Part shown: one piece after another, positions 1 to 64,000 of the stretch
Position numbering within the stretch: the stretch's first letter is position 1
Layout of the letters: the number at the start of each line of letters is the position of its first letter
Virus record (IMG/VR): IMGVR_UViG_3300033049_000066
Coordinates: 124,001-188,000 of that record
DNA: 64,000 nt
Direction: 5' to 3' (one strand)
Made by a program: the position numbers and the translations under genes
The notes under the pieces: model-generated
Database searches by the model: none
Told to the model about the DNA's origin: nothing
Seen by the model: only the letters and a program-made list of their open reading frames with translations

Positions 1-1
1 A

Positions 2-151
2 TTTGGCAAGTCCTTTAAGGTACGTGGCAAAACATTCACTATTGTTCGCATTAATCCAAAAGCAAAAGTTGGCGGTTACCCAATTATCGCTAAAAACGCA
101 AATGGCACATCTTATAAGTTTCCAGCATCATCAGCTATAGAGGCAGTATAA
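2..151 (+). CDS. 3' end of hypothetical phage protein (truncated by window edge)
   Basis: Open frame FGKSFKVRGK...AIEAV* ending just before ORF 153. Confidence 0.6.
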   Translation, partial: FGKSFKVRGKTFTIVRINPKAKVGGYPIIAKNANGTSYKFPASSAIEAV

Positions 152-152
152 C

Positions 153-581
153 ATGAAAGCGTACACTACACTTATCGCAAACGCCCTTTATTGTAACGAG
201 GAACGTGCTATTAACGTCGAGCGTTATATAAACGAAGGTAATATGATAAATTGGGCAGACGCAAGCGCCCAACTAATAAACACGATCGCTCGTGCTGTAA
301 ATGAAAAACTAATACGTGAGGTGGTCGCTCGCCCAGCAAGGAAAACAGCAACCACTTCGGCGCCATCGGCTGCGAGGAAGGCTAAAGCCGCGCCGAAAGC
401 CGCTAAGAAAGCGACAAAAACAGGCACGAAAATCGCACACGCTATGATAATTTACAAAGAAATGTTCGTAGATGGTACGCAGTGTAGTCGTCAGGACGTG
501 ATTAGCGCACTAACAAACAGCATGGGCATTTCGCGCCAGCAAGCTGCTGGCTATTACCAGACCTGCAAGAAGAGAGTATAA
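153..581 (+). CDS. Hypothetical protein with Ala/Lys-rich linker and C-terminal HTH-like segment
   Basis: ORF; AKAAPKAAKKAT linker; SRQDVISAL..GISRQQAAGYY. Confidence 0.6.
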   Translation: MKAYTTLIANALYCNEERAINVERYINEGNMINWADASAQLINTIARAVNEKLIREVVARPARKTATTSAPSAARKAKAAPKAAKKATKTGTKIAHAMIIYKEMFVDGTQCSRQDVISALTNSMGISRQQAAGYYQTCKKRV

Positions 582-1408
582 TGTTAAATAAAACAATAGC
601 AAAAACGCTTACAGCACGTTACACTCTGCCTAATCGTACATTTGGACTTGGTACTAGCAAGGCAACCAGCAACGAGTGTCGCTTCCGCAGGTTAGTCACG
701 AACATAATCGTTGGTGGCTCACTCGAGGAAAATGCACTAGCCGCCCAAGGAGATATATTTGAAAAATACAATGATTGCGAAGCGATTGCCGATGCAAGGC
801 TTGGCATACTCACAGCAATTTTACAAGCAAATGGTATAAGATTTGCGAAGCGTAAGGCAGAGTACCTTATACAAACTGCTATAAACATTATGCATCAGCA
901 CAAGGGACAAGTTCCGGACACTCGAGCGGCACTAGAGCGATTCCGTGGCGTTGGTCGACATGTTGCTAGCATCGTCTTAGCACTTGGATTTGGTCAAAAT
1001 CACTTCGCGGTTGATTTGCATGTAAAGCGGGTTGCGTATCGGTTAGGATTGGTGGGCAAAAAAGACTCAGAACGTGTAATTGAGAAGAAGCTTACCGAAG
1101 GGGTTGCTCCTGAGGATTGGGCAAAATACTCACGCGCATTTGTTGACTTCGGTAAAGAATTTTGTACAAAGACTCCAAATTGTAACAAATGCTTTCTGAA
1201 AAAGAAATGCGAAAAAGTCCAAGAACCCATTGCTACCGCTAAGAGTTCGGCGCAAGCAGTTAAAATTGGTGATGGCGTTTATAAAATTGTAGCAGGCAGT
1301 TCAGCAATTCCGTACAATGTTACAGTTAAACAAGGTGCAGTCTCGTGTAATTGCAAAGGCTACAGATTCCGTAGAACCTGCTCGCATCTTGCAGAAATTT
1401 CGCAATAA
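581..1408 (+). CDS. Endonuclease III-like HhH-GPD DNA glycosylase with Fe-S Cys cluster and C-terminal SWIM zinc finger
   Basis: HhH LERFRGVGRHVA, AVDLHVKRV, C-x5-C-x2-C-x5-C, SWIM CNC..CSH. Confidence 0.85.
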   Translation: MLNKTIAKTLTARYTLPNRTFGLGTSKATSNECRFRRLVTNIIVGGSLEENALAAQGDIFEKYNDCEAIADARLGILTAILQANGIRFAKRKAEYLIQTAINIMHQHKGQVPDTRAALERFRGVGRHVASIVLALGFGQNHFAVDLHVKRVAYRLGLVGKKDSERVIEKKLTEGVAPEDWAKYSRAFVDFGKEFCTKTPNCNKCFLKKKCEKVQEPIATAKSSAQAVKIGDGVYKIVAGSSAIPYNVTVKQGAVSCNCKGYRFRRTCSHLAEISQ

Positions 1409-1470
1409 TAGGTTGACACATAACACAAGTTCGTCTATAATACTATTATACAATACAGGATACAAGCACA

Positions 1471-1869
1471 ATGTCAACACCTAATCCAGAAATTGGGACA
1501 GTGATCACGCTTACAACTCGGTATTCGAACGAATACATGTTTGCGGATTCACAGTACAATGACACTACCTACGAAAATGTAACTGTATTGAGCCCAGAAC
1601 CATGGATGAAATCAGATCAAATAAAGATATCAAGTTGTACTGATCGGATGCCGTTCCGGGTTATTGCTATGAAAAATATTCATTCAATAGACAATACAGT
1701 AATTGAGTCATTTGTTTCCAGCATTAGAGAAATTCTAGTACAGGGTTCAAAAGATAATCAGTACACGGTTGTCGTAGATAACAGCATAGCAATATCATGT
1801 ACATGCCCAGGATACACATTCCGAGGTAAGTGTAAACATTTAACCGCAGCTGAACTAGAAGTAGCATGA
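1471..1869 (+). CDS. SWIM zinc-finger protein
   Basis: C-terminal SCTCPGYTFRGKCKH; own sigma70 promoter TTGACA-17-TATAAT at 1413-1441. Confidence 0.8.
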   Translation: MSTPNPEIGTVITLTTRYSNEYMFADSQYNDTTYENVTVLSPEPWMKSDQIKISSCTDRMPFRVIAMKNIHSIDNTVIESFVSSIREILVQGSKDNQYTVVVDNSIAISCTCPGYTFRGKCKHLTAAELEVA

Positions 1870-2049
1870 ATTCAGAGATTATCACAAAATGCAAGACTTT
1901 AGAAGCTCAAGTAATTATGTGTACCTTAAAAGGATTGAACACGAAAGCCATGTTATTACGCGGCATAATACAAGCTATTAAATATACACCCAAGAACGCA
2001 ACAGTAAACGCAACAGTAAACACAACAGTAAACCACCAGAGGAACTACA

Positions 2050-2277
2050 ATGGATACAATAAATCATAAGCTTGTTAATCACGTAACGCGACTTGAGGCG
2101 ATCGCATTTTGTCAAACAAATCGCGATAAATTCATTGAATTAGCTGGTGATGCCAAGGACGGATTATTGGAATTTAACGAATTAATTAACTTACTCGAAA
2201 ATGGTGAAATCACAGCTAAAGACTTGCCAGAATACTGTATGAGTGATCAAGAGCTTTCTGACAACGAAAGCTCTTGA
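2050..2277 (+). CDS. Hypothetical protein
   Basis: ORF with GAGG RBS. Confidence 0.55.
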   Translation: MDTINHKLVNHVTRLEAIAFCQTNRDKFIELAGDAKDGLLEFNELINLLENGEITAKDLPEYCMSDQELSDNESS

Positions 2278-2502
2278 ACTAATGTATAAGTACAATTGCT
2301 AGTCAACTAAGTTCAACGAGAATAAAATGAGAAAGTTAGTGAATGGATTAATACCGGCATTTACAGATTGCCCGTACAGGAAAGAGTGTGGCACTTATGG
2401 TAAGGAATTTTGTTTTCAAACTGGCATTAAGCACAAAACATCATATTCCTGTGGCATGGCCCGGGCATTTGATATATCCGAAAATCACAAACCTAAAACA
2501 AA

Positions 2503-2829
2503 ATGACACTAATGACATTGAATTCAAGGTACGTAGCAGATATAAGTTATTGGTTTTGGTATCGAGAATCATGGACAGCGATATTAACAGTAGTGGCGGA
2601 AATTTACGCCGAAACGTGGGATGATCCACCAGCAATTTGGAAGCTCAGAACTTGGTTTGAGCTTCTGTTGGTACCATTACTAGCAATCATCTTGATTTTA
2701 TTTGCAGGTGCGCCTATCTGCAAAAGAAACGCTATTCGGGCTGCTAAAGATCAACACGAGCTCCCAGTATACAACAAAAAGAATATTGAATATTTTACAA
2801 TGTTAAATCATCTATACGGAGTAGAATGA
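2503..2829 (+). CDS. Hypothetical membrane protein
   Basis: ORF with a hydrophobic helix, coupled to the next gene. Confidence 0.55.
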   Translation: MTLMTLNSRYVADISYWFWYRESWTAILTVVAEIYAETWDDPPAIWKLRTWFELLLVPLLAIILILFAGAPICKRNAIRAAKDQHELPVYNKKNIEYFTMLNHLYGVE

Positions 2830-3224
2830 TGACAGATACCATCCGAGTTGACCTCAGAACAAGAGGTTTCTTTGAAACATTTAACTATTATCCAGTAGGT
2901 ACTGAGGATCAAATTGAGCTTTACAACTTTTTCATTAAGGGTTGGGAACCGGGCAGTTTTCACCGTTCTATGTTCGCAAATGATTTATCTGGTGCGGCGT
3001 CACACTCACACGTCGGCAACTGCTGGGAAAATATCATGGCAGTTATGAAGTGGCTTAAGGCTTATGTGCCAGCTCAATATTGGGGCAATTCTGCTGCGAT
3101 CGATAATTGGCGACTCATTGGCAATGAAGCCCGGAAAAGAGTTTGCATTGATTTGGGCTGGGTATTAACAGACAAAGAGCTTGCCTGGGCAATGCTCAAC
3201 GAAAAGAAAGTGAATTATGATTAA
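2826..3224 (+). CDS. Hypothetical protein
   Basis: ORF; ATGA overlap with upstream gene. Confidence 0.7.
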   Translation: MMTDTIRVDLRTRGFFETFNYYPVGTEDQIELYNFFIKGWEPGSFHRSMFANDLSGAASHSHVGNCWENIMAVMKWLKAYVPAQYWGNSAAIDNWRLIGNEARKRVCIDLGWVLTDKELAWAMLNEKKVNYD

Positions 3225-3390
3225 ATACGGAAAATCAGAAATGGGCAATTTTACACACGTTCGTGGTGGCGGATTTTATTATTTTTCAATACCAACTCCA
3301 GCGGCGATGCCAGTTCTACCAAAACCATCAGCAAAGTTAGCGTGGACTAAATTAAACAACAGCAGCTGGGAAAAAAAGAGGGGACGGTGA
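3217..3390 (+). CDS. Small hypothetical protein (57 aa, below ORF-track cutoff)
   Basis: MIKYGKSEMG...LAWTKLNNSSWEKKRGR*, overlapping both neighbours. Confidence 0.5.
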   Translation: MIKYGKSEMGNFTHVRGGGFYYFSIPTPAAMPVLPKPSAKLAWTKLNNSSWEKKRGR

Positions 3391-3575
3391 TTATATTAAT
3401 TGTGTACGTGTTTGTTGGATTATTAATAGGCAATGCTGTATTCATTTATTCTATTTGGAATAAAGTACCCGGGGTTCTTGGATTTACTCTCCAGTGGTTG
3501 GCATGCGTCGGGCTAGGATTATTGTGGTTACCGGTCTGTAGCTATATTTTATATAATAGCAGTTGGAAAATTTAA
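3387..3575 (+). CDS. Small two-TM membrane protein
   Basis: Hydrophobic ORF; GTGA overlap. Confidence 0.5.
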   Translation: MIILIVYVFVGLLIGNAVFIYSIWNKVPGVLGFTLQWLACVGLGLLWLPVCSYILYNSSWKI

Positions 3576-3836
3576 AATTTAACAAAGATAGATATATACA
3601 ATTGTAAGGATTGTTAGGTATTGCCTAATCTGTAGTAAGCATTTATGGAACAAGTAATGATTCACAAATTTAAACCGTCTTCAGAAAAAAATGAAAAGAA
3701 AATTGAACTCCGATTTAGCCAGAGAAAATTAATAACAGTTATTAACTACCCAGATGCAGACCCAAGAGATCGCATAGCTGATGAATATGAAGAAGATGAA
3801 CAAATTGAATAAATATAGCTAACAAAGGAATTAAAT

Positions 3837-4628
3837 ATGAGATCAACAGAATTTATAAACGAAGGCGTCGATAGAAATATCGCGGATGTTAAAGAAAATC
3901 ATCCGGACGTATATGCACTACTAAGTAAAATACTTGGATCTACGACGCTTGAAAAAAGTACTGTTAGCTCGTTTGACGCTGCTGGCGCGCACCAAGTCTT
4001 GGTACAAATTAAACCGTCAGCAGGACTAATTAATGCAGAGGCCGGATTCTATTCCGCTGGGATCGAATACGAAATAAAAATTGGGCCGGCGTCGCAAGGT
4101 GGGCTGAAATTACTTTCAGGATCCAACGGAGACATGAGCTGGACGGTAAAAGACAGTGGCCGAATCGGCAATTTTACACAGACCTGGCAGTTTAGTATAG
4201 CGAAAACCAACACCAACGAAGAGCTGGTTAGCGCACAGTCGGTTTTCGCTTCAAACGCTTCAAATATACTAGGACAAGAAGGCATTACGTTTTACGAAAA
4301 ACCTAGCTATTGGTCGGACTTAGAACGCAAAGCACTTAGCAATGACGCATTAAGAACTGCCGAATTTGCACTTGAAGAGGAAGGCATTGAGTTAAAAGAA
4401 TACGATGCGTTTGAAATATTTGCGATTAATCCTAATCGCAAATCTTCGTATGTTAGAGGACCGTTGCAGTCCGTAGAAAATATGCCGCAAGAAAAAGTGT
4501 TTGTAATACATAATTTGCCGTACAGCGACGAGGAACCTTCAGTCACGTCCGACCCCAAGGTGGGAACATTCTTAGTTGATGCACACGGCGCACATAGTTA
4601 TATTAGATCGTGGATTTTAATAAAATGA
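3837..4628 (+). CDS. Putative internal virion protein with capsid-targeting-like N-terminus
   Basis: MRSTEFINE N-terminus; ATAAATA at 3809-3815; AAGGA RBS. Confidence 0.65.
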   Translation: MRSTEFINEGVDRNIADVKENHPDVYALLSKILGSTTLEKSTVSSFDAAGAHQVLVQIKPSAGLINAEAGFYSAGIEYEIKIGPASQGGLKLLSGSNGDMSWTVKDSGRIGNFTQTWQFSIAKTNTNEELVSAQSVFASNASNILGQEGITFYEKPSYWSDLERKALSNDALRTAEFALEEEGIELKEYDAFEIFAINPNRKSSYVRGPLQSVENMPQEKVFVIHNLPYSDEEPSVTSDPKVGTFLVDAHGAHSYIRSWILIK

Positions 4629-4930
4629 AAAAAATTATTGCTAGGCTGCTAACACTGCCGGGCAGCTTAGTTAGATTGCTAACAGTTAAGATGAAACGAT
4701 GGTTCATCACTAAATATTTTAAATAACGAGACACAAATGAGATCAACAGAATATTTAATGATTTTATTAAAACGGGAGAACAATGATGGCTAAGCAGAGA
4801 CGGATTAAGAATCCGGTGGCAAGATGTATGACGCAAGTTACCCAGGCCACAACGCACAAGGATAAGAAAAATGATTATAAACGTAAATCAAAACATGCAA
4901 AAAGGTCGCAAGACCTTTTTCATTATGTAT

Positions 4931-5203
4931 TTAATCTTGTTTCTTCGTTACCCAACTTCGACCAGTCTTTAAGTACCAATCAATCATCTTACCGGCCAGT
5001 CCAAACAATGCCGGAATTGTAACACCAGCAAATGCACTTACTTCTACAGATCGTTCAATAGCAGGTAAACTCATGTACCATGCTGAAATATCATATATAT
5101 AAAAACCTGTAAACCACAAAACTGCGATCAATATGCTACGTGGTATAATTCTATACGCATCAAGCAATTCGGCCCCGTTTAGCCACCCTTCTTTATTTTC
5201 CAT
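4931..5203 (-). CDS. Putative holin-like two-TM protein
   Basis: Two TM helices, basic C-terminus, directly downstream of the spanin pair. Confidence 0.5.
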   Translation of the reverse strand: MENKEGWLNGAELLDAYRIIPRSILIAVLWFTGFYIYDISAWYMSLPAIERSVEVSAFAGVTIPALFGLAGKMIDWYLKTGRSWVTKKQD

Positions 5204-5246
5204 GTTATCTCCCATAAACATTGTAACAATATTTATATGAAAGAAA

Positions 5247-5642
5247 TTATTTTATAACTTCGAGGTCACTATCTCGTTTTTCAACAGCAATATAATAGGT
5301 TTTATACGCTTTAATCACGGCATTAAGTTGCTTAATTAGTACCTGCTGATCGCTAATATTAAGTGATAATAATTCATAATCATCACCTGCGAGCCCAATA
5401 ATTGCAACTGGTTTACCTTGCTTGTGTAACTGGGCGAAGACTTGATTAACGTTATCTGCAGTTACAACGATCCATTTTAACTCACGATGCACGTACCGAT
5501 CAGGTTCGGGAAGGACAAGTGGAATACGTTCCACTGGTTCAGTTTTCACTAACAAATCACGTGTCCAGCTGCATCCAGACAGCATCATTATGATTAATAG
5601 TACAGAAAATAGGTTAGTAAATAGGTTAGTAAATAGTTTCAT
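5247..5642 (-). CDS. o-spanin (Rz1-like lipoprotein)
   Basis: Lipobox LSGC after hydrophobic signal; Pro-rich segment; overlaps the i-spanin stop. Confidence 0.75.
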   Translation of the reverse strand: MKLFTNLFTNLFSVLLIIMMLSGCSWTRDLLVKTEPVERIPLVLPEPDRYVHRELKWIVVTADNVNQVFAQLHKQGKPVAIIGLAGDDYELLSLNISDQQVLIKQLNAVIKAYKTYYIAVEKRDSDLEVIK

Positions 5643-6118
5643 AGCTTTGGTTTGTAGTTCGGGTTCGCGATGTTCGGACAACTAGAATTTGTTTGACTTT
5701 TCTTAGTCGCAGTTAATTCTTTAGCTGTTAGCTCAGAACCGCTCAATATTTCAAAACATCGTCCGACATCAGAGGTGCCCTTGTTGACAATTTTAGTGAT
5801 AAGTCCAGGCTTGTTCTCTGCGAGGTATGCGAGATCGTGCTTTGCTAATTTTGTACGGAGCGCGTTATTTTCTGATCTAGCATTTCTGAACTGCTTACTC
5901 ACTAGTAGTACCTGCCGACCGCTACGCACAGCATCTTTCTCCATTGTCGAGATGGTCGCTTTTTGTAGCGTGACAGCAGTGCCAAGGCGAGAATTATTAT
6001 CCCTGAGCGTCTTGATTTCATCTTGTGACCAGCTATAGTACCAATACGCGCCGCCGGCAGCAGAGAATAGAAATATAGCGAGCACACCGTATATATATAA
6101 TTTTGCAGATCCAATCAT
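5639..6118 (-). CDS. i-spanin (Rz-like)
   Basis: N-terminal TM followed by coiled coil; paired with downstream lipoprotein. Confidence 0.75.
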   Translation of the reverse strand: MIGSAKLYIYGVLAIFLFSAAGGAYWYYSWSQDEIKTLRDNNSRLGTAVTLQKATISTMEKDAVRSGRQVLLVSKQFRNARSENNALRTKLAKHDLAYLAENKPGLITKIVNKGTSDVGRCFEILSGSELTAKELTATKKSQTNSSCPNIANPNYKPKL

Positions 6119-6276
6119 AATATTATTTAGCCTATCTAATAGACACGATGCAATAAATATGCTATAATATATGTCTTCATAAATATTCTAAGTATTGTTA
6201 AACTCGGCGCCAGTTACTTGTAGGCGTACCAACTAACGAGGTGGGGTGGTTATCCAAAACCGTACAATACGAATAT

Positions 6277-6420
6277 AGTGCTATTAAATCTGCCGCCACA
6301 AAGACTAACATCCTCTTAGCGGATGGCGTTCAACCAAGCGGATCACGGGTGGTATCCGGTTAGTTTATTATTTAACATTTGCCATATAGCACTTAGAGTC
6401 AACTGCGTCGCAGTTGACTC
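6277..6420. ncRNA. Candidate structured ncRNA followed by a perfect 11-bp hairpin
   Basis: AGTGCTAT(6277)/ATAGCACT(6386), GACTAAC/GTTAGTT, CATCC/GGATG; GAGTCAACTGC-gtc-GCAGTTGACTC. Confidence 0.4.
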
Positions 6421-6445
6421 GACTTAATAACAGTAGGACAGTACA

Positions 6446-6670
6446 ATGAGAATAATAAATAAAATTAAGAAATTGTTAACTCGTAAGAAAAGTGCCGAAG
6501 CCTTAAAAATGTGGGAGGGCCTCTGTGCCGCTCCAACCGAACCTTCCAAATCACTGGACATTGACGTGGGGCATTATATGTCCTTGCAAACGCAACGTGA
6601 AAAAGATCAGTACTTCATTGATTTAAACAGACGGCGTAGCAAGGGATATGAATATGAAAAATTGCCATAA
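6446..6670 (+). CDS. Hypothetical protein
   Basis: ORF with AGGA RBS. Confidence 0.5.
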   Translation: MRIINKIKKLLTRKKSAEALKMWEGLCAAPTEPSKSLDIDVGHYMSLQTQREKDQYFIDLNRRRSKGYEYEKLP

Positions 6671-6678
6671 ATACAAAT

Positions 6679-7098
6679 ATGAGAGCACAAGAATTTATTA
6701 AAGAAGTACAATCACAAGGTGAGATTCGAGGCCTTGAGGCCGAGTTAGACAATATGTTTAAGACCCTCGGGCTGGATGTTGAGTTCACATCACACTTTGT
6801 TGAAAGATTACTAGGGCGTGAGAAGCAAGTCACTTACAATGAAATACTAGCTGCGTTCGCCAAGTTAAAAAAGAAATATAAAAGACAGCTTCTTAAAGCT
6901 AAAAAAATAGACATGGGCCCGGCCGCACTACAAGATCTTGACAGTGACTTAAACGTTTTATTTGCGATACAACCAGACAAAAAGAACAATGAGTACGACC
7001 TAGTCAACATCACGGTCAAGCGTAAGGATCCTGAGAAATTTCACACAGACACACCAAGTGGCAACGCGACACCATTTAAAGTTGGATCAAAGAAATGA
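6679..7098 (+). CDS. Putative internal virion protein with capsid-targeting-like N-terminus
   Basis: MRAQEFIKE; ATAAATA at 6667-6673. Confidence 0.7.
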   Translation: MRAQEFIKEVQSQGEIRGLEAELDNMFKTLGLDVEFTSHFVERLLGREKQVTYNEILAAFAKLKKKYKRQLLKAKKIDMGPAALQDLDSDLNVLFAIQPDKKNNEYDLVNITVKRKDPEKFHTDTPSGNATPFKVGSKK

Positions 7099-8057
7099 GA
7101 GCACAAGAATTTATTAAAGAAGGTGGCTGGTCATCTGTCACAACACAAGGCACAATTATCACACCACAAACGATTGCTAATAGCATTTCAGTAATGAAAT
7201 CATTTCAGGATTCATTTAATGAACTGTTGGCTAGTCAAGATATTCCACCAATTAAGATTGGTAATCCGGTCGGAAGTGGCACTTACTATAAACGTGACTT
7301 AGCTCAAAACCCAGACAAAGAGTACGGTGATATTGATGTTCAATTCATTCTGCCTCGCATAGAAGGAAAATCTACTAACCAAGCACAGCAGATGTATTTT
7401 AATGCTGTGAAAGAGTTCTGTCGACAAAATGCGAATTTCGAAACAGATAACGGAATGAACGTAATCTTCCAAATCGGTGATGATTTTATTCAAGTTGATC
7501 TCGTTGCGATATTTGACGATCGCTTGGAATTTACAAAGGCACTGGCGCCCGAACACGGTACAAAAGGCGTCTTGAGCGGTAGCTTGTATTCTGCGTTAGG
7601 GCAGGCTCTCGACATTAGTATAAGTGATGCTGGAATTCAAGGCAAAACTATAGATGATAAACTTGTAAGCTACCGTAAATCCAAGGGCACAACGCTCAAC
7701 ACAATCTCAACTGATCATCAAAATTGGGCGATGGATATCGCTAAATTCATGGGTGCGAAGACCGCATCCCCGCTGCTTAAAAAGTACCCTGGCATGAAGG
7801 ATGAGGTTCGCATAGCAGATATTGTCAAATCTGTCAAGGGAATTGCGCAGACATTAGCACAGAATCATATTTTGCCAGTGCCGTACTGGGACGCAGAAGA
7901 GCTGATACAAACAGTCCGTGATATTTATGTACAGAAAATCAACGCTGTGATCAACTCCTCCAAGTTCAACAAGGCTGAAGGCGCGGCAGTAGCAAAGGCC
8001 GCTAAGATCAAAGATATGCTAGCTACACGCAGCGCAGAAATCGCCAGCCTTTTCTAG
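7095..8057 (+). CDS. Pol-beta-superfamily nucleotidyltransferase with capsid-targeting-like N-terminus
   Basis: MRAQEFIKE; VGSG...YGDIDV...IQVDL motifs. Confidence 0.7.
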   Translation: MRAQEFIKEGGWSSVTTQGTIITPQTIANSISVMKSFQDSFNELLASQDIPPIKIGNPVGSGTYYKRDLAQNPDKEYGDIDVQFILPRIEGKSTNQAQQMYFNAVKEFCRQNANFETDNGMNVIFQIGDDFIQVDLVAIFDDRLEFTKALAPEHGTKGVLSGSLYSALGQALDISISDAGIQGKTIDDKLVSYRKSKGTTLNTISTDHQNWAMDIAKFMGAKTASPLLKKYPGMKDEVRIADIVKSVKGIAQTLAQNHILPVPYWDAEELIQTVRDIYVQKINAVINSSKFNKAEGAAVAKAAKIKDMLATRSAEIASLF

Positions 8058-8137
8058 TCACATTGCGCGATTTAAACCGCTTACAGACGCTTACAGCGCG
8101 TCAAATTCTCACGTAACCTATTGATTAAACTAAATTG

Positions 8138-8222
8138 TAAGTCATTGATTCTTGGGTAAAATAGAAGTTGACCTTTTGGGCTAAATGTTATATAATATAT
8201 AACAGTTCGGAAACGAGCAACA
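8138..8222 (+). promoter_or_regulatory. Repeated early promoter cassette (IHF box + TTGAC-17-TATAAT + conserved leader)
   Basis: TAAGTCATTGATT 8138-8150; TTGACC 8168; TATAAT 8191; AACAGTT..GCAA leader. Confidence 0.85.
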
Positions 8223-8225
8223 ATT

Positions 8226-8546
8226 ATGAATACAGTACAAAACACATTCGATCGCTTGAAGTACGACATCCAAGAAGATGATTATGGCAGCCGATATTGG
8301 TACATAAATGGTGAATTGCACAGAGAAGATGGGCCTGCTATTGAATTCGCAAATGGTGCTAAGTGGTGGTACAGAAATGGCAAATTACACAGAGAAGATG
8401 GCCCAGCAATTGAGTTTGCGGATGGCTCCAGGGCCTGGTACAGGCATGGCATAAGACACAGAGATGATGGACCGGCTGTTGAATATTCAGATGGCGAAAC
8501 ATACTGGTACATACACGGTGAGGGTCGCGGTGAGGAGGGACCTTAG
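8226..8546 (+). CDS. HR(E/D)DGPA-repeat protein
   Basis: About 23-aa repeats WYxNGxLHREDGPAIE. Confidence 0.85.
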   Translation: MNTVQNTFDRLKYDIQEDDYGSRYWYINGELHREDGPAIEFANGAKWWYRNGKLHREDGPAIEFADGSRAWYRHGIRHRDDGPAVEYSDGETYWYIHGEGRGEEGP

Positions 8547-8554
8547 ATATTTAC

Positions 8555-8640
8555 TAAGTCATTGATTCTTGGGTAAAATAGAGGTTGACCTTTGGCGCTA
8601 TATGTCATATAATATATATAACAGTTAGATAACAAGCAAA
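8555..8640 (+). promoter_or_regulatory. Repeated early promoter cassette
   Basis: IHF box 8555; TTGACC 8585; TATAAT 8608. Confidence 0.85.
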
Positions 8641-8659
8641 CAAACAATCAGGTGGTATT

Positions 8660-8863
8660 ATGAACAAATTGTTATTAATCGGGTTAGGCACTACGTTGTT
8701 AATTGGATGGAGTGACTGGGCAGTATCAGCACCGTTAATTGACCAGCATCCACTTGAGCTTATTTCTGAAGAAGAATGTGCTGAGCGACGAGCCGAGCGT
8801 GATCGTATGCAGGCACACGAAAAACAAGAATCAGTTGCGTTTTTTAAGAGATGGGAAATATAA
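8660..8863 (+). CDS. Small secreted or membrane hypothetical protein
   Basis: Signal-like N-terminus behind promoter. Confidence 0.55.
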   Translation: MNKLLLIGLGTTLLIGWSDWAVSAPLIDQHPLELISEEECAERRAERDRMQAHEKQESVAFFKRWEI

Positions 8864-8922
8864 AGGTAGACATCCTGCTCGTAGTCCTGTATAATATAAT
8901 ATTATCAGTTTACGGAATTAAA

Positions 8923-9171
8923 ATGAGTTATTATTTTGAAATATTGGACGCAGGTGCTCGCTATTTTTCATTACCGGCGGGATATTATGTAAGTAATACT
9001 AAACGAATGGGCGGCCGACAACAACATTTAACACAAGCAGCTAACAGAATTTGGGAACAACAAGAAGCTGGTGTACGTTACGTAAAGAATCGAGCAGGTC
9101 CGTCTAAGGACGTTGATATGAAAGAATTTATGTGGATTGCATTACGTGCGGTGGAGATCGATAAATTATGA
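8923..9171 (+). CDS. Hypothetical protein
   Basis: Start moved to MSYYF, behind a TAGACA-TATAAT promoter. Confidence 0.6.
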   Translation: MSYYFEILDAGARYFSLPAGYYVSNTKRMGGRQQHLTQAANRIWEQQEAGVRYVKNRAGPSKDVDMKEFMWIALRAVEIDKL

Positions 9172-9340
9172 AAAAATTTCTATTTAACCTCGGCCTTATC
9201 CTTGGTGTGATTTATATAATACTACTTGGTCTGCTTGTGGGTTTAAATGGCCAAAGTTATAACTTCAACGACACAAATTTACTAATTAACGATGGCAGAT
9301 TCCATTTTTCAGAACCAACTAACAATTCGGAGATAAACAA

Positions 9341-9844
9341 ATGAGAGCATATTTTTTCGGAAACATGTACCTGTCTAGCATTCAGCAAGGACTGCAATCG
9401 GCACACGTCGTGGGTGATATGGCTGCGAAGTACCGCCCTAATCAATTTGGATCCACTGACCAATCTAAAATATTTTATGACTGGGCAGAGCACCACAAGA
9501 CGATAATTTTGCTGGATGCTGGCTACGGTGAAGCGATACATGATCTTCATGAATTTTTCAAGCTAGGTGAGAACGATCTGTATCCATATGCTATGTTCAA
9601 TGAAAGTGATGCGGCACTAGATGGCGCAGCTACATGCGTTGGCATAGTGCTAACAGACCGTATGGTAGAAGGTCTGGTAGCTTGGAGAAAGGTAAGAAAT
9701 CGTCCGAAATCACCGCGTACTGCACTTGACCGGCTTGTTCAGGAAGCAGACGGAATCCTTGTAATCGACAAGATAGAAACTCAGTACACTAAATGGGAAA
9801 TTGAGCTCATGTCTCGAATAAGTAAATTTGGGCTGGCACGATAA
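9341..9844 (+). CDS. Pth2-like peptidyl-tRNA hydrolase fold protein
   Basis: GLQSAHVV, KTIILL, FNESD..LDGAATCVG pattern of phage Pth2-like proteins. Confidence 0.55.
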   Translation: MRAYFFGNMYLSSIQQGLQSAHVVGDMAAKYRPNQFGSTDQSKIFYDWAEHHKTIILLDAGYGEAIHDLHEFFKLGENDLYPYAMFNESDAALDGAATCVGIVLTDRMVEGLVAWRKVRNRPKSPRTALDRLVQEADGILVIDKIETQYTKWEIELMSRISKFGLAR

Positions 9845-10092
9845 TGCTTACATACACCACAAGCGACGGCACAGTGTTTATTTATAATTCGGATCTTTCG
9901 GAGGTGCTAATAAACGTATCCAACGACGATATCGAAGATATTAGTTACTTAACAGATGCAACAACCGCAGAACCAGTAAGCCAAGTTACCGTGTCGGGCC
10001 CAGCCCTATGCGAATTTATTGCGAATCATTTTCGTAATACAATAATTAATGATTTAGAAAACATAGACCTCGGTCAACTTTTTAAAGGATGA
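9844..10092 (+). CDS. Hypothetical protein
   Basis: Coupled ORF. Confidence 0.55.
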   Translation: MLTYTTSDGTVFIYNSDLSEVLINVSNDDIEDISYLTDATTAEPVSQVTVSGPALCEFIANHFRNTIINDLENIDLGQLFKG

Positions 10093-10375
10093 ATCATGCG
10101 TAAGATAACTTTTGCAATATTACCAACGAGGGCAGGCGGCCAACGCTACTAAAGGAGAAGGAAATGAGAACACCAGAAGAACAAAAACAGTGGGCAATGA
10201 TTGATTCTGTAGTACGGCCCTTGTCAAGTCGCATTGATCATCTTGAAAAAGAGGTGCGGCGCTTGAAGTCTGAACAGCAATCAACAAAAAGTGAGATAGC
10301 ACGGTTACGTCGAAGATGATGGGTTACTGTCGAAGCTAAAATGTACAAGTTACAAAATTTAACGAGGATAACACA

Positions 10376-10891
10376 ATGACAAGTCGCGGATATATATTTA
10401 CAGCATGTACGATCGCAATGGTTCTTTACTGGACAACCGGACTGTTCGCAGACGGCATGGTGCCGATAGCAATGATTGCGGCATTTTTATTAATGGATGC
10501 CGCAGGTAGGTTCAGGCAGGAAATGGCAGACGCGGATATCGGGGTCGACAAGGAGGATGAGCTGGATGAGCTCACTGACCGACAGAAGGAATTTAGACGA
10601 CTGCTGAAAGAAGGCAAGGAAAATCAGCAGCTGGAGCAGGCACCTGGTGAGGATGACGAGGCTGTCAGCCTGGCTGATTTTACAGCCACAATCAAAATGA
10701 TCAACCAGGATGGGGTGAGGTCGGTGATCACGATAGAACCTGATGGTGAGATCCGCATCCATGGCCATCCGGAGCCTGAGGTGATTCAGGCCATCAGTCA
10801 GTTAAAATCTACCGTGAAGCAACACGGTGCGATGGCCGTAGCTGAGGAACTAGGTAGACAAATTGACGAAATAAATCGGAGTAACAATTAA
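10376..10891 (+). CDS. Membrane protein with acidic C-terminal domain
   Basis: Two N-terminal TMs; GAGG RBS. Confidence 0.65.
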   Translation: MTSRGYIFTACTIAMVLYWTTGLFADGMVPIAMIAAFLLMDAAGRFRQEMADADIGVDKEDELDELTDRQKEFRRLLKEGKENQQLEQAPGEDDEAVSLADFTATIKMINQDGVRSVITIEPDGEIRIHGHPEPEVIQAISQLKSTVKQHGAMAVAEELGRQIDEINRSNN

Positions 10892-11264
10892 TGCATTATT
10901 GCCCGTGTTGTCGTAGTAAGCCGGATGAAAAACAACCGGTTCCGAGGGACTTAGGTTACTCAATCAGGTACCGGTGCGGTAGTCAAGTCGTTTATAAAAT
11001 TGAAGGCAAGTACTGGGAATGGGAAACAAAATGCACAGTGGAGCAGGATTCGCATGCAAAATAATATAGACATAATTTTCTTAGAGGGGCAGATGCGTGC
11101 CGTGAAGAAATTCGCTGTTGAGGCGCTAGGACAAGATTGCACAATTTCGTACTACGATGATCTCAGTTTGCTCGTCAACACCCGGCAGGATCTAGAGGAT
11201 GGTAGTAACTGTATTGGCTTCGATAATCTACTAGATATGATTGAAAAATTAGGAGACCGCAGAA

Positions 11265-12086
11265 ATGATTAAAAACGTTTTTATCAGGACCCGGCCGGGC
11301 ATCGATCCGAACATCACCGACGGCCTGTTAATTGCCGTCGGTGATTGTATTCGTGAAGCTGGACTGTATATTATCACGCAGAAAGACGAAATAGATGATA
11401 GTACGCTGGTATTATCGCTAGGTGGTGATGGCACGATGATATCGTCGATTTACTTAGCATCAAATCGTGATTCTTATGTTGCTGGTTTTAACTACGGCGA
11501 TCTTGGCTATTTAGTGCCATGCACCGCGTCGTCTACTAACGATTTAATCGCGCAATTAACGGCATTAATAACCGATGTTAATTTTCCGGATTCGACTAAG
11601 TCGACATTTAAAGTAACAAAAGTTCATTTGCCGGTCCTAACCTGGAAGAAAAATCAAGCAATAAATGATTTTTATTTTACACCAGCAGCGAACGGGACAG
11701 CGGCGGATTTTAAAATTGCAATTGGATCGGTTAATGCCGCATTTCATACAAAAAGTTCCGGCATTGTACTTTCGACACCGTTTGGATCAACAGGGCTCGC
11801 GCTTTCTGCGGGTGGACCAATACTAACACCAGACAGCAATGTTTTAGAAATTGTACCATTATTACCGCATACTCTCACCTCGCGCCCGATAATATTCCCG
11901 TACACAGAGAAAGTGGTGATTACATGGGAACGTAAGATTAACATGTTTGCTGATGGTCATCTTATTGATACATTTGGAGATGGCGAGGTTGAGATCAAGT
12001 GCACCCAAGGGAAAATTAACCTCGTGCAGCCAGTCAACTGGAACTTTGTTGAGAATCTCAAAAACAAAATGCGTTGGCATTCGTAG
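11265..12086 (+). CDS. nadK: NAD kinase
   Basis: SLGGDGT, GDLGYL, IND, STPFGSTGLALSAGGPIL, PHTLTSRP. Confidence 0.92.
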   Translation: MIKNVFIRTRPGIDPNITDGLLIAVGDCIREAGLYIITQKDEIDDSTLVLSLGGDGTMISSIYLASNRDSYVAGFNYGDLGYLVPCTASSTNDLIAQLTALITDVNFPDSTKSTFKVTKVHLPVLTWKKNQAINDFYFTPAANGTAADFKIAIGSVNAAFHTKSSGIVLSTPFGSTGLALSAGGPILTPDSNVLEIVPLLPHTLTSRPIIFPYTEKVVITWERKINMFADGHLIDTFGDGEVEIKCTQGKINLVQPVNWNFVENLKNKMRWHS

Positions 12087-12087
12087 C

Positions 12088-12187
12088 TAAGTCGTTGATT
12101 AATTCATTTGCAAATAACCGCAATTAGAGGTTGACCTTTGGCGTTATATGTCATATAATGTATATAACAGTTAGATATAGAGCAAAA
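12088..12187 (+). promoter_or_regulatory. Repeated early promoter cassette
   Basis: IHF-like box 12088; TTGACC 12131; TATAAT 12154. Confidence 0.85.
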
Positions 12188-12392
12188 TTATGAAACTAGC
12201 ACAATTGTATCGCAAGAATGTGATGAAATACGGACCAATAGTAGCAGGGACCGCTGTAACAATGATCTCTATTTTGTACTTATTTGGTCAATATGACGGT
12301 GATACATTCATCATGCTTATTGCTCTTACAACGATTATCGTTTCAACCGCAATGTTGTTTAACGAGTAACTAATTTTTCAACGGAGACTACC

Positions 12393-12701
12393 ATGAAACC
12401 AACCCTTCCAAAAAAACCCTCAGGTGCAGGCGCGATCGCAGCTACCGCAGCAATTTTAATTGTAGCGGGTGTCGCTGCTACAATGATATCATCACTACAG
12501 AACCCAGCATGTGCGACTGAAGTAGCTGATCTTACTGAATACCAGCAACATCGTGCATACGTAAACCGACAGGTTGCGGAGATTTTAACCGAGCAGTGTA
12601 ACCTAGAACTTAAAATGTTCAATGAAAATAATCAGCAAACAAACCCGAAGAATGCCATCTGTAAAGATGCATCCATTGCAATAGAACTTGCACTAAAATA
12701 A
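12393..12701 (+). CDS. Membrane-anchored hypothetical protein
   Basis: One TM; GGAG RBS. Confidence 0.6.
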   Translation: MKPTLPKKPSGAGAIAATAAILIVAGVAATMISSLQNPACATEVADLTEYQQHRAYVNRQVAEILTEQCNLELKMFNENNQQTNPKNAICKDASIAIELALK

Positions 12702-12918
12702 GTACAAAGGAAATTATGACCAACACTACAGCAACAATCACAGTATGTCGCAACACAAAATATCACACTGTAACATCAGAGTTAAGAAGTTATGTGTTGG
12801 TGTTAAACGACACAGAGCAGAAGAAACGAGGCAATATGCGAAAATTGAACGATGCTCTTAGTTGTAAGACCACTATGTCGTGTCAGTGTCCGGCGTGTAG
12901 CACAAGAGGCGAAATATT

Positions 12919-13140
12919 ATGAATTTTACGAACTTCACCATTGAAGAATTGCAACGCTTTGCTGAACATGGGACTGAGGGTGCTCTCGAAGCACTTGGGC
13001 GCCGTGCGATGACATTGACAGTGACAGGTGACGAGATTGAAAGTCCGTGCCAGGTAGAATTGGAACAGTTGCGAGCACAGATAGAGGACGAGATCCCAGA
13101 AGAATGTCCACATTGTGGTGAATATTTAGATTGGGATTGA
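12919..13140 (+). CDS. Small protein with C-terminal CPHC motif
   Basis: ORF with GAGG RBS. Confidence 0.55.
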   Translation: MNFTNFTIEELQRFAEHGTEGALEALGRRAMTLTVTGDEIESPCQVELEQLRAQIEDEIPEECPHCGEYLDWD

Positions 13141-13191
13141 ACTTGACCGCAATGCGTATTCATGCTATAATAAGCTAAACTAGAGGATGTT

Positions 13192-14190
13192 ATGAAAAAA
13201 ATTGTAAGAATGGTATTTGGTTCCCACATGTACGGATTAGATACGCCGAATTCTGATATGGACTACAAGGGTATTTACTTGCCGGACCTCGACGAGCTAT
13301 TGCTTGGTACGGCAGCGAAGAATATCAGTTTCACCACCGGCGATAACACGTCCAGGAATGGTGCTGAGGACGTCGACGAAGATTGGATGTCGTTGGGCGA
13401 GTTCATGAAGCTTGCGTTGAAGGGTGAGACTGTGGCACTGGATATGCTTCACGTGAATCCTGACTTGGTGAACGTCGAGCTTGATCCTGAATATGGTTAC
13501 ATTTGGACCGAGTTAGTTAAATTACGCCACTTGTTTTACACTAAGAATCTTAAATCTTACATGGGATACGTCAAGAAACAAGCAGCAAAGTACGGCCTCA
13601 AAGGTAGCCGCATTGCGAATATGCGCGAATCTATTAAAGTGCTTGAGCAGTTTAATGTAGAGCTACTGTTATCTGACGTATGGTACGGGCTGCCTGAGAA
13701 TGAATACGCTAAGAAGATTGAGATGCAGACAAAAACCGGCCAGACAAATCATTTCTACGAAGTGAACATGAAAAAGTATCAGGATACAAATTCTGTCGGA
13801 TATGCCCTGGAACGGATTCAAACCGCGCTGGATAGCTACGGTAATCGTGCTCTGCTAGCTGAGAAGAATGAAGGGGTTGATTGGAAAGCAGTCTCCCACG
13901 CTCTCCGTGCTGGATTTCAGTTGCGCGGCATTTTAAAGAGTGGTGGGTTTAGCTATCCACTCAAAGAAACCGAGTACCTCGCAAAAGTTAAGGCAGGTGA
14001 GCTTGATTACAAAACAGAAGTATCAAACGTGCTAGAAGCTGTAATTACGGAAATTGACGAACTTGTGTTAGTATCCGATTTACCGCAGACCGTAGATGTT
14101 AAATTTTGGAATAACTGGCTTTTGTTTGTGTACATGACTGCCCTGGCAGTACCGGACGTTAACAAATTTATGGAGGCACAAGATGAATAA
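13192..14190 (+). CDS. Phage nucleotidyltransferase (Nuc-transf-type)
   Basis: FGSHMYGLDTPNSDMDYKGIY; DWKAVSHALR. Confidence 0.85.
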   Translation: MKKIVRMVFGSHMYGLDTPNSDMDYKGIYLPDLDELLLGTAAKNISFTTGDNTSRNGAEDVDEDWMSLGEFMKLALKGETVALDMLHVNPDLVNVELDPEYGYIWTELVKLRHLFYTKNLKSYMGYVKKQAAKYGLKGSRIANMRESIKVLEQFNVELLLSDVWYGLPENEYAKKIEMQTKTGQTNHFYEVNMKKYQDTNSVGYALERIQTALDSYGNRALLAEKNEGVDWKAVSHALRAGFQLRGILKSGGFSYPLKETEYLAKVKAGELDYKTEVSNVLEAVITEIDELVLVSDLPQTVDVKFWNNWLLFVYMTALAVPDVNKFMEAQDE

Positions 14191-14674
14191 AATATACTTC
14201 GACTTAGATGGCGTTCTAGCAAACTTTGAAAAGGCGGTGGTGGAGACTGTGAAAATTCACTACTGGGATCGTAAGACAGACAAGTACTGGCACATCTTAG
14301 ACAAGGTGCCCGGCCTGTACGCTGGTCTCGAGCTTTTGCCATCGTCACTCGCTATGTTTAATTTAGTGCTAGACAAGCACGGCCCGGGAGTTGTAGAAGT
14401 GCTCACCGGGCTGCCCAAACCCACTGGATTCCTTAGCACTGCTGCTAATGACAAGAAAAATTGGGTTCACGCAATGGTCAACGCAAACGTACAGACCAAC
14501 GTCACAAACGGAGGTCGTTACAAGTACAAATATCTTGAGGAGAACCCAGGCGCGCTTTTAATTGACGATTACGATCGAAATATTAAATTATGGATTGAGC
14601 ATGGTGGCATTGGCATACTGCATACCGACCCGGCTTCGACCATTGAAAAACTAAAATTATTAAAACTATTATGA
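14183..14674 (+). CDS. HAD 5'(3')-deoxyribonucleotidase-like protein
   Basis: FDLDGVLANF ... LIDD..NI..W...GG.GILH. Confidence 0.85.
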   Translation: MNKIYFDLDGVLANFEKAVVETVKIHYWDRKTDKYWHILDKVPGLYAGLELLPSSLAMFNLVLDKHGPGVVEVLTGLPKPTGFLSTAANDKKNWVHAMVNANVQTNVTNGGRYKYKYLEENPGALLIDDYDRNIKLWIEHGGIGILHTDPASTIEKLKLLKLL

Positions 14675-14973
14675 TAATTAAATTATTTAAGAAAATTTTT
14701 GTTGATGTTACGTATCAAGTTATTGAGCAAAAAACCAAGCCCCAAGCATCATTTACACCACAGCACAGGAAGGGACTTGGCGCATGGCAGAATGTTGTAG
14801 TAGACGGATATCTTACAATACCTGAAAGATTCTATACACTTGAAGAGGCAAACAAATTTTTATTTAAATTTCAACAGAAGAAAGCAAAAGTGATGGAACC
14901 AGTAGAAATAGCGCATCCATTTGATGCTGTTTTTTATAAACTCAGCAATACTAAAACGAAAAAGGATAGATAA
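14671..14973 (+). CDS. Hypothetical protein
   Basis: Coupled ORF. Confidence 0.55.
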   Translation: MIIKLFKKIFVDVTYQVIEQKTKPQASFTPQHRKGLGAWQNVVVDGYLTIPERFYTLEEANKFLFKFQQKKAKVMEPVEIAHPFDAVFYKLSNTKTKKDR

Positions 14974-14974
14974 T

Positions 14975-15247
14975 ATGAAAATGTTTAGAGATATAGACGA
15001 GAATCAATATTGGCTAACGGTGTGGAGTCTATTGGCGGCAGTTTTTATAACCTTCGTGACGATGATCGCCATTAGTGCATATACCGAAGATCGCATGAAA
15101 CACGACTTAGTTGCGAAGGGACACGATCCGATCGCACTTGCTTGTTTATTCAATTCCGACATATCAAGTGTAGCAGGTCCGTGTCTGTTACTTTCGCAAG
15201 CCATTGCAAAATCAATCGAAGCAGAGATGCAAAATGATACTAAGTAA
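14975..15247 (+). CDS. Small membrane protein
   Basis: One TM; start moved to MKMFRD. Confidence 0.55.
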   Translation: MKMFRDIDENQYWLTVWSLLAAVFITFVTMIAISAYTEDRMKHDLVAKGHDPIALACLFNSDISSVAGPCLLLSQAIAKSIEAEMQNDTK

Positions 15248-15494
15248 AACGAATACCCCAAGACAATTTATGCCGATATGGTATGTGAGTGTTTTTAATT
15301 TAGTAATCATGCTTATAAATGTGACATTGTGGCATTTTAGTGGTAGTACAATCTCACTGGTGGTTGGCATATTTGCGCTCACTGCTGCGATAACTGGATT
15401 AATGATAATAAAACATAATGCGCGGAAAATGATATGGGCGGCGCTAGCGAATACTGATGGCAATGCTGCTGTGAAGTGGGAGAACGATAAATGA
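15234..15494 (+). CDS. Small two-TM membrane protein
   Basis: Hydrophobic ORF. Confidence 0.5.
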   Translation: MILSKTNTPRQFMPIWYVSVFNLVIMLINVTLWHFSGSTISLVVGIFALTAAITGLMIIKHNARKMIWAALANTDGNAAVKWENDK

Positions 15495-15600
15495 TTATAT
15501 TATTTATTGTGCTGGCGGTGATAACGGTGGTTGCGTTCACAGTCGGCTTGATCCGGCATCGTAGAAGGTTGCGAATTTTATGCGGCGAGGACGAACCCAA

Positions 15601-15867
15601 ATGACAGCTGACGGAATACTTGAACGCATTGAAAAATTAAAAGAAATGTGCGATGTGCAATGCACTGATGGCACTTGGAATCACGACGCTTATTTACACG
15701 GGATGGCTAACGGAATAATTTTTGCTTTATCTGTACTAACTGATGATGATGATCCAGACTTTTTAACGCTAACTGGAATTTACCTAAATGACTACAAAAT
15801 GGTTGACAAATTTAATAATTCATGTATAATAGTAAATAAGAGTAGAGATGACAATGAAACAGATTAA
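15601..15867 (+). CDS. Hypothetical protein
   Basis: GTWNHDAYLHGMANGI; GAGG RBS. Confidence 0.65.
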   Translation: MTADGILERIEKLKEMCDVQCTDGTWNHDAYLHGMANGIIFALSVLTDDDDPDFLTLTGIYLNDYKMVDKFNNSCIIVNKSRDDNETD

Positions 15868-16336
15868 AATTTCAATCCCAGAAAAACGTGATCTACAGCG
15901 TTGGCGGGACATTGTGTGGTTTAAAATCAGTGGTGGATTTTCCTGTGATTGCGGAACTAAATCACAATTTAGTCATGCAAAATTTGAATCTTCAATATAC
16001 AATAAACGATTTATGTTTATGAATAACACCAAAAATGTATGCCCAGCTTGTACGCAAAAAGAATTTAACAAGAAAGCAACACTTGTATTCGATGAAAGTA
16101 ATTGCAAATGTGATTGGTGCGACGAAACAAAATCAACAATGTCAATGCCAAGACCCAAACATGTTAAAAGTGTAGTACACTTTGGCAGCAACTGGTGGAA
16201 TGGTCATCACATCTGCCAAGATTGTTTCAATCTTGCAATTGAAGGCCGAGGCCCAATACATAGCTCACGGACCAAGTACATAGACAAAGTCGAGTACAAT
16301 TTAAATGAATTAGGATTATGGATTAAAATGAAATGA
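15848..16336 (+). CDS. Cys-rich zinc-binding protein
   Basis: Several CxxC/CxC motifs. Confidence 0.65.
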   Translation: MTMKQIKISIPEKRDLQRWRDIVWFKISGGFSCDCGTKSQFSHAKFESSIYNKRFMFMNNTKNVCPACTQKEFNKKATLVFDESNCKCDWCDETKSTMSMPRPKHVKSVVHFGSNWWNGHHICQDCFNLAIEGRGPIHSSRTKYIDKVEYNLNELGLWIKMK

Positions 16337-16929
16337 GTCAATCAATAATATTCGTGGATGTGGATGGGCCACTTCTTCCTCGGAAAATGCACATGTTCCA
16401 TCAGAATCGGAAAACCGGCAAGGAGAACCATCCACAGTTTGATGAATTTGGAATCCGGGCGTTCAATCTGTGGGCAAAATACAGCCAGGCGAAAATTGTG
16501 CTCAGCACCGCGTGGTCGTGGGCGTACAGCACAGACGAACTTAAAGAAATTATGCTCGCGAATGGGCTCGGCTTTGATTACCATACTGAGATTTTAACCC
16601 CGAAGAAACAGACCAGCTCTCGGTCGAATGAAATTGTGTGGTGGCTACACGACAATGCCGAGCACGGTGATAAATTTATTGCGGTTGACGATGATACTAG
16701 CTGTCAGGATATTGCTGAGCTGCTAGAAAGTAATATCCGCCCTAGTCCGGCCAAAGGAGCATGGATACAGGTTGATTACGACAATGGTATGAGCTGGGAT
16801 AACTTTTTGGATGGTTGTGAAGTTCTTGGCATTGACTTGGATGAAATATACGAAAAAGAGTTTGGCATTAAGAAGCCTACTGAGAAGCAGAAAGCATTGA
16901 GGCACACCTACTTGGAATCATTGATATGA
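16333..16929 (+). CDS. HAD-domain protein (RNA-repair-associated HAD type)
   Basis: FVDVDGPL, IVLSTAW, RSNEI..WL, FIAVDD. Confidence 0.8.
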   Translation: MSQSIIFVDVDGPLLPRKMHMFHQNRKTGKENHPQFDEFGIRAFNLWAKYSQAKIVLSTAWSWAYSTDELKEIMLANGLGFDYHTEILTPKKQTSSRSNEIVWWLHDNAEHGDKFIAVDDDTSCQDIAELLESNIRPSPAKGAWIQVDYDNGMSWDNFLDGCEVLGIDLDEIYEKEFGIKKPTEKQKALRHTYLESLI

Positions 16930-17696
16930 AAATACTGCCATACGGCTGGGAAATAAGACGTTGGATTACAAAAAAGCTATTTCCTGATCATCCGGCAGCC
17001 GCTTCCTTAGAGGAATGGGCTGCCCGGCATAAGAAAGATCGCGAAGATCACCCATTTCGGTACTGGATAGATAATGAATTTGTAGGATTCTTTACGCTAA
17101 ATGCGATGCGACTAAGCGATGTTAAATACTGGTTCTTGTACAGACTTCATCCCCAGCACATGCATCATTTGGTTAACACCGGATTAGATTATGGATATTA
17201 TGATAACGACACTATCATATTACATGCAAATTTTAATATTTTAAAGAGATTTGTTGAGATTGAGAAGTCGCACTTACAGCACGTTTTCAATAATGAGCCG
17301 AGCAGTACACCCGCAAGTGCCGGATTAAAATATCTAGACTGGGAATGTGGGCTGCGGTACAGTGAAACAGATGGGCTAGACGCAGATGACATTCGCATTG
17401 GCGAGTTAACACAGCAAGCAATAAATGCTCAAGAAATTAAAGAATTGTACATTTGGTGGACTGAAATTAGACCAAATCGACCGAATCCGTACCTGCTTGG
17501 CGAAGAACGTGAGTCTATAGATATTGTCAGTGATAACAGAAGCGTCATGGAAATAATGGCAGATCGCACACCGGAACAAAAAGAAACATCGCAGAAGCTT
17601 TTTGAAAAACAAGAGCAATTAAAAGACTTACAACACAACGAAGATACTGATATGCTTTGCAGACTTGTTCGTATACGGAAAGCAATGTGGGCATAA
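16926..17696 (+). CDS. Hypothetical phage protein
   Basis: Long coupled ORF ending RIRKAMWA. Confidence 0.75.
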   Translation: MKILPYGWEIRRWITKKLFPDHPAAASLEEWAARHKKDREDHPFRYWIDNEFVGFFTLNAMRLSDVKYWFLYRLHPQHMHHLVNTGLDYGYYDNDTIILHANFNILKRFVEIEKSHLQHVFNNEPSSTPASAGLKYLDWECGLRYSETDGLDADDIRIGELTQQAINAQEIKELYIWWTEIRPNRPNPYLLGEERESIDIVSDNRSVMEIMADRTPEQKETSQKLFEKQEQLKDLQHNEDTDMLCRLVRIRKAMWA

Positions 17697-17882
17697 GTTA
17701 TTTTTGGTTTCCGCACTAATTGGATAAATAAAACAAACGCTATTACAGTAATATCGAGTTGACAATAGAAAAAATGAAGTTACAATAACCAACTGTATAT
17801 AGTAGTAAGGCAACGCTGTTTTAGCGAATTGCGTTACAAAACAACAAGTTAACATTATTTCACGGAAATGTGCAATTAGAGG

Positions 17883-17999
17883 TTGACATTACTTGTAAAT
17901 GATTATATAATGTATGCAAGTTAAATAAAAGACGTTTACAAATTAATTTTAAATTAACTGTAAATAGAGGTTGACAGCGCTTACAAATCATTATATAAT
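17883..17999 (+). promoter_or_regulatory. Two tandem consensus sigma70 promoters heading the RNA island
   Basis: TTGACA-17-TATAAT at 17883-17911 and 17971-17999. Confidence 0.85.
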
Positions 18000-18026
18000 G
18001 TATGTAAGTTAAAACAGAGATACAAA

Positions 18027-18185
18027 ATGAGACAATTACATCTAATACAATTTAAACAATCGATAGCACTCATGCTAGGATGTATCTCACCCATTACGTC
18101 TTGGACACCGAGTTTCACATTAGCCACAGAGGCGAATAATGAACGAGGTTATGATGCTAACAGGGTTCTTGGAGCAAGTATGTAG
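18027..18185 (+). CDS. Putative 52-aa leader peptide
   Basis: MRQLHLIQFK...RVLGASM*; its 3' end overlaps the antiterminator strand. Confidence 0.5.
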   Translation: MRQLHLIQFKQSIALMLGCISPITSWTPSFTLATEANNERGYDANRVLGASM

Positions 18186-18210
18186 AAATTTAACATACTA
18201 AAAGTTTTAC

Positions 18211-18246
18211 AAGAACCCACAAACCGAAAGGAACGTGGGTTTTTTT
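18211..18246 (+). terminator. Intrinsic terminator with alternative antiterminator
   Basis: AACCCAC...GTGGGTT + U-tract; GGGTTCTTG(18163) can pair with CAAGAACCC(18210). Confidence 0.75.
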
Positions 18247-18249
18247 ATG

Positions 18250-18673
18250 AAATAAGTAAAAAAGAGGTTGACTTTAACTGTTATATGTCATATAATGTAT
18301 ATAACAGTTAGGAAACAAGCAAAAGATACAGATTAATTGTAAAATAAGTAAAAAAGAGGTTGACTTTAACTGTTATATGTCATATAATGTATATAACAGT
18401 TAGGAAACAAGCAAAAGATATTAGAAGTTAGGACTGTTTTTTATAATGTAGCTCAATGGTAGAGCTAGTGCAGATAGGTAATGTGGATTCTAGATTAAGC
18501 ATTATTGATAAACACGATCCGTACAACGGATGATCCTTGTTCGAATCAAGGCATTATAAAAAACAAGCTTAGCAGTTAGATAAAGATTAATTGTAAAATA
18601 AATGAAAAAGAGGTTGACTTTAACTGTTATATGTCATATAATGTATATAACAGTTAGGAAACAAGCAAAAGAT
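18250..18673 (+). repeat. Three copies of an ~80-bp direct repeat, each a promoter
   Basis: GAGGTTGACTTTAACTGTTATATGTCATATAATGTATATAACAGTTAGGAAACAAGCAAAAGAT with -35 at 18268, 18360, 18614. Confidence 0.9.
18435..18565 (+). ncRNA. tRNA-like RNA with extended acceptor and anticodon arms
   Basis: D arm TAGCTCAATGGTAGAGC, T arm CCTTG-TTCGAAT-CAAGG, 14-bp closing stem. Confidence 0.65.
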
Positions 18674-18869
18674 TTTCAAAGACGGTATATAATTTAAGAG
18701 CAAGCGGTGTAAATCCCCCTCACTTTATATAGCAACTCCGCCTAGAGATAAACACTAGATAAGCGGCCAGGCACGTGGGTATGAGGCTTAACAGTCATCC
18801 ACTAGAAAGGAACACAGGGTTGGTTTGTGAATACATAGCAAACCTCTTCATCCTGAATTGTTTTTGAAA
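18674..18869 (+). ncRNA. Candidate ~195-nt structured ncRNA
   Basis: 13-bp closing stem with G-U pairs; internal hairpins; no ORF. Confidence 0.45.
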
Positions 18870-18922
18870 TAAAAAGAAGTAACTGAACGGCCCGGTTACA
18901 AATAATAGGCCTAACAAATTTT

Positions 18923-18996
18923 ATCCCGGTAGTTTAATGGTAGAACACCAGGCTTTCAACTTGGTAACAGGGGATCGATACCCCTTCGGGATACCA
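18923..18996 (+). tRNA. tRNA-Glu(TTC)
   Basis: Cloverleaf; CCAGG-ctTTCaa-CTTGG; CCA. Confidence 0.9.
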
Positions 18997-19168
18997 AACA
19001 GTTGGACATACACATATTAGTCCCCGGGGAGAACTCGGCAAGACTTTATGTGCTTAACCGACACTGTTAGGAAGAATCTTCCTAACAGTTTAATTCGCTT
19101 TACTCAGTAAAGCACAAAGAACGGAAGCATCGGACATTACGTGCCGTGTAAGTCTTAACGAATTTTAA

Positions 19169-19242
19169 CAGGGTGTGGGAAACCGGTAATCCGTGTGTCT
19201 TGGACACTCAAGAAGCGAGTTCGACTCTCGCCACCCTGACCA
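19169..19242 (+). tRNA. tRNA-Pro(TGG)
   Basis: CAGGGTG/CACCCTG acceptor; ctTGGac; CCA. Confidence 0.85.
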
Positions 19243-19247
19243 ATTTA

Positions 19248-19313
19248 AAAGTGTACTTAAAGTGTACTTAAAGTGTACTTAAAGTGTACTTAAAGTGTAC
19301 TTAAAGTGTACTT
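19248..19313. repeat. 11-bp tandem repeat (AAAGTGTACTT)x6
   Basis: Six perfect copies. Confidence 0.95.
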
Positions 19314-19456
19314 TTAAGGATGTTGTACCGCAGCTTCTAGCTGCAACGTTAGATGTCATAATGCGATTAGTCATTGCGTGAACCCGCCTAACGACGCGAA
19401 CGGAGATCGACTCCCGTTTTTGATGAAATTGCAAACGCATCCTTAAAAGTACATTT
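19304..19456 (+). ncRNA. Candidate multi-hairpin ncRNA closed by a 19-bp stem
   Basis: AAGTGTACTTTTAAGGATG / CATCCTTAAAAGTACATTT; internal GCAGC/GCTGC and CGTTAG/CTAACG. Confidence 0.6.
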
Positions 19457-19465
19457 ATTAAATAT

Positions 19466-19551
19466 AGAAGTGTAGGAAAATTGGTAACCCCGGTAGGCTT
19501 TGAACCTGCTTTCTTCGGATATTGAGAGTTCGAGTCTCTCCACTTCTGCCA
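19466..19551 (+). tRNA. tRNA-Gln(TTG) with long variable arm
   Basis: AGAAGTG/CACTTCT; ctTTGaa; CCA. Confidence 0.8.
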
Positions 19552-19565
19552 ATTTAAAAAAATAC

Positions 19566-19651
19566 GCTGTCGCGGTGAAGTTGGAGAGTCACGCAAGATT
19601 GTAAACCTTGTCCCTATGGGTGAGTAGGTTCGATTCCTACAGGCAGCACCA
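19566..19651 (+). tRNA. tRNA-Tyr(GTA)
   Basis: ttGTAaa; variable arm; CCA. Confidence 0.88.
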
Positions 19652-19656
19652 AATTT

Positions 19657-19730
19657 GGCTTATTAGTATAGTGGCAGTACCACACGTTGTCTGCGTGAGA
19701 GCAGGAGTTCGATTCTCCTATAAGCCGCCA
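19657..19730 (+). tRNA. tRNA-Asp(GTC)
   Basis: GGCTTAT/ATAAGCC; ttGTCtg; CCA. Confidence 0.85.
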
Positions 19731-19931
19731 AAAATGGATAATATAATTAATGAATAATTCATTAATTATATTGTCAAGTCGATACTTAGACCTGATCAGT
19801 CTTTGTACAGGCTAACCAAAAATGGATAATATAATTAATGAAGATCACCGCCCATGAGGGGCTGGCACGAATTCATTGTTATATTGTCAAGTCGGTAATT
19901 AGACCTGATCAGTCTTTGTACAGGCTAACCA
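19731..19931 (+). ncRNA. Two tandem copies of a hairpin RNA ending in ACCA
   Basis: Copies 19731-19818 and 19819-19931 differ mainly in the apical loop. Confidence 0.6.
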
Positions 19932-19937
19932 AATTAC

Positions 19938-20013
19938 GCGGGATTGATGTTTAACGGCAGCATGGGAGTTTTCCAAACTTTTCGTATCGGTTCGAATCCG
20001 ATATCCCGCTCCA
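19938..20013 (+). tRNA. tRNA-Gly(TCC)
   Basis: GCGGGAT/ATCCCGC; ttTCCaa; CCA. Confidence 0.9.
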
Positions 20014-20233
20014 AATTAAAAGTATACGGTGTATATTATTACGTATACTTAAACAAATCGAAGGTGAAGGTTGAGAAATTGACTAAGTAACAACCCTGAA
20101 CTTTGGTAAAGATGGATAAAAGTGCCGGTCATTTCCTCCATCCAAGTCCCTGAGGCGTAGACCTCTACATAACGGTAGGTCAATACTGTTGCGGACTTGT
20201 CAATGGCCTCAAATTTAAAAGAGTAAGCAGAGC

Positions 20234-20309
20234 TCCAGGTTAACGTTCAATGGTGAGACGTGCTCGACTGTTAATCGAGAGGAGACTGAATCGTTCTCAG
20301 TACCTGGAG
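20234..20309 (+). tRNA. tRNA-Asn(GTT), no encoded CCA, extended acceptor stem
   Basis: TCCAGGT/ACCTGGA; CTCGA-ctGTTaa-TCGAG. Confidence 0.75.
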
Positions 20310-21091
20310 CTCTGCTTATTATTATATTCATCAACTGAATTCTTTAGCGTTTCGTACGATATCGAACAGTTAGTTTTCTTTTGATTATTTTTGGTCCAGG
20401 ACATTAATTCACAATTTAGCGGGTGTTTTATATAATAAGGGTCGTATCCGTTACGGATTGCAGTATTTACAGAAACCTTATGATCTCGAGTAATTCCTGA
20501 TGTATTTGAATACGACCACATTCCGTGTTCTTTAAGTATGCTGTTGTATTGCTCAAACAATTCCGGATAATTAGATAATGAAAACGTAAACGCATATCTG
20601 TTTCGATTATTTCGTTTATATAGATATGCGTGGTCGTTACAATATTTTTGTTTAATTCGTGAAATAAATTTTTCATTACAATGAGCACACTTTGTTAACC
20701 AAATTTTTGAATATGGCGAAGTTACTTTAGGCTTCTTTACTTTAGGCTTCTTTACTTTAGGCTTTGCTGGGTATTTTTCTTTAAGTGTTTTGGACAATTT
20801 TTTATAATGTTCGGTATCTCGTGCAAGATTATTGCATGTAGCTGAACAACTCCTTGAGCAAAATTTATTATGTCGCTGGATATACGGTAACGCAATCTCG
20901 CAGTGTCTACAGGCATTAGGATTTTCGCTGTATTTAAAAAGAACTATCTTATGATTTTTGCGGATGGCGCTTAATGTAGATTTTGCGTTATTAATCTTGT
21001 GTTGGTGATAGCCGGACTTATGCACTTTATTATGAGCTGATAATCCATATACTGATTTAAATTCTTTATCGCATGTTTTACATTTATACAT
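20297..21091 (-). CDS. Free-standing HNH homing endonuclease with zinc fingers
   Basis: C2H2 finger, CRHC..FCSRSC, TRDHKVS..IKHPLNCEL..NNQK; ATAAATA upstream. Confidence 0.8.
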   Translation of the reverse strand: MYKCKTCDKEFKSVYGLSAHNKVHKSGYHQHKINNAKSTLSAIRKNHKIVLFKYSENPNACRHCEIALPYIQRHNKFCSRSCSATCNNLARDTEHYKKLSKTLKEKYPAKPKVKKPKVKKPKVTSPYSKIWLTKCAHCNEKFISRIKQKYCNDHAYLYKRNNRNRYAFTFSLSNYPELFEQYNSILKEHGMWSYSNTSGITRDHKVSVNTAIRNGYDPYYIKHPLNCELMSWTKNNQKKTNCSISYETLKNSVDEYNNKQSSRY

Positions 21092-21158
21092 GTAACTATT
21101 TATAATATTTTGAGGTTCCGTTAAACTTTCAGGAGCCAAATTACATATAAATACAGTT

Positions 21159-21506
21159 ATGAAAATATTATTATCGATATTGCTGCTGCTAATTTCTTTA
21201 AGTAGTCAAGCAGAGCCGGGATGGAAAGTATTCGCAGAATTCTTCCTTCTAGACAGAGCCGAAGTATATTGTGGCAAAATCAAGGGTGACCGAGACATAA
21301 CTAAAATATTTACAAATAGGAAAAAAATAGCACTATCGGAAGTTGTCGACTCTGGCACATACTGGTGTGGAGTAACATACAATATGTCTGCAATTGGTGT
21401 GCCATTTGAGAGCAACCCAACCGAGCTAGAGCCAGTGCTAATGACAGTCGGACAGGGTGCAGAAATATTGGTATCGTCACCGAAACCCCCTAGTAATATA
21501 CAATAA
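21159..21506 (+). CDS. Secreted small beta-rich protein
   Basis: Signal peptide SQA/; TATAAATA upstream; ends PKPPSNIQ. Confidence 0.7.
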   Translation: MKILLSILLLLISLSSQAEPGWKVFAEFFLLDRAEVYCGKIKGDRDITKIFTNRKKIALSEVVDSGTYWCGVTYNMSAIGVPFESNPTELEPVLMTVGQGAEILVSSPKPPSNIQ

Positions 21507-21514
21507 TCAAATTA

Positions 21515-21704
21515 TGTCGTGTGCCATTGGAACGATTTCTGGTAAATGATACGATGCAGTGGTAATTGACCGAAACAGGTTGGCTTGGTCGCTAACAATG
21601 TCGAGATAGGAAACTGTAACTGAAGCACTATTCCTAACCAGTTGATGTGCGGATAACGTATTATTTACCAGAGAGATTGAGCTGATGGATAACACACGGC
21701 GCCA
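21515..21704 (+). ncRNA. ~190-nt rod-like RNA ending in CCA
   Basis: TGTCGTGTG/CACACGGCG-CCA; inner 18-bp stem TTTCTGGTAAATGATACG/CGTATTATTTACCAGAGA. Confidence 0.65.
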
Positions 21705-21850
21705 AATTAATGTTGAAGATACTGATATGCTCTGACCATTTGCGTTATCATACAGAATATGTCTTCATAAACTTGAGCATGGTAACTAGGACAGAGCCTA
21801 GGGCGGCCACAGATAGCACGTGGAAGGCGTCGGCGGGGAAACATGCATCC

Positions 21851-21921
21851 GGGGGCATAGTATAACGGGATTACGGGGCGTTTGCAACGCTTTGATCGGA
21901 GTTCGATTCTCCGTGCCTCCA
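21851..21921 (+). tRNA. tRNA-Ala(TGC)
   Basis: G3-U70; ttTGCaa; CCA not encoded. Confidence 0.88.
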
Positions 21922-21929
21922 CAAATTTT

Positions 21930-22004
21930 AGGCCTGTAGTTCCAATCTGGTAGAACGGCGGATTCCAAACTCGCATGTTGGGGGTTCAAATCCCTCCGGG
22001 CCTG
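21930..22004 (+). tRNA. tRNA-Trp(CCA)
   Basis: AGGCCTG/CGGGCCT; ttCCAaa. Confidence 0.85.
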
Positions 22005-22045
22005 CACAAGAGTCTACATCAAGACTCGAACTGATAAATAAAAGT

Positions 22046-22723
22046 ATGAAAACATATTATACAATTTATCAAGTTACAAACCAAGTAAACGGCAAAACCT
22101 ATATAGGAGCACATAAGACCAAAAACTTGAATGATGGCTACATGGGGTCAGGTAAATACGTAAACCGTGCTATATCAAAGCACGGGATAGATAAATTCAC
22201 AAAAGAAATACTCTTTATATTTAATAGCGCAGCTGAGATGTACGAAAAAGAAGGTGAGCTAGTTAACGAAGAATTTATTACAGAAGCTAATACATATAAC
22301 TTAAAAATTGGCGGATTTGGCGGATTTGACTACATTAATCAAAACCCAGAAATGCAAAATAACAGAACACCCGAAAGTATCTCCAAGGGCGGCCAGACGA
22401 CATGGACCAAACACAAAAAACAAATAAAAACACGCCTTAAAGAAAATAACAAAAATTTATGGAAGTTTCACTACAGCAAAATGAAAGAGCTTTCTAAAAT
22501 CGGAGTAGCAGCAATGAGCTCCCCGGCCGCCGTGGCTAAGAAAAAACAAACATTTGCGAAAATATCGCACCAGCAAGGGATTCGCAATTCGCAATTCGGA
22601 ACGATGTGGATTACCGATGGTATTGTAAACAAAAAGATTAAAAAAACTACCCCAATGCCAACCGGGTTTCGTAAAGGTAGAGTATTAAAACCACACCAAA
22701 CTAAAAGAATTATTGAGAAGTAG
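22046..22723 (+). CDS. Free-standing GIY-YIG (Seg-like) homing endonuclease
   Basis: TIYQVTN..NGKTYIG..GYMGSG..E..YNL; C-terminal GTMWITDG..GFRKGR. Confidence 0.9.
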   Translation: MKTYYTIYQVTNQVNGKTYIGAHKTKNLNDGYMGSGKYVNRAISKHGIDKFTKEILFIFNSAAEMYEKEGELVNEEFITEANTYNLKIGGFGGFDYINQNPEMQNNRTPESISKGGQTTWTKHKKQIKTRLKENNKNLWKFHYSKMKELSKIGVAAMSSPAAVAKKKQTFAKISHQQGIRNSQFGTMWITDGIVNKKIKKTTPMPTGFRKGRVLKPHQTKRIIEK

Positions 22724-22796
22724 GAAAGTTGATAACCCCAGCGGGCTTTGAATCCACCGCCTAACAGCTCTGAGCGTTCGACTCGCTCCTTCTCAT
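22714..22796 (+). pseudogene. Degenerate tRNA-Gln(TTG) with long variable arm
   Basis: TGAGAAG/CTTCTCA and T arm intact; anticodon stem mismatched; no CCA. Confidence 0.6.
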
Positions 22797-22811
22797 CAAA
22801 GGCAGAGCATA

Positions 22812-22896
22812 GCCCCGGTGGCGGAATTGGTAGACGCGCTGGTTTTAGAAACCAGTACCGAAAGGTGTGCGGGTTCGAGTCCCGCCCAGGGCACCA
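22812..22896 (+). tRNA. tRNA-Leu(TAG)
   Basis: GGCGGAATTGGTAGACGC; ttTAGaa; CCA. Confidence 0.92.
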
Positions 22897-22945
22897 GACA
22901 ACGTTCTTATTGTGGATAAATAGTAATACACAATGAGGAAGTATT

Positions 22946-23212
22946 ATGATAGAAGCAGCAACATTTTTATTTTTCGGCGCAGGCATGTTCTTTTTAGGAC
23001 TAATGTGCTTTCCATTCGTTATGTTTTTACGTGCTCGCCGGGATGATTCCTGGGACGATTCAAACATGACAAATATCTTTAGACTGATCGCACATATTTC
23101 AGCGCATCCATCAGATTTTGGAAAAATGCAATACAAAGATGGCACGAAACCATTTTGGTATCTTAGCAAGGACGAACTGTCCGAAATAGTAAAAACTAGA
23201 CCACCCAAATAA
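22946..23212 (+). CDS. Membrane protein
   Basis: N-terminal TM; ATAAATA and GAGG upstream. Confidence 0.65.
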   Translation: MIEAATFLFFGAGMFFLGLMCFPFVMFLRARRDDSWDDSNMTNIFRLIAHISAHPSDFGKMQYKDGTKPFWYLSKDELSEIVKTRPPK

Positions 23213-23220
23213 ATTAATAT

Positions 23221-23295
23221 GCCCCCTAAGCATTGATGGCGATGCAGTGGTTTTGTAATCCGCAGAGGTCAGTTCAAGTCTGGCAGGGGGCTCCA
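23221..23295 (+). tRNA. tRNA-Thr(TGT)
   Basis: GCCCCCT/AGGGGGC; ttTGTaa; CCA. Confidence 0.88.
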
Positions 23296-23344
23296 AATAA
23301 AATATAATCAATAACCTGTAAATCAATAACCGATAAATATACGT

Positions 23345-23677
23345 ATGTGGTCTTTTATAAAATTAGGTGGGTGGGTTGTGATCTGGAGTGTTCTCTGGAT
23401 TTTTTTATTACCGTTCCGGAAGGGCAGGCACAATTGCTTAACATGGGCAGTTGAAAGATGGGACACTGAAGGCGGGTATTTAGTTATTCGGTGGTGCCGG
23501 TCAAACAACCAGCAGTGGTTAAAATGGCCACACTTCCTCTGGATGGACGAAAAAGAATATAAACGTGTGGAACATCTTATTCCGCATCCCGAAGACGCAA
23601 AGAAGCACACGTTACCTCGACCTTGGTTTGACGGTAGACACGCAAAGGCCGATCCAAAAGGTCAAAACGAAAACTAA
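23345..23677 (+). CDS. Hypothetical membrane-anchored protein
   Basis: ATAAATA upstream; N-terminal TM; NC...WPHF. Confidence 0.6.
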   Translation: MWSFIKLGGWVVIWSVLWIFLLPFRKGRHNCLTWAVERWDTEGGYLVIRWCRSNNQQWLKWPHFLWMDEKEYKRVEHLIPHPEDAKKHTLPRPWFDGRHAKADPKGQNEN

Positions 23678-23685
23678 ACAAATAC

Positions 23686-23772
23686 GGAAGATTGACAGAG
23701 TGGTAATGTGCCCGGTTGCTAACCGGCGGCTGTGGAAACGCAACGGAGGTTCAATTCCTCCATCTTCCGCCA
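23686..23772 (+). tRNA. tRNA-Ser(GCT)
   Basis: ttGCTaa; long variable arm; GCCA. Confidence 0.9.
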
Positions 23773-23780
23773 AAAATAAT

Positions 23781-23874
23781 GGAGAGGTGACAGAGTCTGG
23801 CTTATTGTTGCAGTCTTGAAAACTGCCGGTCGCAGTAGTGTGGCCCGTGGGTTCAAATCCCACCCTCTTCGCCA
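23781..23874 (+). tRNA. tRNA-Ser(TGA)
   Basis: ctTGAaa; long variable arm; GCCA. Confidence 0.9.
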
Positions 23875-23879
23875 AAAAT

Positions 23880-23963
23880 CCTGCCGAACCCAAACGGCTC
23901 GGGAGCGTCCTGATAAGGCGTCGGTGAAAATCGCAGTTGGTTCAACTCCAACCGGCAGGACCA
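23880..23963 (+). tRNA. tRNA-Ile(GAT) with long variable arm
   Basis: CCTGCCG/CGGCAGG; ctGATaa; CCA. Confidence 0.8.
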
Positions 23964-23969
23964 AATAAT

Positions 23970-24046
23970 GCACTTATAGCTCAGCCTGGTAGAGCGGATG
24001 ATTGAAGATCTTCGCGTCAGTGGTTCAAATCCACTTTTGTGCACCA
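23970..24046 (+). tRNA. tRNA-Phe(GAA)
   Basis: ttGAAga; two acceptor mismatches; CCA. Confidence 0.8.
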
Positions 24047-24057
24047 GTTTACAAATA

Positions 24058-24130
24058 GTGATGCCGTAGCTCAGTTTGGGAGAGCTCCTGCAATGTAGGG
24101 TGTCGTTGGTTCAAATCCAACTAGCATCGC
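24058..24130 (+). ncRNA. Anticodon-less tRNA-like RNA
   Basis: Normal D and T arms; CCTGC-aat-GTAGG 3-nt loop; no CCA. Confidence 0.6.
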
Positions 24131-24241
24131 GAGGCGAGGAAAAATGGATGGCAGTCTTAAATACTTGTCGAGAATCCCTTATCATTTGGCTCTGTCAGGT
24201 TGAATGGTTGGGGTAACTTATTTTAACTGATAAATAACTGT

Positions 24242-24634
24242 ATGAAAAGTGCAGAATTTATAGTAGAAGGTACAGAAATCGTTGTAGGCGATCAAGTCGT
24301 TGCGAAGCGTTCCGCTCGTGGTGGGGACTTGGGTCCAGCGATACACATGGCAGTGACAAAGGATGAGTGGGATCGTGTCAAAGGTCAACGTGCAAATACA
24401 GATATTCAATCCTACGATATTGCTACAGCTGAAACGATTGTCAATGACATGGTAAAGCAAGGTGGTGAGATCATATGGAAATCAGCAGCAGAATATAATG
24501 CTGATGCACGTGAACTTGAAAATCACAGATTTAGAAACAATGCTGATGTCCAAAGTGGATTTGCCGCAGCAATCAACAGCACACGTGATAACGCCAGCGC
24601 AACCGCAAAAGCGTCACTATCACGAATTAAATAA
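24242..24634 (+). CDS. Putative internal virion protein with capsid-targeting-like N-terminus
   Basis: MKSAEFIVE; ATAAATA upstream. Confidence 0.7.
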   Translation: MKSAEFIVEGTEIVVGDQVVAKRSARGGDLGPAIHMAVTKDEWDRVKGQRANTDIQSYDIATAETIVNDMVKQGGEIIWKSAAEYNADARELENHRFRNNADVQSGFAAAINSTRDNASATAKASLSRIK

Positions 24635-24641
24635 CAAATAT

Positions 24642-24728
24642 AGCGAAGTATACAAGCAGTCAAAGTACTGAGTCTCATAAGCTCAGCCCGAACGGGTTCG
24701 CAGGTGCAAATCCTGTCCTTCGCCTCCA
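24642..24728 (+). tRNA. tRNA-CAT (Met/fMet-like) with long variable arm
   Basis: ctCATaa; 1-72 mismatch; CCA. Confidence 0.75.
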
Positions 24729-24736
24729 AACAATAT

Positions 24737-24812
24737 GGTCCTTTAGCATAATTGGTAGTGCTGCCAACTCATAATTGGTAAAGTGTTGGATCGTAGCCAA
24801 CAAGGACCACCA
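24737..24812 (+). tRNA. tRNA-CAT (Ile2 or Met)
   Basis: GGTCCTT/AAGGACC; ctCATaa; CCA. Confidence 0.85.
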
Positions 24813-24818
24813 AGTAAT

Positions 24819-24894
24819 GCCCTCGTAAGTCAACTGGATAACGGCTGGTTTTCTACACCTCGCAATGGGAGTTCGAATCTCTCCTTGGGCGCCA
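24819..24894 (+). tRNA. tRNA-Arg(TCT), weak stems
   Basis: ttTCTac; T arm; GCCA. Confidence 0.65.
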
Positions 24895-24970
24895 AAGAAA
24901 ATAAAGAAAACAGAATTAAACTTGTATTTAGAGAATGGCTGGATACAAGGACGAACTATTAAAACTTAAT

Positions 24971-25045
24971 GCCCTGTCCGGCGGATAATCGGTGGCGAGT
25001 CTTCGAAACTTGCTTACAGTGGTTCAACTCCACTACAGGGCGCCA
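24971..25045 (+). tRNA. tRNA-Arg(TCG)
   Basis: GCCCTGT/ACAGGGC; ctTCGaa; CCA. Confidence 0.8.
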
Positions 25046-25061
25046 AATAATGACGTTAGTA

Positions 25062-25919
25062 CTAAGGGTTGATTTCTGGCGGCAGGGGTGCTGATATGAT
25101 TGCGGTAGGCACATAACTTCCAACCCCAACATAATTGTTTCCATGTGAATCTTTGTTTGTTGGGCGAGTGCTAGTAACAATCACGTCGTCTACATACGAA
25201 TTTTGTGTTTGGGGTGACCCTCTCGGAGTATCTGGAGTATCGTTCCAGTAAGTATAAATGTATAATGAATTAGCGTAATCTGTAGCTGCTCTAAAAGTTA
25301 CACGATTAGTAATGTCTTTCATCAGCTTACCGTTTTTCCACACTCGAACGCGACCAGTGCCACCGTTATCAACAGATTTTGTACCGAACTTAATATACAT
25401 CTCATAGGTTTCCCAGACGCCTAGTTTTATGACGTCGGAAGATGTTCCGAACTTAGTCCATCCTAAATCGGCTCTACTTGAACCTTCGTAAATAAATTGA
25501 AATGGTGGTACGCTACCTTTACGGTTAATATACCAATCATCATATCCGCCATTTGACCCGTCTTGCCTAAAAGTTTTAATGCGTAAGAATTTTAATCGAG
25601 TGCTTGCATTATAATCGAAACCAATCGGAAAGTAGTTTCGCATTCTTACCCATATCTCGTCGCCATTTTTTAATGTGCTAGGGAATTTAATAATACCGCC
25701 CCATTCACCAAATCCTCTGGATCCTTTGGCGATCCTAAGTTTGCATGATTTACTTTGACTAGCGGCAGCGGCACTACTAACAACTGACCTAGTTGAGCTC
25801 CAGCCTGCGCATTTTTCACCATTTGATTGAGAGTCAAAAGATTGATTTATAGTCCACGCATTTGCGGTACTTGCTAGCAAACTTGTAATTAATATTATTA
25901 TTTTAAAATAGGTTATCAT
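25062..25919 (-). CDS. Secreted polysaccharide-lyase-like beta-sandwich protein
   Basis: Signal ANA/W; WVR..YFP.GF, LKFLR, WETYEMY, GRVRVWKNG, YVDDVIV; paralog of 34310. Confidence 0.7.
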   Translation of the reverse strand: MITYFKIIILITSLLASTANAWTINQSFDSQSNGEKCAGWSSTRSVVSSAAAASQSKSCKLRIAKGSRGFGEWGGIIKFPSTLKNGDEIWVRMRNYFPIGFDYNASTRLKFLRIKTFRQDGSNGGYDDWYINRKGSVPPFQFIYEGSSRADLGWTKFGTSSDVIKLGVWETYEMYIKFGTKSVDNGGTGRVRVWKNGKLMKDITNRVTFRAATDYANSLYIYTYWNDTPDTPRGSPQTQNSYVDDVIVTSTRPTNKDSHGNNYVGVGSYVPTAIISAPLPPEINP

Positions 25920-25974
25920 ATTAGTATTTATTAGAGAATTTTTTATTAATGATTACACAACCATAAATAAATAT

Positions 25975-26346
25975 ATGAAATACATACACGGAACCATATA
26001 CGGAATAATACCAATACCAGTTTTTTATGTTGATGATTTAGACTGGGCAGCTGGTAGATCATACGGATTTTTCATCCGTATTAAAAAAGATTACAAAGAT
26101 GATCGCGGGCTGCTCGAACACGAACTACAGCATTGTCGACAATTTTACAGAACACTAATGCTACATCCACTTCTGTACAAGTTCTCTAAAACATACCGTT
26201 ACAATTCAGAACTTGAATGTTACAGAGTACAGCTATCGTTTTCGCAAAATAAAAATCGATCAGCAAAACATTTTGTAAAATACATAACAACTTGGTATAA
26301 GTTAGACGTGTTGCCCGGCAAGGCACTGAGTGATCTTTTAGATTAG
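25975..26346 (+). CDS. HEXXH zincin-like protein
   Basis: LLEHELQHCRQ...ELECY. Confidence 0.65.
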   Translation: MKYIHGTIYGIIPIPVFYVDDLDWAAGRSYGFFIRIKKDYKDDRGLLEHELQHCRQFYRTLMLHPLLYKFSKTYRYNSELECYRVQLSFSQNKNRSAKHFVKYITTWYKLDVLPGKALSDLLD

Positions 26347-26350
26347 TGCT

Positions 26351-26429
26351 GCCCTTGTATCCCCTCGGCCTCCTAAGCTGGTGAAAGGTAACTGGACACA
26401 TGCCGGTTCGACTCCGGCCAAGGGCACCA
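26351..26429 (+). tRNA. Non-canonical tRNA-Arg(CCT) lacking a normal D arm
   Basis: GCCCTTG/CAAGGGC-ACCA; CGGC-ctCCTaa-GCTG; perfect T arm. Confidence 0.65.
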
Positions 26430-26441
26430 ATTTAAAACCAG

Positions 26442-26516
26442 ACTAGCGTAACTCAGAGGCAGAGTAGGGGTGTTACATACCTCAAGTCGGGATTTCGAAA
26501 TTCCCCGCTAGTACCA
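26442..26516 (+). tRNA. tRNA-Val(TAC)
   Basis: ACTAGCG/CGCTAGT; gtTACat; CCA. Confidence 0.85.
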
Positions 26517-26631
26517 ATTTAATAACGTAGCTCAGCTGCTGAAAACAGCAATATAGATACGTATCCAAATTACTAGACATCATTTGTATTATACTGTATA
26601 ATGCATGCTTACATTAACAAAGGAAAACACA

Positions 26632-26847
26632 ATGTCAAAAAATAACAAAGTAACTAAAATTGCCGGGATCTTGCATACACAGAAAGTGGCATCGGCGTTT
26701 CGTGTTGGTAGTCGTAAGCTAGGAAAATCAGCACATGCTATGTCTAGCGATGCGCTATTATCTGTATTAGCAGACAAATCACAAAGCAAATTTCACAAAA
26801 GTGCGGCGGATGTCCTTAGTCTGCGTGGTGTAGATTTAACAGCATAA
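26632..26847 (+). CDS. Small basic protein
   Basis: AAGGA RBS; TAGACA-TATAAT promoter. Confidence 0.65.
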   Translation: MSKNNKVTKIAGILHTQKVASAFRVGSRKLGKSAHAMSSDALLSVLADKSQSKFHKSAADVLSLRGVDLTA

Positions 26848-26854
26848 CCAGAAT

Positions 26855-26929
26855 GGGATCGTAACTCAAGCGGCAGAGCCCCGACTCTTAATCGGCGAGA
26901 TGTGATTTCAATTATCACCGGTCCCACCA
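26855..26929 (+). tRNA. tRNA-Lys(CTT)
   Basis: ctCTTaa; CCA. Confidence 0.85.
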
Positions 26930-26944
26930 AATTTAATATAATAA

Positions 26945-27020
26945 GGGTTGCTAACTCAATTGGCAGAGTACTCGGCTTTTAACCGAGAAGTTCCCGGATC
27001 GTTGCCGGGGCAACCCGCCA
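26945..27020 (+). tRNA. tRNA-Lys(TTT)
   Basis: CTCGG-ctTTTaa-CCGAG; CCA. Confidence 0.9.
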
Positions 27021-27025
27021 AATAT

Positions 27026-27186
27026 AGGTGTATGGCGGAATTAGCAGACGCTAAGTTATACGCAATCTTACTAGACGAGCCGCAATATTAAATTTGGTAC
27101 TGCCTACTGAATTTTATTATTGTGAATGGATACAAGGGCAGCAAAACATGCTCGTCGTGCAGGTGCAACTCCTGCTACACCTACCT
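27026..27186 (+). ncRNA. tRNA-Leu-like RNA with a giant variable arm
   Basis: AGGTGTA/TACACCT; Leu-type D arm; GACGAGC(27074)/GCTCGTC(27150); T arm GCAGG-TGCAACT-CCTGC. Confidence 0.6.
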
Positions 27187-27195
27187 AATTTAGAA

Positions 27196-27218
27196 TAGTG
27201 CCCCGGACCGGGGCACTA
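27196..27218. terminator. Hairpin between convergent transcription units
   Basis: TAGTGCCCCG-gac-CGGGGCACTA. Confidence 0.65.
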
Positions 27219-27220
27219 AA

Positions 27221-28333
27221 TTACTCGAACGTAATAATTATATCGTTAATGATGTAGCCGCCTGTTTTCGTGTGCTTAAAGAGCAGCGTATTATCGCCAT
27301 CCTTCCAGTACGAAGATGGAACAGTAAATGATAGTGAGACTGTCTTAGCATCATGTACTGCGCCGCCTTCAATGCCGAACAATATAATAGCTGGGTTGCC
27401 GTTAATAATTAATTCACCTTCGTCCTTAAAGTCCGGGTCGGTTACATTTAATGTAATAATACTATTTGAAGTAGTACTTGGTTTGCTAACCGCAAATGTT
27501 ATTGTAGCTTCCTCAGGAGCTGTCGCTGATAAACTAACTGGCAATACACCGCTGTTGTCGATTACAATTGTTTCATCTACCTCAAACGTTACAGCTACAT
27601 TGTAAATTTTATAACCAGCTGTCTTTGTATGTTTGAAAAGCAATGTGTTATCGCCATCCTTCCAATATGCTGCTGGTGTAGCAAACGATATATTAACTCG
27701 CTTAGCATCATGTACTGCGCCGCCTTCGGAGCCGAACAATATAATAGCTGGGTTGCCGTTAATAATTAATTCACCTTCATCGATGAAATCTGGATCGTAA
27801 ACATCAAGCACCATTATTCCACTTATGGCGTTACTTGGCTTATTGACCGCAAGCGTTATTGTAAATTCTTGCGGCGCAGTACCTTCTAAATCAGCAAGTA
27901 CACCAGGTACTGTTGGTACAGTTGGTACAGTTGGTACACCAAACGTAAATGTTGGCTTAGATGGTTTTGATGTGTTAATAGTTGATCGCTGTATTTCATT
28001 ACTATATCGAGATACTCTATTTTGAGTATCAGTCGTTGTCATCACGAAATAATAATTTGTGGAAAACGGCAAATCAAGTGTTGCGGTTACGTCAGTATTT
28101 GACGAAATCCAAACCTTATCGTTATACACACCAGAAGTAGTTCCGTAATGTATAGAGTATCCTTTTATTTCACTTAGCGGAAGTGATTCCCAGGTGCTAC
28201 AGTTGCTGGCAGACGCACCCTTAGGTGCCGCACAGGCGTCTCGCTCAGTTGGAATTTCCCATTTTAAAGTAAAGGGGGTTGCACTAACGCTAACGGACAC
28301 TAATAAGAGAAGTAGGGCTAAAAAGTTTTTCAT
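27221..28333 (-). CDS. Secreted FN3-like protein with two repeated beta-sandwich domains
   Basis: Signal VSA/; LKWEIP..IKGYSIHYG..SRYSNE; duplicated DPDF.DEGELIINGNPAIILFG...WKDGDNTLLFKHTKT. Confidence 0.75.
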   Translation of the reverse strand: MKNFLALLLLLVSVSVSATPFTLKWEIPTERDACAAPKGASASNCSTWESLPLSEIKGYSIHYGTTSGVYNDKVWISSNTDVTATLDLPFSTNYYFVMTTTDTQNRVSRYSNEIQRSTINTSKPSKPTFTFGVPTVPTVPTVPGVLADLEGTAPQEFTITLAVNKPSNAISGIMVLDVYDPDFIDEGELIINGNPAIILFGSEGGAVHDAKRVNISFATPAAYWKDGDNTLLFKHTKTAGYKIYNVAVTFEVDETIVIDNSGVLPVSLSATAPEEATITFAVSKPSTTSNSIITLNVTDPDFKDEGELIINGNPAIILFGIEGGAVHDAKTVSLSFTVPSSYWKDGDNTLLFKHTKTGGYIINDIIITFE

Positions 28334-28388
28334 TTAAATACCCCCTTAAACCATGAAAGAAGAGCGTTTATCCTTTCAAGGAGTCTTA

Positions 28389-28718
28389 TTAGCTCGCTGT
28401 AAAATTTACAGGTATGCTCGGTTCGACAGCTATAACAAATTCTAATTGCGCCCAGTCACTAGTAATACCGTTAATGTCAACTTCGCGCACACCAGCTGTC
28501 CAGTTACCAGCTTCAATTGGATTAGCCAGATCGGATATTGGTGCTACAAAAGATTGACTATTGGATATAACACCCATGATTATATTAAAATCGCTATCAG
28601 GAGCGCCAGTTGGCTTAATTGCTAAATCATAGCCTTTACGCTGTGAAGCGTCATATGTGCTTGAGTCAACGCGAGTTGTTGCGCCGTCCCAGGTAAATTC
28701 AGTTGGATTGATTATCAT
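28389..28718 (-). CDS. FN3/Ig-like small protein
   Basis: FTWD...GYDL...GNW..VREVD.NG..SDW; ATAAATA upstream. Confidence 0.6.
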   Translation of the reverse strand: MIINPTEFTWDGATTRVDSSTYDASQRKGYDLAIKPTGAPDSDFNIIMGVISNSQSFVAPISDLANPIEAGNWTAGVREVDINGITSDWAQLEFVIAVEPSIPVNFTAS

Positions 28719-28761
28719 TTTATTTTCCTATGTGATGTAACTATTTATCGTCTCTTACAAA

Positions 28762-29349
28762 TTACCAGGGAATTAATGATATTAATTTGTTAATGAAAGA
28801 TTTTTTAGTAGTCTTCATTGCTCTGTAACGTTCCCAGTCAAACAGTTTGCCGGGGTCTGTTTTACGCCTTGGTGACACATGATCGTGCCCGGCGATGTTC
28901 GCGACTGGGAATTTGTAAGTACGAAGTAATTCTTCGGTTAGTTCAATAAGTGCATCGTACTGCGCATCAGTATAGCCGCTTTCTTGGGTGGCAATCAGCT
29001 CGATGCCAAGCATCCAATTATTGCAATTGTCGTACCCGAGCCAGCGTGAACGACCAGCATGCCAGGCCTTCATCGGCAGTGGAACAAGATCGTAAACTGT
29101 ACCGTCTCGAGATATCATGTAGTGCGCAGATGCGTACATGCGATTAGGCAAATCTTTCATCTTAAACCACTTGCGATCTTTTTCCGGACGGTTTAAATCC
29201 TTAAATAATTGAATACATTTTTCAGGGTTAAATGGTTCGTCCGGAAACTGATACTTGCCACTGAAATAGTGAATTACAATGCCGTTAACTACTTTCATCT
29301 TAGATGAACTATAGCAATAATCTGGAAGCTTTTCGATAACTTTTTTCAT
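28762..29349 (-). CDS. N-acetylmuramoyl-L-alanine amidase (Amidase_2/AmpD-like), probable endolysin
   Basis: IVIHY, SAHY, AWHAG, GIEL, GHDHVSPRRKTDPG. Confidence 0.9.
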   Translation of the reverse strand: MKKVIEKLPDYCYSSSKMKVVNGIVIHYFSGKYQFPDEPFNPEKCIQLFKDLNRPEKDRKWFKMKDLPNRMYASAHYMISRDGTVYDLVPLPMKAWHAGRSRWLGYDNCNNWMLGIELIATQESGYTDAQYDALIELTEELLRTYKFPVANIAGHDHVSPRRKTDPGKLFDWERYRAMKTTKKSFINKLISLIPW

Positions 29350-29413
29350 TTTTGGACTCCTATCGAGTATTTATTAGGTTGACAAACAGGCAGGAAAATT
29401 ATATAATATATAG

Positions 29414-29887
29414 ATGATAAATCAAATTACAGGTAATTTATTTTCAGTAAAAGAAGGCTACATTATACACGGGTGCAACGCACAAGGTGTAATGGGTGCT
29501 GGGGTCGGGAGGACTATGAAATTCACATACCCGGGCGCATACAACATATATAAAAATTACATCAACAAAGCACGTGAATTAGGTGTATCCCCACTGGGAT
29601 CAAATACATATTATGCCATGAACAAATTAGTTATTATTAACGCTGTGACACAAGAATACTACGGAAATGACGGAAAGCAATACACCGATTATGATGCTGT
29701 TCGTGCTTGTTTTTATGATATAAATGCAGAAATTTTGCGATCACAAGAAATATTTGATAATATTCCCCGAGTGCTTAACTTTCCGATGATTGGATGTGGC
29801 TTTGGTGGTGGCAACTGGGAAGTTATAGAAGCTATCATAGAAAAAGAAATTAATAATAGTTTTGAAATGGTCTTATGGACTTTATAG
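29414..29887 (+). CDS. Macro-domain (Appr-1-p/ADP-ribosylglycohydrolase-like) protein
   Basis: GNLF..IIHGCNAQGVMGAGV..PMIGCGFGGGNW. Confidence 0.9.
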   Translation: MINQITGNLFSVKEGYIIHGCNAQGVMGAGVGRTMKFTYPGAYNIYKNYINKARELGVSPLGSNTYYAMNKLVIINAVTQEYYGNDGKQYTDYDAVRACFYDINAEILRSQEIFDNIPRVLNFPMIGCGFGGGNWEVIEAIIEKEINNSFEMVLWTL

Positions 29888-29898
29888 ATACTGAATAA

Positions 29899-29985
29899 CC
29901 CTCGGTGATGAAATTGGTAAACATAGAAGATTTAAAATCTTCCGCCTGAACAGGCTTGCGGGTTCAACTCCCGCCTGAGGGACCA
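29899..29985 (+). tRNA. tRNA-Leu(TAA)
   Basis: GAAGA-ttTAAaa-TCTTC; CCA. Confidence 0.9.
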
Positions 29986-29991
29986 AACAAT

Positions 29992-30088
29992 CCAAAGATT
30001 ACGCCGATTCTCCGCGGAACGGTGAATGGATGCCTCGCTTAGGCGCAGGCTGTGAATAACGTTGGTTTGACTCCAACTCTTTGGGCCA
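29992..30088 (+). ncRNA. tRNA-like RNA with acceptor, T arm and CCA but aberrant D and anticodon arms
   Basis: CCAAAGA/TCTTTGG-GCCA; GTTGG-TTTGACT-CCAAC. Confidence 0.55.
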
Positions 30089-30127
30089 ATTTAAAAGTGT
30101 ACTTAGGGGTGGTTGAATGTGCAAAGG

Positions 30128-30201
30128 GGCGACTTTAGCTTAATGGTAAAGCCCTCGGTTGTGATCCGAAAAGATGCGAGTTCGAATCTTCGTAGGTCGC
30201 C
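30128..30201 (+). tRNA. tRNA-His(GTG) inside a 34-bp flanking stem
   Basis: G-1:C73; ttGTGat; no CCA. Confidence 0.85.
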
Positions 30202-30262
30202 CCTTTGCGCATTCAACCACCCCTAAGTACATTTACGTTACAACACATGATAAATACTTACT

Positions 30263-30484
30263 ATGAAAGCAAATGAAATTATGCACGAAAGAACTAGTAA
30301 CCGCATTAAGGTACAAATGCACGAATACGGACCTATTGGTAATCGAAAATATTCATTAGTGGATATGCGAACTCGTAAGACACGAGCTACATCGTTCAAC
30401 GGACAGTTTGAGGCGAAAGCATACGCAAACAAAAGGAATTGGTTTATTAGCCCCGTTAATATAATCGAACCCGTTTCCAATTAA
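30263..30484 (+). CDS. Small putative internal virion protein
   Basis: MKANEIMHE; ATAAATA upstream. Confidence 0.6.
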   Translation: MKANEIMHERTSNRIKVQMHEYGPIGNRKYSLVDMRTRKTRATSFNGQFEAKAYANKRNWFISPVNIIEPVSN

Positions 30485-30574
30485 TCAAGTTAACCTAAAT
30501 ACTAGACATTAGTCCTAAACGATAGTATAATTGTACAAAGAATCATATACAATTTAACACTAACCAGGACCTCT

Positions 30575-31735
30575 ATGAAAACAAAATTCATGATCGGCGG
30601 TGATACCGTACACGTATTCAATATGAACGAAGAACTAGCGTTGGATAAACTCCCGCCACGGATCTACACCGTCCGGTTTGACCCACTACAGGGCTTTCAT
30701 CTTGGCATCACAAAAGATAAGCTTGACTTGCCTAGTAAGATTTACGGTGAGACTCCAATGCGTGTACAAAAGTGTATAGATACATATACCGATCGTACTG
30801 CATCTACCGGCATTTTATTAACCGGTGATAAAGGTACAGGCAAAACATTATTGATGTCGTTGCTTGCAAATGAAATAATTAGCAAATTAAAATTGCCAGT
30901 AATACTCATTAAAGAGGCATACGAAGGTGGTGCGTTTACAAACTTCATTGAATCCATTGGCGAATGCGCTCTTGTGTTTGACGAATTCGGGAAAATGTAT
31001 TGTCCAAATTCGAGACGCAACGAGAATGATATACCTCAAACCTCATTATTATCATTAATGGATGGGGTTGACAAAACCAAGCGTATGTTTATTTTGACTG
31101 AAAACAGCGAGCTGGACATCAACGACTTCATGCTAAATCGTCCGAGTCGCATCTACTATCACTTCAAGTACAACAAGCTTGACGAAGGCAGCGTCATCGG
31201 CTACTGCGAGGATTATAAGGTCGGCACCGAGGAGATAAGAGATATCGTAGATCTTGCTCGGCGCTCACAGGTTTTTAGCTTCGATATGCTCCAGACTATC
31301 GTCGAGGAGCACCAGCGTTACGGTACGTCAATAGGCGAGGTTGCGGAAGATTTAAATATCGACACGCGCGAAGAACAGGGCGATATGATTGAGGTGCTAA
31401 AAATACTCGAGCGTGGCACGAAAAATGAGCGTGAGATCTATGGCACGCCGTACGTCACAAAACCTAACAGTAGCTACACGTACATCAACATCAAGGATAA
31501 TAAAATTGAAAGTTCTGAGGTTGAGATGCCAACTGCAACGGCAGTGGATAGCACTGATAGCAGCGAAGATAGCCCTGTATGCGCAAGCGAGGAAAATAAC
31601 TATCGCTCCGAGTACGTCGAGGCGAAGAACTTAGCTTACGAAAAAGATGGGCAGCTGGTTTACGAAACAGAAAAATTCACCTTCATCGCAAAAGATATGC
31701 CCAAGCTTCAAACAAATTATTTGAAATTTTTCTAG
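30575..31735 (+). CDS. AAA+ ATPase
   Basis: GDKGTGKT, LVFDEFGK, LLSLMDG, NRPSR. Confidence 0.9.
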   Translation: MKTKFMIGGDTVHVFNMNEELALDKLPPRIYTVRFDPLQGFHLGITKDKLDLPSKIYGETPMRVQKCIDTYTDRTASTGILLTGDKGTGKTLLMSLLANEIISKLKLPVILIKEAYEGGAFTNFIESIGECALVFDEFGKMYCPNSRRNENDIPQTSLLSLMDGVDKTKRMFILTENSELDINDFMLNRPSRIYYHFKYNKLDEGSVIGYCEDYKVGTEEIRDIVDLARRSQVFSFDMLQTIVEEHQRYGTSIGEVAEDLNIDTREEQGDMIEVLKILERGTKNEREIYGTPYVTKPNSSYTYINIKDNKIESSEVEMPTATAVDSTDSSEDSPVCASEENNYRSEYVEAKNLAYEKDGQLVYETEKFTFIAKDMPKLQTNYLKFF

Positions 31736-31744
31736 GTAAACGAA

Positions 31745-32137
31745 ATGCGCACTAAATTATTAATTCTTGTAACTTTAACAGCACCACTATTTTTAATTGA
31801 CTGGTCGGCCAAGGAGAAGAGTTCCGGTGGTGAGGTCGACGCACTTTACTGGCACGGAGGGAGTCGCTACACCGTGAAGGACGACAATGGGGGCCTGATC
31901 ACAAGCAGAACGATACCGCCCTGGGGTAGTCCACACAACGGCAATGTCATTGTGTACAGTGATCTTGCTCCGGGAGAAAAAACTTGGTATCTCTGTGAGT
32001 GGGATTGGAGTTGGATGTACGGCACGATGGGTGGGGATGCGAATTGTGAAATTCACATTCACGGACTAGATGATATCATCCCCGGTAATTGGGATCATGG
32101 CAAATTTGGCAGAGGGTCAATCACACGCATAGAATAA
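31745..32137 (+). CDS. Membrane-anchored hypothetical protein
   Basis: Hydrophobic N-terminus; WDHGKFGRG. Confidence 0.65.
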   Translation: MRTKLLILVTLTAPLFLIDWSAKEKSSGGEVDALYWHGGSRYTVKDDNGGLITSRTIPPWGSPHNGNVIVYSDLAPGEKTWYLCEWDWSWMYGTMGGDANCEIHIHGLDDIIPGNWDHGKFGRGSITRIE

Positions 32138-32157
32138 AATATCGCCAAAAAGAATAC

Positions 32158-32233
32158 AGTGACATAGCTCAATTGGCAGAGCACGAAGCTCATAACTTCG
32201 AAGACGCAGGATCGTTGCCTGCTGTCACTACCA
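32158..32233 (+). tRNA. tRNA-Met(CAT)
   Basis: AGTGACA/TGTCACT; ctCATaa; CCA. Confidence 0.88.
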
Positions 32234-32270
32234 GACACTGAACAAATAGCAGTTAACTGCAGGAGGTAAC

Positions 32271-32747
32271 ATGTTCACCGTAGATGAAAAAACAGAAATA
32301 GTACAGTACTTAAAAGATATGCCCGCGAATTCCTCAGTGTATATCGGTTCTGACTCCGTGAAATACAAACGCAAGGGGTTATGGTACGCTCGGTACAACG
32401 TAGCATTCATTGTCCACATTGCATCAAAGCACGGTGGTAAGATTTTTCACACTACATCTGTCGAACGTGATTACGATCCTAAGAAGGAAAAGCCTCGTAT
32501 GCGACTAATGACCGAAGTATACAAAGCCGTAGGTGTTTACATGGAATTCGCGGAGGTACTTGAAGATTTACCTGTCGAAATCCACATCGATGTTAATTCA
32601 GATGAGAAGCACAACTCCAGCATCGTGCTGCGAGAAGCACTTGGCTACATCAAAGGAATGACCGGACTAGATGGAGTGCCTAAGCCAGATGCCTGGGCCG
32701 CATCGACGGTTAGTGATTACGGTGCCAGAGGGAAATTTACACACTAA
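32271..32747 (+). CDS. RNase H-like YkuK-family protein
   Basis: VYIGSDS, RLMTEV, EIHIDVN, KPDAWAAS..SD. Confidence 0.85.
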   Translation: MFTVDEKTEIVQYLKDMPANSSVYIGSDSVKYKRKGLWYARYNVAFIVHIASKHGGKIFHTTSVERDYDPKKEKPRMRLMTEVYKAVGVYMEFAEVLEDLPVEIHIDVNSDEKHNSSIVLREALGYIKGMTGLDGVPKPDAWAASTVSDYGARGKFTH

Positions 32748-32776
32748 GGATTCAATCGCGCAAGGATGCGCATTTT

Positions 32777-32852
32777 GCCGTCGTAGCTCAGTTGGTAGAG
32801 CGCAGACCTGGTACGTCTGAGGTCATCGGTTCAACCCCGATCGTCGGCTCCA
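32777..32852 (+). tRNA. tRNA-Thr(GGT)
   Basis: CAGAC-ctGGTac-GTCTG; CCA. Confidence 0.9.
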
Positions 32853-32892
32853 ATTTTAGATGCATTATAATGCTCGTATGATAAATACCGTT

Positions 32893-33876
32893 ATGCCAAG
32901 ACATAAAAAAATCGCGCAAAGACATGCGAAAATTCTTAATATACAGAATCCCGCAACAGGGAAATTTGAGTTAGATAAAATTAAAACAAAATACGATAGA
33001 ATCCTTAAATACTCATTTGCGGAAATATATATTATAGACGCTGGAACTATGAAGTTCACCGAAGTCAGCGCAAACGCACTGCGGAACCTCGGCTACACGC
33101 TGGCGGAGATGCAGAAGATGAAGGCTGGTGACGTCGCACCTCAGCTTTCTGCCGGGCAATGTAACAAGATTTTTGTTGCGTTGAACAGTGGGGAAAATGA
33201 GGTCGCGAAGATGAAAACAGTTATTTTGCGCAAAGATGGATCAGAGTACAAAGTTAATCTTCGCGTACAGTACGCGAGTGGTGAAGACCCAGTGTACATC
33301 ATAATGGCGTCGGACATCACAGAACGTGACAGGTACGAAGCTGAGTTAAAAGCCCTTGCCTTCCGAGACCCCGGCACAGATTTGTACAATAGACGGTACT
33401 TCTTAGAACACCTTAGGGGAACGATAAACCATGCTAACAGAATGCACTCTCCTATTGGATTAATTTTAATCGACATGGATGATTTTAGTAAGGTCAATAA
33501 CAATTACGGACACATCGCTGGTGACAAGGTAATCTCAGATTTTGCAAATAAGATATGCGATGTATTTTCAAGGAAGACAGACGTCGTAGCAAGATACGGT
33601 GGGGATGAATTTGTAGTGCTGTGTATCGACAATTCCGCTGAAACATTAATCGCAAAATGTAACCAGCTTATAGCTCGACTAAACAAAGCATTGTACTACG
33701 ACGGTCACACAATTGTCCAAACCGCAAGCATAGGCATTTGCCACTACAACGCGAATGCTATAACAATCTCAACTGAGGATCTTATTAACGGTGCTGACAT
33801 TGCTATGTACAAGGCCAAGGCAGCTGGTAAAAATCAAGTCAAAATATGTAACAACGACGACCTCAATGAGGATTAA
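32893..33876 (+). CDS. PAS-GGDEF diguanylate cyclase
   Basis: PAS (..RKDGS..DITE), NRRYF, IDMDDF..VNN.YGH.AGD, RKTD I-site, RYGGDEF; start placed after ATAAATA. Confidence 0.92.
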   Translation: MPRHKKIAQRHAKILNIQNPATGKFELDKIKTKYDRILKYSFAEIYIIDAGTMKFTEVSANALRNLGYTLAEMQKMKAGDVAPQLSAGQCNKIFVALNSGENEVAKMKTVILRKDGSEYKVNLRVQYASGEDPVYIIMASDITERDRYEAELKALAFRDPGTDLYNRRYFLEHLRGTINHANRMHSPIGLILIDMDDFSKVNNNYGHIAGDKVISDFANKICDVFSRKTDVVARYGGDEFVVLCIDNSAETLIAKCNQLIARLNKALYYDGHTIVQTASIGICHYNANAITISTEDLINGADIAMYKAKAAGKNQVKICNNDDLNED

Positions 33877-33894
33877 TGGCAATAATATTTAGGA

Positions 33895-34205
33895 ATTACT
33901 ATTTGAAGCTAAAGTAGGTTATCACGGACAAGGGTGCAAATCCCTTCATTTCCACCAAAAGCATCTTTTTACAAGGGTTCTTTTGGGGGATGATTTCAGA
34001 TTCGACGTGGGACTGAGGATAAGTGGATAGTACGGCAACGCAGAAGTCGTGACACTTGAAGAAGCAAACTTAAAATAATCGCAAACGATTCATTTTACAC
34101 TGAGGAATTAATGGCTGCGTAAAGCGCCACCCTCTGAGGTTGAAACAGCCTTATAACCAGCTTGTTAGTCGTGCCCTATTGACGAATGAACACAATGTAG
34201 GGGAC
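33895..34205 (+). ncRNA. ssrA: Circularly permuted (two-piece) tmRNA; tag ANDSFYTEELMAA*; outer boundaries approximate
   Basis: T arm + CATTTCC-ACCA (ends 33957) lies upstream of GGGGATG...GATTCGAC (33986); tag at 34081-34122. Confidence 0.88.
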
Positions 34206-34216
34206 GCGATACTTTT

Positions 34217-34290
34217 GACTCTATAGCATAATGGCAGTGCGAGGGATTGCAAATCCTTAGATCCCGATTCGACTTCGGGTAGAGTCTCCA
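34217..34290 (+). tRNA. tRNA-Cys(GCA)
   Basis: GACTCTA/TAGAGTC; ttGCAaa; U73-CCA. Confidence 0.9.
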
Positions 34291-34309
34291 TTAATCTAGG
34301 AAAAATATT

Positions 34310-35128
34310 ATGAAATATGTTATCTTTTTTACACTACTATTACTCGCGGCGCCAGCACAAGCATGGGTTGTTAACGCAAATTTTGAAAACGGCAATATAG
34401 GGAGCAAAGCCAAAGGATCCGATGGATTCAATAGTTCATTTTCAAATACAAAATACACGAATGCGGTAGTACATAGTGGAAGACAGGCTGCTGTCACCTC
34501 AATAAAACAAGGTGAATACGGATTTGGTAAATGGGGTGGCTTAATAAGATTACCGGCGACCCTTGGTGAGGGTAAGCAAGTATGGTTTCGTGCGTGGATT
34601 TATTACCCGGCCGGATTTAGTTTTACTAACAATGGCATTGGGGTAAAAACATTACGGTTACATACAAAATCATCTACTGGAAGCAATGATGGCTACTTCG
34701 ATGTGCTAACTAATAAAAATGGACTCACTGTTGGGATCGAGCAAACGAGCAAAATATTTATAAAAAATAACCCAAATTGGAGAGATGTGAGCTCCGGAAT
34801 TTCAACTGGTGTATGGTATGCCTACGAAATGTATGTAAAACTTTCGTCAGTGCCAGGCAAGGGAATATACAGAGTTTGGCTAAATGGAAAGTTATTACTT
34901 AATGATACAAAAACACCGACTCTGAAATCAGCAGGGTCCAAGGCAGACTTTATATATATTTGGTCTTATTTCAATGGTAGTTCACCTAAGGATCAAAAAG
35001 CGTACGTTGACGACATTATTATTACCAATGAAGTCCCGGGCGGCCGCGATGCACAAGGAAATAGATTTATTGGTATTGGTACTCAAACATGGACTGCTAG
35101 ACCAAAACCCCCAACACCTAACGAATAA
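34310..35128 (+). CDS. Secreted polysaccharide-lyase-like beta-sandwich protein
   Basis: Signal AQA/W; paralog of 25062-25919. Confidence 0.7.
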   Translation: MKYVIFFTLLLLAAPAQAWVVNANFENGNIGSKAKGSDGFNSSFSNTKYTNAVVHSGRQAAVTSIKQGEYGFGKWGGLIRLPATLGEGKQVWFRAWIYYPAGFSFTNNGIGVKTLRLHTKSSTGSNDGYFDVLTNKNGLTVGIEQTSKIFIKNNPNWRDVSSGISTGVWYAYEMYVKLSSVPGKGIYRVWLNGKLLLNDTKTPTLKSAGSKADFIYIWSYFNGSSPKDQKAYVDDIIITNEVPGGRDAQGNRFIGIGTQTWTARPKPPTPNE

Positions 35129-35139
35129 TTTCGCAGTAT

Positions 35140-35607
35140 TTAACGAGCGATGGTTATGTGTATTCCAACAACGGGGTTACCAGCTGTGACATTTTTGTGC
35201 TGGACGAATGAAATCTGTGGTGGCTGCCGGTCGCCGTATCCGTCCGGGGTCGGCATCGCTGTGTAGGTGATAGTCTGCGCATCTTCATCGCGCTTCAGCT
35301 TGGTAATACTCTTACGCGCACCATCTTGAAAGAATCCGTACAGCGCACCAATCACATCTTTTTGCACTGCTCCTGCTTCTGCAGGATCAGGGCCATTGAA
35401 GTACAGCCCGGTGTCAAGAAAGGTGTTTTTAACTTCCCAACTATCTCCCTTAGCGTACTTCGCAATAATATTGCTAAGCAGCTTCTTCACAGTCCATGCT
35501 TGCGATCTGTCCATCGTGCCAGTTTGAATCGCGTATCGAAGTTTTTCAACGTCCGACTTAGTAGGTGCTTTTTTCTTTGGTGCTTCTGTAATTTCTTTGA
35601 ATCTCAT
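35140..35607 (-). CDS. Putative internal virion protein with capsid-targeting-like N-terminus
   Basis: MRFKEITE; ATAAATA upstream. Confidence 0.65.
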   Translation of the reverse strand: MRFKEITEAPKKKAPTKSDVEKLRYAIQTGTMDRSQAWTVKKLLSNIIAKYAKGDSWEVKNTFLDTGLYFNGPDPAEAGAVQKDVIGALYGFFQDGARKSITKLKRDEDAQTITYTAMPTPDGYGDRQPPQISFVQHKNVTAGNPVVGIHITIAR

Positions 35608-35629
35608 AATACTATTTATCTAAATAGAA

Positions 35630-36202
35630 TTAAGGAATCATTGATTTTGTTAAATTGTTAATGAACTTACGGGCGCTTACTAACTCAGATATGTTAATCT
35701 TTGCTAAGTCTACGATAGTTACTCTGCCGCTGAACGGCATTAGAAATTCATCAACGGACGGTACTTTCATAATATGCCCTTTTCCAATTTCTTCTATAAT
35801 TTTCTTCGCATTCCGGACAACAATTTCTAGTTGTAATACTGCAATAACAAAACCGTGCCATGGTGATTCATAAGTGGCAACCTTGCGAGAGATCTTGGGT
35901 GTGAAACCAGTGCGGAGATTTTTGCCTAGCATTACGTTGTACATAAGATAGTGCGGCGCATGAAGCCAGCTTTCTGTTTTTCTGTGAGCACCATCTGGGA
36001 TGGTGTAATGATGCTTAGTTATGTTCTTGTATCCTTTGTCCTCAAATCGAGCTTTTTCTTCGCCAGTGAATCCGCAGTAAGACCAATTACATTGTCTGTG
36101 GTCGCAAACTATTCTAATAGATTTACATTCTTCTGCGTTCGATGCTGATTTCCATGCGGAAATAAATTTGGTGTGTTCTTCTTTTGAATTAAATTGTGAC
36201 AT
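35630..36202 (-). CDS. Hypothetical protein behind a regulatory uORF
   Basis: AAGGAG RBS; HYLMYNVMLGK..GFTP. Confidence 0.7.
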   Translation of the reverse strand: MSQFNSKEEHTKFISAWKSASNAEECKSIRIVCDHRQCNWSYCGFTGEEKARFEDKGYKNITKHHYTIPDGAHRKTESWLHAPHYLMYNVMLGKNLRTGFTPKISRKVATYESPWHGFVIAVLQLEIVVRNAKKIIEEIGKGHIMKVPSVDEFLMPFSGRVTIVDLAKINISELVSARKFINNLTKSMIP

Positions 36203-36223
36203 AATGTTCTCCTTTAAGTTAGT

Positions 36224-36305
36224 GATGTCGTTAATATTTTGGGGATAACGACATCCTCTAAGGAGGACGAATTATTGTGTGGTGTAGTTAGTGCTGAAGT
36301 TTCAT
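36224..36305 (-). promoter_or_regulatory. Leader uORF MKLQH*LHHTIIRPP* followed by a hairpin
   Basis: Read on the minus strand after ATAAATA; 10-bp hairpin 36224-36254. Confidence 0.55.
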
Positions 36306-36349
36306 ACTTTTATTTATCTGTGATCAGGTACGATAATATATTTCTCAGC

Positions 36350-36568
36350 CTAAACCCAGGGTCGGCCCGGTGTTAAATCGCCGGAGTTATTATCATTATC
36401 TACTAAATCACCAGGATTATTAGTATTGCCGTAAGTTGTTGGCAATTGGGTAACGTCAAGCGTGTCTCGGGCATTGCCGTCGGTTGTTCGGTCAGCGGCT
36501 GCTAGCGCTAATTTTGCGGCCTGTCTATCTTTTTTAAGTGGTAATGTTGATATGCCATTTGCTGCCAT
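36350..36568 (-). CDS. Small late protein (MAANGISTL...GRPW), probable virion component
   Basis: AAGGA RBS; ATAAATA upstream. Confidence 0.65.
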   Translation of the reverse strand: MAANGISTLPLKKDRQAAKLALAAADRTTDGNARDTLDVTQLPTTYGNTNNPGDLVDNDNNSGDLTPGRPWV

Positions 36569-36640
36569 AATTTTGTTCCTTTGTTCCTTATATTTATCAA
36601 ATCGGTTGACAGGTGCATGCAAATTTCGTATAATATACAC

Positions 36641-36862
36641 ATGATCGAATATCAATCTCGAGGCGAACGCACATGGTACAAGCTGAACGACTGGCAACTA
36701 ATATCTCTCAGTGACATTAACCGATTTACGTTCAAATTTCATGGAAAACTAGTTGATGAACGAAAATATTTAAATGCGTATATCGAAAAAGAAATCATAC
36801 ATGCTAAACTTAGCGGTATGAAAATATCAAAGCGCATTTCCAGCGGCAGATACAGACAATGA
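36641..36862 (+). CDS. Hypothetical protein
   Basis: Behind TTGACA-TATAAT promoter. Confidence 0.55.
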   Translation: MIEYQSRGERTWYKLNDWQLISLSDINRFTFKFHGKLVDERKYLNAYIEKEIIHAKLSGMKISKRISSGRYRQ

Positions 36863-37437
36863 AAATCGACATTAGCAGGCTAAACAAAACAAACGGTGGG
36901 CGGGATTTTTCGTACAATGATCGCGCTGAAGATGCTATAAGTAATGCCGTGTGTTATTACTATGATTTACAATCTAACGGTGGAACAACCGGGTTTAATC
37001 CCGGCTATGACAAGCTCATAAATCGTACAAAAGTTGAAATTAAAATTTCAACTGCTGCAGGCGTTTTCATAGAAATCGCTAAAGGTGATGGTACGCCAGC
37101 GGGCATTTTTACGTCTGAGGCCGATGTGTACTTAACCGTGAATCCTGGGTTTGATAAGCAGGTGTCTTGTATGAAAGTTCGGCTGTGGCACAAAAAATTA
37201 CTGGAACATTGGGCTCGTGGCATGTTGGAAAAGCAGCCCGACAAGCTCAAGCAGTACGCAAAAAGTAACCTCGGGCCTGGATCTGCTGGGTTCGTGCTAG
37301 AATTTAACGCAGTTGAAGATCTATACATACTAGGATTTAACTACGTGCTGGGGAATAAGCAAATTGTATTCAATACCCATGATATTCTTCCGCCTGGGCA
37401 ATTTGCGTTAAATAGTATCGGAAATTTTATAAAATAA
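36859..37437 (+). CDS. PD-(D/E)XK-like nuclease
   Basis: PGYD...KVEIK...FIE. Confidence 0.55.
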   Translation: MKIDISRLNKTNGGRDFSYNDRAEDAISNAVCYYYDLQSNGGTTGFNPGYDKLINRTKVEIKISTAAGVFIEIAKGDGTPAGIFTSEADVYLTVNPGFDKQVSCMKVRLWHKKLLEHWARGMLEKQPDKLKQYAKSNLGPGSAGFVLEFNAVEDLYILGFNYVLGNKQIVFNTHDILPPGQFALNSIGNFIK

Positions 37438-37613
37438 TATAAGTCATTGATTTAATTAGAGTTATAGCATTTATTATTATAGACTAATATATTGGTAAGT
37501 TATTGATTTATATAAGAATAGTGGTTTTTAACTTACTTTAAATTTTTAAATGCGTGTACTGGTACGTTAAACCTCATAAAACCGCCTTATTTTGCGATAT
37601 TTAAATTAATTTA

Positions 37614-37700
37614 TAAGTCATTGATTATTAGCTAAATTAGAGGTTGACCTTTGGCGCTACTTGTCATATAATGTATATAACAGTTAGATAAAGAGCAAAG
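37614..37700 (+). promoter_or_regulatory. Repeated early promoter cassette (further copies at 37929-38026 and 38472-38570)
   Basis: IHF box; -35 at 37644, 37972, 38515. Confidence 0.85.
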
Positions 37701-37703
37701 GTT

Positions 37704-37928
37704 ATGAATGATAGCACTTACGAAACTAGAATAGATTATGACGGTAACAAGCGATGGTACGTAAATGGAAAATTACACCGGGAAGATGGCCCAGCTATTG
37801 AACTTAAAAACGGTAGCAAGTACTGGTACAGAAACGACAAATTGCACCGGGAAGATGGCCCAGCTATTGAGTTCGCGAACGGTAGTAAGCACTGGTACTT
37901 AAACGGAATAAAAGTTGAGGAGTTCTAG
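37704..37928 (+). CDS. HR(E/D)DGPA-repeat protein (short)
   Basis: MNDSTYETRID...GIKVEEF. Confidence 0.85.
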   Translation: MNDSTYETRIDYDGNKRWYVNGKLHREDGPAIELKNGSKYWYRNDKLHREDGPAIEFANGSKHWYLNGIKVEEF

Positions 37929-38039
37929 TAAGTCATTGATTAATTGATTTACAAATAGCCGCAATTAGAGGTTGACATCTTGGGCTACTTGTCTTATAAT
38001 GTATATAACAGTTAGATAAAGAGCAAAGGAACAAAGATT

Positions 38040-38471
38040 ATGAATGATAGCACTTACGAAACTAGAATAGATCGTGTCGGTAACAAGCGATGGTACAACA
38101 ATGGCAAATTACATAGAGAAGATGGCCCAGCCGTTGAACTCGCAGACGGTGACAATCACTGGTACGTAAACGGTAAAATACATAGAGAAGATGGGCCAGC
38201 TATTGAGTTCGCAAATGGTGACAAATTTTGGTACATAAATGATAAATTACATAGAGAAGATGGGCCAGCTATCGAGTACGCAAATGGTAACAAGCGGTGG
38301 TACATAAATGGTAAATTACACCGAGAAGATGGGCCGGCTATTGTATTTGCAAACGGTAGTAAGCACTGGTACTTAAACGGCAAAAGACACAGAGATAACG
38401 CACCGGCTATTGAATTTGCGGATGGCGATAAGGCGTGGTACTTAGACGGAATAAAAGTTGAGGAGTTCTAG
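38040..38471 (+). CDS. HR(E/D)DGPA-repeat protein
   Basis: Same termini as 37704, three more repeats. Confidence 0.85.
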   Translation: MNDSTYETRIDRVGNKRWYNNGKLHREDGPAVELADGDNHWYVNGKIHREDGPAIEFANGDKFWYINDKLHREDGPAIEYANGNKRWYINGKLHREDGPAIVFANGSKHWYLNGKRHRDNAPAIEFADGDKAWYLDGIKVEEF

Positions 38472-38573
38472 TAAGTCATTGATTAATTGATTTACAAATA
38501 GCCGCAATTAGAGGTTGACCTTTGGCGCTATATGTCTTATAATGTATATAACAGTTAGATAAAGAGCAAAATT

Positions 38574-38768
38574 ATGAATGACTTTCAGTATTACGCTGCA
38601 ATATTCGCAGCCAGTGTATTTTTAATTGCGCGACTACATACATTTTATGTACGTCGCTCCGGTATAAAAAAGACGGCTGCTATTAAAAATCGTGTTCGTC
38701 GCTATGCGACATCTCGTGTGAAAGTTTCTGCTTGGGATAAGCCTGAATTTCGTCGGAGCATAAGATAG
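38574..38768 (+). CDS. Small membrane protein
   Basis: Directly behind promoter cassette. Confidence 0.55.
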   Translation: MNDFQYYAAIFAASVFLIARLHTFYVRRSGIKKTAAIKNRVRRYATSRVKVSAWDKPEFRRSIR

Positions 38769-38980
38769 TGAAGATTACAAATAACAAAGATTTAGAGCTA
38801 GCAACTGCACGGTTTGAAAAAATAGTTAATTCTATAATGCTAGATAAAGGTACCTACACAATCAACGAATTAGACAAGCTGTTAGCTGAAGTAGCGTCTA
38901 TCGAAGAACAGATTACAAAATTTAAATCAAGTAAAGTGAAGGCAACCGTACGAATGTCAGGTGTGGTCCGTGGTGAGTAA
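38768..38980 (+). CDS. Hypothetical protein
   Basis: Coupled ORF. Confidence 0.55.
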   Translation: MKITNNKDLELATARFEKIVNSIMLDKGTYTINELDKLLAEVASIEEQITKFKSSKVKATVRMSGVVRGE

Positions 38981-39443
38981 GATTGATTTTCTCGGACGAA
39001 CATTACGCTGTGGGGATTACGTATCCGGCGGACTTTCAATGCATGAATTAACTAGCGTGTTTCAAGTTCGCGGATTTACTACTACAAAATGCAAAATTGC
39101 ACCGTTAGAGAATGAAAAATTAGTTCGAATGAAAAATAGCAACGATCTAATTAAACTAGACGAACAAGACGTATTACATTTGTTAAATCAGGTTTGTACT
39201 GACTTACTCGGCCAAGAACTTTTGATTGGTGATTATGTGTACGGTGGAAGAATTGGGATGGTACTACACCCGGTTATATTTGAGATAATAGGATTTTCTT
39301 CATATAAAGTGAAATTAAAACCAGTAATTTGTAGCCGTCCCGGAACCGCAGTGGACGTATTAGACGTAAGAGAAGGGTCATCCTTAATTAAGGTAGATCC
39401 AACATTAGTTACATTCAAATGTTTAACCAGGAGCAATGCATGA
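38961..39443 (+). CDS. Hypothetical protein with internal duplication (DxLG..L..GDYV x2)
   Basis: Two homologous halves. Confidence 0.65.
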   Translation: MWSVVSKIDFLGRTLRCGDYVSGGLSMHELTSVFQVRGFTTTKCKIAPLENEKLVRMKNSNDLIKLDEQDVLHLLNQVCTDLLGQELLIGDYVYGGRIGMVLHPVIFEIIGFSSYKVKLKPVICSRPGTAVDVLDVREGSSLIKVDPTLVTFKCLTRSNA

Positions 39444-39755
39444 TTAAATTTAAATTACAAGCACTAGTAGAAGGATTAAAATCAGCACTTATTACGTACA
39501 GCGCGATCATTAGTGGCGCGTGGGCGATAACACAATTTACTGGCAATGGCTAATGATATCCGTGACGTTTAACGCCAAAACCGCAAACTCGCGTCGTATC
39601 CAGAATTTGGTTAAGCAGTACGGCGGGTGGTTTGACGCGAACCCAATGGCAATAAGCAGGGATACTAAAAAATCACAATTTCGCATATCATTTAATAATG
39701 CAGCGCAATACAAACAATTTTCAGTACGTTCTCATTTATTGGAGCAACCATTTAT

Positions 39756-40106
39756 ATGAAATTTAGCATTTTAATGTCGTTTGAAACTACGGCAGCAAGT
39801 GGCGGTGAACCGCGCAGACTCATTGATATAGAAGGTGACCTGTCATCTGTAAAAACTTACATCCGTCTAGCGAACTCGCAGGATTTCAAGTGGGGTGCGG
39901 TAACTAGGATCGATTCCGGCTTGAAATCTGGCGATGTGGATCGCTGGCTCATTAAGAAATATACCCCCGCAACTACACTAAGGTTACATATTTTCTCGTA
40001 TCATAACGCGATATCGGAGTCCATCGGAGATGCAATAATGACATGTTATGATACGCAAATTGGCACGTGGAAAGCGAAGAAACTACTAGGTGCTGACGAA
40101 TTTTAA
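39756..40106 (+). CDS. Hypothetical protein
   Basis: GGAG RBS. Confidence 0.6.
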   Translation: MKFSILMSFETTAASGGEPRRLIDIEGDLSSVKTYIRLANSQDFKWGAVTRIDSGLKSGDVDRWLIKKYTPATTLRLHIFSYHNAISESIGDAIMTCYDTQIGTWKAKKLLGADEF

Positions 40107-40109
40107 ACA

Positions 40110-40460
40110 ATGGAGATTACTGTGAACGAAAACCCAATAAAATCTAAAGGACAGGCAGACACTGCTGCTGCTTACATCGAGTACCTATCTGAACGGATGA
40201 GCGACGATTACATCAGTGACAAGGAACTAGATGATACCTTTAACCGCATGATTGCTGTATCGCACGACCTTGCTGCGTTTTACGCAAGCCACGACTGGGT
40301 GGCTGATGCCGGGCTGGAAGATGAGGGCTACGGAACTCCTGTAGCGCCATATAGCCCGCCTTATCTCGTTGTAGATAATGTTGTAATACTAGACTCCGAT
40401 GATTTAACTGAGTGGCGCAGAAACAACTTTAGCATCGTTAAATCCGACATAGCGGCTTAG
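40110..40460 (+). CDS. Acidic hypothetical protein
   Basis: ORF in operon. Confidence 0.6.
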   Translation: MEITVNENPIKSKGQADTAAAYIEYLSERMSDDYISDKELDDTFNRMIAVSHDLAAFYASHDWVADAGLEDEGYGTPVAPYSPPYLVVDNVVILDSDDLTEWRRNNFSIVKSDIAA

Positions 40461-40462
40461 AA

Positions 40463-41158
40463 ATGACTACAGAAGAAACAGTTGAAAAACGCCCGCTGGT
40501 ACTTTGGTCCGGTGGATTTGATAGTACCGCGCTGGTGATATCGTTATTACACGATGGTGATATTGATGTTCTGTATGTTAGTCTTGATAATAACTCAGCG
40601 CCGCAAAAGTATGAGAAAAAAGCAATTAAAAAACTAAAACGTATTATTGTGAATGCGAAGCTGAAAGGTAGTATAATAAATGAACACGCATTCGGATATG
40701 GTTATATTGACGTGCGCGACAATATGTATTCGCAGCCGGCGCTATGGGTACATGCAGCGGCGTTTGTAGCAGACAGTGAAATTCACAGTACTGTAGAAAT
40801 TGCGTACATCAAACACGATGATGCCTGGCATTTTAAAACTGAGATACAAGATGCGTATGCAGCACTAACAAAATTGATTTGCTTTGGTATTACCGTGCCG
40901 CTAAGCTTTCCGTTTGAATGGCGCACAAAAGCATCTTTGCTTGAGGACCTGCAGGATGTTTCGCAATGTGATAAAATTCTAAAAGCTGTGCGATATTGTG
41001 AGGGAAGAGAGGCCGCTCCGTGTGGCGAATGCGCTTCGTGTAAGCGTCACATAAGCGAGCTACATACTGCCCCTCGGCTAATTAGTGTTGACATGACCAA
41101 CGAGGTCGTATCACGTCAAGAGACAGAAAATTTAAAGGAGACAGAAAATGTCAAATGA
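40463..41158 (+). CDS. QueC-like PP-loop ATPase
   Basis: LWSGGFDST; TK; YCE..PCGECASC..H zinc motif. Confidence 0.75.
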   Translation: MTTEETVEKRPLVLWSGGFDSTALVISLLHDGDIDVLYVSLDNNSAPQKYEKKAIKKLKRIIVNAKLKGSIINEHAFGYGYIDVRDNMYSQPALWVHAAAFVADSEIHSTVEIAYIKHDDAWHFKTEIQDAYAALTKLICFGITVPLSFPFEWRTKASLLEDLQDVSQCDKILKAVRYCEGREAAPCGECASCKRHISELHTAPRLISVDMTNEVVSRQETENLKETENVK

Positions 41159-41501
41159 TGCAAATGAATACCGGTACTTATTTTTAGTACGCCAGCGATT
41201 TGGTGAGGTGCCAACTGTTGATTCGTTCTATCAACTACAACTCCCAGCTGGCCTCACAGGTGATCAGGCTAAAGTTATGACTGTTTTAAACGCAGATTTT
41301 TGCAAGGAAGAGCTAACAGCAGACACGCAAACATTGTTCGGCATGGATCTACGGTTAAGGGCTAACTCCGATATGTTCAACAGTGTCTGCTTAGTACGCA
41401 CAACCTCAGAGATTGACGCGGATGATCTCGACATAATCATTGCTAATAAGCACAGTGAGGGTGAATTGCTAGACTTTTTGGACGAATCGGCAATAAAATA
41501 G
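41148..41501 (+). CDS. Hypothetical protein
   Basis: AAGGAG RBS. Confidence 0.65.
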   Translation: MSNDANEYRYLFLVRQRFGEVPTVDSFYQLQLPAGLTGDQAKVMTVLNADFCKEELTADTQTLFGMDLRLRANSDMFNSVCLVRTTSEIDADDLDIIIANKHSEGELLDFLDESAIK

Positions 41502-41538
41502 GTTGACAGATTCGCAGAAGAGCGTATAATATATACAC

Positions 41539-41666
41539 ATAGGCTATGCAGGACGGGAGTTGTGCCCGTAACTAGTTCCTTCTAACTTAAACTTGAAGTT
41601 GGCTTGCTGAGGTTTCGGCCTCCGCGGTCAACATGCGCAAACACGCAACTACCTGCAATTACCTAT
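41539..41666 (+). ncRNA. Y-RNA-like ncRNA, copy 1
   Basis: ATAGG-CTA-TGCAGG..TAGTT / AACTA-CCTGCA-ATTA-CCTAT; loop motif TCCTTCTAACTTAAACTTGAA; follows TTGACA(41503)-TATAAT(41525). Confidence 0.65.
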
Positions 41667-41682
41667 ACTTAACAATTGAATT

Positions 41683-41748
41683 TGCGGCTATAAAAAGACT
41701 TCCTTCTAACTTAACTTGAAATTAAACTTAGTCTTTTAACTTTCCGCA
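41683..41748 (+). ncRNA. Y-RNA-like ncRNA, copy 2 (minimal)
   Basis: TGCGG-CTAT-AAAAAGACT / AGTCTTTT-AACTTT-CCGCA; loop TCCTTCTAACTTAACTTGAA. Confidence 0.65.
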
Positions 41749-41770
41749 CTTATTTTAACAGAGGCGCTAC

Positions 41771-43837
41771 ATGGAACAGAAAATCGCAATTAAACTCGCT
41801 GGTGGAATTATCCTTCCGCTTAACAAGCGTAAAGAAGATATTGGGTACAGTTTATCTTTCATTTCTAATTTAATGGCACACGGTTATATGCCAGATAAAA
41901 AATTATCAAATGCACTCAGCGAACTTTCTGTTACAGACATAACGTCTTTGTCCGAAGCCGTCATGCCGGTCCTTAAGGAACTGGTGGGCGCAAATGTTGT
42001 TCACAAACCCATGTATCCAAATTTTCCTAAGCAGGTAATGGAGGCTGACGCTGCTGAATTATTCCGGGTAGCGCAGGCACACTATTTCACAAAAGGTAAG
42101 TGGATGCCCGAGTTTCACCTAAATGACAGACCTCTGGCCTACGAAAATGTAAACTTCAAGACTCTTAGCATAGTAGATGGTCATGACATGGACCAAGTGT
42201 TTACTAATATCTTACAAAGTGCAGATTCAATTTCAGAATTTAACAAATCTGTGCTGGCGTGGTTTATCGCAAATCGCACATTCGTCATCCCCGAGAAAAT
42301 TCCCTTCAAGGAAAATGTTTGCGTAGTTGCAGGACTGCTACTTGACGCTGATATGTGGAACAGCACTCTCGTAAAAGATACGACTGATATCCTGCGAATT
42401 GTGACGTTCATCAACGGTGGGGATATTTCTCTCGCTGAGAACACGAAATTTAAGTCTCTGCCGAGACGCGTGAGAAAATTGCTAATTCTGGATTTGGAGC
42501 GTGTGGCGCGAGAGGAAGATTTTGCCCGGCACAGTAACAAGTGGATAAAATTATTTCACAATCTTCACGTTGGTGACTATTCTTCGTCGCTCTACCAGAT
42601 TGCGAAAAAATTGCGAGAGAATAAGAAAATTACAACGTTCAATGGTCGACTTGAAGCTCTGCTATCTATCCCGGATGTGAAAGATTGCATCACTTTGCTA
42701 CAGCAGCGCCCAGGGATTTTCGCGAGGAAAATACTCGAGCTTATCTCCAAGGACCCAACAGATAAGAAGGGCATTGTCGACGCATTCTCGAGCGTGGTGG
42801 ACGATGTGCCGGCACGAAATTTGACGCAACTCCTGGGCGCGGTGAAGGTCCGTGGGGGCGTGGTACAGAAGAGGGTCGTCTTTCCAAAAGGCCTAGTACA
42901 GCATGCCTACGTTCTACGCAACGAATTAGCGCGGTTGAATCCAGCTGTGCGTACACATCTCAATGATGTAGTGACCGCATCGCTTAAAAAACGTTTTAGC
43001 GGCTTGGACGCGCTCGGCAAGGTTTATATTGACCCTGCTTTGTACGAATGCCCGCTGCCTGTTGGAATGCGGTCAGCAAGTGAAGGCTTGCGAGAAGTTG
43101 CGCGAGGCACACGCATGCCTATTGGCAACAAGGGGACGTTGCGTCTTTTTGTGTACTGGAAGGGTGAGGACATTGATTTGTCGGCTACGTTCCATGACGA
43201 AAATTTTAATCAGGTTTACACTGTCTCGTACTCCAATCTTAATGCGCGCCATTTTGACGCGGTACACAGTGGCGATATCGTCAGCGCACCAAACGGTGCT
43301 AGTGAGTTCGTAGACGTAGACATTCAGTCGGTGCTTGATGCTGCATACGATATACGATACGTAGCAATGCACGTAATGGTCTTTACTGGGCCAGCTTTCA
43401 AAGAGCACGATGTTTGCTTTGCTGGATGGATGACGCGTGATAAAACTAACAGCAATGCTATATATCATCCTAAGACTGTGGAACAAAAGATTGATATTCG
43501 TGGGGCGACTAAAAATGTTATTCCTGTGATTTTTGACCTTAAGAAACGTAAGGCAATTTGGACTGACATCAGCACGAACGGTAAGGGCTTCAGCACAGAC
43601 GGTAACAAGACACCGAGCGGAAACAATGTCGAAAACAATAAAGCTACAATCGAAGATATGGTCGAAGCTTTTACAAGTCTCGACAATAAAATTACGCTCG
43701 GGGAACTATTTGAAATGCACGGACAGGCACGTGGCAACCTTGTCACCGACCGCAAGGATGCGGACTTTATTTTTGCGATGGACGACGCCGATGTGACGCC
43801 GTATGATATTATCGACATCAACGCTAATTTTTTATAA
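41771..43837 (+). CDS. TROVE-like helical protein with C-terminal TerD domain (Prok-RING_4-type architecture without RING)
   Basis: HKPMYPNFP, IPFKEN, TDILR, WIKLFHNLH, RPGIFAR; TerD-like LRLFVYW..DIDLSA..HSGDIVSAPNGASEFVD. Confidence 0.75.
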   Translation: MEQKIAIKLAGGIILPLNKRKEDIGYSLSFISNLMAHGYMPDKKLSNALSELSVTDITSLSEAVMPVLKELVGANVVHKPMYPNFPKQVMEADAAELFRVAQAHYFTKGKWMPEFHLNDRPLAYENVNFKTLSIVDGHDMDQVFTNILQSADSISEFNKSVLAWFIANRTFVIPEKIPFKENVCVVAGLLLDADMWNSTLVKDTTDILRIVTFINGGDISLAENTKFKSLPRRVRKLLILDLERVAREEDFARHSNKWIKLFHNLHVGDYSSSLYQIAKKLRENKKITTFNGRLEALLSIPDVKDCITLLQQRPGIFARKILELISKDPTDKKGIVDAFSSVVDDVPARNLTQLLGAVKVRGGVVQKRVVFPKGLVQHAYVLRNELARLNPAVRTHLNDVVTASLKKRFSGLDALGKVYIDPALYECPLPVGMRSASEGLREVARGTRMPIGNKGTLRLFVYWKGEDIDLSATFHDENFNQVYTVSYSNLNARHFDAVHSGDIVSAPNGASEFVDVDIQSVLDAAYDIRYVAMHVMVFTGPAFKEHDVCFAGWMTRDKTNSNAIYHPKTVEQKIDIRGATKNVIPVIFDLKKRKAIWTDISTNGKGFSTDGNKTPSGNNVENNKATIEDMVEAFTSLDNKITLGELFEMHGQARGNLVTDRKDADFIFAMDDADVTPYDIIDINANFL

Positions 43838-44192
43838 TGCTAACTGGAGTAAATTATGCCTAAAACAATTGTTATCTTTGCGGTCGTTGGCGCGTTTTAT
43901 GTGGGTACGCTAGTAGCGGATGGAATCCAACTAGTCAGTCAACATTACGAAATTCAATCTCTGCCGGTGCCAGCTCCCAAGGACGAAGATCGTTGCAGGG
44001 GTCAAATCAAACGCACTGTCTCATCCTTGCTAACACAGGAGATGCCTGCGTGACGCACAAAGGCAGTTGGCAGCGGCCGACGCAGGTCACCAAGGATGAG
44101 CGGGATCTACGACACGATATTACATTCTGCAAGGACGAGAAAGAGAAGCGGGCTCTGATAAGAAAACTCAAGAAGCTTGAGAAGTCTCGGCT

Positions 44193-44399
44193 GTGAAAAT
44201 TTACAGATGGTTGCTTGGGGGTATTTGGTATCGTGCTCAGAATTTGTACGGTCGCTACCCCGAGTGGATTCGTCCTTACGATCGCGACGAGCGACACGAG
44301 GTGTATGGCCGGGAAGAATATCCGTACAGGATTTGGACTTCAAAACGTACAAGTACCGAGAACCCTGAATACGTCATTCAATTACTAAAGCAAATATAA
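44193..44399 (+). CDS. Hypothetical protein
   Basis: Coupled ORF. Confidence 0.5.
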   Translation: MKIYRWLLGGIWYRAQNLYGRYPEWIRPYDRDERHEVYGREEYPYRIWTSKRTSTENPEYVIQLLKQI

Positions 44400-44791
44400 T
44401 GCCTGCGCAGAAACCTATGACCAAGCGTATGAAAGAGATGATGGAATCTCTATGGGCTCGTGGTGACATCCGTGCTGACCAGCTCGACAAAAATGTGCTA
44501 AAAAAGTTAATAAAGGCTGGTCAAGTTAAGCGAATACAAAGCACAAGAATCGGCCCTGGCATAAGAAGTTCGGTTACAATGATTGTTGCATTAGTCCAGG
44601 CACCAATACAAAATGAAACTAACACTGGTGGTCCTTACGCTAAGCGCAAGGCGCAGCTAGATTCTTCCGGATTGCCGTACAGAGGCAAGACGTGGGGTAA
44701 GATACGACTAGACCTGCCGCGTCAGGCGCGTGAGAAAGAAATATCCGATAAAAAGAAAATGTGGGCAAAACTTAAACGGTACCGCGCATGA
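44399..44791 (+). CDS. Basic hypothetical protein
   Basis: Coupled ORF ending KMWAKLKRYRA. Confidence 0.6.
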   Translation: MPAQKPMTKRMKEMMESLWARGDIRADQLDKNVLKKLIKAGQVKRIQSTRIGPGIRSSVTMIVALVQAPIQNETNTGGPYAKRKAQLDSSGLPYRGKTWGKIRLDLPRQAREKEISDKKKMWAKLKRYRA

Positions 44792-45099
44792 GTACAGCAC
44801 AAGACACATTCAATCGATTAAAAACGAAAATTGTCGTAGATAACGAGGGCAATAAACACTGGTACGTCAATGGGCTATTGCATCGGGAAGATGGCCCGGC
44901 TGTTGAGTACGCAAATGGTGACAAATTTTGGTACAAGAATGACAAGATGCACCGTGAGAATGCCCCGGCTGTTGTCCGTACAAATGGTGACAAGTTTTGG
45001 TACCAGAATGGCAAATTGCACCGAGTGGGCGGTGCGGCCGTTGAATTTGCAGAGGGTGATGCCGGTTGGTACGAAAATGGTGAAAGGATATGGAAATGA
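44788..45099 (+). CDS. HR(E/D)DGPA-repeat protein
   Basis: MSTAQDTFNRLK leader + repeats. Confidence 0.85.
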   Translation: MSTAQDTFNRLKTKIVVDNEGNKHWYVNGLLHREDGPAVEYANGDKFWYKNDKMHRENAPAVVRTNGDKFWYQNGKLHRVGGAAVEFAEGDAGWYENGERIWK

Positions 45100-45476
45100 G
45101 TACAGCACAAGACACATTCAATCGATTAAAGTACGACATTCAAATACATGCTGATGGCACTAAAATTTGGTACAAGCATGGCGAAAGACATAGAACAGAT
45201 GGGCCAGCCGTTGAACAGCTAAATGGTGACAAATTTTGGTACAAAGATGGCAAAAGACACAGAACAGATGGGCCAGCGATTGAATACGCGGATGGTGATA
45301 AAAAATGGTATCAGCATGGCAGATTACATAGAGATGACGGTCCAGCCGTTGAACACGCCGACGGCACCAAAATTTGGTACAAGAATGGTAAAAAACACAG
45401 AGATGATGGGCCTGCTATTGAATATCCAAATTGTGACAAATTTTGGTACATAAATGGCGAGCTAATAGACAAATGA
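45096..45476 (+). CDS. HR(E/D)DGPA-repeat protein
   Basis: ATGA-coupled; same leader. Confidence 0.85.
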   Translation: MSTAQDTFNRLKYDIQIHADGTKIWYKHGERHRTDGPAVEQLNGDKFWYKDGKRHRTDGPAIEYADGDKKWYQHGRLHRDDGPAVEHADGTKIWYKNGKKHRDDGPAIEYPNCDKFWYINGELIDK

Positions 45477-45991
45477 ATACTGCACAAGACATATTTGATC
45501 GCCTGAAGTACGACATCCAAATAGATGCCTGTGGTGACAAATTTTGGTACCAAAACGGTAAAAGACATAGAGATGACGGGCCAGCTATCGAGTACGCAGA
45601 TAGCAGCAAAGAGTGGTACAAGCATGGCGAAAGACATAGAACAGATGGACCAGCCGTTGAACAGCTAAATGGCGAGCGACATTGGTACAAGGATGGCAAA
45701 AGACATAGAGAAGATGGCCCCGCATTTGTATCAACAAATGGCACCAAGCACTGGTACAAGCATGGCAAATTACACCGAGAAGATGGGCCATCAATTGAGC
45801 TAGCAAATGGCGACCAACATTGGTACATAAATGGCAAAAGACACAGAGAAGATGGACCAGCTATTGAACAGGTAAATGGCGACCGAAGTTGGTACCAAAA
45901 TGGTGAAAGACATAGAGAAGATGGCCCGGCAATTGAATACTCAGATGGCACCAAGCACTGGTACTTAAATGGTGAAAGAATATACAAATGA
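45473..45991 (+). CDS. HR(E/D)DGPA-repeat protein
   Basis: ATGA-coupled; MNTAQDIFDRLK. Confidence 0.85.
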   Translation: MNTAQDIFDRLKYDIQIDACGDKFWYQNGKRHRDDGPAIEYADSSKEWYKHGERHRTDGPAVEQLNGERHWYKDGKRHREDGPAFVSTNGTKHWYKHGKLHREDGPSIELANGDQHWYINGKRHREDGPAIEQVNGDRSWYQNGERHREDGPAIEYSDGTKHWYLNGERIYK

Positions 45992-46368
45992 ATACAGCAC
46001 AAGACACATGGGATTGCTTAAAATACGACATCCAAATAGATGCCTGTGGTGACAAATTTTGGTACCAAAATGGTGAAAGACATAGAGATGATGGGCCAGC
46101 TATCGAGTACGCAGATAGCAGCAAAGAGTGGTACATAAATGGGCTATCGCACAGAGATGATGGACCAGCTATTGAGTACGCGGATGGTGACAAGTTTTGG
46201 TACATAAATGGTAAAAGACATAGAGAAGATGGGCCAGCTGTTGAGCTAGCAAATGGCGGCCGAAGTTGGTTCGTTAATGGTGAATTACATAGAGAAGATG
46301 GACCAGCTGTTGAACTAGCAAATGGCGACCGAAGTTGGTACATAAATGGTAAAAGAATATATAAATAG
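45988..46368 (+). CDS. HR(E/D)DGPA-repeat protein
   Basis: ATGA-coupled; MNTAQDTWDCLK. Confidence 0.85.
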   Translation: MNTAQDTWDCLKYDIQIDACGDKFWYQNGERHRDDGPAIEYADSSKEWYINGLSHRDDGPAIEYADGDKFWYINGKRHREDGPAVELANGGRSWFVNGELHREDGPAVELANGDRSWYINGKRIYK

Positions 46369-46428
46369 AGGTTGACAGTATAGGTAAATACTGTTATAAT
46401 AAGTACATAAACATCAATTAGGGAGCCT

Positions 46429-47508
46429 ATGCAGATGATGAAAAAACAATACGATTTAGTCGTTTATATCGGCAGATTTCAACCAAGACACAACGGCCAC
46501 CGCGAAACAGAGCGGATAGCGTCGACATTAGCAGATAATGTGCTAATACTAATCGGGTCCGCAAATGGGCCTCGCACTACACGAAACCCCTGGACATACA
46601 AAGAACGTGCTGCTGAAATCCGCGAGGATTCCGAAGTCATGAATCTCATGATCGACGGATTAGATGATTACACGTACAATAATAACAAGTGGGTACAGCA
46701 AGTTGGTGAGAAAGTTCAACGTGCGATCGACAAGGTTATTGAAATTGATTTATACACTTCTTCACCGGATTCGCTCAGCAAAGGTGACACCGTTAACGTC
46801 GCAATTGTAGGGCATGATAAAGATCACACTAGTGATTATCTAAACAATTTCCCCCAGTGGGATTACATCGAAGTTCCAGCATATCCTTCAAGCACTGATA
46901 GAATTGATTCCACTAAAATTAGACAGCTAATGTTCAGTGGACAATTGTCATTTATTGACGGGGTGGTTCCGGGCAGTCAAGTCCGTGATTTTACAAAGTC
47001 CAAGGAATTTGCAGGATTACTTGACGAATGGAACTACATCGCAGAATATAAAAAAGCTGCTAGCGCCGCACCGTACGAAACGATCTACACAACCGTAGAC
47101 GCTGTCGTTGAACAAAGTGGGCACGTTCTGCTCGTTCAACGAGGCAGTTTCCCCGGCAAAGGCTTGTGGGCAATGCCCGGTGGATTTATTAATCCCAAGG
47201 AAAGAATTGTAGATGGCATTATTCGTGAACTACGTGAAGAAACAAAACTTAAAGTACCCGAGAAAGTACTGCGAGGATCAATCACGCACCGAGACGTTTT
47301 TGACGATGTCGAGCGTTCGACACGTGGGCGCACAATTACTCACACTGCGTTAATCCAATTAGATAATGCATCCTCATTACCAAAAGTGAAAGGAAGTGAC
47401 GATGCGATGAATGCCAAGTGGTTCTCACTTGCAGAGTTTGAAACAATGAAAAATATCATGTTCGAAGATCACTATTCGATTATAAAAAATATGCTGAGTA
47501 GAGCATAA
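46429..47508 (+). CDS. nadM: Bifunctional NMN adenylyltransferase / Nudix ADP-ribose pyrophosphatase (NadM-Nudix)
   Basis: YIGRFQPRHNGH, RNPW, STKIR; Nudix PGG..RELREET; RGRTIT; GSDDA. Confidence 0.92.
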   Translation: MQMMKKQYDLVVYIGRFQPRHNGHRETERIASTLADNVLILIGSANGPRTTRNPWTYKERAAEIREDSEVMNLMIDGLDDYTYNNNKWVQQVGEKVQRAIDKVIEIDLYTSSPDSLSKGDTVNVAIVGHDKDHTSDYLNNFPQWDYIEVPAYPSSTDRIDSTKIRQLMFSGQLSFIDGVVPGSQVRDFTKSKEFAGLLDEWNYIAEYKKAASAAPYETIYTTVDAVVEQSGHVLLVQRGSFPGKGLWAMPGGFINPKERIVDGIIRELREETKLKVPEKVLRGSITHRDVFDDVERSTRGRTITHTALIQLDNASSLPKVKGSDDAMNAKWFSLAEFETMKNIMFEDHYSIIKNMLSRA

Positions 47509-47538
47509 ACTATTGCGCGGAGTGCGCAGGAGAAAAGT

Positions 47539-47853
47539 ATGAAAATTATAGCAACCACAACCGAGAAGAACTTTTTAGTAGAAGCTACTGAATCTGAACT
47601 TATGACATTAGTTGGTCTCTCAAATACTAATAATGCACGGTCACAAGATTTTAAACATAGTCGGTTACGAGTTAATGGCGAAATTGATGTTAGTAAATTC
47701 GCCAAGACCGCATCTTATGTTCGGAGGATGGATGAGCAGAATTTACAAAGAATTAAGGAGTTTCTAACGGGCGCCATCGATAATATCGATGAGGCTACTG
47801 ACACTGTAAACAAAATAAACTTATTTGACATGTTAGGTGATGAAGATGAATAG
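47539..47853 (+). CDS. Hypothetical protein
   Basis: AGGAG RBS. Confidence 0.65.
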   Translation: MKIIATTTEKNFLVEATESELMTLVGLSNTNNARSQDFKHSRLRVNGEIDVSKFAKTASYVRRMDEQNLQRIKEFLTGAIDNIDEATDTVNKINLFDMLGDEDE

Positions 47854-48769
47854 CCTACTACTCGCTCACTGGTACGCACCAGAGGCGGTGAAAGAAATGG
47901 CCGACTACGTTGGTGACAGTCTCGGACTGATACAAGAAGCGCAAAGGATCAACCCTGAGAGGCTAGTATTTGCTGGGGTGAAGTTCATGGGAGAAACAGC
48001 GAAGGTTATGCTCCCTGATACTACTGTCGTTATGCCGGATATCAACGCAACGTGTTCTCTTGTTACGCAAACTAACATAGAGGATTTATATGCCTGGGAT
48101 TCCGCAAATCGAGAGACCGCTAAGAAAAATGGGCGGGACGTTACTCACATTATGTACATAAACAGTTCTGTTGATATGAAGGCAGTTGCTGACATTATTG
48201 TTACATCAGCAAATGTAAATGCGGTGGTTGAGGATGAGATCGCCAAGGGCAATAAAGTCATTTTTAGCCCTGACAAAAACATGGGCAAATACATCAACCA
48301 AGAATTTAATTATGATATGACCGTGTTCTCGTCAGTTTGCGAAGTTCACGACGCATTTAACATTAACCAGCTTAACGAAGATATGGGTGGGTGGACGGAT
48401 GGTAGCAAATTCTTAGTGGCACATCCTGAGAGTCCAATTGAGGTATTAAACAAAGCTGATTTTGTAGGCAGTACTAACAAAATGCTACAGTGGATTATTG
48501 ATTTCCCGTACAAGGTAGGCACGATTTGGGTAGCGACTGAAGCCGGACTCTTGTTTGATATGAAAAAGGCGCGGCCCGGGCTTGACATTAGGCCGGTATC
48601 CGCGTATAATGGATGTATGTGCAATGAATGTCCTTATATGAAATTAAACACCATAGACGCGGTACAGCAAGCAATAAATGGTGCCAGCGGTACTGTTATT
48701 GATTATTTAACAGATGAGCAATTGGAAGCGGCACGTAAACCAATTGAACGTATGTTAATTCTTAACTAA
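47846..48769 (+). CDS. nadA: Quinolinate synthase
   Basis: LAHWY, GDSL, GVKFMGET, TCSL, YINSS, TSAN, CEVH, AHPE, GST, TE, ECPYMK. Confidence 0.93.
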   Translation: MNSLLLAHWYAPEAVKEMADYVGDSLGLIQEAQRINPERLVFAGVKFMGETAKVMLPDTTVVMPDINATCSLVTQTNIEDLYAWDSANRETAKKNGRDVTHIMYINSSVDMKAVADIIVTSANVNAVVEDEIAKGNKVIFSPDKNMGKYINQEFNYDMTVFSSVCEVHDAFNINQLNEDMGGWTDGSKFLVAHPESPIEVLNKADFVGSTNKMLQWIIDFPYKVGTIWVATEAGLLFDMKKARPGLDIRPVSAYNGCMCNECPYMKLNTIDAVQQAINGASGTVIDYLTDEQLEAARKPIERMLILN

Positions 48770-48786
48770 AATAGAGGAGCTCTATT

Positions 48787-50253
48787 ATGAACAAAATACA
48801 AAACATGTTCGCACCACAAGCGAACGACATAGCATACACAGAAGATAAGAAATTAAACATTAGCTTGATATGCAGAATTGACAGCTATAAATTTTCGCAT
48901 CCGTTTGCCTATCCGAACGATATAAACATTGATGGGATGACCTCATACGGTGAGACCCGCGTGTCACCAAAAGATACAATCGTTCCATTTGGTATGCAAA
49001 TGCTTCTTAAGCGTTATCTTACTCAGACAATTACAATGGCTGACATTGACGCGGCTGAGGATTTTAGCACCGCACATTTCGGCAGGACACTGTTTGATCG
49101 CAGTGCGTGGGAAAAAGTTGTCCGTGAATACGCTGGCAAGCTCCCGCTGATAATCAGAGCGGTTCCGGAAGGAACAGTCATGAATGGTAGCCAGCCCATC
49201 TACTCAGTTACAGTGCTAGACAGAGATTTGTTCTGGATGAGTGCCGGCTTTGAAACGCTCATCCAACGCGCGATTTGGTACCCGACGACGATTGCCACGA
49301 TGGATTACATCGTGCGCAATGAGATGGAAGCGTTCTACGATAAGACAGGGGCTGACAAATCTTTGCTCCCGTTCGCCCTGCATGATTTTGGAGGACGTGG
49401 GGTGAGCAGTGCGGAAACCGCCGAGATTGGTGGCGCCGCGCATCTTGTTAATTTTCTAGGCAGTGACACGGTCGAGGGCGTTCTTGCTGCGAATTTCTAC
49501 TACAAGGAAGAAATGAGCGGGTTCAGCGTGTACGCTACGGAGCATGCCATACAGTGTTCCTTCGGTAGCGGGACAGATGACGCGCTACGCTATCTTAGAC
49601 GACAGCTACGCAATGCCCCGCCGGGTTCCGTCGTAAGCATTGTTATTGACGGTTACGACGTGTATCGTGAAGCAAATCTACTATGCACCGTGATGAAGGA
49701 TGAGATTATCGCCAGCAAGGCAAAGGTCGTGTTCCGGCCGGACAGTGGGGACATGATGGAAATTATCCCTCGCTTGCTATTGATGCAATCAGAAGCATTC
49801 GGTACTACAAAAACTGCCGAGGGCTACTTACAAATAAATTATGTCGGGCTCATCCAAGGGGATGGAATTGACAGAGCGATTATTAGCGAGGTCTTGGATT
49901 TAGTTACGTTCTTGGGCTTTGCGGCTGATACGGTGATGTTCGGCAGTGGAGGCGCTTTGCTACAAAAAGTGAATCGTGACACGCTGAAATTCGCACAGAA
50001 GGCCTGCGCTATTCTCGTGGATGGTGAGTGGGTTGGTATCGCAAAAGACCCAATTACCGATCACGGTAAGAAGTCCAAGGAAGGGGTATTGACTCTCGCA
50101 AGAAATATCGAGAGTGGTGAGCTAACGACGGCGCGGTTAGACCAGGGGTCGTTGCCGGCGGGGATGGAAGACGCGATGAAGCTCGTGTACTTCAAAGGGG
50201 ATTTGTTCAATGAAATTACATTCGCAGAGGTCAGAAAAAATGTTATCAAGTAA
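48787..50253 (+). CDS. nadV: Nicotinamide phosphoribosyltransferase (Nampt)
   Basis: DSYKFSH, LHDFGGRG, GSDT, ATEH, RPDSGD, QGDG, FGSGGALLQ..NRDT, KDPITD..KKSK. Confidence 0.95.
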   Translation: MNKIQNMFAPQANDIAYTEDKKLNISLICRIDSYKFSHPFAYPNDINIDGMTSYGETRVSPKDTIVPFGMQMLLKRYLTQTITMADIDAAEDFSTAHFGRTLFDRSAWEKVVREYAGKLPLIIRAVPEGTVMNGSQPIYSVTVLDRDLFWMSAGFETLIQRAIWYPTTIATMDYIVRNEMEAFYDKTGADKSLLPFALHDFGGRGVSSAETAEIGGAAHLVNFLGSDTVEGVLAANFYYKEEMSGFSVYATEHAIQCSFGSGTDDALRYLRRQLRNAPPGSVVSIVIDGYDVYREANLLCTVMKDEIIASKAKVVFRPDSGDMMEIIPRLLLMQSEAFGTTKTAEGYLQINYVGLIQGDGIDRAIISEVLDLVTFLGFAADTVMFGSGGALLQKVNRDTLKFAQKACAILVDGEWVGIAKDPITDHGKKSKEGVLTLARNIESGELTTARLDQGSLPAGMEDAMKLVYFKGDLFNEITFAEVRKNVIK

Positions 50254-50450
50254 TACACAATATTCAAATTTTGTATCGAAGTCATGCAAGGGTGAGAAAT
50301 GTCACTGCGGGGCTGCCGCATCGCACAAGGTCGCGGAGGAGATTCTCTCGGATGATCCCTTGCTGAATTTTCGACATGAGCTCACTGCGTACGTTTGTCG
50401 GTCGTGCTTCACTAAAATTATGAGCGGGTGGAGAGACCCTGGAACAAACG

Positions 50451-50927
50451 ATGACAAAATATGACTTTTCAAATGTCTACGAGGATGAGGATGGCTGGTA
50501 TCGCTTTCACATCACCGACCTCAGTGGCACGGAATTTAAAAGTCAAGAATTCTTCACAAGCGCTGACGCACTTAAAGATTTAAAATATGTGCAGGGGTCT
50601 ATCCAAGCTACTGACGAATTTTTGCTAAATTTAAATGATGGATTCTGCCCTATATGTGGGCGAGCAAATGACGGTACTATGTCTGCGCATCATTTAGTTC
50701 CTAAATGTAAGAAGGGCAAGGACACTGTTAGCATCCATCGTGTCTGTCATGATGCGATTCATGCTACCTTCACCGACAAGGAACTTTCTCGAGATTTCAA
50801 CACGGTGGAGAAGCTGCTTGGGGATGCGCGAATACAGAAATTTGTGAGATGGGTAGAGAAGAAAGCTGCGAATTTCACAAATCCTAGCATTATGAGCAAT
50901 AAGAAGAACCCAAATAAACATAAATAA
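50451..50927 (+). CDS. HNH-family protein
   Basis: CPICGR..HHLVPK...HRVCHDAIH. Confidence 0.8.
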   Translation: MTKYDFSNVYEDEDGWYRFHITDLSGTEFKSQEFFTSADALKDLKYVQGSIQATDEFLLNLNDGFCPICGRANDGTMSAHHLVPKCKKGKDTVSIHRVCHDAIHATFTDKELSRDFNTVEKLLGDARIQKFVRWVEKKAANFTNPSIMSNKKNPNKHK

Positions 50928-50997
50928 GAGGTTGACTACTTATACAAGATGCTGTATAATGTAATTACATTCTTACACTATCTCCTGGAGGGGAAAA

Positions 50998-51978
50998 ATG
51001 AAATATCTATATCTTTTAATATTTACAATCGCACTGGCTGGTTGTTCGGGTCAGGATGGCACCGGGACACAAGGATTACCCGGAAGAGACGGAACAGATG
51101 CTCCACTACCAGTAGTGGATCTGTGTTTAATTACGCTCCCTGAGAACAATTTGTTGCTTGGCATAGTGACAGAAGATATGACCATCACACTTGCTGATTC
51201 ACCATACAATGCCACTGGGAGTACGTTACGACTTGCGTCATATGTTACCCTTACTATCGAAGCCGGTGTTGAAATATACGGTGGATCTATTCTCGTTGAT
51301 GGCATACTAGAAGTGGCAGGCACAAAAGAACAGCCGGTTATATTTCACGATGCAGAGATTCAAGTTGCAAGCTACGAAGAAGGCACTGCGGAAATTAACA
51401 TCAACTATGCCGTGTTTAACAAAGGGAAGTTACTAACCAAAGAAAAACCTTATTTCAGCAGCTCGATTCGTAATTCTGTGTTTCAGAAAACAGATTCAAT
51501 ATTAATTTATCGGCCACTGTACGATATAACCGTGGAGAGAAACATCTTTCTTAATGCTGGTGGTCTTACGATCGGAACACAATCCGCTATAGTGACTGTT
51601 CGCAATAACTATATGTATAATCCGGTTATCGGCGGAACATCTGTTGGCGGGATTCTAAATGAGTTTGCTTATTCCGGCAGTGTCATTGTTGAATATAACA
51701 GTTTCGTAAATATATCAGAACAAGCGATTGGATATGCCTCCGATGCTGAAGCTGCGAGCATAGCTGCTGATTCCAATTATTGGGGCACGATTGATCCTGA
51801 CACAATCACTGATTTTATACTTGATAGTCAAGACAATGGCACTGATGTTGGTGACGGCGGAACCTACTATGGATTCATAATCGACAGCAATCCATTGATA
51901 GGTCATCATGCGCATACACCAATTCCTGCAGACTTAAACAATGACGGCGTGCCGGATGCTATAAATGCGTGTTTGTAG
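50998..51978 (+). CDS. Lipoprotein with short collagen-like stretch and beta-helix-like domain
   Basis: Lipobox LAGC; GxY triplets; DSPY..LTIEAGV; NYWG. Confidence 0.75.
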   Translation: MKYLYLLIFTIALAGCSGQDGTGTQGLPGRDGTDAPLPVVDLCLITLPENNLLLGIVTEDMTITLADSPYNATGSTLRLASYVTLTIEAGVEIYGGSILVDGILEVAGTKEQPVIFHDAEIQVASYEEGTAEININYAVFNKGKLLTKEKPYFSSSIRNSVFQKTDSILIYRPLYDITVERNIFLNAGGLTIGTQSAIVTVRNNYMYNPVIGGTSVGGILNEFAYSGSVIVEYNSFVNISEQAIGYASDAEAASIAADSNYWGTIDPDTITDFILDSQDNGTDVGDGGTYYGFIIDSNPLIGHHAHTPIPADLNNDGVPDAINACL

Positions 51979-52030
51979 TAGCAACTAGCTAATCCAATCT
52001 AATTATCAAATCGAACTTGGACGTAATACA

Positions 52031-52927
52031 ATGAAATACCTTTATCTTTTAATAGCTGTGATGGCAATCTCATCGTGCAGTGGACCAAACAAGATCACCT
52101 TTACTGATACTGGGCGGTGGAGGTTGGCTGCTGACGCAGAACCAATTGTAGAAACCTTAGTAGGGCACGAGGTTGAAAATACCAAGCCCGAACCGGAAAT
52201 AGTCGAGCCCGAACCGGAAATAGTCGAGCCCGAACCGGAAGATTCAATCTATCTTCTCAATCCGGCGCTTTCACAAACACTAATTTACACAGGGCCGATG
52301 TCCGGCAAGGTAGACTTCGCAGTCGGGTCGCGTACTTTCATAGCGGATCAGATACGGTTTGCTCCAGCGGTGTGGGCTCGGTGTGATGGGGGTGGTTACG
52401 CAAGCGTAGAGGGTGATGAATGTACGCCTCTAGAAAATACTAATACCGCCCGGTGGGGGAAACTCACAAAGCAGATTGCTCCGTACTTAGAATCCGAGGA
52501 TGAGCCAGATGAACACACGCTGTTCACAGAAGCTGATCGCAATGTCATTGAAGTAATTGGTGGTACTCGCTATGGGGTACTGAGCTTAACTGCTGCTATT
52601 ACCAGTGTGCCATCAACACTAGAATCATCGCAGCGCGGGGAGATCTACACATTAAATCATAGCTGGCGGGGTTACCCTTCGTACCTGTCTGTAGAAACAC
52701 AAATTTCCGATGACAATGAATACGCCTGTACTAGAATTTTAATTACAGCACTGGGGTATTTTGCACTAGAGAATGAAATCCCGAGCATTATTGTGGATGA
52801 AATTATATGTGGAAATGAGCGCTATGATCTTGTGTTATCGAATGATTCAGTTGTATGGACTATGTTTTACCCGACATTCTCTATGGAAATTGAGCAAGTA
52901 ATTGCTAGTACTAGAATCGTACAGTAA
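52031..52927 (+). CDS. Lipoprotein with EPEIVEP tandem repeat
   Basis: Lipobox ISSC; signal MKYLYLLI identical to upstream gene. Confidence 0.7.
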   Translation: MKYLYLLIAVMAISSCSGPNKITFTDTGRWRLAADAEPIVETLVGHEVENTKPEPEIVEPEPEIVEPEPEDSIYLLNPALSQTLIYTGPMSGKVDFAVGSRTFIADQIRFAPAVWARCDGGGYASVEGDECTPLENTNTARWGKLTKQIAPYLESEDEPDEHTLFTEADRNVIEVIGGTRYGVLSLTAAITSVPSTLESSQRGEIYTLNHSWRGYPSYLSVETQISDDNEYACTRILITALGYFALENEIPSIIVDEIICGNERYDLVLSNDSVVWTMFYPTFSMEIEQVIASTRIVQ

Positions 52928-53001
52928 CCGCAAATAGAGGTTGACTTCCTGAGCTACTTGTCGTATAATGTATATAACAGTTAGAGAAAGGAGCAAAGAT
53001 T

Positions 53002-53235
53002 ATGGGAATAACGATAGATCAACAAAATAAACTCGTAACGAAAGCTGAAACAAAGAAAGATGGGTGTTACAGATATGATGGGTTCGCATACCGTGTGCGT
53101 GACTGTGGCGTCACGCACATTGGTGGTAAAGGTGAGATTCTAGCATGTTATGGTAGTTTCAATGTATTCGTATCCAGATATGATTGGCACACAGATCATG
53201 ACAAAGTTGCACAAGACATCCTTCGTAAAATATAG
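53002..53235 (+). CDS. Hypothetical protein
   Basis: Behind promoter cassette 52941-52969. Confidence 0.65.
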   Translation: MGITIDQQNKLVTKAETKKDGCYRYDGFAYRVRDCGVTHIGGKGEILACYGSFNVFVSRYDWHTDHDKVAQDILRKI

Positions 53236-53320
53236 GTAAAAATATGAAATTAACGAAACAAAGAGACATAGGCGATCTTAAGCCATGGCCTTGGTAATTA
53301 ATCAGGAAATAGGTAAAAAT

Positions 53321-53617
53321 ATGAAATTAGCGACGGATGGAGATGGGTTTTTAATTGATCGCACTGACTGGACTGCTGAGGTTATGCTAGAGCTAGCTAA
53401 ACAGAGCGAAATTGAAATAACTGACGACGTACAGGTCCTGGTGACGCAGGTGAGGCAAATGTACGAAGATGATGGCGTGGTACCTGCATTGCGTGTTTTT
53501 AGCAAGGCTACAGGTGGTGATCGCAAAGGAACGCACTTAAATCAGATTTTTGACGGTGGTCCCATGAAAAAACTGGCGAAAATCGCTGGATTGCCCAAGC
53601 CAACTGGCTGCGTGTAA
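53321..53617 (+). CDS. TusE/DsrC-family sulfur-relay protein
   Basis: TDGDGFL..DW..; F.GGP.K..AKIAGLPKPTGCV. Confidence 0.9.
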   Translation: MKLATDGDGFLIDRTDWTAEVMLELAKQSEIEITDDVQVLVTQVRQMYEDDGVVPALRVFSKATGGDRKGTHLNQIFDGGPMKKLAKIAGLPKPTGCV

Positions 53618-53644
53618 AATAGACAAAATACCTTAGATATTTAC

Positions 53645-53730
53645 TAAGTCATTGATTCTTTGTAAATTAGAGGTTGACCTTTGGTGTTATATGTCATATA
53701 ATGTATATAACAATTAGATAACAAGCAATG
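53645..53730 (+). promoter_or_regulatory. Repeated early promoter cassette
   Basis: IHF box 53645; TTGACC 53674; TATAAT 53697. Confidence 0.85.
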
Positions 53731-54067
53731 GAATAAAGATTATGAATAAATCACAAACATTAATAAACGAAATCGCCAATGAAATTGCTGATTTAGTATA
53801 CGAACGCAATACACTAAGCAACGACGAAAGTGAAGTAATTGCACGAGAAATTATCGCGAAAGTATTAAAAACAGTTTTTAATAAATAGGAAGAAGATTAT
53901 GCCCAACTCCCAAGATAACGCAGAACGTACCACAAGCAGAGCGGTTTCCAGCTTGCATTTTTGGATGAATTTAGCTGATGATTGTGAAGCTGGTAGCGGT
54001 AGTGAAGCGTACTGCCTAAGAAATGCTCGTATTTGGGCAAAGCAAATTTTTTGTAAGGAGAGCTCCA

Positions 54068-54259
54068 ATGGTTGAAGTTAAAATTATAGCTGTAAATTTG
54101 CGCACCAATGAAGTGTATACCGATTATTCAATATTTTCTAGTTTTGAAAAAGCTACGGCGTGGGGTGATGCTGCTAACAAAGAGAACCCAGGTTCTGTGC
54201 TTGATGTAGTAGATGAAATCGACTGGAATCACACAGAAGACAAATACGAGTACAAATAA
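54068..54259 (+). CDS. Hypothetical protein
   Basis: AAGGAG RBS. Confidence 0.55.
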   Translation: MVEVKIIAVNLRTNEVYTDYSIFSSFEKATAWGDAANKENPGSVLDVVDEIDWNHTEDKYEYK

Positions 54260-54706
54260 ATGAAGATGAAATTCACTTATGTAGACGTGACTGGTGAAGG
54301 TTGCGAAGGTTCGCTAAATTTGTTTTTTGGTGATACCTTCATCGCTCTTGTTGACGATGCGAAACTTGCGACTGAAATCAGAAAAGTACACGGCGCCAAA
54401 GCTGCTGAGAAACTAGATTCGTTCAATGAAATTCTGGTTCTGGACCTTGTTGCGAAAACTAGCGACGCATATTCCTATGATCGATACGGTGAAGATGAGT
54501 GGGAAAACATCACCCGTTTACTGGTTAAGAAAGGGCATCCGCGCAAGGAAATTTTAGCTGTATTGCGTTCTAAGCACATGCGGTGGTCAGCCGACGGTCT
54601 TGGTGCGAATGTTCAGGGCTTTATTAGGTACTACAACAGCGACACTATAACTAAAAATAAACCAGCTTGGATGCACAGATTGATGCAACGACTTCGCATA
54701 GCCTAA
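54260..54706 (+). CDS. Hypothetical protein
   Basis: ORF; DAYSYDRYG...LRSKHMRW. Confidence 0.65.
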   Translation: MKMKFTYVDVTGEGCEGSLNLFFGDTFIALVDDAKLATEIRKVHGAKAAEKLDSFNEILVLDLVAKTSDAYSYDRYGEDEWENITRLLVKKGHPRKEILAVLRSKHMRWSADGLGANVQGFIRYYNSDTITKNKPAWMHRLMQRLRIA

Positions 54707-54716
54707 AGAGGTAATT

Positions 54717-54974
54717 ATGGAATTTTTCTTTATCGTAGCAGCAGTAATAATTTTAATCGAAGCTATTGAATTTTATAGCGGCGATCGTAATGCAACTGGT
54801 CAACCCAAAAAGAAATGGTATTATAAGGCTAGCACGAGCGGCCTTAAATTGTACATCGATCACGAAACTGGCGTTCATTATATTAAGGGCGGGTTTTTTG
54901 ATAAAATGCAAGTAAGAATTAACGCAGATGGAACACCGTACATAGCTAAACAAACAACCGAGGACATAACATGA
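54717..54974 (+). CDS. Small membrane-anchored protein
   Basis: TM + YIDHETGVHY..RINADGTPY. Confidence 0.65.
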   Translation: MEFFFIVAAVIILIEAIEFYSGDRNATGQPKKKWYYKASTSGLKLYIDHETGVHYIKGGFFDKMQVRINADGTPYIAKQTTEDIT

Positions 54975-55261
54975 ACAGAACTTTTGACAGAGAAACACTA
55001 ACAAAAATGCTACACAATGAAATTTTATCAGTTACCTTCACCAAGAAAGACGGCACCGACAGAGTGATGAGATGTACGCTCCAAGCAAGTCTCCTCCCTG
55101 CGGTCGTCGTCAAGGAAGGTGAGGTGAAGAAGACAAAGAAGGTCAACGAGGATGTGCTCGCAGTCTATGATTTAGACAAGAAAGCGTTCCGCTCGTTCCG
55201 CATAGATTCGATCAAGGATGATGGCGTGGTATCTCTCCCGTCGGGCAAATTAAATGGATGA
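54971..55261 (+). CDS. WYL-like/SH3-fold phage protein
   Basis: VTFTKKDGTDRVMRCT...VYDLDKKAFRSFRID. Confidence 0.8.
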   Translation: MNRTFDRETLTKMLHNEILSVTFTKKDGTDRVMRCTLQASLLPAVVVKEGEVKKTKKVNEDVLAVYDLDKKAFRSFRIDSIKDDGVVSLPSGKLNG

Positions 55262-55481
55262 TGAACAGGATCGTCAGGATCGGCGTGATGCGATGATTTT
55301 AAAATCTATGTCGACTGTACTAAGGAATGCTCGCGCGATCAATTCCGACACAAGCGGGTACTACGAAGTTGAGAAAAGTCAGGACGAGAAATTACGCAAA
55401 GAATACCCAGCGCTCAATGACGCCTGGGAGAAATACCAAACAGTGCTGGTTATCTGCAAACACGCACACGAGAACAAATGA
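55254..55481 (+). CDS. Hypothetical protein
   Basis: LRKEYPALNDAWEKYQ. Confidence 0.65.
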   Translation: MDDEQDRQDRRDAMILKSMSTVLRNARAINSDTSGYYEVEKSQDEKLRKEYPALNDAWEKYQTVLVICKHAHENK

Positions 55482-55482
55482 T

Positions 55483-56058
55483 ATGACACAAGTATACTTT
55501 AATTCAGATTTGCACCTCGGCCATAGAAACGTCATCACGTTCCATGACAATTTTCGTGCCAAGTGCATGGGTGTTGAAACTATCGAGCAGCATGATGAGA
55601 TGATCTTTGACCTCTGGACGGACCGAGTAAGGAAGCGTGACGTTATCTACATATTAGGTGATGTTGGGTACCAGCTCGATCGTCTAACAGCCTTGCCCGG
55701 GCGAAAAATCTTAATGCTCGGCAATCACGATAAATCCCCCGCTAGCGAATATTTAAAAATATTTGACAATATCATTGGCCCAATCAAGTACAAGAAGCAC
55801 TGGCTAAGTCATTTCCCAGTACACGAAAGTGAGCTATGGGGGAAGAAGGTAATTTGTGGTCACACCCATTCAACCGGACTCAATGATGATCGATATATAA
55901 ATGTTTGCGTGGAAATGACCGGTGGGGTGCCAGTAAATTATCAGGATATTGTAAGTGGTAAGTACGTGACTTGGAACCGGGTTAATTATCCATATGGCGT
56001 AGTAGACAACTCAGTTAATCATAACCCGGACGCGAGTAAGGCAGATTCAAGTGACTGA
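55483..56058 (+). CDS. Calcineurin-like metallophosphoesterase
   Basis: SDLHLGH, LGD, GNHD, SH, GHTH. Confidence 0.9.
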   Translation: MTQVYFNSDLHLGHRNVITFHDNFRAKCMGVETIEQHDEMIFDLWTDRVRKRDVIYILGDVGYQLDRLTALPGRKILMLGNHDKSPASEYLKIFDNIIGPIKYKKHWLSHFPVHESELWGKKVICGHTHSTGLNDDRYINVCVEMTGGVPVNYQDIVSGKYVTWNRVNYPYGVVDNSVNHNPDASKADSSD

Positions 56059-56705
56059 CCACGCGATGCCGTAATATACCCAAATCCTAAATCTCTAAAA
56101 GTTTTACCAACATCAGCCTTGGTAAAATACGGTACTTGCCTAACAGTCCCGATGGTTAAAAAATTCTGGTTATTTTTACAATATTTGTATATAACATTTT
56201 GTGATATTTTATAAGGACATCCGGTCATAATTGCAGACATTGATGTAAAATATCCCCAGGGCGTTTTCCAATATCCATCGAACGACGAATGGGTATTTCC
56301 GGTCAACGCTTTGGATATCTTTTTACGCACTGCCAATCGCTTTGCTGGATTTTGAAGGCCTTTCATTGAAGTATAGTCTCGATTCATATTGTGGTGATTG
56401 TGATATTTTCCACCAGGTGATATATTATACCCATTATTTTTCGTGTTGTATTCGGTTATTAGTAAACGTTCAGCTACGTTAAGATAATCATAATCAAAAG
56501 ACACAAATAAAACTTCATGTATCCAATCATCGCTACCATACTTTTCAATAGCATTATGAAATTTTCCATTCTTCTTAAACGCGGATTTGGCATCTCTACA
56601 ATGTTCGGCAAATCGGACAGTTATTCCTTGCCGAGTAAGTCCAATATACGCTTTTCTAGTAGTTTTACTAGTGTGTTTATAAACTATATATTTAGATTTA
56701 TTCAT
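56019..56705 (-). CDS. Free-standing GIY-YIG homing endonuclease
   Basis: IVYKHT..KAYIGLT..RF..H..E..GYN; ATAAATA upstream. Confidence 0.85.
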   Translation of the reverse strand: MNKSKYIVYKHTSKTTRKAYIGLTRQGITVRFAEHCRDAKSAFKKNGKFHNAIEKYGSDDWIHEVLFVSFDYDYLNVAERLLITEYNTKNNGYNISPGGKYHNHHNMNRDYTSMKGLQNPAKRLAVRKKISKALTGNTHSSFDGYWKTPWGYFTSMSAIMTGCPYKISQNVIYKYCKNNQNFLTIGTVRQVPYFTKADVGKTFRDLGFGYITASRGQSLESALLASGL

Positions 56706-56924
56706 AATAATATTTATGACGGGCATACACACTCTGCCAGAATATAGTAATCGAAATAGTAGGCCTAAGTATATAATCGTGTTATAATTAACCTAAGAGT
56801 GGTAAATTCACAACACACGACAAAGTTAATAAGAAATTTGAAGATATTGTCTGGGATTTACCAAAAAGGTAGACATTATAATTAAGTAGTGTTATAATTT
56901 AATAAATCAAAAAGGAATCAAGTA

Positions 56925-57701
56925 ATGAATAAATTAGCAATCGCAGTATCCGCTGCCTTAGTTCTTAGCACATCACCAGTAATTGCCGGGGATGAGACAA
57001 TTATGTTTGAAATTGGTGTTGGTTTTGGAACATCCATTAAGGTTACAAAAACAAAGGAACAACTTGCGAATAAATTCAATCGGATGTTTTGCTATCACAG
57101 ACCTTCCGACACTCCAATATATGGTGCTGTCCGCTACCGATACGACAATGTCGAAGCACACGTAGGTGGCTGGTTAGTAGGCGCTGACAGTGCGAGATGT
57201 GATCGTGATTCATACGCTGTTGGGGTCGGCTACGTTTTTGACACACAGGATCACAGCGGTGAAGCATCAATTGATGATTTTTACGCTACGTACACCCCCG
57301 GCATTGCGTATACTTGGGGACGAAACAAAGAATTTAATATTCAAGATAATACCAACACCAACTGGCGTCTGAAGGATAACTTTCAATTTTACAATCGCGT
57401 AGCAATCGGCGGTGGCAATGAAAGTACTACGGGTGAGATAGGCATTGTGCGATACGGTAACCCAATTGGTGACTACGAGCGTACAGGCGAAACTTTCGTA
57501 ACGATTAGCGCAGGTTTCCGTGACTATGATGGTACTAGTGGTAGTGGTGCGGGCGCAACGGATCCAGGAGACGACGCTGGAATTATAAACACTATCAACA
57601 TTGTCGATAATACAAATACAGTTGATGGTCCGCTGAGTGAAGTAACAATCAACAATGCCGATGTTGCAGGTCAGGCAAATAACGGCAATTTTGACTTTTA
57701 A
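56925..57701 (+). CDS. Secreted, possibly outer-membrane beta-barrel protein
   Basis: Signal peptide; alternating beta strands (FEIGVGFG, YAVGVGYVF); terminal F. Confidence 0.55.
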   Translation: MNKLAIAVSAALVLSTSPVIAGDETIMFEIGVGFGTSIKVTKTKEQLANKFNRMFCYHRPSDTPIYGAVRYRYDNVEAHVGGWLVGADSARCDRDSYAVGVGYVFDTQDHSGEASIDDFYATYTPGIAYTWGRNKEFNIQDNTNTNWRLKDNFQFYNRVAIGGGNESTTGEIGIVRYGNPIGDYERTGETFVTISAGFRDYDGTSGSGAGATDPGDDAGIINTINIVDNTNTVDGPLSEVTINNADVAGQANNGNFDF

Positions 57702-57721
57702 GTAATCACCAGGAAATAACC

Positions 57722-58417
57722 ATGAAACAATTAGTATTAGCATTAGCATTGTTCTCTGCTTCTATAAACACAAGTGCAGTAACATTTAACGAAACGACTA
57801 ACGCTCGGCTCGATACCGAGTTTTTAATTAGCGGGGAGATCACTCACGTTGATACCACAACCAATCTCGAATGGTTAGATTTTGGGTCACACGATGGATC
57901 GCACGTTACATTTGGACAGTCTGTCAAAAATGCTCAAGTAAACTACGGTAGCCAGGGGTTTCGTCTTGCGACGGAGACTGAGGTTAGAAATTTATTTACA
58001 TTCTTCTTCACTGATTTTGTAGATAGTGGGAATGGCACAATGACCGTATATGAAGATCCAAGCTTGCGTTCAGTCACTGAGAGAAATAGCTGGTTACTGG
58101 CATTCGGCACTGATACAGTAACCACCGGAACAACGAACAACAACGAAACACTGTTTTCGGCAGGTATGTACAAAGATGACGATGGTACAATACAGTTAGC
58201 TGGGTTTAATCTAACATTGGAACCAACAACCGCACGTACTAAATTCTACAGTACAGAGTTCAATGTAGCAGGCGGATTAGGATCAAATGCTGGATACGAT
58301 AATCTTGGTGTGTTTATGGTGCGTGATTATGCTGTAGTACCAATATCGCCCGCAGTTTGGTTATTCGGATCAGGCTTACTTGGATTAGTAGCAATAGCAA
58401 GACGTCATGAAGCATAA
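57722..58417 (+). CDS. VPLPA/PEP-CTERM sorting-domain surface protein
   Basis: Signal peptide; DTTTNLEWLD, GFRLAT.TEV; VPISPAVWLFGSGLLGLVAIARR. Confidence 0.88.
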   Translation: MKQLVLALALFSASINTSAVTFNETTNARLDTEFLISGEITHVDTTTNLEWLDFGSHDGSHVTFGQSVKNAQVNYGSQGFRLATETEVRNLFTFFFTDFVDSGNGTMTVYEDPSLRSVTERNSWLLAFGTDTVTTGTTNNNETLFSAGMYKDDDGTIQLAGFNLTLEPTTARTKFYSTEFNVAGGLGSNAGYDNLGVFMVRDYAVVPISPAVWLFGSGLLGLVAIARRHEA

Positions 58418-58461
58418 TAGAAGTACAAAGATCAACAACCAATAATCAAAGGAAATTAAAA

Positions 58462-59106
58462 ATGAAAAATTCACTAATAGCAATCACAGCAGCAACTCTC
58501 GCAGTATCATCACAGGCCGGTGCGGCTACCCTCGACTTCGTAACGATGGCAGATGGTGCCGAAGGTGCTTTCACTACCCTCTTTGTCCCATCCTCTGTAG
58601 ATCTAAGCGTTACTGCCGGCAGTGGCAGTCCACTAAAAGCACTCGTCTATTTAGATGAAGGTGCCGGTCTTGGGGTGTGTACATCAGTAAATTCCAGTAA
58701 TCAATGTGATCCGAAAGATGGTGACGACATTGCTGGGTTAGATACACTCAGACTAAGTTTTGATACTGAAGTAACTCTTAATAGTGTATCAATGCTAAAC
58801 GGTTATCATCAGTCTGAACTAGGATACCAAACCAGTTCGTACGATGTTTTCACTGCCGACTATTCATTGTCAGTTGATGGCGGAATGGTAAGTACCGGCA
58901 ATCTTGCAGATCTCGTACAACTAAATCTAGTTGGTCGCAATTTTGAATTCGGTGTCGTTGCTGGTGGTGAGGCCGCTTCGCAGCGTTATTATATCTCAGG
59001 ATTAGAGTACAATGAAATATCACAAGTGCCAATTCCAGCCTCTGTTTGGTTGTTCGGGTCTGGATTGCTTGGGGTAATGGCAGTAGCAAGACGTCGTAAA
59101 GCATAA
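58462..59106 (+). CDS. VPLPA/PEP-CTERM sorting-domain surface protein
   Basis: Signal peptide; VPIPASVWLFGSGLLGVMAVARRRKA. Confidence 0.9.
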   Translation: MKNSLIAITAATLAVSSQAGAATLDFVTMADGAEGAFTTLFVPSSVDLSVTAGSGSPLKALVYLDEGAGLGVCTSVNSSNQCDPKDGDDIAGLDTLRLSFDTEVTLNSVSMLNGYHQSELGYQTSSYDVFTADYSLSVDGGMVSTGNLADLVQLNLVGRNFEFGVVAGGEAASQRYYISGLEYNEISQVPIPASVWLFGSGLLGVMAVARRRKA

Positions 59107-59130
59107 CGGAAAGTACAAAGATCATCAAAC

Positions 59131-59153
59131 AGCACTCTAAGGAGTGCTTTTTT
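59131..59153 (+). terminator. Intrinsic terminator
   Basis: AGCACTC-taag-GAGTGCT + U-tract. Confidence 0.8.
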
Positions 59154-59243
59154 ATGGCAAAATAAATGTAATTAGCATTTGACCTTTGGCGCTAGTTGTC
59201 ATATAATATATATTATAGTTAGTAAAAGGCAAAAGCAACGATT

Positions 59244-59693
59244 ATGAATACAGCACAAAACACATTCAATCTATTAAAGTACGATATTCGTGTTGACAAA
59301 GATGGTAGCACGAGATGGTACATAAATGGCAGATTACACAGAGATGATGGCCCAGCTGTTGAGTTCGCAAGCGGTGGCAGAGCGTGGTACCAAAATGGCA
59401 GAAGACATAGAGATGATGGACCAGCTGTTGAATACGCGAGCAGTGACAAATTTTGGTACAAAGACGGCAAAAGACATAGAGATGATGGGCCAGCTATTGA
59501 ATTCGCAGGCGGCACGAATCATTGGTACAAAGACGGAAAGTTACACAGAGAAGATGGGCCTGCTATTGAACTCGCGATTGGCGCGAATCATTGGTACCAA
59601 AATGGCAAATTACATAGAGAAGATGGCCCGGCGGTTGAATCCGCAGATGGCGAAAAACAGTGGTACTTAAATGGGAAGGAAGTAACCAAATGA
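59244..59693 (+). CDS. HR(E/D)DGPA-repeat protein
   Basis: Promoter 59179-59207; MNTAQNTFNLLK. Confidence 0.85.
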   Translation: MNTAQNTFNLLKYDIRVDKDGSTRWYINGRLHRDDGPAVEFASGGRAWYQNGRRHRDDGPAVEYASSDKFWYKDGKRHRDDGPAIEFAGGTNHWYKDGKLHREDGPAIELAIGANHWYQNGKLHREDGPAVESADGEKQWYLNGKEVTK

Positions 59694-60154
59694 GTACAGC
59701 ACAAGCGACCTTTGATGGGTTAAAATCTAGAATAACCGTAGACGATGATGGTGGCGCAAGATGGTACTCCGGGCTAGTATTACACAGAATAGGTGGGCCA
59801 GCAATTGAGCTAGCAAATGGTGGCAGGTACTGGTACATAAATGGTGAATTACACAGAGAAGATGGCCCGGCTATTACGTACGCAAATGGCACAACTCAAT
59901 GGTACCGGCATGGCAGATTACACAGAGAAAATGGTCCAGCTATTGAACGACTAACCGGCAGCAAGCACTGGTACATAAATGGCGTGAGACACAGGGAAGA
60001 TGGCCCGGCCGCTATGTACGAAAGTGGTGATCAATATTGGTACATAAATGGTGAGCTGCACAGAGAAGATGGGCCAGCTATTGAATTCGCGAATAGTGAC
60101 CAATATTGGTACAGAAACGGCAAGATAATAGACAAGCCTTTGGATATTTGCTAA
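59690..60154 (+). CDS. HR(E/D)DGPA-repeat protein
   Basis: ATGA-coupled; MSTAQATFDGLK. Confidence 0.85.
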   Translation: MSTAQATFDGLKSRITVDDDGGARWYSGLVLHRIGGPAIELANGGRYWYINGELHREDGPAITYANGTTQWYRHGRLHRENGPAIERLTGSKHWYINGVRHREDGPAAMYESGDQYWYINGELHREDGPAIEFANSDQYWYRNGKIIDKPLDIC

Positions 60155-60384
60155 CTTATTGATTTATATAGGATTCTAGCATTTATTAAAACAGAGTAAT
60201 ATATTGGTAAGTCGTTGAAATATATAAGAATAGTGGTTTTTACCGGCGTTTTTAAACGGCATTCACGTATCAGTACCAGTAAACATATCAAAACCGCCCT
60301 AAAATAATCGCAATTAGAGGTTGACCTTTGGCGCTACTTGTTATATAATGTATGTAACAGTTAGATAAAGAGCAAGGGAAGATT

Positions 60385-61221
60385 ATGAATCTAGCACAAG
60401 ACACATTCAATCGCTTAAAAACTGAAATTGTAATAGACGAATTTGGCACTAAGTATTGGTACGTCAACAGTGAATTACACAGAGAAGATGGCCCGGCTGT
60501 TGAACATTCGGATGGTAGCAAAGAATGGTACAAATCCAGAAAATTACATAGAGAAAATGGCCCAGCTGTTGAACTTACGGGCGGTGGCAAGTATTGGTAC
60601 TTAGACGGAAAACAACATAGAGATGATGGGCCTGCGGTAGAATTTACAAATGGCGGCAAAGAATGGTACAAACATGGCAAAAGACATAGAAAAGATGGGC
60701 CAGCTATTGAGTACGAGAATGGCTCCAAATTTTGGTACATAAATGATAAATTACATAGAGAAGATGGGCCAGCTATCGAGTACGCAAATGGTAACAAGCG
60801 GTGGTACATAAATGGTAAATTACACCGAGAAGATGGGCCGGCTATTGAACTTAAAAACGGTGGCAAGTACTGGTACATAAATGGAAAATTACACAGAGAA
60901 GATGGGCCAGCTATTGAATACGGGGATGGCACCCAGGCCTGGTACTTAAATGATAAATTACACAGAGATGATGGACCGGCTGTAGAATACGCAGATGGTG
61001 GCAGTGAGTGGTACCAAAATGGCAAAAGACATAGAGATGATGGTCCAGCTGTAGAACATTCAGCCGGTATACACAGAGAAGATGGGCCAGCTATTGAACG
61101 GGCAAATGGTGGCAGGTACTGGTACAAGGATGGCAAAAGACATAGAGAAAATGGACCAGCTATTGAACGGGCAAATGATGAAAAACAGTGGTACTTAAAT
61201 GGAAAGAAAGTAGACAAATGA
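60385..61221 (+). CDS. HR(E/D)DGPA-repeat protein (longest member)
   Basis: Promoter 60321-60349; about 11 repeats, one truncated. Confidence 0.85.
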   Translation: MNLAQDTFNRLKTEIVIDEFGTKYWYVNSELHREDGPAVEHSDGSKEWYKSRKLHRENGPAVELTGGGKYWYLDGKQHRDDGPAVEFTNGGKEWYKHGKRHRKDGPAIEYENGSKFWYINDKLHREDGPAIEYANGNKRWYINGKLHREDGPAIELKNGGKYWYINGKLHREDGPAIEYGDGTQAWYLNDKLHRDDGPAVEYADGGSEWYQNGKRHRDDGPAVEHSAGIHREDGPAIERANGGRYWYKDGKRHRENGPAIERANDEKQWYLNGKKVDK

Positions 61222-61598
61222 ATACCGCACAAGACATATTTGATCGCTTGAAGTACGACATTGTCACTGACAGTGCAGGCAACAAATATTGGTACTTACA
61301 CGGCAAATTACACAGAGATGATGGGCCTGCTATTGAGTACACAAATGGAACCAAGTTCTGGTACAAAAATGGCGAGAGGCACAGAGATGATGGCCCAGCG
61401 ACTATGTACCCAAATGGTGACAAGTTTTGGTACAGAAACAATAAAAGACACAGAGATGATGGCCCAGCTATTGAATACGCAGATGGTAGTAAGGAGTGGT
61501 ACATAGATAACAATTTACACAGAGAAGAGGGGCCTGCTATTGAGTACACAGCTGGCCAAAAAAAGTGGTACACGCATGGAGTAAAGGTAGACAAATGA
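61218..61598 (+). CDS. HR(E/D)DGPA-repeat protein
   Basis: ATGA-coupled; MNTAQDIFDRLK. Confidence 0.85.
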   Translation: MNTAQDIFDRLKYDIVTDSAGNKYWYLHGKLHRDDGPAIEYTNGTKFWYKNGERHRDDGPATMYPNGDKFWYRNNKRHRDDGPAIEYADGSKEWYIDNNLHREEGPAIEYTAGQKKWYTHGVKVDK

Positions 61599-61744
61599 GT
61601 ACATCACAAGAAACATTCGATCGCTTGAAGTATGACATTCATGTAGACGCAAACGGCAAAAAGGTTTGGTACAAGAATGGCGTACGGCACAGAGAGGATG
61701 ACCTGGCGATTGAAGAAGCAAGTGAACTCGCCAGCAAATCATAG
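61595..61744 (+). pseudogene. Truncated HR(E/D)DGPA-repeat gene
   Basis: MSTSQETFDRLKYDI..RHREDDLAIE..*; a single degenerate repeat. Confidence 0.65.
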
Positions 61745-62019
61745 TAAAACAGCCCTAAAATAATCTTAAATAACCGCAATTAGAGGTTGACCTTTGGGTT
61801 TTTCTGTCGTATAATGTATATAACAATTAGATAAAGAGCAAATATTATGAGTGTAACCGATTTACTAGAACTGCTGCAAGACATGAAAGATGAAGGCAAG
61901 GGAAACGCAACAGTTATGATCCCTAGTCAAACCGGGGGTGAATATTCACCATCGGCTGTCTATGAAAGCGGCGATAACGTAACAATTGATTAATTAAATT
62001 TTTAAAGTTGGAGAACGAC

Positions 62020-62268
62020 ATGAGAGCTTATACTGTTACAACAAAAGAGACTGATGAAGATATTACTGACACAACAGTCGTTGGATTAACTTCGAGCAGA
62101 AAAACTGCGATAAATGCCTGCGAAACTATACTTGCAAAAGTAGATGGTCCGGAGATTATAAAATGGCAGTGTAAAGATAAACATAACGGATATGCTGTTA
62201 AAGGTGGTACGGTTGTATCGTACAGCATGTTTTTTGTTAATCAAATAGAAATGACTGAAGAAGTCTAA
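62020..62268 (+). CDS. Hypothetical protein
   Basis: GGAG RBS. Confidence 0.55.
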   Translation: MRAYTVTTKETDEDITDTTVVGLTSSRKTAINACETILAKVDGPEIIKWQCKDKHNGYAVKGGTVVSYSMFFVNQIEMTEEV

Positions 62269-62294
62269 TCGCAACAGGACGCCAAGAGGGCACA

Positions 62295-63377
62295 ATGAAA
62301 GATTTATATACGAACTTATTAGCATTATCCGACAATGATGATACTCCATTTTATCATTCAGATCAAGTGCTATCAAATAATGAATTCTATCGAATTTTCA
62401 GTTATCATTTTACTGATCGTGAATCTTGGCTGCTACCGAGTGCGTTGGAATCTCGCGGAATTATGTTCGAAACTACTGCAGATGGTGAGTTCATTCGCAT
62501 CGCGTCACGCCCAATGCACAAGTTTTTCAATCACAATAGTCGGACTTTGCAAGGCGAGGTTGATTTCATCAACTACGGTACGCCAGCTTACGTCATGCAC
62601 AAGGCGGATGGTTCGCTGATTAGCTCGTACTTAAACGCTAATGGGGAGATTTTATTAAAGTCCAAGACTAGCATCGGGTCGGACTATGCGCAGCTCGCGT
62701 TGAAACTTTTGTTTGCTGACACGGCGATGTACGATTTTGTGAAGTGGTGTGAGGCGGATGGCTACACGGTGAATATGGAGTTGGTGTCGCCGGATCCGAA
62801 ATTTCGAATTGTGCTACACTACCCGGAACCGCGGCTGATTGTGCTAAATGTGCGACAGCGTGAGAGTGGTGGGTACATGGATCCAAGGAGCATCCCTAAG
62901 GAATTTTTCACAGGGTCGGCTGACGTCGGCGCTTTGCTCGAGCTTGACACGGTTACGAATTTGGAAGGCTACGTTGTGCTGGATGACAAGGGCAACTGGT
63001 GGAAGGAAAAAGCGGACTGGTACCTCGAGCGGCATCGTGCTAAGGATTTTGTAAACCAGCCTCTCGCTTTCGTCCAGCTGGTGTTGAAGGATGAGGCGGA
63101 TGATATTTTTACGTTGCTCGCGGATCAACCAGAGGTCTTGGCGGAGATGCAGGCGTTACAGCACAGTGTCATTACGGTCGCGAATGGGTATGTAAACACG
63201 GTGACAAAGTACTGGCAGGAAAACAAAGATTTATCACGCAAGGATTACGCAATCAAAGGTAAGGAAAATTTAGACTGGATGGAGTTCATGCTTGCGATGA
63301 AGTACTACTCAGGCACTGAGCCCGACTGGAATGAGTGCCTGCTAAAACAACTTAAGAAAATTAACTGGGATATTTAA
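62295..63377 (+). CDS. T4 Rnl1-like RNA ligase
   Basis: ESRGIMF, SRPMHKFFN, motif I KADGSLI, NMEL, EGYV. Confidence 0.9.
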   Translation: MKDLYTNLLALSDNDDTPFYHSDQVLSNNEFYRIFSYHFTDRESWLLPSALESRGIMFETTADGEFIRIASRPMHKFFNHNSRTLQGEVDFINYGTPAYVMHKADGSLISSYLNANGEILLKSKTSIGSDYAQLALKLLFADTAMYDFVKWCEADGYTVNMELVSPDPKFRIVLHYPEPRLIVLNVRQRESGGYMDPRSIPKEFFTGSADVGALLELDTVTNLEGYVVLDDKGNWWKEKADWYLERHRAKDFVNQPLAFVQLVLKDEADDIFTLLADQPEVLAEMQALQHSVITVANGYVNTVTKYWQENKDLSRKDYAIKGKENLDWMEFMLAMKYYSGTEPDWNECLLKQLKKINWDI

Positions 63378-63383
63378 GAAATT

Positions 63384-64000
63384 ATGAAAATTCATTTAAC
63401 TAGCGACATGCACATCGAGATGGGGCAGTGGCAAAAACCAACAGTGAAGTCTGATGTCGTCATTGCCGCGGGCGATATTGGGCTCGTTAGCAATCTGCCC
63501 TTATTGAAGAAATACTTCGATGATCTTAGAAAAACTACAGATCATATAATCTACGTGTTAGGAAATCACGAATTTTACAATTATGATTATCCAGCGGTGA
63601 TTGACGAGGCTGCGGATTTTGCGAAGGAAGAAGGCATACATTTCTTAGAGGAAAGTATCGGCACCGATAACTTGGTGCTGGATGGCGTTACCTTCTGGGG
63701 TAGCACATTGTGGACGGACCTTAAAGGTGGGGATCGTGACGTCATGCGGCGTGTTGGGTACGGAATGAATGATTTCCGCATTATCACCAATTCTACGAAA
63801 GGTGACGGTTTTCCATTTACCGCCCATGATTCAATTCTTATCAACGAGCGTACGCGCGAGAAAATCAACTGGGATGCTGATGTTGTGATTACGCACCATC
63901 ACCCGTTGCTGCGGTTGCATAAGAATTTTCCGATGAGCGACATTACCTACGGATTTTGTAACACTGGGCTCGAGGATAAGATCCGAGATTCAGATGTAAA
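63384..64000 (+). CDS. Metallophosphoesterase (runs off window; absent from ORF track)
   Basis: MKIHLTSDMHIE..AGDIG..LGNHEFY..TLWTD..ITHHHP. Confidence 0.85.
   Translation, partial: MKIHLTSDMHIEMGQWQKPTVKSDVVIAAGDIGLVSNLPLLKKYFDDLRKTTDHIIYVLGNHEFYNYDYPAVIDEAADFAKEEGIHFLEESIGTDNLVLDGVTFWGSTLWTDLKGGDRDVMRRVGYGMNDFRIITNSTKGDGFPFTAHDSILINERTREKINWDADVVITHHHPLLRLHKNFPMSDITYGFCNTGLEDKIRDSDV

What the first reader, a model, noticed from the sequence alone, without database searches (positions are those of the whole stretch)
18027..18246. Leader-peptide attenuator at the head of the tRNA island
Seen: two consensus promoters, a 52-codon ORF, then a terminator (AACCCAC..GTGGGTT-U tract). GGGTTCTTG in the last codons (18163-71) is perfectly complementary to CAAGAACCC (18210-18) in the terminator 5' arm. 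Inference: a ribosome reaching the stop masks the antiterminator and transcription ends; stalled translation, for example after host tRNA cleavage, allows read-through into the RNA genes. Caveat: three more promoters lie downstream.
Basis: partly seen in the sequence, partly recalled or inferred. Interest (0 to 1): 0.68.

Follow-up and report, generated by a model that had tools for sequence, protein, structure and literature searches.

The report
Leader ORF terminator switch before phage tRNAs
A short translated reading frame, followed by two mutually exclusive RNA hairpins (one ends transcription, the other prevents that), sits at the head of the tRNA gene island of an uncultured marine jumbo phage and is conserved in at least seven related phage lineages, so it is probably a real regulatory switch and not a chance pattern.

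Summary
There are two 12/12 promoters, a 52-codon ORF (18027-18185) and a hairpin plus U7 terminator (18214-18246). A perfect 9-bp complement links 18163-18171 to 18210-18218. No shuffle reached 9 bp (0 of 2000), and the duplex energy gives p about 0.001.

Protein searches recovered seven more lineages on uncultured-phage contigs. All keep:
- a promoter, SD and AUG;
- an open 50-58-codon frame;
- the 8-9-bp antiterminator helix;
- a hairpin that holds the stop codon;
- a terminator.

The antiterminator shows a C-G to U-A double change in two lineages that lie on opposite sides of the element's tree. The stop hairpin and the terminator stem covary freely.

The conservation is at the RNA level, not the protein level. 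Differences are even over the three codon positions, and 88% of conserved-residue codons are identical, against 52% in the neighbouring gene.

In the relatives, a conserved unknown RNA and then tRNA-Glu and tRNA-Pro follow the terminator with no good promoter between. The three downstream promoters are an insertion special to this phage.

The best reading is a ribosome-coupled transcription attenuator that gates the RNA island. Dependence on translation, and any link to tRNA cleavage, remain untested inference.

The parts
17759..17786 (+). Promoter-like site P0 (TTGACA, 16-nt spacer, TACAAT; 11/12)
17883..17911 (+). Promoter P1 (12/12). It belongs to the phage's AGAGGTTGAC...TATAAT early promoter family.
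17971..17999 (+). Promoter P2 (12/12). The predicted transcription start is about 18006.
18014..18026 (+). 5' UTR with the purine-rich SD-like AGAGA (18016-20), 6 nt before the AUG. An equivalent AGAGAGA or AAGGA is kept in all relatives.
18027..18185 (+). Leader ORF of 52 codons. The frame is open in 8 of 8 lineages, the sequence is constrained at the RNA level, and the peptide is not under amino-acid selection.
18075..18104 (+). Predicted internal hairpin: CUAGGAUGU (18075-83) pairs with ACGUCUUGG (18096-104), built from invariant nucleotide blocks. The 8-sequence consensus fold pairs these bases otherwise, so this hairpin is tentative.
18107..18149 (+). Internal helix ACC-GA-GUUU (18107-15) with GAAC-GA-GGU (18141-49). 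The tip varies in length and covaries; it is deleted in L054.
18163..18171 (+). Antiterminator 5' strand (region 2), GGGUUCUUG, in codons 46-49
18177..18199 (+). Hairpin AGUAUGU/ACAUACU holding the stop codon UAG (18183-85). It is structurally conserved with five different stem sequences.
18210..18218 (+). Antiterminator 3' strand (region 3), CAAGAACCC. It overlaps the terminator 5' arm.
18214..18246 (+). Intrinsic terminator: stem AACCCAC/GUGGGUU, inner CC-GAAA-GG, then U7
18256..18680 (+). Insertion special to this lineage: three copies of the early promoter cassette (18268-96, 18360-88, 18614-42) and a tRNA-like gene (about 18443-18559). It lies between the terminator and RNA X.
18676..18880 (+). 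Conserved structured RNA X of unknown kind. In the relatives it is the first gene after the terminator.
18923..18996 (+). tRNA-Glu, the first tRNA of the island. tRNA-Glu then tRNA-Pro is also the order in the relatives.

Best explanation
This is a ribosome-coupled transcription attenuator at the head of the phage's stable-RNA island (RNA X plus tRNAs).

Proposed mechanism:
1. Strong early sigma-70-type promoters start a roughly 240-nt structured leader that carries a 52-codon ORF.
2. As RNA polymerase leaves the ORF, region 2 (18163-71), the stop-codon hairpin (18177-99) and region 3 (18210-18) fold into an antiterminator. This antiterminator sequesters the terminator 5' arm, so polymerase reads on into the RNA genes.
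3. If the lead ribosome keeps pace and is on the last roughly 10 codons or at the stop, it melts the hairpin and keeps regions 2 and 3 apart. The terminator (18214-46) then forms and transcription ends.
4. Slow, stalled or absent translation therefore raises read-through, and efficient translation lowers it.

Shown: the elements, their mutual exclusivity, their near-equal stability, their conservation and covariation, the conserved open frame with RNA-level constraint, and the conserved position in front of RNA X and the tRNAs.

Inferred: that ribosomes decide between the two folds, the direction of the response, and any physiological trigger.

In this particular phage, three inserted promoters downstream probably reduce the attenuator's control to a modulating contribution.
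For: 1. Not chance. The 9-bp complement was matched by 0 of 2000 shuffles, and the duplex energy gives p about 0.001.

2. Folding. Nascent-transcript folds adopt the antiterminator in all 8 lineages (-16.7 to -21.8 kcal/mol). Full-length folds adopt the terminator (-14.9 to -19.6).

3. Covariation.
- The antiterminator has 8 bp in 8 of 8 lineages. One position is C-G in six and U-A in two, L044 and L058 (17 of 500 shuffles reach the observed score).
- L044 and L058 are the least similar pair (53% identity) and lie on opposite sides of the main split (support 94/98). The double change therefore probably happened twice.
- The terminator stem is CCCAC, CCCGC, CCCGG or CCCGA, each with a matching 3' arm.
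- The stop hairpin has five different stem sequences.

4. The ORF.
- The SD and AUG are kept.
- The reading frame has no stops, against 2-8 stops in the other two frames.
- In the protein-guided alignment every gap inside the ORF is a whole number of codons; this is built in by that method and all lineages were found as open frames, so it carries little weight.
- The stop codon always lies at the top of the 5' arm of the hairpin, 11-18 nt after region 2 and 20-27 nt before region 3.

5. The peptide is not selected as a protein.
- Differences by codon position are 20/14/16. In the neighbouring HAD_SAK_2 gene they are 75/63/120.
- 88% of degenerate conserved-residue codons are identical, against 52% in that neighbour (Fisher p = 0.001).

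6. Synteny. Upstream lies an HAD_SAK_2 gene. Downstream of the terminator come RNA X within 15-30 nt, then tRNA-Glu and tRNA-Pro. No promoter scoring 11/12 or better lies between them in L048, L050, L051, L052, L057 or L058.

7. Expression. A homologue of the ORF region lies on a 223-nt contig of a sediment metatranscriptome. It was found by nucleotide similarity, and its frame is open in both visible ends.
Against: - No experiment or strand-specific read data shows termination at 18246 or read-through that depends on translation. Only Logan contigs could be laid.
- There is no run of codons for one amino acid, and codon usage is ordinary: a CAI-like value of 0.71 against 0.75 +/- 0.04 for the phage's genes.
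- No anti-antiterminator or pause helix (1:2) is conserved. The RNAalifold candidates differ between the 5- and 8-sequence alignments and are absent in the window.
- A ribosome at the stop would physically cover only part of region 2.
- All full homologues were found through protein searches, which favours open frames.
- In the window three 11/12 promoters follow the terminator. In L044 a convergent T5orf172 gene follows it.
- The strong nucleotide conservation and internal helices would also fit an RNA domain that senses a ligand or a protein.
Confidence: 0.52

Rival explanations
1. The element is a riboswitch-like or factor-binding leader. The conserved structured domain inside the 'ORF' (the invariant blocks and their helices) binds a small ligand, a tRNA or a protein. 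That binding, not the ribosome, decides whether region 2 is free to form the antiterminator. The open frame is secondary or incidental.
For: - Conservation is at the nucleotide level, with no third-position excess.
- Invariant blocks pair with each other. One helix has a tip of variable length, and a tandem G-A internal loop is conserved.
- The element is much better conserved than the neighbouring protein genes. Between L050 and L054 the leader is 96% identical, against 66% amino-acid identity for HAD_SAK_2.
- RNAalifold proposes that region 2 can also pair with upstream segments. One such pair changes together with the C-to-U change in L044.
Against: - There is no Rfam family match at any useful score, T-box included.
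- The SD, AUG, open frame, whole-codon gaps in the protein-guided alignment (built in by that method) and the fixed position of the stop codon in the hairpin are kept in all lineages. A pure riboswitch does not need these.
- The proposed closing helix is weak, is not the same in the 5- and 8-sequence folds, and is absent in the window.
Confidence: 0.2
2. The element is a stand-alone early transcription unit: a small mRNA or a small structured RNA with its own promoters and a leaky terminator. The region 2:3 pairing only sets a fixed terminator efficiency, or it stabilises the 3' end of the released RNA. The downstream RNAs receive a constant share of read-through or use their own promoters.
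For: - The promoter and 5' UTR resemble about 50 early cassettes of this genome that drive small ORFs of 48-170 aa.
- In the window the RNA genes have their own consensus promoters.
- In L044 the terminator is followed by a convergent T5orf172 gene.
- The two folds are nearly equal in energy, so a fixed partition between them is plausible.
Against: - Selection on the peptide as a protein is not seen.
- A functionless alternative helix would not be expected to keep 8-9 bp in 8 of 8 lineages with two probably independent compensatory changes.
- Nor would it be expected to keep the stop codon in the intervening hairpin.
- In six relatives, RNA X begins 15-30 nt after the U-tract, leaving no room for a separate promoter.
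Confidence: 0.22
3. The complementarity is a chance match next to an ordinary terminator.
For: The same 20-base pattern occurs three times inside unrelated coding sequences in IMG/VR, about the number expected by chance for a collection of that size (my estimate).
Against: Shuffles of the local sequence give p about 0.001. The pairing is conserved with covariation in seven further lineages.
Confidence: 0.02

Closest known systems
Classical leader-peptide transcription attenuators of enterobacterial amino-acid operons (trp, his, leu, thr, ilv, pheA); from established knowledge
   Same: A promoter-proximal short ORF with an SD, mutually exclusive antiterminator and intrinsic terminator, and an antiterminator 5' strand placed so that a ribosome at the end of the ORF interferes with it. 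The weak, non-significant best plus-strand Rfam hits were Trp_leader (E = 4) and Thr_leader (E = 4.9). They reflect a similar shape only.
   Different: - The ORF is 50-58 codons, not 14-32.
- There are no tandem regulatory codons.
- No conserved 1:2 pause or anti-antiterminator hairpin was found.
- The stop codon sits in its own conserved hairpin between regions 2 and 3.
- The genes downstream are stable RNAs of a phage, not biosynthetic enzymes.
Ribosome-mediated attenuators that sense general translation stress, for example the Bacillus subtilis bmrB leader (about 54 codons) before bmrCD, and leaders of ermK, vmlR and lmo0919; from my own knowledge, not checked here
   Same: A longer leader ORF without amino-acid-specific codon runs. 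Slowed or stalled ribosomes favour an antiterminator, and read-through rises when translation is impaired.
   Different: Those examples gate resistance proteins in Firmicutes and respond to antibiotics. This element gates a phage tRNA and small-RNA island, and its leader RNA is itself highly structured and conserved at the nucleotide level.
T-box riboswitches (tRNA-sensing transcription antitermination)
   Same: A terminator/antiterminator platform that links transcription read-through to the state of the tRNA pool, if the proposed biology is right.
   Different: There is no T-box sequence, specifier loop or Stem I architecture, and no Rfam hit. A translated ORF is present. The genes downstream are tRNAs, not aminoacyl-tRNA synthetases.
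The ordinary early gene cassettes of this same phage (promoter, conserved 5' UTR, small ORF)
   Same: The same promoter family and a similar 5' UTR with a purine-rich SD 27-40 nt after the -10 element.
   Different: Intrinsic terminators are rare in the window, and this is one of the few convincing ones. This cassette also carries a conserved alternative helix, and its ORF is conserved at the RNA level rather than the protein level. Other cassettes were not checked one by one for these features.

Membership tests
Leader-peptide (ribosome-mediated) transcription attenuator | A short ORF with a ribosome-binding site in the 5' leader, upstream of an intrinsic terminator | tested here: met
   The ORF is 18027-18185, with AGAGA 6 nt before the AUG. 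The terminator is 18214-46. The same layout is present in 8 of 8 lineages.
Leader-peptide (ribosome-mediated) transcription attenuator | A mutually exclusive antiterminator (2:3) and terminator (3:4), supported by comparative evidence | tested here: met
   The two structures share 5 bases. The nascent fold is the antiterminator in all lineages. Both helices covary.
Leader-peptide (ribosome-mediated) transcription attenuator | The ORF end is placed so that a translating or terminating ribosome prevents the antiterminator | tested here: inconclusive
   Region 2 ends 11-18 nt before the stop, and the stop lies in the hairpin between regions 2 and 3. A ribosome on the last roughly 10 codons covers region 2. 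A ribosome at the stop covers only 1-4 of its bases but must melt the hairpin.
Leader-peptide (ribosome-mediated) transcription attenuator | Regulatory codons (runs of codons for the sensed amino acid), as in the classical amino-acid type | tested here: not met
   There is no codon run, and codon usage lies within the range of the phage's genes. The element therefore fits the general translation-sensing subtype, if any.
Leader-peptide (ribosome-mediated) transcription attenuator | A pause or anti-antiterminator hairpin (1:2) | tested here: inconclusive
   RNAalifold proposes different upstream partners for region 2 with 5 and with 8 sequences. None is kept in the window.
Leader-peptide (ribosome-mediated) transcription attenuator | Downstream genes depend on read-through (no promoter of their own) | tested here: inconclusive
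   In the relatives, only 9-10/12 matches at chance level lie between the terminator and the tRNAs, and RNA X starts 15-30 nt after the U-tract. In the window, three 11/12 promoters intervene.
Leader-peptide (ribosome-mediated) transcription attenuator | Read-through responds to translation of the leader | not testable with these tools
   This needs reporters, in vitro coupled assays or Term-seq. Only assembled contigs could be laid.
Riboswitch (any Rfam class, T-box included) | A match to a curated aptamer model | tested here: not met
   No family reached a useful score in the window or in L051.
Small phage protein gene (for example a lipoprotein of the T5 Llp kind) | Purifying selection on the amino-acid sequence, and a signal peptide with a lipobox | tested here: not met
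   There is no third-position excess, and synonymous sites are frozen. There is no Pfam match. The M-L-G-C motif is preceded by only about 7 hydrophobic residues, which is too short for a typical signal peptide (sequence; my judgement).

The most novel reading that the evidence does not exclude
A family of uncultured marine jumbo phages gates transcription of its tRNA and small-RNA island with a translation-capacity sensor. When the lead ribosome lags on a structured leader ORF, for example because tRNAs are depleted or cleaved by host defences, the antiterminator forms and the phage makes more of its own tRNAs and RNA X. This would be a direct feedback from tRNA supply to tRNA gene transcription, sitting next to RNA-repair genes.
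Probability: 0.35. Interest if true: 0.8.

Novelty: new variant of a known kind. Interest (0 to 1): 0.62.

Why it matters
Phage tRNA arrays are now seen as counter-measures to host anticodon nucleases and tRNA depletion (for example PMC11464382, listed and not read in full). How their expression is controlled is hardly known.

A conserved leader-ORF attenuator in front of such an array would be the first cis-regulatory device of this kind that I know of for phage stable-RNA genes; three literature searches found none. It would link translation status to tRNA gene transcription, and it gives a compact element of about 240 nt that can be tested with reporters.

It also shows that some 'hypothetical small proteins' in metagenomic catalogues are RNA-level elements. 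And it points to an adjacent, widespread and uncharacterised structured RNA (RNA X).

Tried and rejected
- DNA searches of the INPHARED phage collection with the window region (near and distant modes) and with a relative's leader plus RNA X found nothing. No cultured phage carries the element.
- Homologues of the upstream 256-aa protein in IMG/VR (27-36% identity) are not syntenic and carry no peptide homologue.
- The pattern GGGTTCTTG...CAAGAACCCAC in IMG/VR gave three chance hits inside coding sequences.
- The pattern had a gap range (9-15) too short to match even the window, where the gap is 18. That blank result is uninformative.
- The pattern had two window-specific bases, so it could not match the L050 type.
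- Later patterns gave nothing in IMG/VR. They gave one chance hit in a methyltransferase-like CDS (L047) and one in a bacterial CDS (L060).
- The word search with the window peptide alone found only itself. The homologues came from the HMMER representative search and from searches seeded with P0002 and with the alignment.
- P0003 and P0004 are repetitive, low-complexity proteins and were discarded.
- Relatives cannot be drawn for a virus record. Five larger related records lack the conserved blocks.
- The idea of rare or sensor codons was tested and dropped.
- The lipoprotein idea was dropped (and the short hydrophobic region).
- MAFFT columns were not structurally consistent for the stop hairpin, so that hairpin was compared sequence by sequence in a script.
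- Read laying returned only assembled contigs, so RNA ends, strand and level could not be read.

Full report
**Context.** The window is bases 124001-188000 of a 293-kb IMG/VR virus record, linear and about 83% complete. It is an uncultured jumbo phage whose sequence is held by two seawater metagenomes.
- The window carries 25 tRNA genes found by ARAGORN and a few more found by Rfam, plus a permuted tmRNA.
- RNA-repair-type genes lie just upstream of the finding: RlaP at 13192-14190 and HAD_SAK_2 at 16333-16929.
- The genome holds dozens of copies (about 35-50, depending on the stringency of the match) of a nearly invariant early promoter cassette: AGAGGTTGAC, 17 nt, TATAAT, then a conserved 5' UTR with a purine-rich SD. 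These usually drive small ORFs of 48-170 aa.

**The observation.**
- The two promoters score 12/12.
- The ORF is 52 codons.
- The terminator is AACCCAC...GTGGGTT followed by T7 (-14.9 kcal/mol).
- GGGTTCTTG (18163-71) is the exact complement of CAAGAACCC (18210-18), which shares five bases with the terminator 5' arm.
- Dinucleotide shuffles of the 100 nt upstream never reached 9 bp (0 of 2000), and they reached the observed duplex energy in 0.1% of trials.
- Folding the growing transcript shows the alternative helix, extended by four pairs and enclosing a 7-bp hairpin (18177-99) that contains the stop codon. This is the minimum-energy structure as soon as 18218 is made.
- The terminator wins only in the complete transcript. 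The two states are within about 2 kcal/mol of each other.
- Convincing intrinsic terminators are rare in this window, and this is one of them.

**Relatives.** DNA searches of cultured phages found nothing. An exhaustive HMMER search with the 52-aa product found one 56-aa relative. Word searches seeded with that relative and with an alignment found eight more products.
- Their contigs define seven further lineages: L056, L044, L058/L059, L057, L050 with L048, L049 and L051, L052/L053, and L054/L055.
- A ninth, partial homologue was seen by nucleotide similarity on a 223-nt contig of a sediment metatranscriptome. Its frame is open in both visible ends.
- All eight full lineages keep a sigma-70-type promoter, a purine-rich SD (AGAGAGA or AAGGA), an AUG and a 50-58-codon frame. 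The frame has no stops, against 2-8 stops in the other two frames.

**The switch is conserved.** A per-sequence analysis shows the same layout in every lineage:
- region 2 is GGGUUYUU(G), ending 11-18 nt before the stop;
- a hairpin holds the stop codon at the top of its 5' arm;
- region 3 is (C/A)AARAACCC, beginning 20-27 nt after the stop;
- the terminator ends in U5-7.

The nascent transcript folds into the antiterminator in all eight lineages (-16.7 to -21.8 kcal/mol). The terminators score -14.9 to -19.6 kcal/mol.

The covariation evidence is as follows.
- The terminator stem is CCCAC, CCCGC, CCCGG or CCCGA, each with a matching 3' arm. One column shows C-G three times, A-U three times and G-C twice.
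- The stop hairpin uses five unrelated stem sequences.
- The antiterminator has eight invariant-length pairs. One position is C-G in six lineages and U-A in L044 and L058 (17 of 500 shuffles reach the observed score).
- L044 and L058 are the most dissimilar pair (53% identity) and fall on opposite sides of the main split of the element's tree (support 94/98). The double change probably arose twice.
- In the coding frame this change is Leu to Phe. A non-synonymous change in the ORF is thus matched by a change in non-coding RNA.

**Translated, but not a protein gene in the usual sense.** Between the window and L050, differences fall evenly on the three codon positions (20/14/16). In the neighbouring HAD_SAK_2 gene of the same two phages they fall 75/63/120.
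- 88% of degenerate codons for conserved residues are nucleotide-identical, against 52% in that neighbour (Fisher p = 0.001).
- L050 and L054 differ by 34% in HAD_SAK_2 protein but by 4% in the leader.
- The invariant nucleotide blocks pair with each other in consensus folds. One helix (18107-15 with 18141-49) has a conserved tandem G-A loop and a tip that varies in sequence and length. The tip is deleted in L054.
- Selection therefore acts on the RNA and on keeping a frame open, not on the peptide. This is what a regulatory leader ORF predicts.
- One caveat applies. The full homologues were found through called proteins, which favours open frames, and the whole-codon gaps are partly a product of the protein-guided alignment. 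Only the metatranscriptome fragment escapes the first bias.

**What lies downstream.**
- In L048, L050, L051, L052, L057 and L058 the U-tract is followed within 15-30 nt by a conserved structured RNA ('RNA X'; window 18676-18880).
- In those contigs where tRNAs could be read, tRNA-Glu and tRNA-Pro come next (L048, L050, L051, L057; Glu alone on the short L052); on L058 a homing-endonuclease-like gene and tRNA-His follow.
- The only promoter-like matches in between score 9-10 of 12, at chance frequency.
- Most of those just after the terminator lie inside RNA X, and the TATAGT/TATAAT of the best one sits in a covarying helix (helix read by eye from the sequences).
- In those phages, read-through of this terminator is therefore the obvious way to transcribe the head of the island.
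- In L044 a convergent T5orf172 (GIY-YIG-like) gene follows the terminator before the contig ends. In L056 about 90 nt are inserted.

**Mechanism.** The most economical reading is ribosome-coupled attenuation.
- With no ribosome, or a lagging one, regions 2 and 3 pair and polymerase reads through.
- With a ribosome on the last roughly 10 codons or at the stop, the hairpin is melted and the strands are kept apart. The terminator then forms.
- No amino-acid-specific codon run exists, and codon usage is ordinary. If the element senses anything through the ribosome, it senses general translation pace.
- From my own knowledge, this resembles the bmrB/bmrCD-type attenuators more than the trp type.
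- The link to host tRNA cleavage is attractive, given the neighbouring RNA-repair genes and current views of phage tRNAs. It is conjecture.

**Rivals.**
- A ligand-, tRNA- or protein-binding leader would explain the RNA-level conservation equally well. It does not explain the conserved SD, AUG, frame and stop position, and no Rfam model matches.
- A stand-alone small transcript with a leaky terminator fits this phage's cassette architecture and the downstream promoters. It does not explain why an alternative helix and a stop-codon hairpin are maintained by compensatory change.
- Chance is excluded for practical purposes.

**Verdict.** I file it as a new variant of ribosome-mediated transcription attenuation, in a new setting at the head of a phage tRNA and small-RNA island. 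My confidence in the mechanism is about 0.5.

Noticed in passing
window 18676-18880 (also L051:2210-2410, L052:452-660, L057:588-800, L058:2372-2590): 'RNA X' is a structured RNA of about 190-200 nt with long invariant stretches and compensatory changes. One example is ACGUGGGUA/CAUCCACU, which becomes ACGCGGGGA/CAUCCGCU in L057. It has no Rfam match. Pieces of it lie on contigs from a cold-seep metagenome (X8) and two sediment metatranscriptomes (X18, X19) that were laid. About 19 runs from 16 studies, including those three, hold a similar small share of the stretch's words, which is probably this RNA. It looks like an undescribed, widespread phage small RNA.
   Followed up: partly
window 18443-18559: A tRNA-like gene that ARAGORN and Rfam do not call. 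It has an acceptor stem, D arm and T arm (CCTTG-TTCGAAT-CAAGG), but about 67 nt of extra structure where the anticodon arm should be (fold z = -4.2). It has its own promoter cassette and is absent at the equivalent position (between the terminator and RNA X) in the relatives examined.
   Followed up: partly
whole genome G000; in the window for example 8585, 12131, 37644, 37972, 38515, 52941, 53674, 60321, 61787: Dozens of near-identical copies (about 35-50, depending on the stringency of the match) of an early promoter cassette: AGAGGTTGAC, 17 nt, TATAAT, then GTATATAACAGTTAGATAA.GAGCAAAGGA..ATG. Most drive small ORFs. Three copies (18256-18680) drive RNA genes instead.
   Followed up: partly
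window 33897-34122: A permuted (two-piece) tmRNA gene inside the tRNA island (Rfam RF04321, 81.7 bits, E = 1.4e-14).
   Followed up: no
window 19237-19324: A tandem array of about seven copies of an 11-nt unit (AAAGTGTACTT), directly after tRNA-Pro.
   Followed up: no
window 13192-14190, 16333-16929; L048, L050, L054, L058: RNA-repair-type genes (RlaP; the HAD domain of 'Swiss Army Knife' repair proteins) lie just upstream of the leader. HAD_SAK_2 is syntenic with the leader in most relatives, often together with a DNMK-family kinase gene.
   Followed up: partly
window 32860-33876, 48787-50253, 11265-12086: Auxiliary genes in and around the island: a PAS-GGDEF diguanylate cyclase, a nicotinamide phosphoribosyltransferase (NAMPT) and an NAD kinase.
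   Followed up: no
window 22046-22723 (+), 20297-21139 (-); L044:416-679 (-); L058:2610-3179: Homing-endonuclease-like genes (GIY-YIG/SegE-like, a C2H2 zinc-finger protein, T5orf172, NUMOD3) are scattered between the tRNA genes. They differ between lineages, which suggests mobile insertions that reshuffle the island.
   Followed up: no
L048:2114-2341, L049:2336-2533, L050 downstream of 5171: Some JGI contigs of one study carry internal tandem duplications in the leader (57 nt and 27 nt, both in frame) and in RNA X (about 42 nt). They may be assembly artefacts or real length variants. They were left out of the comparisons.
   Followed up: partly
window 24060-24129, 24819-24891, 26351-26426: Additional tRNA-like matches from Rfam (40.5, 26.7 and 29.4 bits) that ARAGORN did not list.
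   Followed up: no

What the first reader, a model, noticed from the sequence alone, without database searches (positions are those of the whole stretch)
30095..30234. tRNA-His embedded in a 34-bp flanking duplex
Seen: 30095-30128 pairs with 30201-30234, directly extending the acceptor stem. The only two non-Watson-Crick positions are G-U wobbles on the + strand RNA, which suggests RNA-level selection. CCA is not encoded. The duplex would occlude normal RNase P and 3' trimming. Its outer end (AAGTGTACTT/AAGTACATTT) is the same as the one closing the ncRNA at 19304-19456. Inference: caged precursors released by a dsRNA nuclease (RNase III-like or phage-encoded), or a protected tRNA reservoir.
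Basis: partly seen in the sequence, partly recalled or inferred. Interest (0 to 1): 0.7.

Follow-up and report, generated by a model that had tools for sequence, protein, structure and literature searches.

The report
Nested leader-trailer clamp around phage tRNA-His
A histidine tRNA gene of an uncultured marine jumbo phage sits inside a 41-base-pair RNA helix made of two stacked copies of a conserved "clamp", which related phages also place around tRNA-His and tRNA-like RNAs; it most likely marks these RNAs for an unusual double-strand-nuclease maturation route that nobody has tested.

Summary
30095-30128 pairs with 30201-30234 and runs straight into the acceptor stem, giving 41 unbroken pairs with 3 G.U on the + strand (fold z = -11.8). 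Position 76 is U, so only CC of CCA is encoded.

Related phages show the duplex is not a one-off. tRNA-His in three other uncultured phages and one Parcubacteria MAG carries a leader-trailer helix of exactly 14 bp beyond the acceptor stem. Each has an invariant box, 5'-AAGUG/CAUUU-3', with a fixed G.U 11 bp from the G-1:C73 pair. The pairs in between covary (92% paired; 11 of 21 pairs changed on both sides; 0 of 500 shuffles match). The same box closes tRNA-like ncRNAs in three phages, including window 19304-19456.

The window's duplex is two such modules nested. The outer one (21 bp) is a clamp plus the stub of a former tRNA-His acceptor stem. The inner one (20 bp) is a diverged clamp plus the real tRNA.

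A consensus promoter upstream and no terminator imply co-transcription. No phage RNase III, Ro or CCA-adding enzyme was found.

Best reading: an RNA-level processing and folding clamp, probably cut by host RNase III. This step is inferred; no RNA data could be found.

The parts
29379..29407 (+). Consensus sigma-70-type promoter (TTGACA-17-TATAAT, 12 of 12) that heads the unit macro-domain ORF, tRNA-Leu, tRNA-like RNA, clamped tRNA-His
   Evidence: The next promoter-like site is at 30503-30531 and no terminator-like site lies between. Co-transcription is inferred, not shown.
29899..29985 (+). tRNA-Leu(UAA) with encoded CCA, followed by a 6-nt spacer
29992..30088 (+). tRNA-like RNA: 7-bp acceptor stem, T arm, G73 and CCA, but a UUAG tetraloop where the anticodon loop should be. 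It is followed by the 6-nt spacer ATTTAA.
   Evidence: Read from the sequence and the fold. ARAGORN and Rfam did not call it.
30095..30108 (+). Outer clamp, 5' strand (pairs 13 to 0). The invariant box AAGUG is 30095-30099, with the G of the G.U at 30097.
30109..30115 (+). Outer stub, 5' strand (GUGGUUG). This is a former tRNA-His acceptor strand; compare GUGUCGG in G001 and GUGGGCG in G005.
30116..30128 (+). Inner clamp, 5' strand (AAUGUGCAAAGGG), ending in G-1 at 30128
   Evidence: It resembles the outer clamp in 7 of 11 positions, with compensatory flips.
30129..30201 (+). tRNA-His(GUG): positions +1 to 72 plus C73 at 30201. It has a T-stem bulge.
30202..30213 (+). Inner clamp, 3' strand (CCUUUGCGCAUU). 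C74 and C75 are 30202-30203 and U at position 76 is 30204.
30214..30220 (+). Outer stub, 3' strand (CAACCAC)
   Evidence: The 3' side CACCCC-N-AAGTACATTTAC matches the tRNA-His 3' ends in L071 and L008.
30221..30234 (+). Outer clamp, 3' strand. The box CAUUU is 30230-30234.
19248..19313 (+). Six exact tandem copies of AAAGTGTACTT. The last copy is the 5' strand of the ncRNA clamp.
19304..19456 (+). tRNA-like ncRNA closed by a 20-bp helix that carries the same box
   Evidence: (z = -6.3). Counterparts occur in G001 and in L207.
20222..20320 (+). tRNA-Asn(GUU) with a 12-bp leader-trailer extension (19-bp helix in all) and no CCA
20020..20050 (+). A 9-bp hairpin, AAGUAUACG...CGUAUACUU, directly after tRNA-Gly. 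It may be a clamp without cargo.
   Evidence: Not followed further.

Best explanation
The duplex is an RNA structure in a tRNA precursor: a leader-trailer clamp that belongs to a conserved module.

The canonical module is 14 bp that continue the acceptor stem of tRNA-His. Pair 0 is G-1:C73. Pairs 1-2 are GG:C74C75. Pairs 3-8 are variable and covary. Pairs 9-12 are an invariant box, G:C, U:A, G.U, A:U. With the 7-bp acceptor stem this makes a 21-bp helix. The same box closes 20-bp helices around tRNA-like ncRNAs.

In this phage two modules are nested. The outer one is a clamp plus the 7-bp stub of a former tRNA-His acceptor stem. The inner one is a diverged clamp plus the working tRNA-His. Together they give 41 bp.

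Proposed mechanism (inferred, not shown):
1. The unit is transcribed from the promoter at 29379 together with tRNA-Leu and the tRNA-like RNA.
2. The helix forms, brings the two ends together, and blocks RNase P and 3' exonucleases.
3. A host double-strand endonuclease of the RNase III type cuts each roughly two-turn module at a fixed distance from the box.
4. A staggered cut at pair 0 would leave 5'-pG-1 and a 3' end at C75, and the host CCA-adding enzyme would then add A76.
5. The nested form would need two successive cuts.
For: Structure: 41 unbroken pairs and z = -11.8.

Conservation: the clamp has the same length and register in G000, G001, G005, G004 and the Parcubacteria contig L224. Pairing stops after pair 13 in all the canonical members.

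Covariation on alignment A3: 92.4% of cells paired against 76.3% in shuffles; 11 of 21 pairs changed on both sides; 0 of 500 shuffles as high; slid registers give only 36-51% paired.

The box and its G.U are invariant in the five canonical tRNA-His clamps and the three ncRNA clamps; only this window's inner clamp has A:U at that pair. Clamp pair 7 (the seventh pair from the outer end) reads A:U, U:A or G:C in the three ncRNAs.

Strand: the mismatches are G.U on the tRNA strand, and the + strand folds 5.7 kcal/mol better than the - strand.

Position 76 is A, U or G while C74 and C75 never vary. In this window the pair at position 76 flipped from U:A to A:U, so pairing was kept and the A of CCA was lost.

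His and Asn are represented in the phage's 25-tRNA set only by the clamped genes. This argues that they are used as tRNAs. All clamped tRNA-His genes score 42-54 bits as tRNA.

One transcription unit, with no terminator.

Precedent: rRNA leader-trailer helices are recognised and cut by RNase III (PMC10250234, read).
Against: There are no RNA data at all: no RNA run was listed, and the DNA contigs show no variants.

E. coli RNase III is not known to need a specific 5-bp box (my own knowledge). The invariant box could therefore be the site of another protein.

tRNA-Asn would be left with a CU overhang, not CC, so the tidy CC-plus-A scheme does not generalise.

Clamped tRNA-His genes carry defects: a T-stem bulge here and two acceptor mismatches in G001. 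They score lower than unclamped relatives, which score 57-62 bits. This could mean relaxed translational constraint.

Related phages G002 and G003 have tRNA-His without a clamp, so the clamp is not essential.

The idea that the inner clamp is a paralogue of the outer one rests on only 7-8 identities in 11-12 positions.
Confidence: 0.5

Rival explanations
1. The clamped RNA is the end product. It is a stable, tRNA-shaped non-coding RNA whose acceptor end is permanently closed. The invariant box with its G.U is the docking site of a phage or host protein. The RNA would act as a decoy or RNP, for example for an enzyme or nuclease that reads GUN/Q34 tRNAs, and not in translation.
For: The same box closes tRNA-like ncRNAs that cannot decode. 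An invariant sequence with a fixed G.U suggests specific recognition. Clamped tRNA-His genes have structural defects and lower tRNA scores. G005 carries a second, unclamped tRNA-His. Both clamped tRNAs in this window, His and Asn, are GUN tRNAs.
Against: In G000 and G001 the clamped gene is the only tRNA-His in an otherwise near-complete tRNA set. The G-1:C73 pair, the anticodon loop and C74/C75 are all conserved as in a working tRNA-His. No Ro/TROVE protein was found and no candidate binding protein was identified.
Confidence: 0.2
2. The helix is a folding and protection clamp and RNase III plays no part. It brings the ends together so that a weak acceptor stem folds correctly in a crowded polycistronic transcript, keeps G-1 paired, and shields the ends. 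It is then opened by RNase E cuts in the AU-rich spacers, helicase-assisted exonucleases and RNase P.
For: The 16S rRNA leader-trailer helix has a role in biogenesis that is independent of RNase III (PMC10250234). The clamp begins exactly one normal 5-7-nt AU-rich spacer after the preceding CCA, where a tRNA would start. The acceptor stems inside clamps are weak.
Against: A 41-bp helix of about -87 kcal/mol is hard to open without an endonuclease. This model does not explain the invariant box at a fixed distance.
Confidence: 0.15
3. The second (nested) module is a neutral accident. A duplication of one arm was copied onto the other arm by template switching within the hairpin during replication. 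It adds nothing to the ancestral 14-bp clamp, and the gene may be on its way to decay.
For: No other nested case turned up in the viral collection. The closest relative, L071, has the ordinary form with CCA. This tRNA-His has the lowest tRNA score, 42 bits, and a T-stem bulge. No variants are seen in the population.
Against: Every one of the 41 pairs is intact, and the inner clamp differs from the outer by compensatory changes. That implies time has passed while pairing was maintained. It is also the only tRNA-His in the record.
Confidence: 0.1
4. It is a DNA-level element: terminal inverted repeats of a small mobile cassette, a recombination or protein-binding site, or a cruciform.
For: AAGTGTACTT is a near-palindrome and is tandemly repeated six times with an 11-bp period at 19248-19313. 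A GIY-YIG homing-type endonuclease gene lies in the array. Different cargos share the same ends.
Against: Compensatory changes keep pairing rather than sequence. The mismatches are G.U on the tRNA strand only. The helix is in fixed register with G-1:C73. I saw no target-site duplication in the flanks. The motif is absent from the rest of the genome.
Confidence: 0.05

Closest known systems
rRNA leader-trailer helices processed by RNase III (bacterial rrn operons)
   Same: Complementary sequences that flank a stable RNA form an extended helix of about 20-27 bp in the primary transcript. The helix is removed during maturation, and it also helps folding (PMC10250234).
   Different: Here the cargo is a 73-nt tRNA or a tRNA-like RNA. 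The helix is a direct continuation of the acceptor stem. It carries an invariant 5-bp box with a G.U at a fixed distance from G-1, and in this window two modules are nested. Cleavage by RNase III has not been shown.
Ordinary bacterial tRNA-His precursor (8-bp acceptor stem with encoded G-1:C73, cut by RNase P at -1)
   Same: G-1:C73, the GUG anticodon and the cloverleaf are all present.
   Different: Pairing continues 13 more base pairs (33 more in this window) into leader and trailer, and covers C74 and C75. A76 is not encoded here. Unclamped tRNA-His genes in related phages extend by 3 pairs or fewer.
Phage T4 tRNA cluster with its stable RNAs (species 1 and 2) and its RNase III-dependent step
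   Same: A phage tRNA array interspersed with small stable RNAs of unknown function and a Seg-type homing endonuclease (PMC2330249, abstract listed; for this window). From my own memory, a role of RNase III in T4 tRNA-Gln maturation was reported by Pragai and Apirion in 1981. I did not verify this here.
   Different: As far as I know, T4 has no conserved clamp box and no tRNA enclosed in a long leader-trailer helix.
Bacterial Y RNAs with a tRNA-like domain (YrlA)
   Same: A long helix formed by the two ends, with a conserved protein-binding box, carries a tRNA-like module. The permuted clamped element in G005 has the YrlA-like order T arm, closed acceptor hairpin, D arm.
   Different: No Ro/TROVE gene and no Rfam Y RNA match. 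In the His element the helix extends the acceptor stem, not the anticodon stem, and the cargo has a normal anticodon loop.
Archaeal and algal split or permuted tRNA precursors (leader-trailer helices with bulge-helix-bulge motifs)
   Same: Long helices made from flanking sequences hold tRNA parts together before processing.
   Different: There is no bulge-helix-bulge motif: the helix is continuous. The context is bacterial-type, and this tRNA is neither split nor permuted.

Membership tests
Bacterial-type tRNA-His | Cloverleaf with GUG anticodon that scores above the tRNA model threshold | tested here: met
   ARAGORN calls tRNA-His(gtg). Rfam RF00005 gives 42 bits against a threshold of 29, with one inserted base in the T stem.
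Bacterial-type tRNA-His | Encoded G-1 paired with C73 | tested here: met
   G30128:C30201. The same pair is present in all the clamped relatives.
Bacterial-type tRNA-His | 3' CCA, encoded or added, and charging with histidine | not testable with these tools
   Only C74 and C75 are encoded and position 76 is U. Charging needs an experiment.
RNase III-processed leader-trailer helix | Leader and trailer of a stable RNA form a continuous dsRNA of about two helical turns or more | tested here: met
   41 bp here, 21 bp in the relatives, 20 bp for the ncRNAs.
RNase III-processed leader-trailer helix | Both strands lie on one transcript | tested here: inconclusive
   Promoter at 29379-29407, the next one at 30503, and no terminator-like site between. 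No RNA data.
RNase III-processed leader-trailer helix | Staggered cleavage by RNase III | not testable with these tools
   No end-mapping data. No RNase III gene in the phage records, so the enzyme would have to be the host's.
Miniature inverted-repeat mobile element | Terminal inverted repeats with target-site duplication and dispersed copies | tested here: not met
   The motif occurs at two loci only. I saw no duplication in the flanks. Pairing is kept by compensatory change.
Y RNA / YrlA | Ro (TROVE) partner and a match to a known Y RNA model | tested here: not met
   No TROVE hit. No Rfam Y RNA hit at E up to 5.
Intrinsic terminator | GC-rich hairpin followed by a U tract | tested here: not met
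   The scan found none in 28600-30800. The helix is followed by ACGUUAC.
microRNA-precursor-like hairpins (weak Rfam MIR hits) | Score above the family's gathering threshold | tested here: not met
   MIR9555 scores 43.5 bits against a threshold of 119. This and the other MIR hits simply reflect a long hairpin.

The most novel reading that the evidence does not exclude
A clade of marine jumbo phages tags tRNA-His and some tRNA-like RNAs with a sequence-defined RNA 'cage': 14 bp plus an AAGUG/CAUUU box with a G.U placed one helical turn from G-1. This cage routes them through a maturation pathway that bypasses RNase P. A ruler-type double-strand nuclease would make both ends in one staggered cut, leaving pG-1 at the 5' end and CC at the 3' end, and the CCA-adding enzyme would add the final A. 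Cages can be stacked, as in this window, to give stepwise or delayed release.
Probability: 0.2. Interest if true: 0.8.

Novelty: new variant of a known kind. Interest (0 to 1): 0.6.

Why it matters
All bacterial-type tRNA 5' ends are thought to be made by RNase P, and tRNA-His is the special case in which the cut must spare G-1. A conserved helix that buries G-1, C73, C74 and C75, together with a fixed box one helical turn away, points to a different way of defining both ends of a tRNA, or to a new class of tRNA-shaped phage RNPs.

It also gives a sequence signature (AGUG-N6-GGGG ... CCCC-N5-ACAUUU) that finds such elements in metagenomes. The module is compact and might be reused to release RNAs with defined ends.

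If it turns out to be only a folding clamp cut by host RNase III, it is a neat but modest extension of rRNA-type processing to phage tRNAs.

Tried and rejected
RNA evidence. No RNA run could be listed for the element. The two seawater DNA runs hold the phage at about 338x and 20x word depth and show no variants or joints across 28500-32500.

Phage-encoded enzymes. There are no TROVE, RNase III or CCA-adding (PolyA_pol) hits in the 83%-complete record. RNase III is also absent from the complete relatives G001 and G005. The RNaseH-like PF04308 gene in the array (32271-32747) is present in G001 and G006 but absent from complete, clamp-bearing G005, so I dropped it as a candidate clamp nuclease.

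Known RNA families. Only sub-threshold microRNA-like hits were found. There are no ribozyme or Y RNA matches.

Mobile-element reading. Rejected, as set out under the rival explanations.

Cultured relatives. Nucleotide search finds only tRNA-Leu similarity. The nearest cultured phages by the neighbouring ATPase are under 40% identical: Salicola SCTP-2, Pseudoalteromonas J2-1, Ochrobactrum OC and Agrobacterium Atu_ph07. All four lack even a relaxed clamp pattern. BLAST with a clamped tRNA-His finds only T-arm matches in Vibrio phages.

Nested form elsewhere. None found.

Generic cargo-free clamp pattern. It gave 81 hits, almost all chance. Only G001 and L207 survive the test for helix extension, and L213 is doubtful.

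Cellular distribution. One tRNA-His among three hits in 185,579 species genomes, on a cellular-looking Parcubacteria contig. None of 15 other genomes of its class has the pattern.

Literature. Four searches found no description of such clamps.

Other. ARAGORN did not recover the permuted tmRNA that Rfam finds.

Full report
CONTEXT. The window is bases 124001-188000 of a 293-kb IMG/VR virus record that is about 83% complete. The DNA comes from seawater metagenomes, where the phage is abundant. Between 18.9 and 34.3 kb the window carries an array of 25 tRNA genes called by ARAGORN, plus a permuted tmRNA. Small ORFs are interspersed, among them a GIY-YIG Seg-like endonuclease, a macro-domain protein, an AAA ATPase, an RNaseH-like protein and a GGDEF protein. 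The nearest cultured phages are under 40% identical in the neighbouring ATPase.

THE OBSERVATION. It is correct.
- The repeat finder reports arms 30095-30133 and 30196-30234.
- A scan that allows G.U finds 41 unbroken pairs on the + strand, 30095-30135 with 30194-30234. This is twice the length of any other helix in the tRNA region. The - strand version breaks into 22 + 13 pairs.
- The fold is the expected one, a cloverleaf on top of one long stem. It has -87.3 kcal/mol and z = -11.8. The - strand gives -81.6.
- G-1 (30128) pairs with C73 (30201). C74 and C75 are encoded and paired with GG. Position 76 is U.
- 22 of the 28 tRNA or tRNA-like genes listed in the array encode CCA, usually followed by the spacer AATTTAA.
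- The tRNA scores 42 bits and has one extra base in the T stem.

THE OUTER END IS A SHARED, CONSERVED MODULE. AAGTGTACTT occurs only at 19249-19313 (six tandem copies) and at 30095 in the whole record. In both places its partner is AAGTACATTT, and both elements start 6 nt after the CCA of a preceding tRNA or tRNA-like gene.

I fetched relatives through the downstream ATPase gene and through sequence patterns. tRNA-His is clamped in the same way in:
- G001 (344 kb, complete);
- G005 (345 kb, complete);
- G004;
- a cellular-looking Parcubacteria MAG contig.

The truncated contig of the closest relative, L071, keeps the 3' half...CACCCCAAAGTACATTTAC.

Anchored on G-1:C73, all canonical members pair for exactly 14 positions and then stop:
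- pairs 1-2 are GG:C74C75;
- pairs 9-12 are invariant (G:C, U:A, G.U, A:U);
- pairs 3-8 vary with compensation: pair 3 is A:U, U:A or C:G; pair 5 is U:A or A:U; pair 6 is C:G, U.G or U:A.

On a five-sequence alignment the 21-pair helix is 92.4% paired, against 76.3% in column shuffles. Eleven pairs change on both sides, 0 of 500 shuffles reach this, and slid registers give 36-51%. This is good evidence for selection on an RNA helix, and the invariant box suggests sequence-specific recognition.

The clamp is not universal. tRNA-His in G002, G003, L086 and other phages extends by 3 pairs or fewer. L043 and L052 keep only the 3' motif.

THE SAME BOX CLOSES OTHER CARGO. The ncRNA at 19304-19456 has a 20-bp closing helix and a tRNA-like layout of three hairpins (z = -6.3). 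It has counterparts in G001 between tRNA-Gly and tRNA-Asn (z = -6.7) and in a third phage contig, L207, inside its tRNA array. The box is identical in all three, and clamp pair 7 (the seventh pair from the outer end) reads A:U, U:A or G:C. tRNA-Asn in the window (20222-20320) has a related 12-bp extension, also lacks CCA, and carries a G.U near the outer end.

THE 34 BP ARE TWO NESTED MODULES.
- The outer 14 bp (30095-30108 with 30221-30234) are the canonical clamp.
- The next 7 bp (GUGGUUG/CAACCAC) are preceded by GGG and followed by CCC. They match the tRNA-His acceptor ends of the relatives: GGGGUG...CACCCC, then one base, then AAGUACAUUU. So they are the stub of an earlier acceptor stem.
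- The inner 13 bp (30116-30128 with 30201-30213) resemble the clamp in 7 of 11 positions on the 5' side and 8 of 12 on the 3' side. The differences are largely compensatory: AA/UU for UU/AA, and G:C for A:U.
- The body of the inner tRNA is close to that of G001, with a near-identical T arm.

The lengths are 21 + 20 = 41 bp, that is, two modules of about two helical turns each.

How the nesting arose is inference. One possibility is a duplication of one arm that was copied to the other arm by template switching. Another is replacement of the tRNA body by a second clamped unit. I found no other nested example.

TRANSCRIPTION. A perfect TTGACA-17-TATAAT promoter lies at 29379-29407. The next promoter-like site is at 30503, and no terminator-like site lies between them. 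So the macro-domain ORF, tRNA-Leu, the tRNA-like RNA at 29992-30088 and both arms of the clamp should be on one transcript. This is inferred, because no RNA run was available.

MECHANISM. What is shown: a conserved, covarying RNA helix in fixed register with G-1, and an invariant box.

What is inferred:
- A helix that buries positions -1 to -14 and 73 to 86 should block the RNase P protein's grip on the leader and should block 3' exonucleases. This rests on established knowledge of these enzymes.
- The module is the size of a minimal RNase III substrate.
- RNase III leaves 2-nt 3' overhangs. A cut that makes G-1 the 5' end would therefore leave C75 as the 3' end, ready for addition of A76 by the CCA-adding enzyme.
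- That would explain why C74 and C75 are invariant while position 76 is A, U or G, and why this phage could flip the pair at position 76 and lose the A.

The enzyme would have to be the host's. Weak points are listed in the Against line. The strongest rival is that the clamped RNA is itself the product and the box is a protein site.

COMPARISON AND NOVELTY. The closest known system in function is the rRNA leader-trailer helix (PMC10250234). I found no description of a conserved clamp on tRNA-His or on phage tRNA-like RNAs. I rate it a new variant of a known kind. The structure and its conservation are solid. The mechanism is open.

Noticed in passing
window 19248-19313: Six exact tandem copies of the 11-mer AAAGTGTACTT. 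The 10-mer core is self-complementary if G.U is allowed, so the array can fold on itself or compete with the ncRNA clamp. G001 has a single copy at the corresponding place.
   Followed up: partly
window 19304-19456; L069:7245-7405 (-); L207:13405-13552 (-): A family of tRNA-like ncRNAs: a short hairpin with a 3-nt loop, a long hairpin and a T-arm-like hairpin, closed by the same clamp. Found in three phages. Function unknown.
   Followed up: partly
window 20222-20320: tRNA-Asn(GUU) with a 12-bp leader-trailer extension, no CCA (G73 then CUC) and an unusual T loop, AUCGUUC. It scores only 25 bits in Rfam. His and Asn are both GUN (Q34-type) tRNAs.
   Followed up: partly
window 20020-20050: A 9-bp hairpin, AAGUAUACG...CGUAUACUU, right after tRNA-Gly. 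It looks like a clamp without cargo, at the position where G001 has its clamped ncRNA.
   Followed up: no
window 29992-30088: A tRNA-like RNA with a good acceptor stem, T arm, G73 and CCA, but a UUAG tetraloop in place of the anticodon loop and an enlarged D arm. ARAGORN and Rfam both missed it. G001 also has an uncalled tRNA-like sequence upstream of its tRNA-His.
   Followed up: partly
window 21536-21674: Another structured RNA candidate closed by an 18-bp helix with 2 G.U on the + strand (z = -4.7). It lacks the box.
   Followed up: no
window 33897-34122: A circularly permuted (two-piece type) tmRNA gene, Rfam 81.7 bits. The acceptor piece ends in CCA at about 33948 and the coding piece starts with GGGGGAUGAUU. 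ARAGORN does not find it.
   Followed up: partly
L138:5143-5292 (-), record G005: A 22-bp clamp (AAGUACUUUGCAGG... with ...CCUGCAGAGUACUU) encloses a circularly permuted tRNA-like RNA. The order is: variable hairpin, T arm, acceptor hairpin containing GCCA plus a loop, D arm. This resembles YrlA or a two-piece tRNA.
   Followed up: partly
L008:2012-2032 and 2139-2159, record G001: A perfect 21-nt antisense copy of the T arm and 3' acceptor part of tRNA-Lys lies about 106 nt upstream of that part. It could pair with the tRNA in the precursor.
   Followed up: no
L224:1836-1932 (Parcubacteria MAG contig JBDRPV010000094.1): A tRNA-His (62 bits) on a contig with cellular-looking genes (permease, GNAT, DnaJ domain) carries the same box in the same register, with CCA encoded. 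None of 15 other genomes of its class has the pattern.
   Followed up: partly
window 22046-22723; 29414-29887; 32271-32747; 32860-33876: ORFs inside the tRNA array: a GIY-YIG Seg-like endonuclease, a macro-domain protein, an RNaseH-like PF04308 protein, and a PAS-GGDEF diguanylate cyclase.
   Followed up: partly
window 8298-8484, 37741-38416, 45162-46356, 59316-61550: Many 69-bp (23-codon) tandem repeats in several long ORFs, which suggests a repeat-protein family expanded in this phage.
   Followed up: no
window 18250-18420 (also near 12148, 18631, 53691): A repeated cassette that contains a consensus promoter-like sequence, TTGACT...ATGTCATATAAT. Two exact 92-bp copies lie just upstream of the tRNA array.
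   Followed up: no
G000:C1:114659-114732 (outside the window): ARAGORN calls a suppressor-type tRNA with anticodon UUA, which would read the UAA stop. Relative G002 has one too.
   Followed up: no

What the first reader, a model, noticed from the sequence alone, without database searches (positions are those of the whole stretch)
33895..34205. Phage-encoded circularly permuted (two-piece) tmRNA
Seen: the tmRNA 3' module (CACGGAC, T arm AAGGG-TGCAAAT-CCCTT, CATTTCC-ACCA ending 33957) lies upstream of the 5' module GGGGATG..GATTCGAC-GTG (33986). The two form an acceptor stem with G3-U70. The 28-nt spacer between them folds as a hairpin. A resume context ATAATC-GCA opens the tag ANDSFYTEELMAA* (34081-34122). 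Known: two-piece tmRNAs occur in alphaproteobacteria, some betaproteobacteria and marine cyanobacteria. A permuted one inside a phage tRNA island is unusual and is easily missed. It may be an independent permutation, or it may not match the host form.
Basis: partly seen in the sequence, partly recalled or inferred. Interest (0 to 1): 0.8.

Follow-up and report, generated by a model that had tools for sequence, protein, structure and literature searches.

The report
Jumbo-phage two-piece tmRNA, beta type
A large marine phage carries, inside its tRNA gene array, a complete circularly permuted (two-piece) tmRNA gene of the known betaproteobacterial type; this kind of gene is already documented in phages, but here it is embedded among tRNAs, shared by a phage lineage, and its front half looks swapped or remodelled.

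Summary
Rfam tmRNA_permuted (RF04321) matches window 33897-34122 end to end (81.7 bits; threshold 47). ARAGORN calls the same permuted gene and the same tag, ANDSFYTEELMAA, but only below its default cutoff.

It is not a new kind. Permuted tmRNAs are published for phages and abundant in IMG/VR (at least 120 hits). It is not an independent permutation: sequence profiles and trees place it with beta-type genes.

What is new:
- The gene is conserved at one syntenic position (GGDEF gene, tmRNA, tRNA) in related metagenomic phage contigs, with tags ANDSFYIEDLMVA and ANDSFYLEMAA. Most tag differences are synonymous.
- It lies inside a 25-tRNA array and abuts a tRNA; none of 104 other viral permuted tmRNAs has a tRNA within 1 kb.
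- It is mosaic. The 3' (mRNA-like) half is about 80% identical to lineage relatives. The 5' (tRNA-like) half is about 60% identical to anything and has a weak P2 helix.

The host, and so any host-form mismatch, remains unknown. Processing, charging and tagging are untested. Verdict: new member of a known kind, moderate-to-low interest.

The parts
32860..33876 (+). PAS-GGDEF diguanylate cyclase gene. It is the upstream syntenic anchor of the tmRNA locus in this phage lineage.
   Evidence: Pfam GGDEF 4e-41. Homologs at 50-96% identity lie on related contigs with the same gene order.
33877..33896 (+). Leader. It holds a remnant of the beta-type ssrA promoter -10 region (TAGGAAT, 33890-96, against TAGAAT in relatives) and a -10-like TAATAT (33883-88) placed correctly for a start near 33896. 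Both are unverified.
   Evidence: Read from the sequence and from the alignment with L182/L176/L188. The promoter scan called nothing here.
33897..33957 (+). Acceptor piece: P2 5' strand (33897-33925), GGAC, T-arm (33930-33946), acceptor 3' strand with U70 (33951), A73, and the encoded CCA that ends at 33957.
   Evidence: Rfam RF04321 alignment: T-arm 5/5 and acceptor 7/7 pairs are standard. ARAGORN 3' tRNA domain.
33958..33985 (+). Intervening sequence (28 nt), predicted to be removed on maturation. It folds as a weak hairpin.
   Evidence: Fold -3.3 kcal/mol, z -2.0. 28-29 nt is the modal spacer length in viral permuted tmRNAs. It is 68-72% identical to the spacers of L216/L182/L176/L188.
33986..34067 (+). 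5' part of the coding piece: acceptor 5' strand GGGGATG (G3 = 33988), the D-loop analogue with UUCGAC, the P2 3' strand (outer helix ATAGTA, 34027-32) and the PK1 hairpin (34033-36 / 34046-49). Together with the acceptor piece this forms the divergent '5' module'.
   Evidence: Rfam alignment; folds; segment identities.
34068..34122 (+). Resume context (UAAUC before GCA 34081) and the tag reading frame ANDSFYTEELMAA, with stop UAA at 34120-22. This is the start of the conserved '3' module'; the 18-mer 34068-34085 is identical in lineage relative L232.
   Evidence: ARAGORN tag call. Codon comparison shows mostly synonymous differences.
34113..34128 (+). Helix 5: a hairpin with the stop codon in its loop.
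   Evidence: Folds; consensus of alignment A2.
34135..34167 (+). Post-tag module. Either a 9-bp hairpin (34135-42 / 34146-53) plus a 4-bp hairpin (34154-57 / 34164-67), or the eroded beta-type pseudoknot (S1 UGAGG/CCUUA, S2 AACAG/UUGUU, loop 3 UAACCAGC).
   Evidence: Nearly invariant in 5 lineage members. The outer pair is C-G in relatives and U-A in the window, a compensatory change. Pseudoknot parse and position weight matrix.
34168..34216 (+). Terminal long hairpin (34168-34209) plus a 7-nt U-rich tail. This is the predicted 3' end of the coding piece.
   Evidence: Three pairs show compensatory changes across the lineage. It does not meet the terminator consensus.
34217..34290 (+). tRNA-Cys(GCA), abutting the tmRNA. 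RNase P cleavage at its 5' end would release the 3' end of the coding piece.
   Evidence: ARAGORN and Rfam tRNA, 62.4 bits. A tRNA abuts the tmRNA in 4 of 5 distinct lineage members.
18923..34290 (+). tRNA array: 25 tRNA genes, all on the + strand. The tmRNA is its second-to-last RNA gene.
   Evidence: ARAGORN; Rfam.

Best explanation
What it is: a functional, phage-borne two-piece tmRNA (ssrA) gene of the betaproteobacterial permuted type. It is carried in the tRNA array of an uncultivated marine jumbo phage (293 kb, a distant relative of Pseudomonas phage PA5oct).

Predicted pathway (inferred, not shown):
1. The gene is transcribed together with the neighbouring tRNAs.
2. Host RNase P cuts 5' of G33986 and 5' of tRNA-Cys (34217). 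Host nucleases trim the 28-nt spacer back to the encoded CCA at 33957.
3. This yields an acceptor piece of about 61 nt and a coding piece of about 225 nt, held together by the 7-bp acceptor stem and helix P2.
4. Host AlaRS charges it through G3-U70/A73.
5. Host SmpB and EF-Tu bring it to ribosomes stalled on broken mRNAs. Translation resumes at GCA 34081 and adds (A)ANDSFYTEELMAA. The ribosome is released at UAA and the tagged protein goes to host proteases.

Likely benefit: keeping the ribosome pool free during infection, alongside the phage's own tRNA set.

History: the gene was inherited within a phage lineage. In this particular phage the tRNA-like 5' module (and the upstream Acb1-family gene seen in relatives) has been replaced by recombination with another beta-type tmRNA gene, or was remodelled rapidly.
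For: Identity as a permuted tmRNA:
- RF04321 full length, 81.7 bits.
- ARAGORN 'Permuted' call with the same tag.
- G3-U70, A73, CCA and a standard-paired T-arm and acceptor stem.

Beta type:
- nhmmer beta profile 87.9 bits, spanning the tRNA-like domain through the post-tag region, against 49.0 bits for the alpha profile over the tRNA-like half only.
- Tree placement among beta-typed genes.

Lineage conservation:
- The same syntenic slot holds a tmRNA in L227, L228/L229, L230, L232 and L234.

Selection on the tag as a translated frame:
- Differences are mostly synonymous (AAC/AAT, TAC/TAT, TTA/CTA, GAG/GAA, GCN), and the indel is an in-frame 2 codons.

Selection on structure:
- Compensatory pairs in the post-tag hairpin and the terminal hairpin.
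- The T-stem is AAGGG/CCCUU against GCGGG/CCCGC in relatives; the outer P2 and PK1 stems are complementary with different sequences.
- The window agrees with 79% of columns invariant among relatives, falling to 26% at variable columns.

Mosaic:
- 3' half: clade with the lineage 99/99, window branch 0.056.
- 5' half: branch 0.78.
- Differences to L228 are 39% (5') against 15% (3'), Fisher p 3e-5, while among relatives the 5' half is no less conserved than the 3' half.

Other:
- A tRNA abuts the tmRNA in 4 of 5 distinct members.
- Real DNA.
Against: - There is no RNA evidence: no RNA run was listed. Processing, charging and tagging are untested.
- The window's P2 helix is weak. 3 of 15 modelled pairs are non-standard. 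The fold does not recover P2, although it does in every relative. Cofold energy is no better than shuffles (z -0.42).
- The post-tag pseudoknot is eroded. Its PWM score is 7.6 bits against 9.6-20.1 in relatives, and its pairing score is matched by 131 of 300 shuffles.
- It falls below ARAGORN's default cutoff and below all three lineage-specific Rfam thresholds.
- No promoter or terminator consensus is found at the locus.
- No phage SmpB gene, so the RNA must work with an unknown host's SmpB.
- The AU test does not reject a common origin of the 5' half with the lineage relatives (p 0.23), so recombination is not proven.
- Close relatives such as G001 lack the gene, so it is dispensable.
Confidence: 0.68

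Rival explanations
1. This particular copy is a decaying or crippled tmRNA. The lineage's gene is functional, but in this phage the event that changed the 5' module left a weak P2 helix and an eroded pseudoknot. The RNA would then be poorly folded, processed or charged, and on its way to loss.
For: - P2 is not recovered by folding, unlike in all relatives.
- Cofold z is -0.42.
- It has the lowest RF04321 score of all the genes compared, and is sub-threshold for ARAGORN and for the alpha, beta and cyano models.
- The 5'-half branch is 0.78.
- Relatives such as G001, L236 and L237 have lost or never had the gene.
Against: - All charging determinants are intact, as are the T-arm (through paired changes), the acceptor stem, the resume context and the tag frame.
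- The stems of the 5' module are complementary despite about 40% divergence, which random decay would not preserve.
- The 3' half is nearly unchanged (branch 0.056).
- The identical sequence is present at high depth in two runs and in a further contig.
Confidence: 0.2
2. The RNA acts mainly as a decoy or inhibitor. Its tRNA-like part would titrate host SmpB or AlaRS and shut down host trans-translation, as proposed for the tRNA-like-domain-only molecule of mycobacteriophage DS6A, rather than rescuing ribosomes.
For: [quoted passage not shown]
- The phage has no SmpB gene of its own.
Against: The gene keeps a complete coding part. The tag frame shows a synonymous-substitution pattern, and the resume context and stop-codon hairpin are conserved across the lineage. 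A decoy would not need these.
Confidence: 0.06
3. It is an independent (fourth) circular permutation of a tmRNA gene that arose in phages, unrelated to the alpha, beta and cyanobacterial permuted lineages.
For: No lineage-specific Rfam model reaches its threshold: beta 35.7, alpha 33.3, cyano 23.0 bits, and all three match only the tRNA-like core.
Against: - The beta sequence profile aligns from the tRNA-like domain through the tag to the post-tag region at 87.9 bits.
- The lineage relatives score 88-110 bits on the beta profile.
- Both halves fall among beta-typed genes on trees.
- The spacer length and termini, the leader (AGAATT..TGAAG) and the post-tag CCUU(G/A)UAACC loop are shared with beta-type genes.
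Confidence: 0.03
4. It is not a phage gene in its own right: either a piece of host ssrA picked up at an integration site (an attP-like fragment) or a chimeric assembly.
For: tmRNA genes are common integration sites, and prophages can carry ssrA fragments (PMC4383910; PMC9004378).
Against: - The gene is complete rather than a 3' fragment.
- No integrase is found in the 293-kb contig.
- The locus is contiguous in independent assemblies.
- It lies in conserved synteny in at least 5 distinct related phage contigs.
Confidence: 0.02

Closest known systems
Betaproteobacterial two-piece tmRNA (Rfam beta_tmRNA RF01850; Sharkady & Williams 2004, as cited in PMC9004378), including copies on aquatic phage contigs such as L188, L176, L182 and L216
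   Same: - Gene order: acceptor piece, spacer, coding piece.
- Spacer of 28-29 nt beginning AAAGCAU.
- Helix P2 followed directly by the PK1 hairpin.
- A tag of the AND... type ending in AA.
- A post-tag module with S1 GRGG/CCUY and loop 3 (G/A)UAACC.
- A final hairpin.
- The beta profile scores 87.9 bits.
   Different: - Only 35.7 bits on RF01850 (threshold 84), and only over the tRNA-like core.
- AU-rich, weak P2.
- Extra G4-U69 wobble.
- Stem 2 of the pseudoknot is reduced to 5 weak pairs, or replaced by a simple hairpin.
- No recognisable promoter of its own.
- It lies in a tRNA array and abuts a tRNA.
Phage-encoded two-piece tmRNAs of marine myophages: OM43 phage Melnitz, pelagimyophages and cyanophages (Buchholz et al. 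2022, PMC9004378)
   Same: A complete permuted ssrA gene carried by a lytic-type marine phage without an integrase. The proposed role is to maintain the hijacked translation machinery.
   Different: - In Melnitz the gene is described as alpha-related, carries a glutamine riboswitch in its 3' domain, and sits behind an early promoter next to a transcription coactivator gene.
- Here the type is beta, no riboswitch was detected by Rfam, and the context is a tRNA array of a jumbo phage.
- None of 104 IMG/VR permuted tmRNAs has a tRNA within 1 kb.
   Same: A very large phage genome that combines many tRNAs with a tmRNA. Phosso is among the terminase relatives of this phage (49% identity) and has a permuted tmRNA (113 bits).
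   Different: - Phosso's gene is alpha type (108 bits), matching its alphaproteobacterial host, spans about 600 nt, and is not next to tRNAs.
- I take the Bxz1-group and phage G tmRNAs to be standard one-piece forms from my own knowledge; the paper read does not state their form.
- Some huge phages also encode SmpB; this one does not.

Membership tests
tmRNA, circularly permuted form (Rfam tmRNA_permuted RF04321) | Score at or above the family's gathering threshold over the full model | tested here: met
   81.7 bits against a threshold of 47, model positions 1-213 of 213, E 4e-14.
tmRNA, circularly permuted form (Rfam tmRNA_permuted RF04321) | Permuted gene order: the 3' half of the tRNA-like domain (T-arm, acceptor 3' strand, CCA) lies upstream of the 5' half (GGGG..., UUCGAC), separated by a spacer | tested here: met
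   Positions 33926-33957, then a 28-nt spacer, then 33986-34006.
tmRNA, circularly permuted form (Rfam tmRNA_permuted RF04321) | Alanine identity elements: G3-U70 in a 7-bp acceptor stem, discriminator A73, and a 3' CCA | tested here: met
   G33988-U33951, A33954, CCA 33955-57. All 7 acceptor pairs are standard. Their role in AlaRS recognition is established knowledge and was not tested here.
tmRNA, circularly permuted form (Rfam tmRNA_permuted RF04321) | Helix P2 joining the two pieces | tested here: inconclusive
   12 of 15 modelled pairs are standard, and the outer 6-7 bp are recovered by cofolding. However, the minimum-energy fold does not give P2, although it does in all relatives, and the cofold z-score is -0.42.
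tmRNA, circularly permuted form (Rfam tmRNA_permuted RF04321) | Resume codon in a conserved context, followed by a short tag frame ending in a hydrophobic residue plus Ala-Ala and a stop codon | tested here: met
   UAAUC|GCA, then ANDSFYTEELMAA*. The frame is conserved across 5 lineage genes with mostly synonymous differences.
tmRNA, circularly permuted form (Rfam tmRNA_permuted RF04321) | Pseudoknot PK1 upstream of the resume codon | tested here: inconclusive
   The first stem is present (34033-36 / 34046-49). I could not identify the second stem by inspection, and no covariation test was possible.
tmRNA, circularly permuted form (Rfam tmRNA_permuted RF04321) | Maturation into two RNA pieces; alanylation; SmpB-dependent tagging of stalled nascent chains | not testable with these tools
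   No RNA run holding the locus was listed. Experiments are needed.
Betaproteobacterial two-piece tmRNA (Rfam beta_tmRNA RF01850) | Score at or above the gathering threshold (84 bits) over the full model | tested here: not met
   35.7 bits, model positions 78-165 only. By Rfam's criterion it is therefore not a member of this sub-family, although its ancestry is beta-like.
Betaproteobacterial two-piece tmRNA (Rfam beta_tmRNA RF01850) | Sequence closer to beta-type than to alpha-type genes along the whole gene | tested here: met
   nhmmer beta profile 87.9 bits (profile positions 39-259) against alpha 49.0 bits (tRNA-like half only). Lineage relatives score 88-110 against 27-40 bits. Trees.
Betaproteobacterial two-piece tmRNA (Rfam beta_tmRNA RF01850) | Post-tag H-type pseudoknot with a conserved CCUUGUUACC-like segment | tested here: inconclusive
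   The topology can be drawn: S1 UGAGG/CCUUA, S2 AACAG/UUGUU. Its score of 21 is matched by 131 of 300 shuffles, and the PWM score is 7.6 bits, rank 55 of 127,976. A plain hairpin is an equally good reading.
Alphaproteobacterial two-piece tmRNA (Rfam alpha_tmRNA RF01849) | Score at or above the gathering threshold (50 bits) | tested here: not met
   33.3 bits, model positions 86-169 only.
Cyanobacterial two-piece tmRNA (Rfam cyano_tmRNA RF01851) | Score at or above the gathering threshold (70 bits) | tested here: not met
   23.0 bits, model positions 54-122 only.

The most novel reading that the evidence does not exclude
Phage tmRNA genes may evolve by exchange of whole modules. Here the tRNA-like module (acceptor piece, spacer, 5' acceptor strand, P2 and PK1) would have been swapped in from another phage's or a host's beta-type ssrA. 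The mRNA-like module (resume context, lineage-specific acidic tag ANDSFY..., post-tag structures) stayed. In beta-type genes the two modules make no base pairs with each other, which would make such a swap tolerable. If so, a phage could re-fit the charging and SmpB-binding end of its tmRNA to a new host while keeping its own tag. In addition, embedding in a tRNA array would let RNase P define the ends of the coding piece. That would be a maturation route different from the stand-alone, promoter-and-terminator genes of bacteria.
Probability: 0.3. Interest if true: 0.55.

Novelty: new member of a known kind. Interest (0 to 1): 0.35.

Why it matters
The finding adds a well-documented case, and a small family of at least four distinct gene versions, of a beta-type two-piece tmRNA carried by marine jumbo phages inside their tRNA arrays.

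It matters in four modest ways:
- **Annotation.** Standard pipelines (default ARAGORN, lineage-specific Rfam models) miss such genes. The new merged Rfam model finds them. An isolate phage (Phosso) also has an unannotated one.
- **Phage biology.** The gene extends the picture of large phages that bring a near-complete translation toolkit (tRNAs plus ribosome rescue). It also offers a natural pair of variants, one with a canonical and one with a remodelled tRNA-like module, for testing what a phage tmRNA needs in order to work with host AlaRS and SmpB.
- **Evolution.** The discordant histories of the two halves suggest modular exchange of tmRNA parts. To my knowledge this has not been described for permuted tmRNAs; I did not search the literature exhaustively for it.
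- **Host prediction.** The tmRNA type may serve as a host hint: Phosso's alpha type matches its host. Melnitz shows the hint can mislead.

Tried and rejected
Searches that found nothing:
- megablast and blastn of the locus against GenBank phages: no match; the window's own record may be masked.
- Exact and degenerate DNA patterns for this tmRNA or its tag in IMG/VR: nothing.
- The window's T-loop plus acceptor combination in 185k species genomes: none. With the T-loop left free there were only two hits, both beta-type MAGs.
- RNA sequencing runs holding the locus: none listed.
- Acb1 in the phage's own genome: empty, but the control rang nowhere, so this is uninformative.
- Typing the lineage relatives through the genome search: those records are not held. 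I replaced this with nhmmer profiles.

Leads that proved false or unhelpful:
- The closest complete relative, G001, has no permuted or standard tmRNA. A weak tag-like hit in G001 was a chance match inside a coding region.
- The GGDEF gene was first used with the search for related loci in IMG/VR and gave only one distant hit. The protein database plus look-up of encoding contigs was what uncovered the lineage.
- RNAalifold on a MAFFT alignment of post-tag regions from 23 beta-type genes gave no structure, because the stems were out of register. I replaced it with an explicit pseudoknot parser.
- Thermodynamic significance of the two-piece cofold and of the pseudoknot: not significant. I do not use energy as evidence.

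Ideas rejected or left open:
- The G55 T-loop and the 28-nt spacer as 'defects': rejected. G55 is the majority state among viral permuted tmRNAs (79 of 120), and 28-29 nt is the modal spacer length.
- L216 and L182 as possible host contigs: rejected. They carry T4-like phage genes.
- Host identification: not achieved.
- A formal test of recombination: the AU test is not significant (p 0.23), so the mosaic is stated as likely, not shown.
Full report
**1. The observation**

- GGAC is at 33926-29. The T-arm is AAGGG/TGCAAAT/CCCTT (33930-46).
- The acceptor 3' strand CATTTCC is at 33947-53, A73 at 33954 and the encoded CCA at 33955-57.
- A 28-nt spacer follows, then GGGGATG (33986-92) and GATTCGAC.
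- The two acceptor strands make seven standard pairs, with G3 (33988) opposite U70 (33951) and a second wobble, G4-U69.
- The frame that opens at GCA 34081 after ATAATC reads ANDSFYTEELMAA and stops at 34120-22.

Rfam 15's merged model for permuted tmRNAs (RF04321) matches 33897-34122 over its whole length at 81.7 bits (threshold 47; E 4e-14 for the window). It is the best RNA hit in the window, ahead of all tRNAs. ARAGORN finds 25 tRNAs but no tmRNA at its default cutoff. At 90% of the cutoff it reports a 'Permuted' tmRNA with the same two tRNA-domain halves and the same tag. The spacer hairpin is real but weak (-3.3 kcal/mol, z -2.0).

The arrangement is not an assembly artefact. Contigs from two seawater DNA runs each carry the 3-kb stretch in one piece with 0-1 differences. 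An independent JGI contig, L227, is 100% identical over the gene.

**2. The genome**

The window is part of a 293,278-bp IMG/VR viral contig (41.6% G+C, linear, CheckV 83% complete).
- Its large terminase is 53% identical to the PA5oct group of Pseudomonas jumbo phages. It is 49-53% identical to Sinorhizobium phage Phosso and Agrobacterium phage Atu_ph07.
- Closer relatives exist only as metagenomic contigs.
- The genome has no integrase and no SmpB.
- The tmRNA is the second-to-last RNA gene of a 15-kb array of 25 tRNA genes, all on the + strand. It lies between a PAS-GGDEF gene (32860-33876) and tRNA-Cys (34217-34290).

**3. How unusual the class is**

The class is not unusual.
- Buchholz et al. 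2022 (PMC9004378) described a two-piece tmRNA in OM43 phage Melnitz. They counted 53 ARAGORN two-piece tmRNAs among 402 tmRNA-bearing isolate phages, 50 of them marine or aquatic.
- The 2025 tmRNA database paper (PMC11915505) lists 79 phage sequences and is the source of model RF04321.
- Huge phages are reported to carry tmRNAs and SmpB (PMC7162821). The Sinorhizobium jumbo phage AP-J-162 has 66 tRNAs and a tmRNA (PMC11242549).
- In that set a G at T-loop position 55 is the majority state (79 of 120), and a 28-29-nt spacer is the mode. The window's 'odd' T-loop and short spacer are therefore normal for viral copies.
- Phosso, an isolate, has a permuted alpha-type tmRNA (113 and 108 bits) in an unannotated gap. 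This matches the lineage of its host. PA5oct and Atu_ph07 have none.

**4. Which lineage it belongs to**

The three lineage-specific Rfam models cannot decide. Beta scores 35.7, alpha 33.3 and cyano 23.0 bits. All three cover only the roughly 85-nt tRNA-like core, and all are below threshold.

Other evidence points to the beta type:
- The only species genomes with a permuted gene and the same acceptor stem are two beta-type MAGs, one Rhodocyclales and one Gallionellaceae.
- On a tree of 90 permuted genes the window falls in an 18-row clade whose typed members are all beta. It sits on a very long branch, and the support is 93 SH-aLRT.
- Profiles built from Rfam-typed genes score the window at 87.9 bits (beta, aligned from the tRNA-like domain through the tag into the post-tag region) against 49.0 bits (alpha, tRNA-like half only).

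An independent permutation event is therefore not supported.

**5. The lineage**

The decisive step was the neighbouring GGDEF protein. It has homologs of 50-96% identity on many metagenomic contigs. The contigs I fetched share the window's gene order: AAA ATPase, RNaseH-like, tRNA-Thr, GGDEF.

In five of them a permuted tmRNA occupies the same slot, after GGDEF and usually after an Acb1-family gene, and before a tRNA:
- L227 is identical to the window.
- L228 and L229 have the tag ANDSFYIEDLMVA.
- L230, L232 and L234 have the tag ANDSFYLEMAA.

The slot is empty in L236, L237 and the complete 344-kb relative G001.

The tag frames differ mostly by synonymous changes (AAC/AAT, TAC/TAT, TTA/CTA, GAG/GAA, GCG/GCT/GCC) and by an in-frame two-codon indel. 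That is the signature of a translated frame.

The 60 nt after the tag are almost invariant, although the GGDEF proteins are only about 57-64% identical. The post-tag hairpin has an outer pair that is C-G in the relatives and U-A in the window. The terminal hairpin has three pairs with compensatory changes.

In four of five distinct members a tRNA starts within about ten bases of the terminal hairpin. Among 104 other viral permuted tmRNAs, none has a tRNA within 1 kb. The tRNA-array context is what is really unusual here.

**6. The mosaic**

Compared with its lineage relatives, the window's gene falls into two parts.
- **From 34068 onward** (resume context, tag, post-tag structures) it is 75-83% identical to them and 56-63% identical to other beta-type genes.
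- **Upstream of 34068**, the tRNA-like 3' domain is 88% identical to L216 but 69-75% identical to the lineage. The spacer is 28 nt and 68-72% identical to those of L216, L182, L176 and L188, whereas the lineage has spacers of 70-105 nt (22-31% identical). The P2/PK1 region resembles nothing closely.
- **Trees agree.** In the 3' half the window joins the lineage (99/99) with a terminal branch of 0.056. In the 5' half its branch is 0.78, and the four relatives form a 98/99 clade without it.
- **Rate asymmetry.** Differences to L228 are 58 of 149 positions in the 5' half against 17 of 112 in the 3' half (p 3e-5). Among the relatives the 5' half is the more conserved one.
- **Limit.** The AU test does not reject a tree that keeps the window with the lineage in the 5' half (p 0.23).

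I therefore rate replacement of the 5' module by recombination with an unsampled beta-type gene as likely (about 0.6) and not shown. The alternative is a burst of change.

The leader of the window still resembles the -10 region of stand-alone beta-type genes (TAGGAAT against TAGAAT, followed by ..TGAAG). The Acb1-family gene present in relatives is missing at this position. Both fit a single replacement event. L216 and L182, the nearest matches to the 5' module, are themselves T4-like phage contigs, so they do not identify a host.

**7. Whether this copy is in working order**

For:
- All elements needed for charging are intact.
- The T-stem differs from the relatives at two pairs, with both sides changed in each (AAGGG/CCCUU against GCGGG/CCCGC).
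- The outer P2 (UACUAU/AUAGUA against AGCAU/AUGCU) and the PK1 stem (ACGGC/GUCGU against GAAGG/CCUUC) are complementary with different sequences.
- Agreement with the relatives falls from 79% at invariant columns to 26% at variable ones.

Against:
- P2 is AU-rich, with 3 of 15 modelled pairs non-standard.
- Folding recovers P2 in every relative but not in the window.
- The cofold energy is ordinary.
- The beta-type pseudoknot after the tag is eroded, or replaced by two hairpins.

I conclude that the gene is probably functional (about 0.68), with a real chance (about 0.2) that this copy is impaired.

**8. Mechanism**

Shown:
- The gene's anatomy.
- Its conservation within a phage lineage.
- Coding-type constraint on the tag.
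- Compensatory changes in several stems.

Inferred from established knowledge of tmRNA-SmpB trans-translation and of two-piece tmRNA maturation (Keiler et al. 2000, as cited in PMC9004378 and PMC11915505):
- Co-transcription with the tRNAs.
- RNase P cuts at 33985/33986 and at 34216/34217.
- Trimming of the spacer to CCA.
- Pairing of the two pieces.
- Alanylation through G3-U70.
- Delivery by SmpB and EF-Tu.
- Tagging with (A)ANDSFYTEELMAA, followed by proteolysis.

Not testable here: every biochemical step, and the identity of the host.

**9. Verdict**

It belongs to a kind that is already known, both as a permuted tmRNA and as a phage-borne one. It is beta-like in ancestry but too divergent to pass the beta sub-family threshold. 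The new details are lineage conservation, embedding in a tRNA array, and a mosaic or remodelled 5' module. They make it a useful but not surprising case. No step had to be referred.

Noticed in passing
G000:C1:114659-114732 (about 9.3 kb upstream of the window start; outside the window): ARAGORN calls a tRNA with anticodon TTA, which would read the UAA stop codon (a suppressor-type tRNA), in the same phage genome.
   Followed up: no
window 32860-33876; relatives L228, L230, L234, L236, L238: A PAS-GGDEF diguanylate cyclase gene is conserved across this jumbo-phage lineage (50-96% identity). In relatives it is followed by an Acb1-family (PF23474, anti-CBASS-type) gene that is missing at this place in the window. 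A search of the phage's own genome for Acb1 was empty, but the control search rang nowhere.
   Followed up: partly
window 19466-19551 and 22714-22797; also 24060-24129 and 26351-26426: Two tRNA-Gln(TTG) genes are 84-86 nt long, which is unusually long for tRNA-Gln. Two further Rfam tRNA hits are not called by ARAGORN.
   Followed up: no
window 34310-35128 and 27221-28333: ORFs resembling polysaccharide lyases or carbohydrate-binding modules lie inside or next to the tRNA array. They may be depolymerase-type genes and could hint at a capsulated or alginate-producing host.
   Followed up: no
window 46429-47508 and 48787-50253: NAD salvage genes are present: a cytidylyltransferase-like/NUDIX (NMNAT-type) protein and a nicotinamide phosphoribosyltransferase.
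   Followed up: no
L226 5554-6243 (PV764938.1 349596-350198, Sinorhizobium phage Phosso): An alpha-type permuted tmRNA (RF04321 113 bits, alpha_tmRNA 108 bits) spans about 600 nt, which implies a long insertion. It lies in an unannotated gap of the GenBank record.
   Followed up: partly
loci L082-L201 (IMG/VR): On the tree of viral permuted tmRNAs, genes typed 'alpha' and 'beta' by Rfam interleave within one large marine clade. Rfam subtype labels may therefore be unreliable for marine phage tmRNAs. Some encode very long tags, for example 30 residues in L152 and 33 in L184.
   Followed up: no
L228 about 4890-4935: After the tmRNA of L228 there is only the first ~22 nt of the tRNA-Gln that follows the tmRNA in L230, and then an ORF. 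The tRNA appears to have been truncated by an insertion.
   Followed up: no
L238/L239 638-720 (G001, the 344-kb relative): At a relaxed ARAGORN threshold a tRNA with anticodon CTA (amber-reading, labelled 'Pyl') and tRNAs with unusual anticodons (ATT, ATA) are called in the relative's tRNA array. These are low-confidence calls.
   Followed up: no
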